The notes below the pieces were generated by a model. It did no database searches. It was not told where the DNA came from and saw nothing but the letters and a program-made list of their open reading frames with translations. DNA of 64,000 nucleotides, from contig CM114271.1 in assembly GCA_050084515.1 (NCBI GenBank), positions 17,732,001 to 17,796,000 on the forward strand, given 5' to 3'. Shown here in pieces: positions 1 to 64,000 of the stretch. Made by a program: the position numbers and the translations under genes. Position 1 is the first letter of the stretch, and each line of letters starts with the position of its first letter. Origin of the DNA: Blasia pusilla. Lineage: Eukaryota.

Positions 1-2143
1 CCATATTAGATAAAGAGACTACACTGGTGAGGTCTACGAATGGTCTTTTTTCATTCCCCTTCTATGGTTCCTCTTGAGATTCATGCATCTTGTGACAATA
101 TCAACCATCCGACAAAACAAATATATTGTCCGTATATAAAAAATTAGTAGAATAAATAAATAAATAAATGCAAAAATCCTTAAACTAAAATTTATGTCCT
201 TGAACATTATATTCTAATTTAAAAAACAAATTCACATATAACTTAAGTTTTCATACAAAATATGAAATAAGACAATAATTCGAATGAGCAATGAAACTCA
301 TATGTACTGATCTCACTTGAGTCCTTTGAGCAAATTTTATGACAATCACTTATTCTCCATGATCTCAACCCTCAACAATCAAGTACATATGAATGGCCAA
401 GGGATGCGATCGTGTGAAGAATTTGTATCTCCTTCTCTTTCATGACCTCCAACTACTTATTCTGAAATACATTGATGATTTACCATAGGCGTGGTAAAAA
501 AACTTGATGCACTCTCATCAGAACTATAACTCAAAGTGTTTCTCAAAGGGCTTATACTAACATTAAGAGCATAAATCCCATTTTAAAAAATCAGCAATAG
601 TCCTTAGATAGGACTTGATGCCTTATCCATACTTAAACAAGTCAGCAATGGAACCTAGCCACAACTTGAAGCATTATTCCTATTTTCAACGATCCGCGAT
701 GAAACATACTCCAAACTTGATATTTCTATTACCTCAACGATGTCGGCATCTATAGGTATATAATCCCTTTCTTGTTCATCAAGAGGAACGTAGAACTCAC
801 CATCGCTATAGCGTAAATTGTCAACACTCATTTATAAAGTATCCTTTGGTAGAATTTGCATTATCCATAAATATATTATAATTAAAAAAATATTTTAACA
901 TAATAATAAAATCAATAATAAATGATAATAAATCTCCACATATTAAAATTATAATATAAGTAGAGAATACTTGCTTTTTTGAGTCAGTCCACTCCCAAAG
1001 AAATGAAACTATAACGTTTGCTCAACTCAACAATCTGAACCATACATATATGAGAACAAAACAATACCAGTGAGACACTTTAGAAACTTCAAATAATGGT
1101 GAGGAAACATTAGAAACGTTCATGTTTCTTAAAGGATTTCAAACATTCAAATCATCCAATTTCTCACATCGTACCGAATGGAAAAATAGAGGAATTGTTG
1201 TGGAAAAATATAGGAATTAAGGAAACAAACGAAGAAAACCGATCATCTACTTCTTTACTTCCTCCTAAAATTAAGTGAGTGGGCAAGAAGTCAAGGAGCA
1301 CTTTTCTCTTGCCTACTAATTTTCACCTTTATGTTCAACACTCGAATTATAATTGGGAGAAAGAATATCAAACATCGAATCTCCAATATCCCCTACTCTG
1401 TAGACCTGAATTCCAAGTCGAACTCATCAAAGACATACCATCCCTCTAAATGATAGATGAAAGTGAAGGAATATTCTTCACCGCTCATGGCACCTGGGTT
1501 TGATAATAGCAATTGAAACAGAAGGCAGTGAATACAAAACCTTACGAGTTTACGAAGAATAGCATGTTCGAGGTGCGCATGCCCACCACTGACATCCCCA
1601 CAAAGCAAAAACCTTGGTTTGTACACAAAAGGTGTATAGGATCTAATCTTGATACCAAAGGAGCTAGCAAAGGCATGATCGCCACAATTGCCTTGTGAAC
1701 AAGACAAAAACATATCTTGCCAATTCCCCGCAAGCTTGCGATGCGTGGCGGAAAAATAGAGGAGAGAATGTGATCCAACATATGTTTTGCCTCGTCAAGC
1801 TCTCCAAGCTATGCGGAGGTTTTGCAATGCAAGCAAACTGTAGGATGTTTTGATGATGAAGGTGTTATTCACATTAAATTACTAATGTTTTAAGTCAATT
1901 GGTTATATTTCTACGAGACCGCGAGCCAAGGGGAGAAAGGTTGTAAGGTTTTGAAAAATGATTGGGATCCAAAAGAGTCAAGGAATTTGAGAATAGGATG
2001 CAATCAGAAATTCCCGTGTGATCATTATTGACTTTTACACGGATTGTAACATGGAATTCCAAAACCGTTATAAAAAAAAAGAAAATGAGTTAATAGTATG
2101 GATTTATGCGCTTGATGATCCTTATTGTGCACATTTGACCATT

Positions 2144-2615
2144 TGTAACATACCTCATAGAGGTATGTTACAAATAAAAACTCTCTCGTTTACAACCGAG
2201 TATATACAGCTAAAGACACGCCTACACTCTACATCTTTCATTCTTCCTCAAATATTTTCCTGGAAATAAAGGAGGCTCCTCTCTTCAGCTGATGCTTCCT
2301 CCAATTCTCTCGCCAATTTGTGATATAGTTGTGCTCCAATTTGTGGTTGGAATCCTCGATAGATGCTTCCTCTCTTTGACCGATGCTTTCTCTAGTTCTC
2401 TTGCTACTTCCTCTAACAGCTTCCTCCAGTCCTCTCACCACTTCCTTCAACAACAGTGTTGAGCTCCATGTTAGATACAAGACTTATTTGCCAACCTAGA
2501 GCGTGTACAATAACATGTGTCTTACTACACCTAGTTAGTACCAAAAGTTTCATTTGTCAGTAGAGATCTCCCAAGGGTGGGATGCAAATCAAAAGACATC
2601 CCCCCGTTGAAAAAT
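2144..2615 (-). mobile_element. Possible LTR plus polypurine-tract relic
   Basis: Minus strand reads TTTTTCAACGGGGGGA then TGTC (gypsy-like PPT/LTR junction at 2598) and ends GAGGTATGTTACA at 2144. No partner copy in the window. Confidence 0.3.
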
Positions 2616-5600
2616 AAGTCGGGCTTATGGCCTCATTCAAATTGATGGTCGGGAGAATATAATCTCATTTAAATATCTTTTAACTTTTTTTCACAAAAGG
2701 ACGTTTGAGACGGCCACTTGTAGAATGGGCTTCACTTCTTGGGGAAGGGGGAGTTACCAAACGATGTAACACCCCGCGGGGCCCCTTAGATAAGGAGGGT
2801 CTATCAATATCTACCCAAATCGAAATAACTATAAAATAGTGTACCTTTACGCTATTAATTTCACAACTTTATGCTTTCTGCCTTTGGATTTGTAGTCAGT
2901 GGATTTTTGTTTCGTACACAAGAACTTAGTTTACTTCATTTCTCTTACTCTCTACTCGTCACCTAACATCTATATGGTCCATTGTATAGAGTTTATCTTA
3001 CTTATATACTCAATAATTATACCACTTTGTTGACTAGGCTAGGACTCCTAATATCCTCAAGAGATATGCATACGATATTTTTCATTGTGGACGTGAAATA
3101 TCAATATTTTGTCTTCTTGTATTTTATTTTACTTGTGTGCTCATGCCTTGAGAGAAGCCTTTCCAAGAGTTTGATGCTTGTTACTTCATTTTAGAACTTT
3201 ATGTTCCTCGCTCATCAACTTTGTTTGTTATGTTTCACTCATTCTTTCATTCTCTACTCCACAATTATTTGTTCAATTCGTATTTAGTTTCTCTCAATTC
3301 ATAATGAATGTTTTATTCGTCTATTATTGAAAGATCATTGCCCATACTCTTCAATTCAAGCATAAATTAAAACCTTATTAAATTAGTGATGAAGAAGCAA
3401 TTATTGATGACAAAATTTGACACAACTATTTTAAATTCGAAACATATGCAATAAGAGGCCTACAAAATATAAGATTCTTAACTCCCCATAATGTTATTAA
3501 TAAAATTCTCTTAAAAATTTAGAATCATTTTTTATCTATATTATCTAAGTAAATAAATGCTTAGTTATTAAAATATTTAACCACCATTTTTGCAATAAAT
3601 ACATTGTGACACATTGTAAATTAAAAAAAGAATAAAATGGAAATGTTTTTGAAAAGGAAAATTTCTATGAAAAGATTCATTCAATTTATTGGATAAATAC
3701 TGATTGGAACTAATGAAATATAATACAAAAATTAAAACTTTGTTCTGCTAAGGATTTTTTTTTTTATTCAAAATAATTTTACTGCCAACATTCATATCCT
3801 TGTATTTTTCCATGTCATAACTCCATGACGATATGGATCGATCCTTGTAGATTCTCTCTGTCTTTTATTGTTCGGATGCGGAGAAATAAATAAAATGATT
3901 TATCATGGAAACCAACACGATTGGAGACTTTATATCTATACACGCTCGAGTAACATATACAAATATGTTTTAAAGTTAGAGTTTAAGTTAAAGTTTTAAA
4001 GTTGGAGGTGTAAGTATGTTTCAATATATACGACCAAATATAAAGGGAACAAACATTTTACTATCAATTTATAAATAACTTCTGATTTTTTCTAGAATTC
4101 TTTCGTCTTCGATACTAAGAAGTCTTTCTTATTCAATACTAAGAAGTCTCTTGTTTATGGTTTGGTCAACAAAATCTACATCTCATTGCCAAAAAAAAAA
4201 CTGTCGTCCCTTCGTATTATCCCACATGGTGTTTCCCTAAAAATTGGGGCAAGATGAAAAGATATACCTTCTTTTGTTATCACATCATATAAGATGATTG
4301 GCAATTTATCGTTGATAATGGTAGTTTTTCGTACGTAGAGCTTTGGGGCACAAGATTAACTCTAAGAAAATTGGATTAAGTTTGATCAATGTCCTCCATA
4401 TAGAAGAGGAGTATATGGTTTCAATTTGGCTAGAAAAGGTGGGGAAGGGAGAGCATAAAGAACCATACTTAGAGATCCTAAACATGGAGTGATTATTCAT
4501 TCTATTAATGTGATTTGCTTATGCGTCGATTATGTTACATGCAATTGAACTATGAAGAGATAATATACAAAGGTGAAGACAAATATTTTACATATCTCAT
4601 CATACGCTACTCGTAGTATTATTATTAATTATTTGAAATTGTCTTTCTATGTGGTAAACCAGTACGCGGTCATTGAAAATTTGGATGCGGCACCACAAGG
4701 AAATAGAATACAAGGGAGTGTGATAAATGGGGTGGGGGAGAGACAAATATTTAATTCAGAATGCAAGGTTGGGACACCACTAGGGGAGAGGAAAAAAAAC
4801 TAGAGAGGATAATTTTTGACGAGATCAAATGGATATGGACTTAGACAGATGGAACAGATCGGAGGTTGTCACGTTAATATCACACGAATATCATCAATTA
4901 TAAAAACTTAATTACATAAAATCATACAGACCACACGAATCTGTTACGTGGATTCACGGTGGATATAATTGTGAAACTCTCGTCCACGGTAGAGAGCAAC
5001 CACACAAATCAAAACAACTTGCCCATTCAAGGTGCAAAACGAAGCTTACTTGTAGAGGATGTAAATCTCGTAAAATTGATATTTCCTACTCCAAACATGG
5101 AGTTAATTTATCTGTATATCACCCATCCTTTGTATGCCATCAAATTTTTGGATGCATAGGTCTTTTATTAAATTTGGTTACATATGCGTACATCTTGTTT
5201 TTAAAATAGCATATCTACTTTGGAATGCATGGGTTAGATAAAGGAAGGGAGACTTCTTATGTTTCCTAAACAAGGAGGGAAGAGCACATGATTATTTCTC
5301 AACATAGAAGTTATAATTTATGTTTTGTTTTAAATGAGGCGAAAGATGAGAGGTTTAAGAGTAGATATGCATATTCTTTACTCTACTATATTTGATGTCA
5401 CATCCTAGATAGGAGTTATATCATATAGGTTCAAATCAAAGCTTATAAACACTTGTTTGTAAGAAAAAAAATTATGTGAGATAGCCATAGAAGCACCAAA
5501 AACCAAACTTATTTGAAATTGAAATGCACATGACATCTGTATGTTCAAGATGACTTGTTGAGGAAGAATATAACATTTGCAAGCATGTTTCCCTTTGTCT

Positions 5601-8600
5601 TGGGATGATCTTGAGTAAGATTGGCTTAGCTGTATGCTTAACATGGATCTTGTTTGGATTCTAAACTTACTTCCTCTAGTTTGAAGAGTGATTGTTACCA
5701 TCATATTTTAGGCTAAATATAAGTTAATGACCTACATCCATCCATACTATTAAGAGAGGATAACTTTGCAAATCGCAACCATCAATCCGATTGACAGATA
5801 TTTTTGGGATAATAATATAATATTTCAGAGGCACGTGTAATAATATAATACCTCAGAGGCACATGTGCAGCTAAATAAGGACATATAAAGTATAATCCTA
5901 AATTTTTTCGTATCTACCTACAAGAAGTACTACTTGAGATGGCAATTGCATAACTTGGTTCATGAATGCCTCTCAAAAGTGATAAACCATATAACGAGTA
6001 AACCAATATCTATGTACAAAGGATCTCGACGTGATATGGATTAAAGAAAGAGAGATCAATAACCATTGGTACTTCATCCCTATCCATGATTTGTGAACAT
6101 CCTCTATCCTCTTATACAAATATAGATTATGGATGGTCGTTACGCATATTCCCTTGGAATCAAAGATTACAAATTTTTGAAAAGTAGTAGATTTGTAAAC
6201 CTTTGATTCCTACAAAATAGATTGTGTGCGGAGTTTCTCTTCCAAGAGGGGTAATTCACTCTTATGGAAGAGTGACCGAGTCCAAATCCATCCATTATAT
6301 GGAGAATGATATATGGAACTCCTGAAAGATAAAAAATCTTTCCAAATGGTTATCTCGATATATATTGTACTCACAAACTTCTGAATAGTACATTATGGCT
6401 AAGTCACTCTCATGAATGGGATAATCCATTCGAGATTGTGGGATAATCCATTGAAGAGCGACAATAGAAACTCGAAAAAAATGAAGTTAAAGGTAGTGAA
6501 CCCTTGAAGATCCCTCATATTTATATACTCATAAAGGATCTAAAAGGCTAGAAAAGCTCGATCTTATCTTGTGCCACACAGCTTCCTCTCAAGACTTAAC
6601 CAATCCCATCTTAACACAAGTATATATTCTTTTAACTCATCATGAAATATCCCTTTAACTTTCTTTTGTATCCTCTAAATAATCAAACTATCATAGCCTT
6701 ATCTTATTTTCAAACCAAGAGTATTTTGGTTTAATTTTCATAAATACACTAAATCCCAAATGCTTAACTCACTACTTTTTTAATTTTCACGTTTGATTTA
6801 TAACTCATTTTCCTATAGTTGGGCTCGCACAAATAAGACATCTTAGATATAAATTTTCATTTTCCTAAATTAATAATATTAAACTTATAAAAACTATCTC
6901 TATTGCTAATAAAGTTGAAATATACATGTTGTATCTATTTTCTACACGATAACGTTAGTTATCATGAAGTTTCTTCATGAAGTTGTTTAACATAAGGGGA
7001 GGAAAGTTTCCAACTTTGGCTCTAAAGAGCGGTCTGAAATAATAATAAAGGAGTTGCTGAAGCAAGGAGGGACTAGGAAACTAAGATTGGATAAATAATA
7101 AAGAAGAAGATGGTTAGATTTAAATAACAATGAATTAGGTTTGATATTTAATCGAGTGAGTGATATAGTTAATATTTCCAAAGGGAATTTAAATAAACAA
7201 TAATTTGATTTTCCCAACAATTATTTGAAAAATATAAGTGAAATTTACTTGATCTCAAGGCATATTTCAAAATGAACCGATATTTGTCAATATTGAGACA
7301 CAGAGTTTGAGTTCGAGACGTTGGGCCAATAAGTATGAGTATTTGGTCAAGTGGAAGGGCTACCATGTGAAGGAGGTGACTCGGATTGTTGAGGAAGATT
7401 CAGAACATGCGCAAGAGGTGTTACAAAACTTCAAATGGATGCAGGAAAAGCACATGCGTTGGTACATGGAGTATATCGGGACATGACTTGAGACTTTAGA
7501 AGTTTGGGCAAAAGGCAGTTATAACTAGAACATGATAGATTTGCAATAAAGAAATACATGGATTTGGAGATTCGATGCTTAGGTGTTTGATTGCAGGATG
7601 TTTGCGGTGGTGCATGATAATGAGTATTTCCTTATGTGCTTAAGTTGTAAGTTAAGAGGAGAGACAAGGCATAGCTTTGCTGAGAGTGGTTGCATTTGGA
7701 TAAGTACAAAGCTAGAACAAGACCAAGTGTTGGGTTACTAACAATTGGGCTCGTCTAAGCGTTGGCAGGGTAGATCACTCTATTTTGGGGCTTGGGATCC
7801 ATGATCTTATTTGTAATAGCATGAGTGAACTTAGTGACGCGCCCAAATTGAATATGAGGGCAAACCAAAATTAGTATGGCTCGTGGATCTTGTAAATAAG
7901 CAGGATGTCTAGGTGTTTTGAGCAAATGAAGTCCTAGGTAGTAGACTTAGTTAGCTTATTTTGATCGGTTGGGTTAGTTTGAAGGAAGTGATGTAGACTT
8001 AATGATGAGGAAAAGCTGTGGTGTATGCAACAATCTAAGACTTAAGCCAAAAGAGGAATTGCATATTAGTTACCATATTATAATGTGATGTCAAAGGGTC
8101 GACTTCCAAAAAAGCCTTGACGTGAGAAGGTATGCGTTAACGAGGGCATCAAACTCAAAGTGGGTTGAGTGTCGCGACCTTCATAACGAAACAAGCGCCG
8201 ATGTGAAACATCATGATTAACAAGCTCACACTAGGATGGATGCGCGTCGGAGAAGTCCCTTGAATAGTATATGAGATACGAGATGCGAGTAAGGTTGACC
8301 ATTTCATGTTTCAACAATCATGACTTGTGAAAACTGGGCCAAATACTTACCAAGACTTGAGAAGAGTCGAGTTTAAGAAGAGTGGGTTGCCACAGAGGAT
8401 GAGAATCCGAATTGGAACTTGACTAGTGTTTGGGGTTTCAATGTGTATAAGGTCATAATGGCCATACTTGATGTGCATTTGAGAAAATAAGGTGGCATTG
8501 GGAAGCTTATGCAAAACCAATTCCAACGAGACAAATAGATTAGCAGGGTCCAAGAAATTGCTACAAAATTTTCAAAAGGTGATAAGGATTGAGGACCAAA

Positions 8601-9578
8601 AGGAGTGGCTTGAGAGGATTTCCCAATGGTAGGGGGAGGTTGGAGAACCCTAGAAGGTTATATAAGGGGGTAGGTCTCCAAGGATGCTTGGGACTCAGAC
8701 TCCACTTTTGAGAGCCACGGGGCGAACCATGGGCACAGAATGGGTGCATTTGGGTGTGAAAAGCAAGCTAAGTCCAAGGGCGTGTATCTGGGAGGTCACC
8801 CTTGGATTCCAACCCATGACTCAATTATTGGGTCTCGGTTAGGGATTCATATGAGGTCTATTGGATAGTCAGGACCGCTAGGCGTGCCTGCACCGTTTTA
8901 GGTGTATGAACTATCAAAAAATTTTGTCGCAAGTCTAGGACGACTTACCCTTGTTGGGAAGTGAAGAGTTAGGCCATGTTGAGCTTGATCAATGACCCGA
9001 TATGTGAACTCAAGGAGTTGGAAGGCAGGTCGACTCGAATCAAGACTAACGAGAGTGTGTTGGATGCAGATCAAGAGAGTGAGCATGACCTAGTGAGCCT
9101 ACGCTTCCGTATCATATGACATTCAAGAGGAGTAGGCGTATGACAAAATATGTGGTTTGCAAAAAACACACAAACTTGTTGTAATGGAATAACAAGGGAT
9201 GTCTTTTTAGTGCAGTCGGTCATTTTTGTGACTCAATTTGCATTAGTTGAACATAAGGGTGTTGCTAAATCTTCTTGGAGGGCAGGTGCCTTCATATATC
9301 CACAACAATGCTGGGATGAAAAATATAATTATAAATTCTGGCTGTAGGTCCTTTTTCTCTCTCTCTAGAGCTAAAGGTATGCACTCCGTTGTCATACAGA
9401 CTTTAAAAGCTCCAAAAGTAAAGGTAAATGAAATTTTTTTCTCAAGACCTAAAGGCCTAACTACTTGTTTAATTAGTCTAAAGGAACAACGTTAGAATGT
9501 GGATTGACCCATTTTTCACAAGAGTCCCGTAGCATCGAAAAGTATAAGCTTACTTATTATAGGGAGAGTCATCACGAG

Positions 9579-10083
9579 TGTTAGGATAGATTGGTGGGAT
9601 CTAGCAAATTGTCTACACGAGTAGTGGAGGACAGAGCCCAGGAGGTCAAGGATGACCCGCTGAGGCCTCGGGAAACCTGAGAGAGCAGGTTTTCCCTTTC
9701 ATCTCGGCTCATTTGGACACATATAGAGAAACTTCCTATTTTTTGTAAGTTTCCATGTTGGGATATTTGACTTTCCACTTTGGGAAGTGGCCCTTGACCC
9801 GCTACAGCAAGTCAAGATCCAAGGAGGTGACCTGCGAGCATAAGTTACCGTTGAGAGGGCTTGGGAGAGGGAAGGGGATATACCTCCAAGAGAGAGAGTT
9901 TGAGAGCTCATTCTCTCTTTGTTTAAACTCTTGGCATAAGGCGGCGCAGCTATGGTCCCTTGCCTTGTGAGTGTTACCCAAGCCTCTCATTAGCAGAGTG
10001 GGTCTTTTTTGACATGAGAGAGTGTACACCTTTGAGAGTTATGGTGTGAGATGGTGTAGAGAAAGATTGGATCTTACTTTACA
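9579..10083 (+). repeat. Left LTR (TG...CA, ~505 bp)
   Basis: Starts TGTTAGG at 9579 and ends TTTACA at 10083. Its 3' ~285 bp recur at 17792-18082. No canonical PBS seen after it. Confidence 0.75.
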
Positions 10084-11849
10084 AAGAGAGAATGAGAGAG
10101 TGATAGAGTTTCATGGAGGAGCTTGCTAGTCACTTTTTTTTTGCAGGTTGGGGACCGTATTCCCTATTCAGCAGCTCATGGGAGTGCTCACCGGAGCAAG
10201 GGCAACTTTGATTTTTCTTTGCATTTGCCGATTTTTCGTGTGGAAGAGTGGCGCGTGGAATCGTTGCCCAAATTATGATAGGGATTGATTTATGGGGTGG
10301 GTTGCCCTATGTGGCCGTTGTGGGAAGCACCATGTAGCTTGCTGATTTGTATTTTTACACGTTTTACATTTTTTTGGGAGAAATCAACACGGAAGCGCTA
10401 CCAAATTTTGGGTAGGAGAAAGAGACATTGGGCTTTATGACAATTCCCGTTAGTTTTTACTGAATTTTTTTATTCGTAATATTTGTTGGTGTTTTCGTAG
10501 ATCGTGAAGCTGTGCACGCTATGCAAAAAACAATGCATAATTTGGAGTTGCGAGCAAAACGTTATAGTCAATCTTGCAAAATTGCCATTGCTAGGCAATT
10601 TCTAGGGCTAAATTGTTCAAACCCTAAACCAGCCGCCACGCCGGCGGCGGCGGCGGTCGCCGTCATAATCATCATCAAGGGTCCGCCATTGATGATCAAT
10701 GGTCAACCGTCACCATCAACGGTCAACTGTGAGTGTCAATGGTCCATCGCCTGTTGTCCATCCGTTAGTTGCCATTGCCGTTGTTACGTAGTGGAGGGGA
10801 TTCGACAACGTTCGTTTATTCTCTAACTTGCGTCGCCACCACGTACTTTGTTTTGGCCGCCACCGTAATTGCAGTTTCATCATCAACCATTGATGGCAGA
10901 TGACCTCCGGTTATGGTGTTTGAGTTTTGATTTCATGCTTCTATGTTGTGATTGGTAGCTGCTTGACAACGATCGAAGATCGTGCCGTGATGCCCGTAAC
11001 CGCAATGCGCCGTTGATTGCTGCGTCGTGCGCTCGTGGCCGAACCGCATCACCTCAATTGCAGAACCGCTCCTTCACTAAGGAGCACAGCAAGTGAATTG
11101 CTGATTGAGGAGGGTATACCGCCTCACCCCATTCCCGAGTACCGTGCTTTTTGTAGCCGTTTCGTGCCGCACCGAACCGCTCGACCTGCACCGCACATCG
11201 AGGAGATTGAGCAGCATCAGTACGAGAGGAGAATGACTTCCTGATTGGAGGAGTTGTCTTCATGACCGAGTTGGGCTCGAGATTTAGAGTTGCTGATGAG
11301 CGACATCGACACGTGTTTAGGTTACCCATTCTGGTCCTTTACCGTGCACGTGTGAGGGATTATGGGATTTGGGTAGTTTATTTGGGGATATTGGGTTGTG
11401 TGGATGCTGAGAGCACCATTTATGTATGTGGTTTAGTGGACATAGGCCTATCTGGGATATTTGGAGTTTAGGGTAGGTTATCGATGAGATGATAGCTAGG
11501 TCAATTTTCCGCACCATGTCGCGTGTTGCCGCACGTTACATGTCTCGGGGACAGAGAGTGTAGATCGACTGCCTCATGTTTGGGATGAGAGATTGAGGGA
11601 TTACTCACGACGTTGAGAGTGATCGGGTGAGAAGGGTACGAGGGTCATCAAGGCGTCCGTTCGGGACTTTGAGAGGCGAGGTGGCGAAACGGAGAGTAGC
11701 TCTGAGGTTTTACGCGCACTCGCGCAAGGTTTCGAGGATCTCCACATGAGGGACCACCTCGACCTCCTTGTGTGTCATCGTTAGACAAGGGGGAGGGTGT
11801 AGAGCACATCGCCACACATTTTGAGTGGTCCTACCAATTGGGCGTACGA

Positions 11850-12935
11850 GATGGATGACCGAGGTAGAGAACCGGGTAGGTTTTTAGGTGTAGGAGGCAC
11901 GATTGAGTTGCACGATTTCAAAGCACAGTTTAGGAGTTGGTGCGACTCCCGGCGGGCCATGAACTCTAGAGAGTTCAACCTGTTTACAACATAGAATGCT
12001 ATGTTCTTGGATTTAGAGGGGGCTCCCATGGACGATTACCATGAGTTCTCTCAGAGATATGCCCGTGAGATCGAGGCGTGGAGGCTCTACTATGACCCAC
12101 ATTATGTGTCATGGACGGAGCCGTTCCCTGATGAGGAGGAGGAGTCAAGAGAGGCTACTTCCTCTTCCACTAGTGACGTTTTAGGAGGGGTCACTCGCAC
12201 TGGACAAGTTGCATCGTCTAGTCAGGTTCATCCCAGGTTCAAGCCCGTGGTTGAGTTCTTTGCCGAGTTGAGGGCGAGCTACGAGGGGGTACGGACAGAG
12301 AAGTTGGGGAGCATCCACGACTTCCTGAGACGCCCGGGTGAGAGTTTGGGTGCGGCTTACACTCGCTGGCGCCGGTTGATCAACGTCACTCAGGGGGTTG
12401 ATCAACGTCACTCAGGCTATCCAATCCTGGTACGCGATGTTGGACCGGACCCTGCGGAAACGGGTGCAAGGGGGTGCTTCTTATGAACACCTCCCCTACG
12501 TTGAGAGATGTTTTTTGGACCGTCGAGAAAATTGAGCGCAACATGGCGGAGGAGAGGGTAGCCACCATAGGTTATGGGCAAGAGCAGTCACGATTGGCTG
12601 CACCACCTGTGCAGCAACGTGGACTCCGAGATAGGTTGACTGTGGCACCACAAGCTCTAGGAAGATAGCAGGAGGTTGTGCCACAGAGACCTGCGTCTCC
12701 ATATGCGGCTCAGCAGCTGACACCTACTATTACTTGTTGGTCATGTGGTGGAGCCCATCATCAGCGCAATTGCACTCGTGAGGGTCATGGACGTGTGCCT
12801 CATCATGGAGGAGGAGATAGTGCTGCACCGGGAGGTTATCAGTGTGACTATTGTCAAAGGTATGGTCATACACGCGCAAAGTGTTTCAGTTTACATCCTG
12901 AGTTACGTCTGGACCGAGGACCAAAGGGGCACTAG
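11850..12935 (+). pseudogene. gag: gag of the gypsy element (disrupted)
   Basis: Retrotransposon gag-like segment FLRRPGESLGAAYTRWRRL and two CX2CX4HX4C knuckles (CWSCGGAHHQRNC, CDYCQRYGHTRAKC). A 22-bp tandem duplication at 12374-12416 shifts the frame; in-frame stops present. Start approximate. Confidence 0.8.
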
Positions 12936-13749
12936 AGTGAATAAGCGGCATGGGTGGGCCTAGAGATCGTGCACCAGGTGGTCCCGTTGGGGGACGAGGA
13001 GCTGGAGTTGCCCCACAGGGTGCTGGAGGTGCCCGTGGAGGAGGTAGAGTCCTACCACCTAGACGCGTCGAGGGAGATGTCGGGCGTGAGGCTAGGATGG
13101 CTGCTCAGAAACATCAGCTACAAGAGTAGATTGCCACTACGGCGTTGAGATTACCCGATGTCGGATCTGTGGCATCGACATCATATGGAGGAGCCAGAGA
13201 TATGGAGGATCCTGGTTGGACGTGCGGGGTTGCCCAAATGGAGGCCGCCGCAGTTGTGACTTGTGGAGCAGCCGTAGAGTTGGATCCATAGCGAGGGGAA
13301 GCCGGGAAACAGACTTGGCTTCCCCAATCTTACACGTTGTCTGAGGTGATGAGGACCCCATCGATGGGTCCTGATCAGAGTTCCTAGAGAGTTGGTGATG
13401 TCATTGGTGTGCAGGCACGGAGGGCGATGGGAGAAGCAAGTGCGACGACTCCTCTTATTGATGCTCATGAGGGGCATGTGTCGAGCACGTTGTTGGGGGC
13501 GGCGACCAGTGTGTACCTTGCTGCTTTATTTTCTGCTTTCTCATGTTATGACGTTGGGGGGTACGCCCGCTAAGGCTTTTCGTCGAGCCGCTACGCTATG
13601 TTAGCGTGGATTTGGAGTTCTTGCATCATGTTTAGAGGTGATTGGAGAGGAGATGATGAACCTTCCCTTTGAGCGGATGCTGGGGCTGTCCACGTCAGAT
13701 TCATGGTAGGCTGCGGCTGCTAGGATGGCGGAGATGCCCGATAGACCCG

Positions 13750-14153
13750 CGATAGAGCATGCCATGGATTCTCTAGGTGTTGTGTTGTTGGATAAACGAG
13801 GAGAGGTCTTCCAGTTGGTGAGTTCCGGAGGTAGAGCTTTTAGTCCGCAACGCGTCTTGTTGGATTCAGGAGTGGACCGGGAACCCTTGATGTTGGGGAA
13901 AGTGTTATTCTGAGGATTGGGCTTGACGAGAGCTGATGTGGAGCGTTATCCATTCTCGATAGAGACATCATTGGGTGGAGCGAGAACCACACAGTGTATC
14001 ACCCGACAGGAGGTCGTGGTGAGGATTCGCCTAGGACATTCTACAGATGAGTCCGTGGTGCGAGCCAAAGGGATAGTGATTGATATAGAGTCCTACGACG
14101 TCTTGGTTGGTGGAGCTGTGCTATACCCGATGGGGATTTCCCTAGATTACTAG
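13750..14153 (+). pseudogene. Retroviral-type aspartic protease (disrupted)
   Basis: PQRVLLDSG active-site motif and downstream SYDVLVGG (DILLG-like) motif, split by a TGA at ~13911. Confidence 0.75.
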
Positions 14154-14574
14154 GAGGAGTCAGCGATCTATGGACCAGGATGGCAGTCTGGTGATGGACG
14201 CCTTAGCTCATAACCCGTTTGATTCACAGGTGTAGTGATCGAGCAACGGCCAAGAGAGATGACAACCTTAGTAGCATCTGGAATTGCCATCACTTGGCCT
14301 GGTGATTTGATTGAGAGACATATCCATGCAGAGGAAACTCCCATTCCTAACATTTCTATGGAGAGGAGTGTTATGATAGCTACATGATTTCGTGGAGAAT
14401 AAGTGTCGCTGTGGGGCTCGACTGAGGAGCTTCGACGATTGGCAGATGAGCACGTGCACACCGCGTGGAGCGAGACATTTGCACGGCAACATGACGGGTC
14501 TGAGGAACCCGAGGTAGTAGGGAATGCTATGATGACATCCTTAGATACCACACCCATTTTGTGGTGTATCCAGG

Positions 14575-15577
14575 AGGAGAGTATTCGAGTGTTAGATCTC
14601 TTTGGAGGTATTAGCACCGGGTTAGCTGTTGTTTTGCAGGCAAGAGTGCGAGTCCAAAATACCGGTGTATGGAGAGTGATGATGTCTCGAGGTGCGTCTC
14701 ACTACGACATGTGGCGTAGTTACACCTACCTTTTCCCGACTTATTATCTGTGTGCACGGTACAGGGGTTCTAAAGTTCCCTACCGGGGGATATTTTCTTG
14801 CTGGGGGCGCAAGACTTAGAGCGGGTAGGGACCATTGATTTGGTCATTGCCGATTGGCCATGTGAGGGCCAATCGAGTGCTGGACGAGGCAACGGATTGG
14901 CTGACACTCGCTCAGGTTTTTTTGGGAGATGTTGAGGGTCTTACGGTTGTTGCAAGAGCACTTGTCTCGTTCTCCAACCTACATTCTGGAGAATGTGCCG
15001 ATCTTAGGAGACTCCAGGTCACGGGTGGTGACGAGTGCTCATCAAGTGCGTGCCAAGATCAGCCCTGCAGTGTTCTTGGATGCGGCGAGTGTAGGTTCTA
15101 GAGCCCATCGCCCATGTCTATGGTGTACCAACTTGGTGCCCATGCGGTGTTATGGAGGGCGCATGCAAGAGTGGAGCGCCCCTTTCATTTGTTAGTGCAT
15201 TCCATTCTAGATCCTGGTCGTCGATCTTGGGCGGTGAGGCACGATGATCGACCACCATTGACTGTGGTCAACAGGGTAGGCAGGCCGCGGGCTGCCTTGC
15301 CTAGGTTTGTGAGTTTTCCTATGCATAAAAGGAGGCTAGTCTTGGCTTGGTTTGGGATGATCAAGTTCAGCGATTGGTGGAGCCCAACGCCGACAAGAGA
15401 GAGCGAGCAATGGGATTTCCCACAAGAGTGACAGCAGTACCGTCAGTGTTAGAGGCATCACGATGCTATGTCTTGGGTCACACAATGGACCTAAACATCT
15501 TAACATGGATCCTCAGCTTGGGAGTGGCTGAGCAGCGCCATATGAGATCGCGAGAGATTACAACGGTTGCGTGGTGA
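14575..15577 (+). pseudogene. C5 DNA (cytosine-5) methyltransferase catalytic domain, DNMT3-like, inside retrotransposon pol (frameshifted)
   Basis: Motifs in canonical order: I IRVLDLFGGISTG (14583-), IV IDLVIADWPCEG (14834-; PC at 14858-14863), VI YILENVP (ENV from 14989), VIII GSRAHRPCLWCTNL, IX EPNADKRERAMGFP, X RCYVLGHTMDLN. Confidence 0.9.
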
Positions 15578-15929
15578 GCCCCATGCCTACCGAGATGGTG
15601 GAGGCATTGGCTGGGGGTGAGACCCAAGGAGATCTACATACTAGGGGAGATTGAGAGAAACACCCTTGGACTTCTTGGGATGTTTTGCACGTACGCCAGG
15701 AGATGATAGCCACAACATCGAGTGTGGTTAAGGGCACTGCACGTGGAAGAGATCAAAGTTTGCAGTTGGCTGTAGGAGAGCGGCTGAGTGTTGTTGTTCG
15801 AGACGGGGTTGCACCATAGCAACCACTGATACCTACGCCGGAGAGTCCTATCGTAGTCACGATGGAGACTTGGGAGCCAGATATGGGCCCTAAGTTGACA
15901 TGAGGAGAGCGGCGCCAAATACATCATTT

Positions 15930-16858
15930 GCCCAAGAGTTATAGGAGTTGCTTTGCCTTTAGCATGGAGGATTTGGGTACGCTGAAGGGATAGGGGATCC
16001 GCATTGAGTTGTCGAGTGATACGCCAATCTTCTGACGACCCTATAGGTACAGTGATATGGAGAGGGATCTGATTCAGAGTAGGAGCCCGGACTTGGTCGG
16101 AGCAGGACTAGTGGAGATGTCGCATGGGGAATATGCATCTGCCACTGTCATGCTCGCCAATAAGGATTTGCATGGCAATTGGACGGATAGGCGGATGTGT
16201 GGGATTACCGACTTATTAATCGGAAGACGAAGTTTGATAGGTATGCCATGCCTACCCTCGAGGAGATCTATGATGCGATTGGTCACGCAAAGGTCTTCGG
16301 TTCATTGGATTTGTGAGCCGGATATCATCAGCTGCCTATCAGATTGGAGGATAGGCAGAAGAAGATATTTTCAGGCATCAATCCTCACAAGAAGGATTGT
16401 TTGTACCAGTGGCGCTTCTTACCATTTGGGTTAAAGAACGCCACGGCCGAGTTTTCACAGGGTCATGGATAGGATCTTGGCTGGTCTAGATTTTTCTAGG
16501 TGTTATTGATGAAATCGTAGTCTTTAGCGCCACGGTCGAGGAGCATGAGCGACATCTAGAGGAAGTGTTTTCACAATTGCAATTACATGGACTAAAGCTA
16601 CATCCTGGCAAGTGCAAGTTCTTCTACGACCAGATTGAGTACTTGGATCATACGATATACGTAGGGGGCCTTTGTGTTCAGCAGACAAAGGTAGAGGCTA
16701 TCTCACGCATTCCACGCCTTACAGATATGAGCCGTGTTCGCGCATTCATGGGATTGGCGAAATTATATTGGCGGTACATCAAGGGATTCAGTTTGATTGC
16801 AAAGCCGTTGACCTTGCTGGCCAAGGTGGATCACGAGTGGCATTGGGGGGATGAGTAG
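15930..16858 (+). pseudogene. Reverse transcriptase (gypsy type, disrupted)
   Basis: RPYRYS, RRMCG/DYRLIN, FGSLDL*AGYHQL, LPFGLKNA, a degenerate YIDD (reads IDE after a deletion near 16503) and LKLHPGKCKF...EYLDHTI. Confidence 0.92.
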
Positions 16859-16879
16859 GAGCAAGCATTTCAGTTGCTC

Positions 16880-17290
16880 AAGGAGAGGTTGACGTCGCGC
16901 CCATCTTGAGGAGACCGATTAGGGGCGTCCTTTCCAATTTCACACAGATTGGAGCATCTTGGGGCTTGGAGCGGTGCTCACTCAGCATGATGAGGAGGGT
17001 AGAGAGTTCATGGTGGCTTACGCTAGCCGCTCGAACAAGGTTGCTGAGGCGAAGGACAACTCGTATGAGGGTGAGTGTTTGGTTGCAGTGTGGGCTGTTG
17101 TGCATTTTAGGTGTTACTTATTCGACAATCCCTTTACCATCATCACTGATCATCAACCACTGAAGTGGTTGATGGAGTCCGACAAGCTTACAGGGAAGCT
17201 TGCGAGATGGGCTCTGTTGTTGCAGGAGTATGATTTTTAGGTGGTATATAGACCTGAGATGCTCAACCAGGATGCAGATGGGTTGAATCG
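16880..17290 (+). pseudogene. RNase H of the gypsy element
   Basis: FHTDWSILGLGAVLTQ...VAYASRS...SYEGECLVAVWAV..F...ITDHQPLKWL...LARWALLLQEYDF, then N.DADGL.R. Confidence 0.92.
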
Positions 17291-17629
17291 TAACCCATGC
17301 CCGAGTCAACAAGATGCAATTAGAGCTCGATGGCATGGAGAGAGTGTTGAGGAGTTAGTGCTAGGATGGCACTCGTGAGCCTATTTAGGCATGTTGGCTA
17401 TGGAGAGCCAGAGTGTTGAGACTTTGATGGCGAGGTCTAGTGGAGAGTCCTTGGATCCTAAGGCCAGTGAGGAGACAATAGGTGGTCGAGATATTTATGA
17501 TGATGTTTATGCCAGTACCTTCGTACTGGCAGCGTTGCGAGCACCGCGGGTGCTAGAGAGCGGGATCGGATCCTACAACGGGCCTGACGGTTCCGTTGGG
17601 AGGGGACACATGTTTTGAGGGTTTGGGAG

Positions 17630-17791
17630 GATGGTAGAGTATGCGTAGTGCGGCATCCTTTGTAGAGAGCACAACTAGTGCAACATGCCCACGAGGAGTT
17701 GGATCACTTTGGGGTGAAGCACACGTACAACTTGCTCCTGATTCAGTATTGGTGGCATGGCATGCAGGCTGACGTTACAACAGCAGCAGCA
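17630..17791 (+). pseudogene. Integrase N-terminal zinc-binding fragment (truncated)
   Basis: LVQHAHEELDHFGVKHTYNLLLIQYWWHGMQADV is the H-x-H...YWW..M..DV pattern of gypsy integrase. The sequence then jumps directly into LTR sequence. Confidence 0.8.
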
Positions 17792-18082
17792 GACCCGCTA
17801 CAGTAGGTCAAGAGCCAAGGAGGTGACTTGCAAGTATATATACCGTTGAGAGGGCTTGGGAGAGGGAAGGGGGTATACCTCCAAGAGAGAGAGCTTGAGA
17901 GCTCGTTCTCTCTTTGTTGAACCTCTTGGCATAAGGCAGCGGAGCTATGGTCCCTTGCCTTGTGAGTGTAACCCAAGCCGCTCATTAGGAGAGTGGGTTT
18001 GGTTTGACATGAGAGAGAGAGAGAGTGTACACCTTTGAGGGTATGGTGTGAGATGGTGTAGAGAGAGATTGGATCTTACTTT
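17792..18082 (+). repeat. Partial right LTR (first ~217 bp missing)
   Basis: Aligns to 9796-10080 at roughly 90% identity by eye, with a GA-repeat length difference. Terminal ACA absent. Confidence 0.85.
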
Positions 18083-20382
18083 TTTGGAGATATTTTGGTA
18101 CTTCTCGCCTCTGTGTATGAATGCCATGAGTTAGCATGGGATCGTGTGTGTTCGATGACAACGATGTATGTTGTGTAGCGATGTGTATGCGCACGATAGA
18201 GTGGTTAAAAGCAAGCGATTGTAAATCTCTCGAAGGTTTTTTTTATGTAGGTTTGGATCATAGATCGGCCACATGTTCAAACATGTAACCGTAGAAATGA
18301 ATGAAAGCGCGTTACGTGCAACGTATTGCGCCTCGTCGTCGTCGTCGGGACGCATTCTTGCAACCTTGTGCCTTCGAGCATTCTAATTTGCATATTCGTC
18401 TTCCATTACCTTACCATGTGCTTTCTATGACACATGGATTTTTGGATTTTGTGCATTCAATGTTAAATTGCCTCTTTGGATGAAGCCTTCCACTACTAAT
18501 TAGAGCTTCCACCTATTCTCACTTTTACTTGTTGGGACGTTTTTGATGTGCCAAGAGGATTTGGTGAAAATATGACGTGTGCAACGTGTACATCAATATT
18601 ACATGCGAAAGAAAATCCAAAGAGAGCTACCATAAGATTCCAAAGAGGCAAGATGACACACTCTAATACAGCGGGTGCACTTTTGACCATATAATATTCG
18701 TGGAATGTTCGTTCTTTCCCGCTAACATCACCCCTTTGGCAGTAAAGTGTCCTTTTCCCCATTGGACGAAAGCGTCGAATATATGGCGATTTATATCTGG
18801 AGCATGAAGCCCCACAGATATTCTCTCGCGAACGACGAACTCAGTTGGGATCCGAAGGCGGTCGGGATTGCGTTAAGCAAGATTAGGAAGTGAGAGTCGC
18901 ACAGCCGAGGGATGGGGCGATCGCACGTCGGGGCGCTTCCCAGGGTCCGGGGCTAGCTCGTCCGTCGTGGTACGGGGCCCTTGGAGGCGACCGTCCATCC
19001 TGAACGAAATACCCCAGACCGCGACGAACTACCGAGGCCCTGGAGCCGCGCGAGCGACACGCGAATTCCGTCCCCCTGCCGTCGCCGGGACTTCCCGCAC
19101 CCGTCCGTCCCTGCTACCGAGGTAACCGAAGGTCCCGTCCCGTCCCGTCCCGTCCCGACCCGACGTTGTGTTTCCCGGCCTCTCCTTTCTTTTTCCGTCC
19201 TGCTGCCTCTGGCTCCGCTGCTGCAGCTCCTGCTCCTGTTCCTCCTGTCTTCTCTCTCCTGCGGCTCCCGGGGCGCCCTCGGTCGCTTCAAACCTTGCGT
19301 TCCAACTTCGGAGAAGCTTTTTCCCTCTTCGTCTTCGGCTTCCGCCTCAGACATCGCGCATTCGCATCTGCTGCTGCTGCAGCCATACTGGGCTAGCGTC
19401 CATAGGGAAAGGGAGGAGGACGGAAATTGGTCGGGATCCGTGGAGGAGCAGAGAACTTCGATTAGGAGGAGGGAGAGGAGAGGGAGAGGGAGAGGGTGAG
19501 AGAGGGAGGGCGTCCGGAGGAAGCGAGGGAAAAGGCGAGTTTGAGCTCAGAGTTCCCCCGCGGAGAGGTTAGGTATGGTGGACGAAAGGAGGAGAGAGAA
19601 GGGAGCTAAGGAAGCAGAAATCTGAAGTGGAGAAGGGAGAGTGAAGAAAGTGGAGGTCGGTGACTGGGTGGTGGTGAGTGGGGCGTAGTGCGGATAAAAC
19701 TCTGTCCTTAATAGACACAAGAGTATCAAGTCTTTACTGTGAGTGCTCCGTTATTTTGTCGATGCCCTTATGTGGACTCTTGGTTCTAGGTTGGGCAGCG
19801 GGATGATTGTCGTGAGGAAAGAAGTAACACCTCACTGTCTCATTGAGGCGGTGGTGTGCCTAGTGCCTGCTACCGTTGATGAAGTTCTGCATTAGGTTGT
19901 GTCTACCTGCCGATTGGCCTTGCATCTGGTCACCTCTAATTTCCCGCCGAAGTTCCAGGTCGCTCTGTTGTGATATGTACGCGTCTGAGGCGTTCACCTT
20001 GAACAGTAGTGTGTCGCGTGCGTTGAAATCTGGAAGAAAACTGAGGCGATCATTTGTACCAGGTATCATGTGGGATAGGATATGTTACAGAACGAACCGA
20101 TTCTAAAGACGAGATGCAAATTAGATGCTTGAGCACGACTCCATCATGTACTTCCCGTTCCGCCATGATGCCAATGTCAAAGAGGTCCGCACTTCACCAC
20201 TTCAACACTTCACTTGTACTGTTCTGTTTTGCGTTTGCAAGGATCTGCAAGACAGTCTGTGAGTGCAGATCATATTCTTTGCGTATTTCCATAGCTGCAG
20301 CTTGCAGAATTTTTTGAGTCTCCTGAAGCGACCTAACATAATCCAACTCAAGCTACCGAACTTCCGTAAACACTACCATTAC

Positions 20383-23300
20383 ATGGAGGTCTGCATGATT
20401 AGGTTTCCCGGTCCATAGTCAGGGTTGTGCGCTCGGCTTTCCATGATGCGGTCCATTTCGTGTTCTCCGTTCGGAAGTGATTGGAATTAGGTTACCGCAG
20501 TAGACATTTTTCTGAGAAACAAAAAACACTTTTCCCGTCCCTCTGTTGGTCTATGGTCTCGACTCCGGGGATGTAAAGCCGTGAAAGATTGACCTGCTCC
20601 GACTTTTGTTGCGACCCCACCCCTCATTCACTGTTCTCGAAGGCGTGTGTCGCTGTCCAGATTGGCCGAAATTGCTCATTTTCCGACTCAGCTCTGATCC
20701 TGCTGCAGCCAAGTGTGCGGTCTTCTAGGATAGATGGGACTGCCATTTGAACTGACTCCTGAATATCTGGTGTCTTGCAGTCTATGCTTAACAGTTCGGC
20801 CTCAACGTTGCTCGAATCCGGTAGCTCTGCCCGACCTTTCGCCACTTCGTTTTCAGCGCAGTCAGCATCGTCCCCGGTTTTCCATCACGGAGGTGTGTGT
20901 TGGGACTGGCAATGCCCTGGTTTACCCCGAGCTGCTGAAGTGAAGTTGACTGATGAAATGATGGGAGGTCTATTGTATGTTCCCGGGTTCTCTATTTTTT
21001 TTGAAAGTCGTTCGAATTTTGCTACTGCAGGTCAAGGCTTGCACAATGCCAGTTACAACATGCAGTCAGTTCCAAATGCGTTGTCAACAAGAAATCCAGG
21101 GATGGGGGTGGGCCCTCTAGTGGAGCGCATCAACCAGCTGGAAGTCTGCCTTCAGGCAGATTCGGATCGAGTAATTTGCCAGTGGGATTGTCACAGGTAT
21201 CCTATTTCTTCCTCCCATTTCACATTCAGAGGCTACAGCGGAGGCACTCCCAAAATCATTTGCAGTCTCTACCTCCTGAACCTCTGTTCAGTGCAGTAAT
21301 GCTCCAAAGTATCGAATGTTCAATGCCTAGACTTGAACTTGTCCTGGAATGCCCTTAATGACGATGGACTGGTTGTACTGGTCGCAGCTATCACATGGGG
21401 GCTTGCACGGACACTCTGCAATGACAAGTCGGGCAGGTATTAGTGTAGTAGGGAATCACACTTTCAGCAGTAGCATGAATGGTGTGGGAGGTTCTGGCCC
21501 TGGTGCCGCTCCAGGTGCAGGGTCAGTGGGTAACAGAGGAGCTATAGGAGGTTTGGGAGTTTCTCCATCGCAGATGGGAGTTGCTGGACCCCGGATTTCA
21601 AGTTCGGCTGGAAACATTGGAGGCGGAGCAGGTGTCAGTTTGGCTGGTGGCGGAAGCCTTAATAGAAGTCTGAATGCGGGTGGTGGTCTCAACGTACCTA
21701 GCTTTAATGGGTCTCGTGTGAACATGGGTCCTCTTAGCAATAGTGGTGGGATTGGTGTACAAGGGCCTGGACGGCCTGTGAACTCTTCGCTACATCAAGG
21801 GGTCAACATGTCGTCTTCCACCTACAGCCCATCTGGGGACATATTGGCAATGATCAGCAGAGGTATGTTTCCATTTCAAAGCACGGTACCTAGCACTGCC
21901 TTTGTAATTTGTACCTTGCTCTACTGGTCAAGGATTTGGACGAAGCAAATTTAAATCACTTTTGAGGGGTAAATTCTTGCAGTAAGTCCTCTGGGTGTAG
22001 TGTTGATACCATTGAACACATCATACATTAGCTTACATAGTAATGTCGGCTATCACTAAATGTTGTGTTGTTCTAAGATCCTGAAACTTGTGTCATTGAA
22101 CACAGTTGAAGCTATGGTCTGTTCTAGGATCCAAATTGGTCTAGCTGTGGTCCTGAAAGAGATATGGACTGCTCAAGTTGTCTTCTGCAAACCCATCCTT
22201 CTATTCCGAGTTAGTGTGGCAGTTGTGGAATGGAATGAAGCCTTCTGCTTTGGCAGAGAGCAGTTCTGAGAGAAAACATTTGAAATTGGGTGTAGGTCTC
22301 CACTGTACATGCATCCGGGACGGCGTCTGTCATTCTCTTTCTTCCTAGGGAGGGTTGTACTTTTTACATTAGCCTTAAGGGGTGCCCCCCCTCCTTTTTC
22401 TTTCCTTGTCATTAAGACATTGATTGTGGTCATGTGTCACCTTATTCTTACTAGCTCTGTTGGCCGCTTCTGGTTCCTGTTAGTTGAAGGACAGACAAAT
22501 TAGCCACCCTTGTATTGTGCTCATGTGTCACCTTATTTTTACTAGCTCTGTTTGGCCGCTTCTGGTTCCTGTTAATAGAAGAACGGACAAGTTAGCGACC
22601 CTTTTAGTACTGTTCAGCCTCTCAATAGTGATTTGGGCACCAGTATGTCTGGCCTCTGTGGAATTACTATGGGTCAACCTCGTGGTAATAAAGGCGCCAA
22701 TAATTGACGTAAGCTTCTGTCCTAGGATCGCGGTTATCCTTTCACCCATCCAGCAATGATGGTCAGAATTTTAGAGTTGATGTTTGCCATCATCATCCTA
22801 TTTTGTTTCTTGTATGTCAGTCTTTGCAATGTCAAGTTATGGCAGTAATTGTCTAATGTAGGGATGACCAGTCTGCAGGTGTGTCATGGAGTGGCACTAA
22901 CAATTGCTTTGGGTTTTGTGTTGGGGGCTATGGTTCAGCACCGCCACAATCTGTCTCACTCCTCGGGAGCAATTTTTCCTCATCTCCAGGATCAGGGATA
23001 CAAGTACCCTCAGCTAATGGCCAACTTGGTAGCATAGGTCTAGGAAACGATGGAGGTTCAAATGATGGAGTTTCCTTTGATATGAATGACTTCCCACAGC
23101 TGACAACTCGGCAAACTTCGGGTGGAGCACTGCAAGGTCCCGTAGGTTTGTTATTTCTCCCAATCCCAAGTATGTGGTCCCGCATTTAGTGTCTGCATTG
23201 CGGTGGCTGTTAGACACAGATATCTGAAAGCGAGTTCAGATTGTGCTTGGGTTTCTTGAATGTGCTTGGGTTCTTGTGGGGCTGTGGTGTGTGGCTTACA

Positions 23301-26004
23301 AAATTCTGTTTATTTTTCACAGCTGCTCTAAGAAAGCAAGGTGTTGCTGTCAATGCTATTGTTCAACAAAATCAAGAGTTTAGCATACAGAATGAAGATT
23401 TTCCAGCGTTGCCTGGCTTCAAAGGTCAAGTTTCATCCTTGTTGGCTTTCCTGCTCTTTTGGTCTATGAGATCTGTCAAAAGGGTTCAAAGTCCTGTTTC
23501 CGACTTCATGCATTGCATTTTTAGTACATGGAAATTTTCCCATTTGATTTGTAAGGGTAAGATTATGTTGCAAATTTGATGATGGTTATTTGATGATGCT
23601 TGTGTGCCCTACTTGCAGGAGGGAGCACTGATTTGTCCTCGGAATTGCACCACAAAGAGCAGCAGCATGAGAATGCACTTGGAGCAATTCAGTCACAACA
23701 CTTCCCGGTACACAATTGAGCAAGCCTTGGATCTTAGCTTTGGCATTTGGCGAAAATGACATGCTGCTAAATGTGATAGTTCATAACAGCAGCTTTAATG
23801 TTTGTTTACTAGCTTCTATTTATCAATATAAAGCTATGTAACACACACGGGGTCAACAATGGGAGTCCTCAGATTTCATGTGCTGTAAGTCATGTTGTAG
23901 TCCAATTACATGGTTTTACTGTGTGGAAAATATAGTACATTCTGTTGCTTTTTGTGTGAAGATTACTTAGCTGCGGGTACTTGGTAGGGTTGGAGGAGGG
24001 TCTAGACTTTCTTTAAGTCTAGGTAGTCACATGGTATTCAGTGCAGACGGGGAGGTCATCCGGTTTTTCGCTGGGAAGTTCGTACGTGCCTCACCGACAG
24101 CAGCAACAGCAACAACAACATCAAGGAAGTGGAGGATCGGTGGGGATTTCATCAGGGTCGATGTCAGGAGCGAATGCTGCAGAGCTTTCACACATGCATG
24201 CTGCAGTGAGCGACAACTTCCCATCATCCCATGGCTTCTCAGCATCTTATCATTCTCAGGTTAATGCACTCCTTAGACAGCAAGGATAGTAGATTGAATG
24301 GTTGTTATAACAGACTTCTAGCTGTCAATTGTGACGGGGCATCAAGAAATTGATGAATAAGTTGGTTCTGAAGATTCATGCTAGCAGGGCTTGTTTGACT
24401 TTGTGAACTGTTAAGCAGGTTCAGGCAGTTGTACCACCAGGTTCTGGGGGCACACAGCCATTGCGGTCAGGGGGATCCTCAGGAGTGGCTGTAAATATGG
24501 GTTCCTATGACCAGATGGTACATCAATATCAGCAGCACCAACAATCACAGCTCAGCAGACTAGGGGGACATCCACAGCCGCTTGCAGCAGTTGGACAGTC
24601 GTCTAGAGATATGGGAGGAAAATCCGTACAAGGAATTCAAGCTGCCCCTGATCGATTTGGACTGCTAGGGTTGTTGAGTGTAATAAGGATGACAGACCCA
24701 GACCTGACTACGCTAGCACTGGGAACAGATCTTACTACTCTAGGACTAAATCTCAACTCCAGAGAGAACTTGTACAAAACTTTTGCGTCTCCATGGGCAG
24801 ATGGGCCTATTAGAGGGGAACCAGAATTCACTCTGCCACAATGTTATCTTGATCAATCTCCCAGGTTGCAGGTATGCTGTTAAAAAATGCTGTCAAAAAT
24901 ATCTGTCTGACTTATACTGAACAGGTGATTTGTCTGGCTCGCTAGTTGTGAACTTGACATAGCAGTTTTGACTCCTACTCTGATTAGACCATGGCAGGGT
25001 AGGAATGAACTGCCTATTCTACTAATGAAATTTAATGAATCTTTTGTTGGTTGGCAGCCGGGCTATTTCGCCAAGTTCCAGCAGGATACCTTGTTCTATA
25101 TATTCTACAGGTGCAACTCATTACTGGACCTAGTACATCTTACCCACAGCCCAATAGGTTTTTGATTGAAGCATTGACTTGCGTCTATTCATGAACAGTG
25201 TGCTGCTTTGCAATTGGAGCACAGCATTTTCACTTCTTCCATCTGGAGACAGCAGGCACATTTATCTGAGTTGAAATAAGGCCCCTGGAGCTTCTGACTG
25301 TCTTGTTTGCCTGGTGGTGGTTTTCATATGCAGCATGCCAAATGATGAGGCTCAACTATATGCTGCTGATGAGTTGTATGTCACAACTTCTGCCCATTGA
25401 CCTCCTCTATTTGGGCATGTATAGTTGGGATTAGAATACATGGTTTCTTTTCTTTCTGTACTGTATTCAGTAAGTCATGCGAGTGGTAGGATTGTGACCA
25501 TGGATTCTGTACCTCTTCGGTAGAAAGAGAGCTTCAGACATGGATGTATTTTCAACTCATGTGGTCTAGTTTCTGAAGTGTGCTTGTGGTTGGACTGGTA
25601 TATCAGGGTGACAAGGGGTTGGTTCTACCACAAAGAGCATCACATGTGGTTCACTCCTGTTCCTAATGTGGAACCTCTAGTCAAGACAAACACGTATGAG
25701 CGTGGTTCCTATTACTATTTTGATCAGAATACCTGGGAAACGGGCCGTAAGGTATGTTGATTGCTTTTGCCGAATAATAACTGAATAGTTGCATCCATGA
25801 AAATGAAGTTAGCTTTTAGTGATGAAATTTGGGCCCTTAATCTTAAATTTAAAACTAGTTAATTAATATTTGTTAGTGCTAGTATTTGTGGATTATTGAT
25901 TGTTCAATACTGACAAGAACTTGTGTGCTGGATGGGGTCAGGAAAACTTTGTCCTTCACTTCGAAATGCTCGAAAAGAGACCGCAATTACCTTCTCAGCA
26001 TTAG
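20383..26004 (+). CDS. NOT2: CCR4-NOT complex subunit NOT2-like protein (NOT2/NOT3/NOT5 family), spliced
   Basis: GT-AG exons 20383-20388 (tentative; alternative start ATG 20784), 20781-20892, 21031-21196, 21388-21862, 22939-23145, 23323-23424, 23619-23707, 24047-24259, 24419-24871, 25058-25110, 25334-25375, 25607-25751, 25942-26004. Motifs QEFSIQNEDFPALPG, DRFGLLGLLSVIRM..PDL..LALG.DLTTLGLNLNS, LFYIFYSMP.DEAQLYAADEL, RGWFYHKE, YERGSY. One apparent frameshift in exon 21031-21196. Confidence 0.93.
22423..22603. repeat. ~91-bp tandem duplication in a NOT2 intron
   Basis: ATTGTG(G/C)TCATGTGTCACCTTATT..ACTAGCTCTGTT..GGCCGCTTCTGGTTCCTGTTA...GACAA.TTAGC.ACCCTT occurs at 22423 and 22514. Confidence 0.9.
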
Positions 26005-28722
26005 CCAGGAAATCATGTTGACTCCACCATTCCCCAATCCATTGTAGAAATGGCGGCCCCATGTCCCATCGATTATCATGTGAAGTGCAATTGCGTTCAT
26101 GATCAATGTTCGATCTCCTCACACCTCAATGAACTTGATTGGCATCCTTCTCCTCTCATGTCTGAGCATTATAAAACGTCTTCTCACACTGTCTAGTCAT
26201 GTGGTCGAGCTAAGGAAGTTCACTGTGAACTCTTACCTCTCTACCCAACTATCCTTGTCCTTGAAGATCAAGGGCTGGCTTCCTTGATGGAAGAGGGTCC
26301 TGGGTTGGGTGTGCGTTGTCCAGTGCAGTGGGGGGTCATAATCGTGATAGTAAACAATTGCGCGATCTGTACATCTGCGCCTGGAGTTTGTCTTGGTCAG
26401 TGGGGCTAAACAGCCAATTCAAGTCTCCAAGCTACTCTCATTATGCGGGGAACGCTTATTTCTACCTATGGTGCATTGTTGGGTATTTTCTAGTTTGATT
26501 GGGCATGGTTGTGACCAAGTCTTGTTCAGTTGTTCTCATGTCAAGATTTGGTTTGGGTATAACTCATGTGGATTTAGTACTGCTATGGCGGCTGTCCAAT
26601 GTATAGCCAGAACATCCAGGTGCATGGCAGTCAATTTTTAGCTCCTTAGTGGCCCATTCCGTGTTCTGTACAGAATGGAAAAGGAAGTTTTGTTCACAAA
26701 GTTCGTCTGCCCATGGTTTTAGGTGGGTAATTGTATGAGTTACTCTCTCCATCAATTGTACATGACCCGACAAGATGTTAGTTGGTTGCTTCTGAAGAAA
26801 TAATAAATGTGGCACCAGTCATTCGTGTCGTAGTGTTATTTAAAAGATTCTCTTCCTGAAAGTACGACCCTTGATCTTATTTTGTGTGGCTGGAGTTTTG
26901 TCTGCTTTTTCCTAGGAACTTTTGTTGTGCAATTAGTCTCTCGTTGAGTTGTCCTGCTTTCCTTACTGAGGTAGGTAGGCAAGATAGCAAATGCATGAAC
27001 ATGGCTTAGGCTCATTTGAGGAAGTCACCAAATGGAAGCTTCTTGCGAACTTGTAAGTATCGACTCCTCCCAATATTCCAATGGGAGTATTGGGAGTTAT
27101 AGGCAATTTTTTTCCGTTGCAGGTCACCGGTTTCTGTGCCTACAGTGCATATTCCCTGTTGCCCTGATCTGGATGCCTATGGGTGAAATTTTCTTCAAGT
27201 AAGCAAGATTATTTAAGTTCTGATCTCAAAGTTTGAGTAGAGATGCAGAAATCTTTTTTTGGCCTACCTCCTACTCAATTGTAAAGGAGGCGAAGTTTCC
27301 TGTAGTCCCAGGAGGATCAAAGGCTAGGGGTAGGTTGCTGTTGGAGGACATTAAATCCACTTCAAGGCAACGTCTCCAGCTTATGTGAAGACTCCATCTC
27401 GTATGATAAATAAATGGTTCTATCGATTGAAGAGTTTAGTGTTTATTCCCTCGTCCAGGAGTTCAGTGTTCGAGTTTCATGTTATGGCAAATGCGGTATG
27501 AAATTTGTCCGCTATCCAAGTTGTGGCAGACGATGTTACCATTTGAATTTTCGTGCTCACAGTAAGTGTAGTGGTTAATGCTGCCCAGAATGTGAAGTCT
27601 TCTCTACTTGCCTGTCGCAGGTGGGAATTGCTACTAGCCATCCCCAACTCCAACCTCGCGGAATGATGAAGGCTTGGCCCCACTGGCCAGACAAGATAGT
27701 GCTGGGACTTAATTTAAGTCCGACTACGTGTGTTGTGTGCAATTGATAGCGACGAATGGCGTGTTCTTCAATCATGCATGGCAATTCTGCAGAAGGGCTT
27801 CTTACAAATTTCGGTTGATTGGAATGAGGAATCGATTCACCTGCCTCGGAGCACGGATGTTGCTGGGCTCATGGTTGGCTATATCCCTGGGGAGGCGCAT
27901 ACATCTACCCTAGTATTTGAAGCGAGAAACACACAAAGATGTGCACTTACTCTCCATTAAAACGCAGATGATATCTAACCTCTAGTACTCGCCTTTCACC
28001 TATTGTCCTAAGAGCATTCCTCAAACGGGTGCATGGTCCATGTCCTGTCCTCCCCAACCCTGTATTGACAAGTGCTTTGCGGTAATTACGTCCATAATCG
28101 CATCCAAGTCTTTCCTTGCCTTCCCAATCGCAGTGTGTCTTCACACGTCTTCATAATTAATATTTTTGTGCAACAAAGAAAACTCCCGATCGTTCGCACT
28201 GTTCCCCTACATAGCTAGCGGCGGTCACCGGTAGAGATCTCTCGAAAGAAAAGCATATCATGAAGGGTATTGATATTCGATTCCAAGTGACCTTGGAAAT
28301 CCTGAGTCCAAACATGAAAAGCGATATATATATATATATATCCTCATCGGAAACGGTGTCTCATTCTTGGGACCGCAGGATCTCTGGAACTAGGAGTTTC
28401 ACCGAACTGTTCCATCGTACGAGCTGGGATGATGGAAGCTGCTTCCGTTTTCAGAGAGGACGGGGAAAAGTGGCATTCGATCTGAATGATTCATTGCTTT
28501 GTCTTCTTGCTGTGCTTTCATGATGGATCTTGGAACCCCACACTCCTCATTTCACGCCGTTTGACGTCGGCACTTTCCATGAAGTACTTGCGCGCATAAT
28601 TCCTCTTCACGAAGCCGAAATATTTATTCGTTATTCGTCTTAACTAGAAAGGAAAGAAAGGAATCGCGTTATTATGTGGGTAAGTTTGTACGGGAGAAGC
28701 CAAAGGGGTTATTATATAGATA

Positions 28723-28765
28723 ACTAGTATAATACTTGGGGTGAAAATCACCCCTCATAGCACGG
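28723..28765 (-). mobile_element. Helitron-like 3' terminus
   Basis: Perfect GGGGTGA-aaa-TCACCCC hairpin about 10 nt from a CTAG-T end on the minus strand. Confidence 0.45.
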
Positions 28766-29800
28766 ATTTGTCAATTTAAATTTATTGCCGGAGCACACCA
28801 CAAAGCATACTCCTTAGAAGAAGGGTCCTCAAATAATAAACCAGTCCTCTTTTAATTATATCGATAGGTGTACGGAAGGTTTCACTAATTACGGTAGGTG
28901 TATGGAAGACTTCACTAATTACGATGCCCGTATTATGCATGAAAATTATTAAAAAACAATTTATTTCAAAATTTAAATATAATTTCCATTTTATTAACTT
29001 TGAAAAGAGTAATACCACCCCACTCTCCTAAGTAATTACATTCTCCAATTCAAATTTCAATAGTATTCCACTCCCCTAAGAATTCCACTCCTCCATAAAA
29101 GTTTGGAAAGCCATAGATAGTGTGGTCTTGTGTTTAAGACCATACTAGTAAGGTGCTCGTGCATGATATGGGAAAATAAAAAAGTGTTTGAAGAGGTAGT
29201 GTATAGCCCGTGAAGGGAAGAGATTAATGATGTTTCATATAAATTCAAATGTTTTTCTTGCTGCCATGTTGCCACGTGTCAAGCATAGAGGTGTTTGAGA
29301 ATCAAGAAAGCACTCTCCCATAATAATATAGATTGCCTAGGTACTTCGCCCTAAGCGATTCGGCGGGGTTGGGAGAGGGACAAGATTGACGGGTGGATAT
29401 CGGGAGGTGTTAACGCAAACGAATATCAAGAGCGTCATGGAAGGAAAGAATAGGCGAAGAACGGACGGAATGAGGTTTAGGCTGATGAAACGGAATGTGG
29501 TGAGACGGACGGGAGAGGGTGTGTCTGATCGATAGAATGGAATGTGATGAGGACGGAATAGGGAGGGGTTGGATTCGGGTTGATTGAGGTTAGGGTAAGT
29601 GCGCCGTGCTCTCGCATGTGAAGGGTCTCTCTTCGCTCTCTGTCTTTAGTCTCTCCCGTCCTGCCCTTCGTCTCTTTGGCCTTGTGTTCTCTCTCATCTC
29701 TCCCGCCTCTCACTTGTCTCTCAGGCCTTGCGTTTTCTCTCATCTCTCTTGTTTTCGAGTGCTGGTGTTTTCGCCTCTCCCACTTTTGCTCTTTTGCTCA

Positions 29801-29912
29801 TCTTTGAGTGCTCCCTCATGTCCCACTTTCGTTGTGTCGTCTCTGAGCGATCCCTCCTCTCCCGCTTTCACTCTTTGGTCTCCGAGCGCTCCCTCATGAC
29901 CCACTTTCGCTC
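29801..29912. repeat. Degenerate ~39-bp triple repeat in a CT-rich tract
   Basis: TCT..GAG.G.TCCCTC.T...CC.CTTTC motif occurs three times. Confidence 0.6.
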
Positions 29913-32900
29913 TTCCTTGACAGGTTCTCTGCACATTCGAATTTTTTTTCTATTGCACTTTTGGTTGTTTGATCTTATACGAGAGGTATTGCGTAAAATC
30001 AACTAGGGTTTGTTAACATTATAAAATAGTGAAAGCATCTTTTTGCAATGTGTTGTGTATGGTGTGATTTGTATTGGGTACAACGTGGTTTTCTCAACAG
30101 AAGCAAGATTCGTGGGAAATCACGTTTGGTTTGACTCCTCTTTCTAGAAAAAGGATTAATTGGGTTTCTTATAGTCGGTAATGGGGGAGATAAGAGGACA
30201 ACTAATAGGATTCATGACTTCAAGAATCTTATGAAAGCATCACAACAAAATATGATATCAAAATTAGTATTCACAATCGGATTAAAGAGGAGGGTAAATG
30301 CTACCAATAATGTAGACGATAGGAACTTAATCCCTTGGGTGATTGGGATCACTCCTAAAATCATTTACCTTATAAAAAAAACTCATGTCGATGAAAAGGT
30401 GCATGTGGAGAAGGATCCATATTTGGATATGTCCAAAGTTACCAGCTTCTTAGCCATTCTCAAGATATTAGAGCTCGCGAGTGGAATCCACAATATAATT
30501 TTGTAAGGATATGGTCAACTCGGTGTATTGAGTTGAAGTCCCTTTAATTAAAAGTGGGATAGGATTGAGATTGAAATCACACGTTTGTATGTCTCAATTT
30601 TGCGATTTGGCTCACACATCTTTGTTGAAAGGACGAGGTGTATGCACAATGTACCTAAACCCTTTTTGCCCTCCTCCAATTAATAACAAGAGATTAAAAA
30701 AGGAGAATGATATATATTTGAAAGAGTATATTTTTTTGGGTCCCCAATTTTGTTTGTTAAAATGTTTTAGGATTTATATGATATATGATGGATCTTAGAT
30801 ATGTGTTGATGATAACCGATGTATGTTGGTTGGCAATGCACATTTGCACGACATACCCTTCTATGCATGTTTTTTTACCAAAATCTTTACCACTTAATAG
30901 AGAAATTTGGGGAGTTGATAGTAACAAACATTTTTGAAAATTATTTTCAGATTTCATTCTACTTATGGCAATTTAGAGTAGTAGAGAACTCTAACTACCA
31001 CATATGAGACCTACTGGTCTTAAATTGGAAAAGAATTTAGACGCATAATTGATATAGGCACTTGTTTTTACCTTATGAAAAAACATATATCTTCTTGACA
31101 TAATCTCTGACAACTTCACCAATTTTTATGCCCTTTAACGAAAATTGCATGAAACACTTAATTTTTTAGATGCTTTTTTATTAGTATCCCCAACAAGTAT
31201 CCAAGTTGCATGTGGTTTTCTTGAGCAAATACTCGTGTAAAACTTAAATAATAAAGTAAGAACACCTTCCACATTCTTTCACATATTCAGATGGCTTAAA
31301 TGTCTCATCTAATAAATTAGGGAAAATTTTTTTTCGTAAGGAAATAAAATGAAAACTTCACCACTCACGGCCACTATCAACTTTAGAAATTACTTTATTC
31401 ATCAATGTCTAATTGGTCTAGCAATAGTTAAAATCATAGGTAAGTAAAACAATTGTGGTCAAGAATTACCATATGAACTTTAACTGTTGGCACAAAGCCA
31501 TATGATTTGTATCATATTGTTGTAAGACGAAAAATAATAAAGAATTCCTCTTTTCCTTAAGGGTTAAAAAGGAAAGTCACTAATGATGTGGGAAGTACAA
31601 TTAGAACTTGGAGAGGGAGAAAGCAAAAAATTTAATTATTTGGACGAGTGGAGAATTTTGAAAGTGGGAATAGAGTTTTCTTTAATGTTTCCTCAATAAG
31701 GGATTTAATTGTTTTATAATTGAATAAGATTAGTATACATGAAAGACCCGCCCAAATAATTTAAAAACTAGATGGCAAACTATGTCAATAAGAAATAATA
31801 AAATTATTTACTTTGAACTAGTTTAAAAATATCCAAAATAAAATCTGACATTCATAGATTTGAGAAAATAGGCACTTATCACACAAAGTTTTCCATTCTC
31901 TACTCGTATATAGATTCATGTGTATTATTTCCTTTGGATATGGTGTGTGGCATATCATGGGGCCTATAATGTGGAAGTGTTTGTCACGATGTCCCACTTG
32001 GGGGTCATTTTACCGACTATCCGGGGTTTTAGGTTTCCCCAGACCCCTCTCTCTGGGGACTCGTGGGATCCCAAACAGGTAACTTTTGAGCTACCCCGTT
32101 TTGACGCTCCCAGAGGGTATTTTCCCAAGTACCCTCATGGAATTAAGGCTGTCGCAGGTGAAAAATTGGTTTAAAGCAGGATGCTTTAAAGCTTCCGCCC
32201 CGTCCTCTTCCGGAAGTAGCCAGATGGCTTTCGGGGCCTACGATTCCGGATAACCGATAAAATGACATCCCCTATTATTTCCAAGTGCAGGGGAACCACG
32301 TCTAACTCATGATGGATAATTTCGGAATTCACTATTGCTGACCAGTAGCCCTAATGCGAAGCCCCAATCTCAAGTATGGAAGGTAGATCTTGATGAAGAG
32401 GAAGGGGGGAATTCCTTCATTCTTCGTCGTCAGTCAGTGACAACTTCTTCGAGTGGAGAAGCAATTACACATTTTTTTTTTTCAAGCACGAGAGGGAAAA
32501 CTCGGAAGGCAGCGAAGGCAATGCTCATGGCGCGTGAGACGAATGAGTGAGTCGTTTGTTACCTCATAGATGACCCATAACGTTTACCCCAGAAGCCCAC
32601 TTCGGCACATTCGACATATTCAGCGTATGTCGAGCATATACATGTGAGGCATTGAAACATTTTCTCTGTTTCATGTCCTATGATTTCTATAATGTATCAT
32701 CCCTCGAAAAGAGAAATATTTTTTACACAAATATCCTCAAAATATTATTCCATATGATTTCATACAAGCGTCTTCTAGTTAAAATCAATGGAGGAATGAG
32801 GTAGCGCGACTTGAGTTTGATGTAGAGATTTTTTCATTGAGATGCTAAAATAACATATAGAAGAGAATGGTTTCCAATTCCATTTGAGTGTACTCTTTCT

Positions 32901-33202
32901 TTCTCATTAAGAATTCATCTAGATGACATTCCATCATGTAGAAGCATTAGTATTGTTATTGGAATCAAAGTGGCTGTTGGGGCCATTTATATGATGGTCC
33001 ATTCACATCTTACCAAGCACTATTGTTCATGCTATATTTAAATTAAACAATTGATCCCATAAAATGGGTCATTATTCATGATCTTAATTTGTTACCATTT
33101 GTTTTTTTGTTGTATTTGTAGCCTCATGTGAACCTGTTTTGAGATGCCTTGCACTTGGAAGAAATGCAATTAGAGATGAAAATGGGTCCGATATTATTTG
33201 AG

Positions 33203-33293
33203 ACTAGCATAATATACCTATGCTATGCACGGGTAAAAATCACCGCGAGGGGAACACATCAATTAAGTCCACGACCTCGTAGTCTAAACTAGT
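33203..33293. mobile_element. Short element with Helitron-like CTAG termini at both ends
   Basis: Minus strand: CCCGTGCATAGCATAGG...CTAGT at 33203-33233. Plus strand: ACGAccTCGT hairpin then AAACTAGT at ~33272-33293. Confidence 0.4.
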
Positions 33294-34727
33294 CTATTAA
33301 ATATTGTGGAGGACAAAAAATACAAAAGATTTTTTCAAACCCCGTCCACATATGTTAATTTCAGTCTTCTATTAAATACCATGTTGGGCAGAAAGTACAA
33401 AAGATGTTTTCAAACCCCATCCTCATAGATCCGTAATAAGAGCATTTAAAAAAACAAGTTGTGTGTTAGACCATTTTACTTTCGGTCGCTTAGTATCCAC
33501 AAGACGCTAGTAAGAAAAAATGAAGGGAAGCCTACTATACCATGAGCCCCAGCTAGACCTATTTCAGGCCACAGAGAGATTATTAATTGCGCTAGTCCGA
33601 TTAATTGAGAGTTGTCATCCGTTCGCCACACGCCAAGCGAAGCAGTGTGCGTCTCCTCTCCTCCTATGCGCTATGCGCTCGAGGCGCATTCTCTCTCATG
33701 CTCCCTGGCGTCCAAGATCTTGAGCTCTCTGCGGTTTTCGCTGTGGCTGTCTGGTGGTGAGATCCGAGCTCTGGAGCGCGCGCGTCTGCTGCTGCGAGCG
33801 TTCTCTGCGGGCGGGCTGGCTGCGACGAAGACGTATTGCGATGGCGACAAGGAGGAGCGGAGGCCCGCGCCGGGGCTTGGCGCTGCTATGACGCGATTCG
33901 CCTGCGGTTTATGGAATCCGCAGTCGCGCACTCAGCCGCTCTTTTCGTCGTCTTCAGTCAGTCGTTCGGATTTCGTCGCCGCTTTTGGTACCGGAGTACG
34001 GTGCATGTAAGTGTCGACCTTTCCGTGCGAGCGCGCTCGCTCGCTTCGTTGAGACGACGCTCGATTCGTTCCCGGTTGTCGCTCTTCCGTATTTTGCTTC
34101 CCGGCTTCAGGTTCTCTCACTTCATTAGACATCTTCGCTCCCCTCTCTTGCAAATCTGGCCGCTGGCGGGACGTAGATGCTTCGGTTGCGTGATGCGCTT
34201 TGACAGGATACGCCGAAGAAATCGCCGGGTCCGCTGCGCATACGCGACGTAGACTTCGTGGTCCGGTTACATTTGACACGCTTCTCTAGTCTGTAGAATA
34301 CGAATTCGTGCCCCATCCCCCACGAATGTTGGAAAGGGGGGTTTGGTCGTGGTGCAGCCAAATATGGACATGAATTTTTTGAGATATAGTTTCAATATCA
34401 GATGATGCCACGGCGGTCTTGAAATGACTAACTTCCAAACTCACTCATAGGTTCCACTCAAAATGGTAACGATCCGTGACCATGAGCGTGCCTCCTATTG
34501 AAATGAAAATACTTTGGATTAGGATTTGGATAGAATGAGGATTTGGACATATCAATATATTATATCATGAGGGAAGGTGGTACCAATAACGAATAATAAC
34601 AAGAATTTTATGGACATTTCCGGGTCTCTAACACGGACCCACTCCTGGAGTTCAATATAGACCAGAGTTTAATACCTATAGTAGTGGCCAGCCCTTTTTA
34701 AAATAATTTAAAATATCATAAAGGTTG

Positions 34728-34866
34728 GGCTTATCACCGCTTCGGTTTTAACGCAAGTGAAGTCCTAAGTGGTGAAAAGCATAACTTATCCCATTTAAAT
34801 GGGTAAATGATGTTTATCACCACTTATTTGCTTGTCAAATTTCAGTTAAATCACCAGTGATATGCC
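34728..34866. repeat. Imperfect foldback palindrome (MITE-like)
   Basis: Centre CCCATTT/AAATGGG at 34790-34803. Symmetric arms TAAGTGGTGA/TCACCACTTA and GGCTTATCAC/GTGATATGCC. Confidence 0.75.
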
Positions 34867-37287
34867 TTGATAAGGTTTGACTTGTCTTATCCCTACTACT
34901 TGCTCCATTGGACTAATTTTGACCGGACACACTTATGCTTAAAATGAAAGACAACTACGAACTTCGTAAGTGAAGATGCGTTCGCATGCGCATGAAAAGG
35001 CTTGCAGACTGGATTTTGGTCTACGAAGCGCTCGATGTCTTTGGATGGAACTATTCATAGAAATGATTAATTTTCTTTACTTGGAAAAGGATGAAATTAT
35101 TATCGCAGTGTAAGGTCTCTACACCGGTAATTGTTTTTTGTTAAGTCGGTTGAGGGGAAACATTTTGCTTTTTGCCCCCATAAAAAAATGGCTATTACAA
35201 AGCATGAAGCTACTAGTATGGAATATCAAGTTGTAGAATTCATCCTCACTTAAGCCGCGAGGAAACACTTTGAGGAAATAAACAAGGATTCAATGTCGTA
35301 ATGGACCGAATCGCACACGAAGCGAGACGGCCTACAAACTGATCTCCACTCAGGAGGACACTTCTCAAGTACTCGATCTATTAGGGCGTGTAGAGTGTCG
35401 TCCTCGAAATAACTCAACCTCCATCCGCATAGAGGTCATGTGAGGCAAAAATAGAGTACCTCCAAGTTGATTATTTCACCACAAACCAGGATTCCTACAA
35501 AGTGATAGTCAAATCTCGAACCAAAACCGAATCTTCATCCAGAAGTGTGATGATAACCCTCGATTAGGACCCTAACCTCCAAAAACTCGCAATGGTAATG
35601 CAGTCCCTCCCTGACCCCCCCTCCCTCTCCGTCGTGCGCCGTAAACGAAGAGGGGCCAGGAAAATACGTATACGTACTTTGGTATGACACCAATACGCGT
35701 ATTTTTAGTGGGAGTACGAATACAATATATCGGTAGCTCGAGAGCTCTGCGTCGTCGTCGAGGAGTGGAGAAATGGAATGAGGATGATGAATGAACATGG
35801 TGCAGCGAGAGGATACAGGAGTGAATGATGTTGGATGCAAGTGCAGAACCCTGGAGGCCATAGCCGGATTGTTTGTATGGAGCAGAGGGGTGTCAGACAA
35901 AGCTGATTTCGACGAGATACAGTGTGGAAATCCCTGCACACGGCCGATAAAATTTTTTCCCGTGATGCGTTCACCGCGCTAAATTTCACTGCATACAGTG
36001 GCGCGCGCAGAAAATTGCCGAAGGTTTTGGCGACGACGAATTTGGATGCGGGCTGGTTGGAAATGAGCGAAGGCGTCGCGTGTCAGAGAGCGCTCGTCGC
36101 GTCAGGAGAGCGAACTGCGGGTGCGGAACTCTACGGATAGCTTTCAACCTTAGGGTTCCCGAGGTCTGCCGAGTGAAAATAATCCAGTCCAAAGATTATT
36201 GCAGTGCGGAGTTTTGGTCTGCGAAGCGCTCGATTACACTTCGTCGTAACTCGTAAGACTTGGAGTGCCGTAATAGCATTGCTCACGACAGACCTGAACC
36301 TGCCTGACGTCGTGTTTGTCGATTGTCGTAACACCGTCCGCTGCAATAAATCTGGAGCGCCTTGTGGATGTGGAGGTACAAGTCAGACGGTGTATGTCGG
36401 GTTTCCGTCGAGACGTTATCTGGGACTTGGTTGTCGTGCGGAAAGCACGAGCCCCGATTAAGCGTGTGCGTTTTCTGGTGTATCGCGGAGCTCATGACTG
36501 CCCGAACTGCGTCCGAAACTACAACACTTTCTCTCCCCTTTGCGACGTGTTTAGGTTATGCTTGTGAATCGAAGAGCTCGCACCAGTCTTATCAAGTCGT
36601 CACTCTTCGGGGAACGTGTTGCGTTTATGTCTAGGGTTATCAAGTCACATGGACGAGCTCTCTCATGCTGTCTCTACGACGCCTTGCTACTCCGCGAGAC
36701 CGACATGATGTTGCCCGTTCTCCCAAAGTTGACGAGTATGGGTATCTCATGTGTGTAGGGTGCTTTCTGTGGCTTGCTGTATACTAAGACTAGAAAATGG
36801 GAGACTCACACTTGCCATTGAAGGAGAAAGTTCTGTATGGTGGTGATTTAAGGACGCTGGAAATGTCCAGAAGAACTCTCCGTAGCCCACATTAAAGTTC
36901 CATATTAGATGCAATTTGTTCTTAGCTCAAGTACAGCTTCTCTTGGTCGGAAATGTTATATCAGCTTTTGTTGGGCGAGCGTCGCGAACAAAGAGGAGGC
37001 CTATTTATGTTCGTCGATTACTTTTAAGTGGGAAGCTCGGTCAAGTATTCCGCAGTAGATATCAGAGAATCAAAGCAGCGCTGCTGGGTCACTTCGGGTT
37101 CACTGGCACAAGCTATGGGTGCCGAAGTGGGGAGGAGATTCAGGATGAAGCAATTATGAGTGCAGTGGATGCTAATTACTCGAGCTCCAAGGGAGCTTGC
37201 TGAACTTGTATTCTGCTCGGGAGCTCGAGAGAGTCATTGTTGGGATGAGCGCTGAGCGGGAGGGGGTCCAAAGGGTGATGAGCGGAC

Positions 37288-40200
37288 ATGAGTAGGTTGT
37301 CTTTCAGGCCCCGCCCATTAGACATTCACAAAAAGCTTCCCATCGTCAAGTCAGTCAAGGATCTTGACAGTGATGAAGGCGCAGGGGTTTCCCGTACCGT
37401 GCAACATAACCACATTGCCTTGGACGCCGAAAATGAACTGGTAATTTGCCTTTTCTTTGTCCCGCGTTACTAGTTTGTAAATTACTGAGTGTCTTTGAAA
37501 CGTTTGAATTTCGCACGTTCACCTAAAACTTGTGGATTGGTCAGGTTATTGTTTAGTTTGACCTCAAGGGGTGTTTTGTTCATCTGCAGCTTTATCTAAG
37601 AATTGGATTGTGTTTCCACTCTAAGCTGCAATGAGTTGTGTTCCGTCAATGAAAACTAGTCTCTGATTCTCTGAGCAGATGGTCGTAATATGGATGGTCC
37701 AACAAAATTCAGCTTTCTGAATGTGCTATCTGTAAACTGGGTGCGGAATTTTTTGTGGTGAAATGTGAAATTTCTCGCGGCGGTTACTTTAGTCTGCATT
37801 ACAAGATCACTCTGCTCTTGAATCGCCATAGAATGTGATAACTTGGACACTTGGCAGTTCTTGCTGAGTCTGGAAAATGTGAACACGTCATGAAATGTAG
37901 CAACTGGTGGCTTGTCAGTATTTTATCCTGATAGTGGTCCCTACAAATTGCCACCATTGATATTGTGATTCAACTCATTTTGTGAAACATGTTTAGTCTT
38001 CCTTCCATGTATTTTCTGAGGAATCAAAGTGCTGACTGGTGGATGCCCCTCAGAAGAGGGTTTTTTCCACTATTGAAGTGTCAGTTATAATCAATATGAT
38101 TTCTTTGTGATCTATTTCTACAGCTAGATGAAGCTTGTAGAATCAAAATCTTGTCATCTTCAAGATTTTTGGGAATCAAGCTTGGTGATGGCTCCTTTTC
38201 TTCCTTCTGATTCAGAAAAGCCTATCTACCTCATATGCAAATCTGAAGTGGGCTCTTCCTTACTGTTTGAGAGACCTTAAGCATATTTTTCTCTAAACTG
38301 ATGTTTTAGGTGTATACAACTCCGACAAGACGCGGAGGTGCGGAGATCCCAACACCGAATTTTGAGGTGGTGGATTCATATGAGAGAGACTATACACGCT
38401 CTTTTAATCAGCCTCCATCATATCTTCGTGGTCGGGGAGGTAAGGTTTTGTCTAATGCAGTTGGATCTGATTGTGGTAGGAATGGACAAGACATGTATGA
38501 GGCTGGTGTGGCAAAGGTTTAAGGGTCATTTTGTTACTGAACTGCAATCTTCTGGTCATTTCTCGAGAACATTTGTTGAAGGTACACACAACTTAATTTG
38601 GTTGGTGTGCATGCAGCAAGGACTGAGGCAACAGAGTATGTTGAGTACGATCTGGATGATGAAGATGAAGATTGGCTCTTACAACTCAATGCAGAACGCA
38701 GAATATTGTCCCCTGAAAGGTTTGTGCTGTGTTTTCAAGGATAGTCAGTAGCTTCAAAGTGCCATCTAATCTATGAATTCAATCATTTTCTGCGCCCTGA
38801 TTTTTTGCCAAGAAATCTTCACTTACGTCATCAACACATAATGTGGTAACTTCTATCCACCTTGAATTGAAGTTACTAATTAAGACAATGGACTCTCAGG
38901 TGAAGTATGGCATTTTTTCTGATAAGATTAGTTAAATTGTAAATGATAGCTGTCCAGATAACGTAGGTGAGAAGGAAAGCATTCTTACAAGCAAACAAAG
39001 CATGTCGGGTGATCGGGAAGTATTGTTCTTATGGGTGCTGTGAGCCTAACTTGTAAGCAGTCAAGATTCAGTTGCTTCTGTACTGCATGGTGTCCATACA
39101 TAAAATCCTGCAAGGTCGTTTCTGTGTCCAGGTTTGAGTGGATGCTGTACAAGTTGGAGTTGTTGGATCATAAAGCCCGAGAAAGAACTGGAGGGATCCC
39201 TGTTACCCAGGGAGTGGCTGTACCTGTTCTTCTGCAGCGTGATGTTGCTATTGAGGTATTCCAGATGTCCATACAATCTGCACAACTCAATAACAGACAG
39301 GCTTATTAGTTTGATACCTACTTGCCTGTGTCCTGTTTATTTTGGTTTGGAGGGCTAGAAGAAGACACTGGTTTGATTGGATGCCCTGGCCAGATGTTAT
39401 ATTGGATCTTGTATATCTTATCACTGTGAATCCTGAGTACCTTTGAAGTTTTGAAAAGTGAAGAAGTGCACATCATAACTGCCCTGATGAGTCACAGGTG
39501 GTACTCGTATTGGTTGTTGAATGATGACTTCTATGTAGAAAAAAGGTTTTCTCTGGTATATCTTGGATGCATATCATATTACATTTAGGCAAAGCCTACC
39601 AGGGCAGTGTAGATGTATGCAATTTTAAGTAATATGTAAGAGTTTCTTAGCTGAAGCTTCTGCAGGCAGCAATCGTTGCTACACTTTTCTCCTGTAATGA
39701 CTGTGCTTGTGTAACTATCCCGTTTTGTTGGAGTTTGCAATAATTTCTGTTGAACCATGGCTTTGAGAAAAATGATTATTGGTCATATGTGGGATCTTTG
39801 CAGCTGTCTTTGAATTTGATGGCCCCTTGTACACTATCCTTGTTTGAGGCACAGGATTCATCTATGGGCTATACAGATAGGCTGACTAATTCATTTATTT
39901 GATGGACTTCCGAATGTTGATCAAAATCGAATGTTGTATTTGGCAGTCACTACGAGCTCAGACCAGCAGGCTTGCTGTTCTCACGGCTGTTTACGAGTTC
40001 TGGAAGTCAAAGGTATCTATTTCCTTTGTTGAAGAATTTTTGCTCAGAAACGAGTTTGTGCATTACCTTTCCTTGCAATTCTGGTATTCCAATAGAGTAT
40101 AGCGGCTGTTGGATGTGATGGACTTTAGCAGATGTGTTTGTGAGCAGAGCTCTTAGAGAACTAGGACTCAATGATAAGTGAGACTCTTTATTTGGAAAAC

Positions 40201-43200
40201 TTTATGGTGAGTTTATATCTCACAGCATTTTTTCTCATATTTGACTAATCTTGTATGTGCATTGCTTCATGTTTCCAGCGAGATCGTTGGCAAAAGCCTA
40301 TCCTGCGTCGACTTCAGGTGTGTACTAGACTGTCATCTTGAAGCTTCGGGATTAGTTGAACCTAGGCCAGGGTTGGATATTTGAACCAAAGGTATGCAGT
40401 AGCGTTATAGCTGTCTTGGGAATGGGATGAACTTTCACATTAATTTGACCAGGAAGTTCTTCTTGGTGACACCTATCAAACACTTGGTCAGACATGTCTC
40501 TACTTTCCTTTCTTGGATAAGATGGACTCAATCTATATTTTCGCCCTTAAATATTGCAAGATTAGGAAAAAGATTAATTTAAATTTGGATATGTGTTGCA
40601 TGCAATCTTTGACTTGTAACATGGCTGGTCTCTTCTGGGATGAAGGGCAAAGCAGCCTGCTAAGATTTACATGTGGTTTATTGATTTGAGCACTCGAGGA
40701 TGTACTTATGTTGGGCTGGTTCTATGTAGTTTGCTAAGGATATAGAAGGATGAGAACCCTGGGGACTCACTGAAGTTGAATGCGAAGTTAGATTATGTGT
40801 GATAACTCATCTTTGAAGTGGTTTGTTAATCAGTTTGTACTTTCCCTAGTACGAATTGCTGTGGCTCACAGCTGAATGTCAAGAATTTGTGAGTGAGGTC
40901 TTCCTATCAAATTTAGCTGGTCTGGTCCGTGGACCACCCATAGAAAAGTGTCTTTAGGAGTTTTGTGCGTGCCACACAATTTCCTACCGGAGGAGTGCCC
41001 AAACCTGCCATCTTTGTGCCTCTGTAGTGTCTCTCATGTAGAAAGTCTTCATTCTTCAGGTACTTTCATAATCCAGTATATGGCATACAATCATTAATTG
41101 GTTGCTAGTCCTGTCATTTATGCCTACCCGCAGAAAGATACCGTTCATCCTGTTTTCTGACAATCATTTACTGAGCTTTCAAGACCATGTAGATCCTGTT
41201 TGTTGTTGAGGTGTGATTCAAGCCTATTAAGCACCTTTACCTCCAACATGTATTGAACACTTGGAGGAGGATGATTTTTAGATTTCAGCAGATTCAGCTA
41301 GCAAGAAGTGGCAGACTGTGACAAATGCATACATGGAGCCAGTGTGATTTGGTTCCAGTTTATAATGGTTGACTGACATATGTTACTCTGAAAGAGTTGA
41401 CTTGTTCCATTTCTGCCTGTGACCCTTTCACACTTTGTTGTGTGACTGGTGACAAATGTGACTTTGCAAAACATTCACCCTAATATGTTTTATTTTAGTT
41501 GAGTTCCAGCCATTTGCTTTTTTGTTTTGCCCAAACACAGGAATTGTTACTGGTGGTAAACTGATTTCTTGGTCTTGCAGCCACCCCCACCGGTGAATGA
41601 TACCAACCCATTCAACGTCTTCAGGCCTAGGGAGAAGGTTCATAGACCTCACACTCGACGGGTTAGCACATTCTTGCCTGTGCAGTCATCTTCACTTCTT
41701 TTTGAAATTAATAATTGTTTTTCCTAACATACCAAGACACAATTAATAATTAATAATTGTTTCCTATTCATATGAACTGTTGAAGGGTAGATGGGTTGGA
41801 AGCCATGTTTCTATGATTCTGTGAAGAGTTGTTGTAATGCCAAATTACGTTAGACTTGTTTCAGTACTGGTTACACATAAAACTGTGGGTGAATAGGTGT
41901 GGAGGGACTGATATTGTTGAATCAAATCAATGTTATTGTGTTGTTCATTCATTATGTCCAAAATGATTTTTTTGGGTGTGATCAATTATGTCTCTGTACA
42001 ATAAAGTTTTTTCATCCAGTTTTCATGCTGAGACTTTTGTGGTTGTCCCCACAGATGCAGAGACGAGAAAATGATGTTTCGTCCTTTGAGAAGCTACGTC
42101 AAGTGAGTTTTCGTTTGGTGCACCCATTACTTGCATCTCATCTTGGACACTGTGAAGTCTGTTCACTAGAATCAAGGTCGTGTGGGTGTTTCTTCAGTTC
42201 AGATTTTGGACTCTTTGAGGGGAACTGAATGCTCTGTCGACTCATACACAGATAACTTGGAGAGGCTTTTTGCTTTTTAGATTTGGTATGTGTTTTATGA
42301 GTTTTTTCAGCCTAGTTGCGACCACAGTGCAGTTAAGTCTAACATTATCCATCTGTTGGTATTTGTGCCCAACATTATGCATGAGTGGCGGTCAAGTAGA
42401 TATTTCAGTGAAACTGATGTTGGAAAAACTTCTATCCAGGTTCGTCTTAACTTGGAGCAATCCAGGAACTTAATGCTGGCTTTGCAAAAGGTAAGTCATA
42501 GATCACATTATCCCTCCATTCTGTCAGGGAAGGCAAGTGAAGTCTTGCAGATCCAGAAATACTGAATTATATTGCAATTCTTACGATCTTGATGCTGTGG
42601 TTGTTTCATTGTTGAATCATACATAAAGATGTGGTAGGTTGTGAAAGAATCAAATGTGCCAAACTAATCTTGATTTTATTTTCGGTAGCTGTGATTTTTG
42701 ACCGGGAGTCATTATGTGGACATAGGTTGTCACTCTTCTGTATATCAAACTTGGTAGAGTGTAATGGTGCTGGAAAGATTTGTATGAATTCGTGTTGACC
42801 CAGAAATGCAAATAATCTGATGACTTTATTAACTAGAGGCTTTTGGGAGTAGGAATGTGGGGGCACACATTCTTTTTGCAATCAGGTGTAGAGTGTTGTA
42901 TGGACGAAGTGAATTGTTGTACTCAAAATGTTATTTTCATGGTACATGTGGCTTGATGTCTATGATGCAGAGGGAAGAAAAGAAGCGTGAGCTTGTAGAG
43001 TGTGAAGCAAATCTACAAAGAGTTCAATTAAGGCTGAAGGTATGATCTGATCTCGTTGGTGTCTGAGTGCTGGGCCTGGGGATGGTGTTTAAGGCACTTT
43101 GACAGTGAACAGTTGATGATAGGTAGGCTCTTGTTTCATTTATCTCAGAAATGGAAGTAACTTGTTTGTGCCTGATGGAACAGCATGATCCACGGCTTGA

Positions 43201-43972
43201 TGATGATGGTTTCATGGTTACGAATTCATCTATGTCTCATACTACCCGGAAATTTCCTCCTTCCAAACGTGGAGAGGATGGCCACAATCTGGGACAAAGG
43301 TCAAATTTTGGAGTCGGGACACAAGATCAAGTGTATGGGCCTGGTTGCTTGCGACCACCCTCGGAGTTGCCCACTCCGTTAGGTGAGGGTGGTGTAGGAG
43401 ATCAGTTCGATCGCCTGAAGCACAAACGGAAAAGAAGGCGATTGCCTCCTCCAAGAGGTCGACCTCAAAGAAGGGTGAGCCATTGTGGGCCCTTTTCCTT
43501 TGTTTGTCTTGTCTTTGAAAATCTCTCCTTGTATATGTTTTAGAAGACAGGAAAAGTTCTGACTCTTTTTTTTGAATGGTCCTTGCAGATGAAAGTTATG
43601 GATACATTGGAGCCTGTATTATTGTTTACTAAGCCTTTAGATTCTGAGAAACTTGCAGCTGCTGGCATTCTACCCCCGAAAGAACCCGCAGTGGAGAATG
43701 GTTTGAACACAGCACCTTATCGTTTTCATGGTAGAATTGGTCGGGGAGGCCGCATCATCTTTGATCGCTGGAACCCCTTAACTCGCACCCCAATAGATAG
43801 TTCTAGTTTCCCTTTTACCTCACCCTCAGGAATGTTACCAACTGCAGAGAGGTTTCACCCTCCTCTAGGTCCATGGCTAGACATACATGCAACCACTCAA
43901 ACCCACTTGAACACTGCTCCTGTTGCTGAAGTAGTAGAACACACTCCAAGTGCAAACGCACCATCTGCTTGA
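37288..43972 (+). CDS. EPL1: Enhancer of polycomb-like protein (NuA4/Piccolo HAT subunit), 12 coding exons
   Basis: Exons 37288-37440, 38310-38439, 38617-38719, 39132-39255, 39947-40012, 40279-40317, 41581-41661, 42055-42102, 42440-42490, 42971-43039, 43184-43474, 43589-43972, all GT-AG and phase-consistent. Motifs MSRLSFRPRPLDIHKKLP, EIPTP, VEYDLDDEDEDWL, KPILRRLQPPPPVNDTNPFNVFRPREK, GRIGRGGRIIFDR. Confidence 0.95.
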
Positions 43973-45405
43973 TTTTGGTGCTGGGTGCCAGTCGCAATCT
44001 ACTCTCAGAGTTTGAGGAGTGGGCAGGGCCGTTTCGGGATGTAGAGTTGTTCCTCCTCTGCATAGTGTAGGGCCGGCATTGATGCTCTACTCTTGTACTA
44101 CTAACTTGTCCTTTTGTGCATATTCTCTCTATGGAAATGTGTCATTCCATGGCTCATGTTTTGTCTCGACTATGGACATCTCAAAAGTCTTGAAGTATGA
44201 TTTTCAGAGTTCATGATGCAGCCTTCATATTCCGACTGAAATCTTTAGGCTAGAAATTTTGACTCCACCCCCGAGGGTTTGGATTAAATCAGTGATCCTT
44301 TATTTGGGGTGGTGTCCATCATTTCCATGAGTTATCATTCTCCTATTGAGTAGGCAGAGAATTTTTCCCCGCAGGGTTGTCTTTCTCACTGGTTTTCTTG
44401 ATTGGCCCCCACCCAGGAATATCGCCATACCGATTATGAAGCCAATGCCCAATGTTTCCGGTTTCTCTAATGTAAAAGACCGGGAACCTGTGTATTGGAA
44501 TCCAAAGGCTGTTGAGTATATTATTTTATTACACCGCAATGTCTTCACTTTATTTATGTGCGCATTATAGGAATGTTCCGTTTCTCACATCTGATGGTGA
44601 TTTATTGGACTGCATGATTTGTTCTAGATTGAATCCTCAGAGACCGTTGGCTGAGTACATGTACTATGCCAGCTTCTAAAATAGTGGGTAAAATAATGCC
44701 TCACGTGGAAGAGTCTCTGCCTCTTTCTAGTCAACGCAGAACTTCTGATGGCGCCCAACCTGTCAGTTGAAAAGCCTGTGGGCGTTGAAATCCATCTACT
44801 ACAGCTGCATGCACAGAAGCTACTCGTCCCGTTTGTGTAGAGAATCGGTTCATCTGGAGTGTGGGACACTTCAGAGCGAGGGCGTACCTGATGCTGGGCC
44901 AAAATGGAGCATTTCTTGGAGACATTTCTTGGACTATCTCCTCAAGACACTCGTGTAAGAACCTCATGCTGTACGCCACGGAATCATCCCAAGCCCCGCA
45001 AGACACAATCTACGCGGTCATGGAGTCATCTGGACTCGCTGCACTCAAACCTTGCACAATCATGAACTATTGGTTGGCGCATGAGACCTCCAAAAGCCCA
45101 AGACCCCACTGGAGGTCTTGAAGCCACCTCACCATACTTTTGTCACAAGCAGAGACGAAGTCTTTGCCCTCCCGGAAGTGGTGAAATCACCTCGATTTCG
45201 TCACAACCAGAGACGAGCTCCTAGCCCTCAGGGAGTCGGTGAACTGTACTCTACATAGTAGAACTGCAGGCGTGCGAGCCGTACTGAAACCACGAGCATA
45301 GATGTACTCTTAGCCTACGAGGACCGTTGTAGTCAAGTTACTGCATGGAAATCAGAAGCGTGGGTGAATTCTGAACTTATGAGCTGCACTAAATCCTCGA
45401 GCGCA

Positions 45406-45832
45406 GATGACCTTCTAGCTTCATAGCTGTGTTGTAGCAACAAACGTAGATGAACGCTCGGCTTCATAACTTCAATGAGATCAAAAGCGTAGATGAACAC
45501 CTCTTCATAGCTTCATCGAGACTGCAAGGAGAGATGAACACCTCTTCATAGCTTCATCGAGCCTACAAGGACAGATGAACACCTCCTCATAGCTTCATCG
45601 AGACTGCAAGGAGAGACGAACACCTCTTCATAGCTTCATCGAGACTGCAAGGAGAGATGAACACCTCTTCATACCTTCATCGAGACTACAAGGACAGATG
45701 AACACCTCCTCATACCTTCATCGAGACTACAAGGACAGATGAACACCTCCTCATACCTTCATCGAGACTACAAGGACAGATGAACACCTCCTTCATAGCT
45801 TCATCGAGACTACAAGGATAGATGAACACCTC
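45406..45832. repeat. 41-42 bp minisatellite, ~8 well-conserved plus 2 degenerate units
   Basis: Unit GATGAACACCTC(C/T)TCATA(G/C)CTTCATCGAGACT(A/G)CAAGGA(C/G)A repeated head-to-tail from 45492, with degenerate units at ~45406 and ~45450. Confidence 0.95.
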
Positions 45833-47939
45833 GCCTGCATGACTCATACCTTTCAACATATTTAGGGACGAAGAGTACAGCTTTTTATCTAAAAACGATT
45901 GGGTGGCGAACTTTACACTGCCTGTTGCATCGCTATGCAACCTCCTTAGATTTTCTCATTTATGAGGAAGTTCATGGAACGAACTAATGACGGATGACGC
46001 TTATAAACCTACTTTCTACTCGAAAGTCCTCTTTGTTTTGGCTATTATGAGAATGTGGCCTTCATGAATGGTACCTCACTTCGTAGTGTTTAATGGTTAT
46101 CTTTGCCGCACTTGTGATAAAGGTCGCCATAACATTTGATGTGAGATAGACAACATGTCCATTTATCATTAATGTACATAAAAGTATACTTTTCTCTTTT
46201 TAGATAACCCATATGTATAAGCCATTAAGAGAGTAATTGTTCTTTTGAAAGCTTTCATGGCTAGTTTTCATGGATTACAAACCAAAGGCTGAGTTTTACC
46301 AAACCTTGTAATTTTTAGCATGATAAATAAACTTTGTGAAACCTTTCCCGTTCATCATCTAAGCACAAAAGGGATATGTGATGTACTCATCCATCTCCAT
46401 TATTGTTTTGTATAATTTAGCTTTATGTCAAGTACACGTCTTTTAATGTACTTGACATGCATGTATCCATATTATTCAACGGTTGCCAAATTTGGAAAAC
46501 TTCTATGTTATACTCGTGCTAGCACTTTTCCATGTTACAATTCAGCTTAGTATACTCCGAGTGGTTGGGTAATTTCTGGATGGGAAGACACCCAATTTCA
46601 ATTTACTGGATGAAAGGGCCTTGGACTTTTTGCCATCTTAGTGGATGGAAACATATCAAAATATCTTTTAAATTTTGAGTCATATTATGGTTGTGGAAAT
46701 CCCTCCTATAACATCAGATTTAGATTTCTTACATAATCTCTCATTCAGTAAATGTTTTTGCTTTTTTTTTTTCTCATTTGTAATTTATGTAGTTTTATCT
46801 TCCTCCATCATAAAATTTCCAATATCCTTTTTTAAACTCAGGAAACCCCTTATCTCTGATCCTCAAACTTGTATTATTTGGTAGCCAAATTCCCCTTTAA
46901 CCTTTCATGTGTTTTTCCTAAGAAAAATTGAATTTTTTTATTCAGCACTTGATATGTAGGTCTCACTTCCATCCAAAAATGTTTTCCTCTTGGAAAATGG
47001 GAAGAGGAATGGTTCAAAGTAGGATTTGCATAGAAATTGTAACTGCTTTACTACTAATGAAAAAGAAGACACCACTAATAACAAGTAGATTATTATGATT
47101 TGGATTAAATGAAGGGACTCACAATCCATGTCTATAGGAGGAAAATTTTATTCTTTCTTATCCATCTTTCTTGTTAGAGAATCTATGGGAGAGAGTCGGA
47201 GAAATTATTTTTCACCAAAGGAAATTTCGACTCCAAGGTTTTTTGAGTCTTCTCTCTGAAAATACAAGTCTTGCTCCTTGAACGAGAAATTTCAAAGTCT
47301 TTTGAAGTTCATTTCTTTGTTGTGCTTGACAAGAGACAATGAAATGTTCTATATCCTTAGTGATAGGTATGAGACGATGAAATTAAACACTTAAATTTAT
47401 TGTTTGGTTCGAAGAGGTCGGAAAAAGTAGACTTGTTATGGGTTCAATTAAGGAACCCTTTACCTCCACCTCCTTATTTGAGAAATAGAATATACATCCA
47501 TCCTCTCTTCTTCACTTAGTCTTTTCTTAAGTAGATTCTTCCCTTCATGTCTCCTCATCCACTCCCTCATTCCTTTCCTTAATACTATTAGATGTTAAAA
47601 TAGAAGTTCAAGTTATGACAATATTTTCTTGTAAATGCTAGTGCACTCTAGAATTATGATATGGATTTCTTCTTCGCGGCCAGGAACTTTTGGTACAAAT
47701 TTGTTCTCTATCGAAAGAGCTTAAAGAACTTACTTTGTTATTTCTCATGTTATTAGATTTTTTTTATATTATACTAGTATATGAGTACACTGCATGATCA
47801 ATTGTGCTTAATAGAAAATTCTTGTTGCCCTTAAAATCCTTTCTTGTTGCCCATAACATGAATTCTTTTTCTTGCTACTAGAGTGCCATATTTCAATTTT
47901 TGCTCAAGTTATAAACTCTTATTAGTTTTTAAATTACCT

Positions 47940-47965
47940 TGTGCATTGCACATGCTTCCACTAGT
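47940..47965 (+). mobile_element. Helitron-like 3' terminus
   Basis: TGTGC-att-GCACA hairpin followed by TGCTTCCA-CTAG-T. Confidence 0.45.
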
Positions 47966-50171
47966 TTTATATAGATGGTCAAGCATTCAAAGTCCTTGAA
48001 ACTTGGAAATATATGAAATAATAAAATTTTCTCCATAAATAATTATGGGAAATTCTTGCCATAAATTTTCACCCAAGAGATCTTCCAAAATATATGATTA
48101 GTGATGTTAAATTATTTTCTTTTTATTATTATTTCTAGACCACAAGTGTGTGCCAATGGTGCTCATATGACACGAGCAACCACTTGTAATATACAATGGG
48201 AAAATTACAAGATGAAAAAGTTGGAGAATTGTGGAAGCTCGAATTTCATACCCTTATTCATTAAAGTTTTCCACAGTGCTCTTTCTTTTTCTTTATCCGT
48301 TTAGTACCCTCCCCATCCATTCCTATTGTATGCCCATTGAAATCTTAGTGCTACTTGTGTGAATACATTTGTGGAGCTTACCCATTTGGAAGTTTTTCCA
48401 TATGCTGGGCATGATGCACGTGCACATGTTGAGTGAGAAAGGAAAGTAGGAGCTAGAAGAGGATATTAAGAAGAGTTGGAAGTAATTATTTTCTTTTATC
48501 AAAGGGAACTATAAAACTATTCCTATGAGGAAATTCTATTATCAAAAGTGGAATCCATTGTGGATGCTCCTAATGCAAGAAAAAGAGAATTGTTGTTGGA
48601 AAACCTCCATCATCAAAATGCTAGAATTGATTGAGTTGAGAATAAACTGATAAAAGAATAAAACAAAATGTGCGTTATAGGATTCTGGAATAACTGATCA
48701 GAGTATTATTATTGATTGATTCATTTATTTACTATTATATACCTGTACGTCTGCGCTATCCGGTGCCATCTGTATGTATCCGTCGCAGAAACAGTATACG
48801 GAACCAGACGACCGGTGCCGGAAAGCGAAGATTCTAGAGCACGCGAAAGTGAGAGCGGATGGGATGGGATAACATGGGCTGGCTTGGGATGGCATGGGTG
48901 GGCACGCGATGGGATGGAGATGGCGCTGTAAGTCTCAGAGTTACGTGGTAAGCGGGTGTGGAGACTGGAGAGCCGCTGGCGCTGCCGTGATTATTTATTT
49001 ATTTATTATTTATTATGCGGGATATAATAATGAAGGTAATTATAGGGTCGCGATCAAAAGCCCGCCATCGTCACGGGCGCAGCTCTCCCTCGCTCGCTCG
49101 CTCGCTCTCTGTCTGTGAGTCGTCCCAGTGACAGGAGCTCCAATGCACTGAGAGCAGAGCTCGGCTCTCCAGAGGGACCAGCGCAGAGCGAAGCAGACGA
49201 GAGGAGGCCCGGGGACGAGGAGGAGATTGGGGACGATGGAGCTGTTTCTTGGATGGTGAAGGTCGGAGGAGGAGGCAGTACGGGGCTGGGAGCGATGGGG
49301 AGGGAAGAAGGTCCGGAGCGGCGTGTGCCTGCGAGTTCGAAAAATGGCGATGAGAGAGGTGCATCACCGAGGGTATGGTGAAGAGCAGCGACGGTAATGT
49401 GGGAGAGGTGGCGGAGGAAGAGGAGCATTGTGGTGCAGGTTATTACAACTGCGACGAGCTCGAGAATGCGGGGAGGAGCGCAGATTGGCAGATTCGGGTA
49501 GTGGAAGGAGAGGATTGGAGCTGGGGCCGTAGACGAGAAGAGGCACGGGGCTTCTAGAGGCAGCTTGGAAGTGGAATAGCTCCGTCGGGAGTTGGCGGAG
49601 GAGTAGGACGAAGAGGCTTTTGGTGGCTGGGTTGGACAGATACAGCAATCTGGGGGAGCAGAAGCTGTCGATATCGTGTGGACTCGCACAAGGCTGGTCG
49701 GGATGAGGGGAGCTTTGCGGAAGCTCGTTTGGCTTTTGCTCCTTAACAGTGAGTCTCTGCCCAATGATTTCTCGCGTGTCCGCGGTTGTTTGGATCGGAA
49801 TAGGACTCAATTGGTGCCACATTGTTTCACTGCGACCGATAGCAGTGCGCTGGAGGTCTCCGGCACTCTTTTGTCCCTCTTGCACCTCGAAACTCAGCAA
49901 CACCTATTCTTCTCTCACTCGTAGAGTCTCGGTTTTTTCTTCCATCGTTATTATGCGTGTGCTTCCTAAATTTCTAGTTTCTTTTCCTAGACTTCTTCTG
50001 TTCACCCATTCTCGTGCTTGTCCGTACCTTCAACACATGGAGCTCTGGCTGGTCGACGCATTTCAGTCTCCGAGGCATCTATGGCCTCCTTCACCTCTTC
50101 AGGTGTGATCATTGCAATGCATAGAAAATCTGGTTGGCTCGGCAAGCTAGAGCCTGTATTAGAGCAAGCTC

Positions 50172-53100
50172 ATGGAAGTGCACTTGCATTGGACCCTTAC
50201 TTGCCTCCACACCATCCAGCTGCTGTCGGCCCCATTATGGACTAGTGGTAAACCGACTCCATGCATCAACTTGCTTCAGCGGGGAGAGCTTGCTCTCCAA
50301 TTACTGACGCGGCATGGGCGTCCTTAACTCTTGTGTGATTTTCTGTATAGATTGAGCTCATTCCTTGCTTTGCGGTTGGTTCAGGATCTCTCAAGGAAGA
50401 TATCGAGGGAATATCTCCGCTGCTGGCCTGATTTTGGGTTCGTCGTTGCAGGTACACTGTGTTGTTTGCCAAGATTATGTGCTGCGGCTAGCACGGAGTT
50501 CAAGTCGGCTTACAGTTTCCATAGTACTGCACAAGAAACATTTTCCTCCTACCTGACCCATGAACGCCGTCACCTTCTTTACGCGTCCTCCTCCGTCCTT
50601 GCAACTTTTTCTCCGACAGCCTCTCCGGCTCCGACTCCTACTTCGGCTCCAGCTCCGACTCCAGGGCCCTTGCCCAGTGACCCACCATTGACCATTCCTT
50701 TTATCGCACCATCCCCTGGACCTCTTACCATCCCTATTCCCGATGGCCCGCTGACCCCAAAGCTGTCAGGTACTGCTTCGATCTCTTATACGGGCGTTGT
50801 TGTTTTGGACTCGGAACTCATTATCAACCAGTTTGTGACCGTTGTAATTTTGCGACAATGTGCACAGTGGGGACTGGGCAAATGGTCCCGTGTATAGTGA
50901 CTGTTTTGGACGTCTACAATTGGAGTAGGAAATGAGATGTTTTGAACAAGCTGTAGCTGGGGTGTATTCGTGAGTAGTAGATGCCAAGGGTGCTGTAGTG
51001 ATGATGCACACCTAGAGGTGTTGTGTGGACCATGCATTTGCGCAATCTACTTATTTCGCGTGCAATTGTGGAATAGTGCAGGTAATTGTTCTCTAAACTT
51101 TACAGCAGTGGCAGCCTCTTTTCAGCGAACTGCATATGATTGTGCCTATCCTCTAGCGGCTTACGTAGGGGTTGTCATCTGTTGCCCTCAGTTTGAGAGC
51201 TTGCTGAGGATTATGCAAGGGCAACACATGTCAAGCACAGGTGCTCTTGCTCTCAACAGTACAGAGGCTGTGTACTGCTTCTCTGATACCATGAACCTCT
51301 TGAGCAGCCTGCTGGCCAACAGCAGCATCCCTGCTTTGTGCAAAGTGAAGCCATCCAACTTAACTGTGGCATCCTGTCCGGTCACAACTGTGTCAGAGTT
51401 TCAGCAGCTAGTGAATACGACCTCCTTACTGGAGGCTTGTGACGCTGTTGATAATCTGAAGGAATGTACCTCTCAAACCTGTCAATCTCAGATATCAAAT
51501 GCTACACTAAAGTTGGCTAAAGGCTTTTCAAATACCCAACCACAACAGCATACGTTGGATGATTGTGAATCTCTGGTCCTCTCATGGTTGGGCAGTCAGC
51601 TTACACCTGTAGCAGCGAATTCTGCTCTTCGAACTATCATGAGCTGCAGTGTGAATCAAGGTACACTTCCACAATCAGAATTCTCTTATGCTCGTGAATT
51701 CCCTCACTATTGCCGTTTCAGCAGAGATTGTTTCCAGTCACAATCAACTAAAGGTTTGGTCCCTTCCATAGTGCATGCTTGAGTCGAGGCAAGTCTAGGA
51801 TTCCACTAAAGCATTTCTGGATGAACCTCATTGCTTGGATCAGAGATTTGAATTCTCTGTTGTGATGACTGACCTAGACTTGAGGTTCATATATATAAGC
51901 AGCCCTGCAATACGAATACAAATATGGGCAAGTAGTTCGGTACTACACTAATTCAGGTCACTATAAACTAAGAAAGCTGCGATTAAGTTTCTTTTCCTGC
52001 ATGTTAGGGGATTAGGGAATTGTTGCAGGTTTTGCTATTTTTTATATGAACCCTTGTTGGATATACCAGTTCAAGCTGACAGGATGCATTAGCTCTTCTG
52101 CATCCAAGGCCTCCACATAACTGCCATGCCAATGATTGATGAGGCACCTCTTAGAATCATCACTGATACTTTGTATCTTCAGTATGTCCACTTGTATTCA
52201 GTGATACTTCTGAAGTTGCAAGCAGCTGCCACTCTACAATTTCTTCTAATACAACATGCTGCAAGTCACTGGATGACTACTTGATAGTAGTGCAAAAGCA
52301 AATGCTTATTACCAATCAGCAAGCATACAAGTGTGCTGCCAATTTAAGTAAGAAGTTGCAAAGCCAAGGTGTGACGACAGATATTTATTCACTTTGTAAC
52401 ATTGATCTCAGGGACTTCAGTCTCCAAGGTATGCCATTGCTGAACGTAAGAAGTTGTCTTGTTTTCCCCTGCAGAGTTGACCCTTTTTTTTGCAGATATA
52501 TGGGGTCAAAATAACTTTCTCTTTGGATACTGCATTTGCGAAAGATCTTAGGATTGACACCCTCATACAGGGTGCAATTGTCTGCTGATTGTGAACATTA
52601 TCTTACAGTAGATTTCTTTAGATCTCACATTTGCACTAGTAGGATCTCTGTGTGGTCAATTAAGGAGCATGATTCCTAATGCTTCTTGGCTGTCTGATTT
52701 GTGGTTTAAATGGTGCAATGAATTCCCTCGGAGCAGGTCAAGGATCTGAAGGTACGAGATGATACCATGTCACATTCTTTTTCTATGGTGAAAGATTAAT
52801 CAACTTGCAGTATTTCCTGCTATTGGAGAACAGTTTTAACTTAACAATAGTTTTTGTGCATCTCTCACCTCTTCCGTTTTTTAGGATTGTTTACTGTACT
52901 TCTAGTGATGTTTCCTGTACCGTGATATCAAAATTTTATGTAACATTGTGTGAACAGGTTGTTTACTCCCAAGTCAACCAACAGATGTGAATGCGACATC
53001 TGCAGAGATAACTTTCATTTGTGATCTCAATGACAACATTGGTGCCCAGTGGCCACAACCCCCAATACTAGCACCTATACAATCTAACGTCAGCAGCCCA

Positions 53101-53983
53101 AGTAAGTGACAGTTAATCAAAATGGACTAACATGCATCACTTTGTGAAGTTTTGTTCTCCCAAGTAAGTAATATTCTTAAAAAAATTGGTAGAACATATT
53201 ATCACATGTCATCACCTACATTGGTTGAAATGGCTGTGTTGACCTGTGAGTGGGGCAACAATGGATGCGAGTTTGAGTGGACTAATCATGGTTACAGACG
53301 GCCTAGTTCCTCTAACACTATTTATTATTTCAACTACACCCAATGGAACTTAAGTTTTTCCAATTTTGGACCCACCTGAATTAATAGTGACTGAAGTGTG
53401 AAGAGCCACAAGTCAGGACTTCCTGGCTTGTAAACTCTAGATTAGAGAGGCTGACCAAGAAAACTGCGGGTTACCAGACAGGCTGAAACTCTTAGAGAAG
53501 GAGTAGGGCCAGTAAGTAGAGTAGCAAAAGTTGGAATGGATCTTGTCTCTTTTATCTGGGCATACTAGTAATGTCGTGTGTGGTGCTTGCTGTACAGCTC
53601 CTTCGGTCATTGCCCCGTCGACAAGCTCATCTTACACTGGTGAGTACAAAGTTCGAGCTATCAACCATCACTTGAAGAGGTCTTTCTCTTTTGGCCATGT
53701 TGGTCCTTGTTAATTGAAATTTTCTTGCCCTGTGCCCCTTGGGGGGCTCTGCAGTCGATTTCCTCTGCCTAGTGTACAGTTTCTGTTTCTTTTTTCAATC
53801 ATTCTAAACTGGCCATTGCCATTGAGGTTTTCCCAGTTATTACTTTGATGACATTTTGTACTGTAAACCAGCTGCGGCCACATCGCCTGTCCGACTCATC
53901 TGTTGTGTCGTTTGGTGACAGGGTCAGGACTTGGTATCTTAAGTTTCCTCATGGCGGTTCTGCTATCGGTGATGATATTGTAG
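50172..53983 (+). CDS. Cys-rich GPI-anchored protein, At1g61900-like
   Basis: Exons 50172-50247 (start tentative), 50452-50769, 51082-51660, 52183-52428, 52737-52751, 52958-53101, 53598-53639, 53922-53983. Pro-rich linker, PKLSGNCSLNF, DC..PLA.YVG.VICCPQFESLL, KQMLITN.QA..CA, LC.IDL.DFSLQ, GCLL, F.CDLNDNI.A.WP and a hydrophobic C-terminal tail LGILSFLMAVLLSVMIL*. Confidence 0.88.
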
Positions 53984-56900
53984 TTCCGAAGTAGGTTGAA
54001 TCAAGAAAGACAGGGCTGCCCAGTCCAGCCAGAAGCTGACGTCTGAATCCAAAGTTGGTTGCTGGAGGTTAGTGTCTGTGGTATAGAAATTTCCGAATTA
54101 GAAATTTTTGTAGGCATTTTTAACGGTAATTTGGTTCATTATTCTTTACATATTGTCAAAGCTTCCCACAGAGACTCCCAGCAAGCTGAGAAGGCAAGGG
54201 TAAACCCTCAAATTGGAAATCATACTTCATTCAACTATTGAGCAATTGACGCCCGCCGCCACCATACTTCCGCAAATGAATGTGACAGGATTATCAAGTT
54301 CCTGGGACTCTAACCACAGAATGAATGCAACAGGGTTTTCTAGTTTCTCCATCACCAACACATCGATCGTCTCAGCCTCTTCTTTCTACAGGTCTAAAGG
54401 TACAGGTCCACAGGTCTATTTCCAAAGCCCTCTCGAAACTGGGTGTTGTGTGGACGTCTCTCATGGGTCTCGCATTATGGCATTTTATTCAGCCGTCCTA
54501 AGCCAGGACGGCGTCAATGTCCGACTCATAAATGCGGTCCATGGAATATCGGAGACAAGGGAGTCGTTTTGGTCGAGGAAAGTCCAGAGAATGGCGTGTC
54601 GGGCGATGTTGTACGGCAGTCCCGTTTCCGTTTGAAACGTCTCCTTACCTCTACATTTTGAACGGCCCCTTGTACTTAGGGCCGGCCAGCGCACGTGTAA
54701 GCTCCGGGAACTTTTGTAATCCTCTCTGGCGGTAGCACTACAGGCGAAAGCTGGAAGATGGTGGGGACCTCGCCGGACTTGCTTTAATGCGCACACGCGC
54801 ACAGGAGATCGCAGCTGGAAATAAAGCCGGTGTGGTTCCGAATCTTCTATTGGTATAGGCGAAGTGCACTACCCAAACACGGGCGGGAGGCGATGCGCAT
54901 CTCGTACAACGCGATACTCCTTTAGTGATTTCACATGAGGGCAAGAGGGAAGTCGTACAGAATCATAGAACTGCTGCGCGTCTAGATTTCGTCCACGATG
55001 TGATGAGGTGGTACGAAGCGCTCCCGCACATCTGGTACAATGTCTAAGCGTCTCGTAGGAGTTTGGATTGCATGCCGATGTCGTGTTAAAGGTTTGACGA
55101 CCGTTCGTTGATGTGGGGAAAAAGCATGTAAGTCGGTTTGTCAGTGGATCTCATCCCTGGACTAGTTATGCAAGTTTTTCCTTCAGTTCTTCTTTATTAG
55201 TGCGGGTGCTTGCCTGGCCACGGCACCCCTCTGACTTAGGGATGGGGATTTGTAGCGTGTGCGTGGATTATTTCTCGTATGAATCTCCGGTATTGTCTCG
55301 AACTTTTTCGTGATCGAAACTCGAATGATTTCCCAAATTGTTGCATGCAGGGATGCTAGCACACGTGCACAAACGTACTAGATGTCGTGCGACATGTGTA
55401 AATTGGATGATGCAATACACGGCTACTCGATTTGCGCTACATGCCTTAATCTCGTAGGTCTCTACCCGTGTCACAACAATTGTTCGATAAGACTGGAATG
55501 AAGCTGAGACAAGTATTTATGACGACAGACGAGCGTCCGGCCGTCAAATGCCAAATTTAGAGACTTCAAATTTTCCGATCCACCAAGACCAACAATCGTG
55601 TACCTGTTGCCGACAAACTGCAGGAACGTCCTCCGGCTTATGCTTCCTTTGAACATTGGGACGAGAATCCCAATTCCCATTGTGACTCGCAAACATTTTC
55701 CCAAGTGCTACATGTAGGTTTCCGTGGTCGCAGTGTCGCAGTCCTCTTAAGTTGCACCAAAGCTTTGCTTCCAGACAGCAAGGACAAACAACCTCGACCT
55801 TTTTGGTTTTCCGTCATGCATACTTATTGAGGTCTATCGTTTCTCTTTAACAACCTCTACGTGAGAAGTAGATTGAATGGAAAAGCCACCGCCGCCTAGA
55901 ACGAAATGCAATCACTAGCACAAACGCCTTTAGTCGCACACAACACTCCTACGCAATCTCTCTGCATGCATGAGATGCGGATTGGAGCCGGATTGAAGAG
56001 GAGAAAGCCACCACCGCCTACGACGAAGTGCATTCATTCACTCGGCTCTTTCTCCGAGGCTCCGAGAGCTGATAAACTTCCGACTGCTGTGTTTTTTAAT
56101 CATTCTTTCTTCCCTCCAGTTCAAGACCGGGGCCCACACTACTTATTGTCGATTGCATGCAGCGAAGAAAGGAGTCTCGCGTCGCGGATTCGCTTTCCAC
56201 TGCAAGCGTAGTCTGACAATGTAGCCTGCAAAAGATAAACTCCGAGCGTTACACGTAGCAAGTTACGCCAGCAACGGACAAGGAAAACGAACTCGTGATG
56301 GGATAAAGCCATCATGTGCCAATAGAACTTCGTGCATATCCAAGACAAACGGTCCTTTGATCTGCATGCGTGCCACATAGGAGGTCTTCGCACTGACTAT
56401 CGTACCGAGGTGAAGAAGGATCGCACTCATCTGCTGATTCTGCTCATCATTTACTTCACGGGTATGCAGCAGCGTAGCCACAAGATGCACGGGAAGTGAC
56501 GAAATTATTGTTAGGAGATTTTGGCGTAGAGGAAGGTGGAATCTGGTGGATCGGAGAAACCGCGTGTGGCATAAGTGCATTTGTGCCTACAGAAAGGAAT
56601 TGAGGGAGTGGAGGGGAAAAGGCCTTCTGCGATCATTGTGTACTCCGTGAACTTTAGTAGGAATTGACGAAGTGCCGCGGGGCGCTTGCAAAAACTAAAT
56701 GAAATTTTGCGGAAGGTGACGGTGTGGCGTTGAAGAGGGGCTGCTGTTGTCCGTTTACACTGTAAGATTTTGTAGATTTCCAGGAGAAGAGCGCTGGATG
56801 ACTGTGTTTTCTCCTCGTTAATGTGTACATGTAGTGGGGGAATTGGCCCATGTCTATGTAGGATTTTTTTGTTCGGTTGCGCAGTGTTTACCCCTGATAA

Positions 56901-57613
56901 TCATGAGGTAGTGCTGTAAGAGAGTATCTCTGTGTTGTATGCGCTCACGGGGATTGGAGGAATCGAGGATGGCGTGGCTTACAACATTCAGATGCACTTC
57001 AGTGTTCAGTGGAAATTGACTAGATTACTATATTTTTCTTCTCAATGTTACTCAATAGTAGACTTCGCAGATTTTAAAAAAAGCTTTGTTGAACAAGCGA
57101 TTTTTTACAATTGTACAAACTAGTGAGTTATTGCCATACTTGACCTGAAGGAGTGCTTCTGTCCTTCGTACACGCTTGTAGTATACTCGACACGGCTGCG
57201 GCAGTTCGTATGCATTGCGATGGACTCGTAGTGATACGTGTAGTAAGCGGAGTATCGAGGTGGCAGGGACGGCCTACGGGCAGTTCTTCATGAGCCGAAT
57301 GGGAGTTTCCAAACTCGAAACCGGCCTGGTGCGAGGCTAAACAGATTGTTTTCGCTGGCGAAAGCTGGAAATTGAACGTTTGAGTTTGAGGTGTGGCGAA
57401 GCGACCAAGCGGGTCAGTTGCGACGCTGGTGAGGGTGTGGTCGTTTGTGAATCGGCAGCAAGCAGGCAATATTGGTCGTGAACATTTGCCGGGATGATCA
57501 TGATGTAAATTGACCAGTGATTTAAAACTTCTGCTCTTTTTTTCCCTCTGGCTCGCTTGAGTGTCTTCAGATTTCGATCTCCTGTCCCTCCCTTGAACTC
57601 CCGACGTCGAAGT

Positions 57614-57622
57614 TTAGGGTTT
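57614..57622 (-). promoter_or_regulatory. Telo-box-like motif (AAACCCTAA) upstream of the gene starting at ~58357
   Basis: TTAGGGTTT inside GTTTAGGGTTTAGG, in a pyrimidine-rich region resembling a promoter or 5' UTR. Confidence 0.3.
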
Positions 57623-58356
57623 AGGATTCTTGGTTAGATAATCAGTCTATCACTTGAAGGCCCGTTTTTGGAATGCTCCGTTTCCTGATCATTTCCGTGT
57701 TGGATTTTCTTTCCAGAGATGTATTCGATTTCTGAAACGTGTCTTTGTCCCCCCCTGCTTCAGGAGGTCGGTGGAAATGATGCATCGGCTATGCAATTCG
57801 GTGAAAGCACTTCATGGATTACGTCGTTCTCGTTCGCGCTCTATCCCTTTCATTCGGTGAATACCTTCCCAGCTCGATGGTCTGAGAGTTCTATATTGTA
57901 TTCGATCTTGCTTTTACGGAATGCGTCAAGGATTCGAACCTTGCATACAACATTAGATGCAGTTTCAGTCGCCGAAACGCCAGCAGGATGGCGATAGAGA
58001 ATTTGCAGACACTGGCTTCCATTGCATGTAGTCGGTATCACGGTGGCGGAATTGTTTTGGCTATCGTTTTGGAAGATTGGGAGACAGTCGAGGGTGAATT
58101 TGCCGATTCTTAGCACATGCTCAAGTCCTCCTGTCTATGTGTTTTTTTTACACCGACTCACGCGTGTGGCTACATTCTGTGTATGGCCTCCACAAGTTGT
58201 GTGATGGCTGGTCCGATGTGACGTGTCTTGTCCCTACAACACTCATTTGAGTCTTTTTACATTTGTAGTTGCACGACTGATTCCTTTCTTGATTGCAGGA
58301 CGCAAGTAAGAAGCAGAGGGCAGAGCACTGAGAAATTCAGTTCGTTTTTCCCGCCC

Positions 58357-59321
58357 ATGAAGACCCAGGTTTGAGCATCAATCTCTGAAATCCCAACGTA
58401 TGTTACTCAGTTGTTTTCACATGGGAATTTTCGTCTCCTAAAGCCAAATTTTTTGTGACGTGTCTATGGTCACTAGGGCATTCATACTCCTCTCTTCTTA
58501 CGAATTACAATGAGAGGCGTTGTTCCACCGTGCTATGGACAGAATTGTCAACGCGGTCTTTTTTGAGTCTAATTACGAGATGTCTGGAGTTTCTGTTGAC
58601 GTCCATTCTATTGATGAAATAACCAGGTCTATGACTGTTTACCCAGCCGGTTAAGTGCATTTAGGGCAGACCAGTTACAACCAGGATTGAGTTGTAAGAA
58701 TTGGGCACCTTCGCGCATTCGTGCCTTCAGCAACTCCGGGAGAACCAATCCCAATTTGAGTGAGAGCGAAAAAGGACGTGGCATTTTCGGAAGTTTGATC
58801 AAGAGTTTGGCGAAGTTAGCAGGAGGGCTACTTGTGGCAGCTGTGCTCATAGCCGCGTCGCTCCCTCATCTTCTTTCTTCGCCAAAAACAAGGGAAGTTG
58901 CCATAGCCCTTGCAAACAGATCTATACCAGGTAAAATCTCCCGAAGATTGAGGACTGTGTTTTGGGGAGATTTTGGAGAGTTGTGATTCAGGAGTTGAGA
59001 GATTATGGCGAGTCCGAACTTCTAGCTATTTTGGTAGTAGAAGTGATGTCGTCTTATGGTTCTCTTGGCTGTTTTACGAATTACAGGAATTATTGTTATG
59101 TATTCAGACCAAGTAAAACGAGAGTGAATTTGAAGAATGATAACCTTGTTCCAATAATGTAGGTTCGATAAGTGTTTCCTCCATGTCACTGGGATGGACT
59201 CGCCCGATAAGTGTGGAGGGGCTTGCAATACAAGGAGCAGATAGTGAAGAAGTTTTGTTGATTCGCAAGCTGGAGACCAAAGCTTCTCTGTGGTCAATTG
59301 TCTCTGGGAGATCTGGTCTTG
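58357..59321 (+). CDS. 5' exons of an uncharacterised membrane-anchored protein with AsmA/TamB-like N-terminus (gene probably continues beyond the window)
   Basis: Phase-consistent exons 58357-58368 (MKTQ, tentative), 58627-58930 and 59163-59321. Ser/Arg-rich leader, hydrophobic helix LAGGLLVAAVLIAASLPHLLSSP, then ALANRSIPGSISVSSMSLGWTRPISVEGLAIQG...VLLIRKLETKASLWSIVSG. Donor GTATGG at 59322. Confidence 0.6.
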
Positions 59322-59629
59322 GTATGGTCCTCAGGCTTCAAGACTTGTCTGTTTTGTGGATTTTTAAGGATGATGCGGCAGCTTTACTGCCACCAAGTCT
59401 CATCTATAATATGGCATATTTCCCCTCTGGTGAAAAGTTCTCATGAAGTTTTTTTTCATTAAGTAGTGGCTTTTGAAGCTTCGTGATCATATACCCTTCA
59501 CCCTAATCAGATGGTGCTTGGTGAAAGAGATAATTGAATCATTCAGTAGCTCCATAAATCCTTCTAGAGTCTACGGACAGTACTAGAGGAAGTGAGAGGG
59601 ACCATCACTTAAAGTCATGACCCCATCAC

Positions 59630-61150
59630 TTCAACTTAGAGATTTTACATCTAAACTCCAGAGAATCCACTTCAGATTGAGATCTTCAAAGAACCTTGGA
59701 AATTCTTGAGAAGAGCAAAGTGGTACCCCAAATTTTTTTTTAACTGCGCAGCTTCTAGCCTGTCTCTTTGTTTGGTTGTGGCATCCCACATGGCTGCACC
59801 ATGATGGTTGAATGGTTTGCAGAATGGCAGAGCATTTTACTCCTGATTTGATGTCACAGCTGTGGAGGAACCTCATCAAACTGCTCACCTTCATGCAACC
59901 TTTCTCGGAAGTCTTCTGGATCTCTTGCTCCCACAGTTCAGCCCCTGTAGGGAGCTTGGTCACTTTTGTCATACAAGATTTGGCCTGTTTTACTGGCCTA
60001 TGTTGGGTCCAAATGGTCCCCATCGATACTTTAGGATAATGATGGGAATTCACTGCCTCCGGGTGGCTCCACCATGTCTACCCTCCAGGGTTTCCACTCC
60101 AAGTTCCTATCTCACACTTTGGCTCTTCATGAAGAAGCCAACATCATACCCCGAAACGCTTCCAGCTGCACAACAGGTTTCTGCACTTCCGTCCAGATTT
60201 TTTTCTGGTTCAGAGCAAAGTCGTCATTAATGGATGTGTGGGTCACTTGGTGCAGTTTCCTCACGTGTATCCATACCATAAAAGTGGACACAGAGCCACA
60301 TACTCTTCTCACAAGGTTGTGTTGGTCTTGGCCCTAGCACATTCTTCATACACCTCTTTTGGTTTGGCAAGGGCTCCCTTAAGTTCCAGTGACCACCATT
60401 TGATGGCTATATCACATATTATCTATTTCCTTCCGAAAGCAATCCCAGCAGGATTCTATTCCCCATCACTTGATAGACACTATAGTCTTTGGTTTAAAAC
60501 TATCCAGAGTAGTGAAATGATCAGATCTTCCAATATCTGTGTTATCCACTGTGACCGCCCCTCAGTATGTTTAGAGGTCATCATCCACAATCTAGCTCTC
60601 ATTCTCACTGAAAATGACCCTGGTCCAGGCAGGGGAGCCCATCTCTTGCCTATCATTCAGTCCATCAATTGAAGTGCAGTTGCTATTTACTCTTACATCT
60701 CCAAACATCCGGATCTCCACCAGGGGGTGTGTTCCTAGCCCAACCCAACTATTGAAGTCTCCTAAGAGGATTAGGTGCCCCTTCATCTGAAACCATAAGC
60801 AATCAGTTTTCACACTATCAAACACTTCATCTGCTACAGTAGAAGCTTTCCTGTTTGTGGGCATGTAAACACATTCTCTTGAGTTGCATTCTACTTGGAC
60901 TTTGATCCATTTGCTGTGTTCATACCGTAGCCTGATGATGATGTCACTCCTGTTCACCATGGAGTCTCAAAAGAAGAAGCCAAAACCTTTCATACCTCAG
61001 CTGTTGTCGGCCTATGTATTGCACCTCTTTCCAAACTATAAATAATGCGGTACTGAAGTAATCTCCATTAACTTGGTTTACCAAGTCTCCTAATCACCAC
61101 ATATATGAATTTGATTTTTCAGCTCAACCTATAGCTGCTTCATCGGATGA
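59630..61150 (-). mobile_element. Degenerate LINE (non-LTR) ORF2 5' region with APE-type endonuclease
   Basis: Minus-strand motifs CVYMPT, GHLILLGDFNSWVG, PAWTRV and VDNTDIGRSDHF (~60520-60555) in endonuclease order. Many stops; boundaries approximate; no RT core seen. Confidence 0.7.
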
Positions 61151-62396
61151 GTCAGTCCACTGAAGTACCAAGCACCCACATGGAGGCCTATCACTAAATG
61201 GGCTGAGAGTTGTTGGTGTGCATGCTTTCCATGTTGGCATCAGTGCCTGCAACATCGAACCTCGTCATGTGCAGGGTCTTCGTCACTGGTTCCTTGGAGA
61301 ATAATAAATATGTTGGGTGTGCATATCACCTGTGTGGGCCTTGCCTTCAATCTGCAGATTCACCCTCAAGTACCATAGCGTGATGTCTCAGGTACGGAGA
61401 CACCTGATTTTTGGGGCAATCCAAGTATTGGCCTCCTCTGCCCTCCTCACCTTGAACACACTTTCATGACCTTAGTATAGCAAACTATCTCCCATGACCC
61501 TTTCCTGTCCCTATGGACAATAAATCTATTCATTTATTCTCTTTTTCTAATCAAGCATTAGATGGCCAAGTGGTGGAGCTTACATGATTTGAGCTCCTCT
61601 CAAACAGAGCACTGGTTCAATGCTTATCGTGTGTGTGACTTGACTATGATGTGTGTATGACTTAAGAGAGACAGAAGTCCAATTTCATGTAGCGGCTCTT
61701 TTTGAGGTGTGGACAAGACTTCCAAGTTGTGGTTTGTGTATTGGTACAGATGAATAAGTGGTCCTGATACAGGGGACTGTACCATTGTTGAAATTTGTTA
61801 ATATCTAGTTTAGTCATGCTCTAAAAATAGTTAGTCAGATACTAACTTAGTTGGATACTTATTTAGTTAGCTAGAGATAACTTAGTGTTCCTCTATCTTT
61901 TAGGGTAACCTTGAATTAGGGCAATTCTCGAGTTAGGGTTAGCCACCATCTGTTATTTAGGGTATGGATCTGTTCAAGAAGATCTAAGGGCCAGAAGTGC
62001 TCACCCTGATGTATATAATGTCTCTGTTTAGAGAGCAGAAGCCAATTCTACAGCATGCACAGTTTTGGTGAGGACTCCTGAGGCTCTTGGTCCTGCTGCA
62101 GAGTGATCAGAGAGTAGGAAGAGGAGATTGAGACTAATTGCTGTGCTTGCTAGAGCCTCACTGGAAGGCAGGTTGTTTTGTCTAGTATGCTGATGGAGAT
62201 TGTTTGTGCTCAATGGTGAGCCATGTCTGATCTCTGAGCTGGTGACATGTGAGGACCTGTAGTGTGAGTGCAAGGTGTGGCTGAGTAGAATCCTTCTTAG
62301 TATCTCTTAGATAGTAAGAAGAGTCACATCATGGTAGGGCTCTGATTTGGCAATAGAGATAGGAACTGATTTGCTGATTGTGTACAAGCTGAAATC

Positions 62397-64000
62397 ATGG
62401 ATGGTCTAGCTGATGCTAGCTCTGACTTTGTACAAGCAGATACTTCTGCTGGTCAATCATATTCTCAGGTTATGGGCCCACCCCAAACCTTTCTCCTTAG
62501 TGATTTCAGCAGTGTAGAGAAGTTAGATGGTGGGAACTATAGAGAATGGTCCAGAACCATGATGGACATTCTAATGCTGAAAGGGTTGTGGGTGTATGTT
62601 GAGATGAAACCTCACAATCTAGAAGAGCTTGTGGTAAACTTTGCTTGGAGACAGCAAAATCAGTTGGCAGCTATCTTACTCAAACAGACCCTGAACTCCT
62701 CTATGAGGGAGTTGGTGGATGGTATAAGCAATGCTTGGGAGATCTGGTCCAAGCTGAAGAGTTTGAACAAGGAGTCAGCTTTGACTCTAGCTATGCAAAG
62801 ATGGAAGACATTGAGCTCGACAAGGATGGCTGACACAGATAGAGTTGCAGCTCACATTGCCAAAATGGAGTCAACTTTTGCACAAGTGAAAGCAGTTGGA
62901 CAGGAACTGATTCCTATATGGAAGGTAACCCTGTTGCTATCCTCCTTACCTCCTCGATTTGATACAATGGTTACAATCTTTGAAACCTGGGAGGCAGATT
63001 TGCTTACATGGGAATCTGTGACCAACAAGCTCCTGAGATATGATCAGAAGCGAGAGGTGATTGTGGAAGAAACAGTCATGCTCAACAGGGATAGGAAGTG
63101 GAAAGAGACCAGAACTTGTTACATTTGTGCAGAGAAGGGACATCTTGCTCTGCAATTGTCCAAAGAAGTTGAAAAGGAGAGAAAGTTAAAAGGAGTGGAT
63201 CTGCAGTCAAGAATCAAGAGAAGTTGATGGAGAAGCAAAGTACCTCCTACAGGGAGAAGGATAAGGCAAAGGTTGCTGGAGTGATGACTACTGAATACAC
63301 ATCTGATGAAAGTTGCTGTTCTTTCATGATGGCCTCGTGTGAGAAAGATCTCAAGAGGAGCAGTGGATGGTGGGTGGACTCCGGTGCAACATCACATGTC
63401 TGTTATCAAGAGGAGTTGTTCTCAGACCTAAAACCAGCAAGTAATCATCACGTGAGAAGTGCTTCTGGATTGTTAAGTCCTGTGGGAGGGGTTGGCTCAG
63501 TTTCTATTTTCTTCAGTGCTGATGAAAGCAAATTGATGAAATGGCAGCTGCATGGAGTGTTATATGTTGCAGATTACATAAAAAATCTGTTGTCAGTTAA
63601 GAAATTATTGGAGGCAGGAATTGATGTGCACTTCTGGAACTCAAACCAGACTTGCACACTTGAAAGAAATGGGTAAGTCTTGTGCCGAGGAGTGGTACAA
63701 GGAAATTTGTTCAAACTGCTGGAATGTGATCCAGAGGAGCAGGTGAATCTCACTGAGAATAGGAGCTTGCTGAATCTGTGGCATTGCAGATTGGGGCACC
63801 TATCGGAACACAGCATTCGAGCTCTGCAAGGAATGTCATGTGGGGTGGAGATTGAGAAGTCACAGAAGCTTGAGTTCTGTGAGGCTTGTGTGCAAGGGAA
63901 AGCTCACAAGTCACCCGCTCCCAGAAGGTCACTTAACAGGTCTGAAAGATTATTGGACCTGATTCACTCTGATGTGTGTGGACCAATGCCTGTAAAGTCA
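62397..64000 (+). pseudogene. copia gag-pol polyprotein (disrupted)
   Basis: ORFs 62397-63227 and 63224-63676. Frameshifts in and after the zinc knuckle (~63149-63176) and an in-frame TAA at 63674; reading continues to the integrase at the window end. Confidence 0.88.
62468..62480 (+). other. Primer binding site complementary to half tRNA-iMet
   Basis: GGTTATGGGCCCA directly after a CA dinucleotide; matches the copia/Ty5-type PBS. Confidence 0.8.

Follow-up and report, generated by a model that had tools for sequence, protein, structure and literature searches.

A dead, 3'-truncated copy of a Ty3/gypsy-type retrotransposon family extends from about 9796 to 18082 of the analyzed stretch (64,000 nucleotides of Blasia pusilla DNA, hereafter the window), and a broken cytosine methyltransferase (MTase or MT) domain lies in it between the protease (PR) and the reverse transcriptase (RT) (Table 1). 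The window is collinear with Marchantia proteins in one chain that starts with gag at 11866, continues through PR, MT, RT and RNase H (RH), and ends in the integrase (INT) at about 17620-17785; no matches of Marchantia-type proteins outside this chain were found by tblastn within the 64 kb. The order of pol domains (RVT_1, RT_RNaseH, Integrase_H2C2) is that of Ty3/gypsy elements, with the rve domain seen in relatives only. Integrase homology to full-length relatives stops at 17776-17785, equivalent to residue 2011 of the 2352 of protein P0233, and tblastn with these relatives found no match to the integrase core and C-terminus (~340-400 residues) further downstream in the window. The knuckle-like stretch of gag was spotted by eye in the window translation and had no zf-CCHC match in Pfam. 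Likewise, the D-S-G motif of the protease was read in ORF 13710-13913 and the protease piece of the window had no Pfam match, while the protease of relatives was identified by Pfam as Asp_protease_2 or gag-asp_proteas. The observed/expected CpG ratio (0.71-0.75 in the element versus 0.64-0.70 in the flanks) did not set the element apart. Outside the element, a supposed likeness of ORF 24407-24883 to NOT2-type proteins had no support from Pfam and was dropped, and an ESM Atlas search with a host ORF returned no usable match.

Table 1. Features of the retrotransposon copy, in window coordinates
Feature	Position	Strand	Evidence
Direct repeat A1, ~290 nt, 5' terminal	9796-10080	+	blastn self-match to 17792-18082; alignment
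gag, two frames, Cys/His knuckle-like stretch in ORF 12669-12935	11866-12905	+	tblastn with P0002 residues 9-354, 39-44% identity
Aspartic protease region, D-S-G at 13863-13871	13710-14180	+	tblastn with P0002 residues 530-905, matching 13530-14657, 43%
DNMT3-like C5 cytosine methyltransferase domain, broken	14556-15550	+	five frame pieces, three in-frame stops; DNMT3 class from relatives
Tail of the gag-PR-MT frame, one extra in-frame stop	15571-15816	+	translation; tblastn with P0002 residues 1214-1243
Conserved in-frame stop, leaky-stop context TAG CAA CCA	15817-15825	+	comparison with related loci
Reverse transcriptase, two frames	15871-16903	+	tblastn with P0003 residues 696-988; RVT_1 5.1e-9 on 16490-16858
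RNase H, Ty3/gypsy type	16923-17354	+	RT_RNaseH 4.5e-32 on 16923-17240; tblastn 69%
Integrase start, H2C2 zinc-binding domain only	17504-17785	+	Pfam Integrase_H2C2 4.7e-8
Direct repeat A2, 3' copy, abuts truncated integrase	17792-18082	+	blastn self-match; alignment

A sequence-only reading of this DNA had claimed six C5-MTase motifs in a decayed, intronless domain on the pol strand between protease and RT, and each part of that description was borne out. Motifs I, IV, VI, VIII, IX and X were all found on the + strand in the stated order, distributed over three frames. Specifically, the window translation has motif I (VLDLFGGISTG) in the frame of ORF 14403-14819, motif IV (DLVIADWPCEGQS) within 14774-14935, motifs VI (ILENVP) and VIII (SRAHRPCLWCTNL) within 14905-15195, and motifs IX (ERAMGF) and X (LGHTMDLN) within 15329-15577. 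This order, read in the window and aligned to the family, is the canonical one, with Pro-Cys in motif IV and ENV in motif VI. In the window as in its relatives the domain lies inside the reading frame of the Gypsy element, without introns. The MTase part of the Marchantia protein P0002 (residues 872-1206) matched the domain in five tblastn pieces, with frame changes near 14657, 14914-14923, 15141-15147, 15317-15320, and 15550-15571. Identities between P0002 and the window ranged from 48 to 70%, and the summed E-value over the PR and MT stretch (1.4e-150) places the match far beyond chance.

A match to C5-MTase profile models was obtained for the relatives, but the window pieces stay below the cut-off. 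Piece 14774-14935 alone matched Pfam PF00145 (E 0.0031, 17.4 bits, against a cut-off of 22 bits), and the other four of the five MT pieces, as well as long single-frame translations of the window in which stops were set to X, had no PF00145 match. Among the relatives, four of six scanned proteins passed PF00145 with 31.9-51.3 bits, and the two that failed (P0005 and P0010) are gene models lacking part of the domain. In a second scan three of four proteins passed, the fourth (P0058, of the RH-MT-INT type described below) having no PF00145 match. The window copy retains 34 of the 41 positions conserved in at least 90% of 163 family sequences, including the catalytic Cys, the ENV Glu and the first Arg of motif VIII, and has lost seven, including the second Arg of motif VIII and the Gly preceding W-P-C.

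Sibling copies and decay of the window copy

Whole-genome sequencing (WGS) reads of the source organism, about 1 in 100 of one run, were mapped onto the element. A total of 22943 reads mapped, 83 of them at an identity of at least 99%, 1339 at 95-99% and 21521 at 90-95%, with a depth per orientation of about 50 to 450 along the element; bins of the conserved MT domain were as deep as gag and RT. This depth, together with the prevailing identity of 90-95%, shows that the source organism has many diverged sibling copies. Six DNA runs of a run index, with small shares (0.05-0.15), were left out, and that index listed no RNA run. Over the element as a whole, three RNA-seq runs of the source organism contributed 944, 705 and 1069 reads, most of which had their first mate on the minus strand; assuming the usual stranded libraries, sense-strand RNA of the family is present in the source organism.

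At seven frame-break sites (14912, 15138, 15571, 16452, 16503, 16895, and 16921) reads differed in length from the window. These differences were present in most sibling DNA reads and, at most sites, in most RNA reads; at 14912, for example, they were found in 298 of 375 DNA reads and in 8/8, 14/14 and 8/12 reads of the RNA-seq runs. That most mapped reads disagree with the window at these sites would be expected if the frame breaks were assembly errors in a copy that is really intact, an explanation which we consider highly improbable: the differing reads are mostly 90-95% identical and thus derive from sibling copies, a minority agree with the window (77 of 375 at 14912), and the in-frame stops, the seven lost conserved residues and the missing integrase core would still have to be accounted for. 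Moreover, of 544 places at which the window and its siblings differ, 297 are A/T in the window and G/C in the siblings and 71 are the reverse, a 4:1 excess that is the signature of deamination decay. The window copy is therefore an inert fossil, able to make none of the products proposed below.

The domain across the family and its enzyme class

The 96-residue piece 14905-15195, used as a query, matched 12 proteins at E <= 0.01 among 61 candidates. Eleven of them were Marchantia polymorpha "hypothetical proteins", with identities over the 12 of 55-70%; ten of the 12 carried a precomputed PF00145 annotation, and some also RVT and RNase H domains. With the MT part of P0002 as query, 57 proteins were retrieved at E <= 0.001 among 8000 scored candidates, their named sources being Marchantia, Calypogeia fissa (76%), Sphagnum fallax (51%) and the chlorophyte Monoraphidium. 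One of the 57 bears the label of a bacterial MAG. Two domain plans were distinguished among these 57 matches, namely GAG-PR-MT(-RT-RH) in 39 and RT-RH-MT-INT in 18. An exhaustive profile search followed, with a profile of 985 positions that included integrase columns, so that its totals of 20306, 3481 and 809 representatives are not counts of methyltransferase-bearing elements; the best 150 matches were checked. All 202 proteins gathered thereafter matched an MT-only model; 46 had the PR-MT architecture, 129 were RH-MT-INT or MT-INT without the part before MT, and 27 were MT-only fragments. By name look-ups, three strains of Closterium were recognized among the PR-MT proteins and Scenedesmus among those of the RH-MT-INT type, and a further protein search added Haematococcus to the relatives listed. 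The nearest clusters in the ESM Atlas also carry PF00145.

Three proteins of 2188-2358 residues (P0147, P0224 and P0233) carry PR, DNA_methylase, RVT, RNase H and integrase without interruption; P0147 and P0233 also have a gag CCHC knuckle ahead of PR, and P0224 has a PHD finger at its C-terminal end, like the chlorophyte type. An unrooted FastTree phylogeny was built from 163 MT domains and the window sequence, whose breaks were bridged with X. In it, all 40 PR-MT tips and one MT-only fragment formed a single clade (support 0.991), whose sources include Marchantia, Calypogeia, Sphagnum and Closterium, and the window was placed inside its bryophyte part. The family thus ranges over liverworts (Marchantia, Calypogeia), a moss (Sphagnum), the zygnematophyte Closterium and the source organism.

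These results bear directly on the origin of the domain in the window. Gypsy pol normally lacks such a domain, as would fit a one-off event in which a single copy took up a fragment of a host DNMT, or the element hit a host gene. However, the same domain occupies the same place in related proteins of several genera (39 of 57, later 46 of 202), the three long proteins are open through PR, MT, RT and INT, and the read depth over the MT bins at 14815-15216 (~500) resembles that of gag and RT. In addition, no termini delimit the MT segment itself, and tblastn shows it to be collinear with the family. The probability of a one-off capture is close to negligible, and the domain is an integral and conserved part of an MTase-bearing gypsy family; a dead copy of this family is very probably the right explanation of the locus as a whole.

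The enzyme had also been described as DNMT3-like, and DNMT3 came first both by profile and by fold when the relatives, rather than the broken window copy, were compared. A profile of Marchantia-type proteins against the PDB ranked DNMT3A first (1.1e-9), followed by DNMT3C, DNMT3B, HaeIII, DNMT2, HhaI and DRM. With a broader MT profile the PDB matches were DNMT3A (E 2.1e-22), DNMT3C (3.7e-20), DNMT3B (7e-20), DRM (7e-13), HhaI (1.8e-8) and DNMT2 (4e-5), and no match to DNMT1 was obtained. An AlphaFold model of an MT-only member (pLDDT 89.4, pTM 0.90) matched DNMT3A in Foldseek (E 1.6e-19, TM 0.70/0.79), and every chain among the matches listed was DNMT3A, 3B or 3C. Among cellular enzymes, the element domain is thus closest to DNMT3 by sequence profile and predicted fold; the tree being unrooted, a derivation from DNMT3 rests on these two rankings. 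The motif order of DRM is rearranged, whereas that of the element domain is canonical. Cellular DNMT3A, 3B and 3C share with the element domain the order I-IV-VI-VIII-IX-X and a short target-recognition region. On the other hand, identity to the solved structures is about 22-24%, no PWWP or ADD domain was found by Pfam in the scanned element proteins, and the element domain is fused to Gag-PR.

Selective constraint was estimated as dN/dS (NG86) over the MT domain only, with stop-free pairs restricted to dS 0.05-1.5. The loci came from 597 metagenome pattern matches, 140 of which were confirmed and the best 80 taken; 60 of these 80 had the whole MT domain in one frame. Ratios were 0.03-0.30 in five stop-free pairs. 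One PR-MT subgroup (66 pairs) had a median of 0.29, its most distant member giving 0.08-0.10 at a dS of ~1.1. Over 170 pairs of decayed moss-type copies the median was 0.53 (range 0.28-1.12), as expected where neutral decay is mixed in. The MT domain evolves under purifying selection.

A conserved domain might nevertheless serve otherwise than as a DNA methyltransferase, by acting on RNA or as a DNA-binding, chromatin-binding or structural module. Such a role would agree with the presence of W-E-C instead of the usual Pro-Cys in motif IV of four of five RH-MT-INT rows, and with the published Gypsy-borne domain of Klebsormidium nitens, KnitGypsy-Dnmt3, which gave no DNA methylation in yeast, a result that its authors called inconclusive (PMC5890265). 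Since human DNMT3B was likewise negative in yeast (PMC5890265), that result says little. Moreover, the catalytic Cys, the ENV Glu, the motif VIII Arg and the motif I Gly are 97-99% conserved over 163 sequences, and the fold and best profiles are those of DNMT3 DNA enzymes, with the tRNA enzyme DNMT2 ranking far behind. We therefore regard a role other than DNA methylation as quite improbable.

A conserved stop downstream of the domain

The window, 19 of 20 matched moss-type loci and the diverged locus L025 share the position of an in-frame stop between the MT tail and RT; at locus L015 this position holds a sense codon. The context of the stop is TAG CAA CCA in the window, TAG or TAA followed by CAA CCC in moss-type copies, and TAG CAG TTA in L025. 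MT and RT share one frame in 30 loci. Of these, 18 had the stop, ten, belonging to another PR-MT subgroup, had none, and two had scattered stops only. In addition, four Marchantia models and the proteins of 1330-1450 residues end 60-125 residues past the MT domain.

In tobamoviruses, UAG_CAR_YYA serves as the type I leaky-stop signal (PMC3542737, accessible part). The window and L025 match all six downstream letters of this signal, for which the chance expectation is 1 in 512. The two systems differ in that one is an RNA virus and the other a retroelement, and in that the commonest moss-type copies end in C instead of A. The sequence-only reading had the MTase expressed as part of the element polyprotein. 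The enzyme does lie in the Gag-PR-MT frame, and the proposal is refined by the in-frame UAG that then precedes RT-RH-INT: being encoded upstream of the conserved UAG, the MTase is part of the Gag-PR-MT product and of any readthrough product. In active members, the stop and its context suggest, the MTase would probably form the C-terminal part of an abundant Gag-PR-MT protein that is the main product, and RT-RH-INT would be reached by readthrough of the UAG (CAR YYN). With such a layout, the enzyme would be expected to accumulate alongside Gag and to outnumber RT and integrase. The CAA CCC context of the commonest moss-type copies and the PR-MT subgroup without a stop run counter to a plan of this kind for the family in general.

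Repeat layout, kinship and function

Split repeats in the order A...B-A-B, instead of plain long terminal repeats, were seen in some related elements. In loci L031, L032, L037, L042 and L055, the 5' end carries an A repeat of ~290-340 nt, a second copy of which lies near the 3' end between two B repeats of 110-185 nt; a purine run precedes the first B in L031 and L032, the loci inspected for it. Of 33 long loci inspected, eight had a long-range A pair, and five of these eight showed this layout; no long repeats were found in L020. The window has one direct pair only, A1 and A2 (88.7% identity over 293 columns by blastn and alignment), with no B repeat detected on either side of A2; its A1 corresponds to the A repeat of the related loci.

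On the one hand, the sequence-only reading had pointed to reported retrotransposon-borne DNMTs of dinoflagellates and Klebsormidium, and the accessible part of de Mendoza et al. 2018 (PMC5890265) confirms both. These authors described Dnmt3-type domains, with Ka/Ks < 0.2, in a Gypsy element of Klebsormidium nitens whose repeats have a DIRS-like A-coding-B-A-B arrangement. Later texts, in their accessible parts, refer to "streptophytes (Gypsy-DNMT3)" (bioRxiv 10.64898/2026.05.21.726589) and to DNMT3s embedded in retrotransposons "as previously reported in streptophytes" (PMC12344493). Gypsy-DNMT3 of streptophytes was therefore already known from Klebsormidium (PMC5890265). On the other hand, the sequence-only reading knew of no such family characterized in a land plant, and none was found in the literature searched. 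No paper was found that reports the family in a bryophyte or lists its Marchantia gene identifiers, which supplementary listings may contain, and the accessible part of PMC5890265 does not mention Marchantia, Physcomitrella or Sphagnum. New here are the range over land plants and Closterium, the finding that the family is abundant and transcribed in the source organism, the conservation of the leaky-stop arrangement, and the existence of chlorophyte relatives in which the domain follows RNase H and precedes integrase.

Compared by published description only, KnitGypsy-Dnmt3 and the bryophyte family share an intronless DNMT3-type domain, not DRM-rearranged, in the Gypsy coding region, as well as A-coding-B-A-B repeats (in five of the eight related loci here) and purifying selection on the domain. 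Their hosts differ, the relatives found here being from liverworts, Sphagnum and Closterium, and the conserved UAG after the domain in the bryophyte family is unmentioned for KnitGypsy-Dnmt3 in the accessible part of PMC5890265. No protein named Klebsormidium was present among the 57, 150 or 120 matches listed, among the matches of the first protein search or in two look-ups by name, so the kinship rests on architecture and repeat layout; on these grounds the bryophyte family appears to be of the same kind as KnitGypsy-Dnmt3. Alternatively, bryophyte and Closterium elements may have captured DNMT3 independently. The missing Klebsormidium sequences would fit such convergence, as would the occurrence of the same domain at two places in related elements (PR-MT-RT versus RH-MT-INT), which implies that the module moved or was captured more than once. 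However, the searches were word-limited or gave only the best matches, without names, and the A...B-A-B layout, unusual for an element with a DDE integrase, is common to the published KnitGypsy-Dnmt3 (PMC5890265, accessible part). We thus consider an independent capture unlikely and prefer to regard both as Gypsy-DNMT3 elements of one kind. SymbioDIRS-Dnmt3 of Symbiodinium, which methylates CG de novo in yeast, also combines a DNMT3-type domain in retroelement pol with A...B-A-B repeats (PMC5890265, accessible part), but its backbone is of the DIRS type and encodes a tyrosine recombinase, and its host is a dinoflagellate, unlike the elements described here, which have a DDE integrase (H2C2, with rve in relatives).

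Cytosine methylation is the main means by which plants silence transposons, and a transposon with its own de novo-type methyltransferase is therefore counter-intuitive. To our knowledge, enzyme activity has been reported for no Gypsy-DNMT3. By analogy with proposals for other retrotransposon DNMTs, the enzyme might methylate cytosines in the element's own new cDNA or insertion, a possibility that we put forward with some reserve. More tentatively still, one old gypsy-type lineage of Zygnematophyceae and bryophytes, including Marchantia polymorpha, may to this day make a working DNMT3-type enzyme at Gag level, from upstream of a tobamovirus-type leaky UAG, and with it methylate its own cDNA or insertions and perhaps host DNA. 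If this were true, the function of transposon-borne DNMTs could be tested in a tractable land plant. The sole gypsy case in print is from a charophyte alga, with an enzyme without clear activity in yeast, whereas the family described here sits unrecognized among the annotated proteins of Marchantia polymorpha, a genetically tractable host in which to ask what the enzyme does.

Finally, the chlorophyte elements of the RT-RH-MT-INT-PHD type (Scenedesmus, Monoraphidium, and Haematococcus) belong to the same methyltransferase clan at ~35-40% identity. They resemble the PR-MT group in their types of RT, RNase H and integrase and, as in P0224, have a PHD finger after the integrase. They differ in that the domain lies between RNase H and integrase and motif IV often reads W-E-C. 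This chlorophyte type includes many open frames of 1.5-3.3 thousand residues.

Decay and base composition of the element

The methyltransferase domain of the moss-type metagenome loci (L001-L019 and others), which form the decayed subgroup with protease followed by methyltransferase, carried between 1 and 11 in-frame stops and no frameshifts. Stops without frameshifts are consistent with decay driven by transitions. Across the best 80 of the 140 confirmed metagenome loci, the domain was kept in one frame in 60. The window copy was compared with the sibling reads (genomic reads of the source organism matching the element) over window positions 11800-17800, and at 297 of the 544 differing places the window had A or T against G or C in the reads, while the reverse was observed at 71. 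The observed/expected ratio of CWG was 0.77-0.86 in the element versus 1.1-1.2 in the flanks, whereas that of CpG was not lower in the element (0.71-0.75 versus 0.64-0.70). The element region also displayed an excess of G over C on the plus strand (skew of about 0.2).

Origin of the element RNA

A one-letter length difference at window position 15281 was present in most RNA reads of the three runs (11/15, 9/10, and 26/37) but in only 1 of 162 DNA reads. The element RNA seems to derive from a small subset of copies. A 31-nt skip at 16739-16771 was detected in 7, 13, and 8 RNA reads from the three runs versus none of the DNA reads. Its ends, GC..TG, differ from those of a standard intron.

Relatives with the methyltransferase between RNase H and integrase, and relatives with bacterial labels

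In a large group of elements, the same DNMT3-like domain follows RNase H and precedes the integrase, and a PHD finger comes after the integrase. The group comprises loci L054, L056-L059, L061, L068, L069, L071, L072, L074, L077, and L080 and proteins P0038-P0048, P0058 and following, and its named members come from Scenedesmus, Monoraphidium, and Haematococcus. Many of these elements retain open frames, the longest of which spans 3329 residues (L074). Motif IV reads W-E-C rather than W-P-C in four of the five aligned rows of this group. Two relatives, P0057 and P0290, carry labels that assign them to bacterial metagenome bins (Spirochaetia and Minisyncoccia). Despite these labels, they represent the eukaryotic retroelement described here, and the bins therefore probably include algal contigs.

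Other features of the window

The open ORF with a SPARK domain is probably a host-gene exon. The copia-type element extends toward the window end. AT-rich blocks (G+C 0.32-0.35) at positions 1-8000, 30001-32000, and 46001-48000 alternate with the rest of the window, where G+C is 0.43-0.55.

Additional features located in the window
Feature	Position	Strand	Evidence
Tandem repeat, two copies, unit ~92 nt	22423-22606		copies 89% alike
Open ORF, 278 residues	50946-51782	+	SPARK domain PF19160, 1.2e-21
Copia-type element, two open ORFs	62370-63676	+	Retrotran_gag_2 4.6e-22, Pol_BBD 2.1e-19
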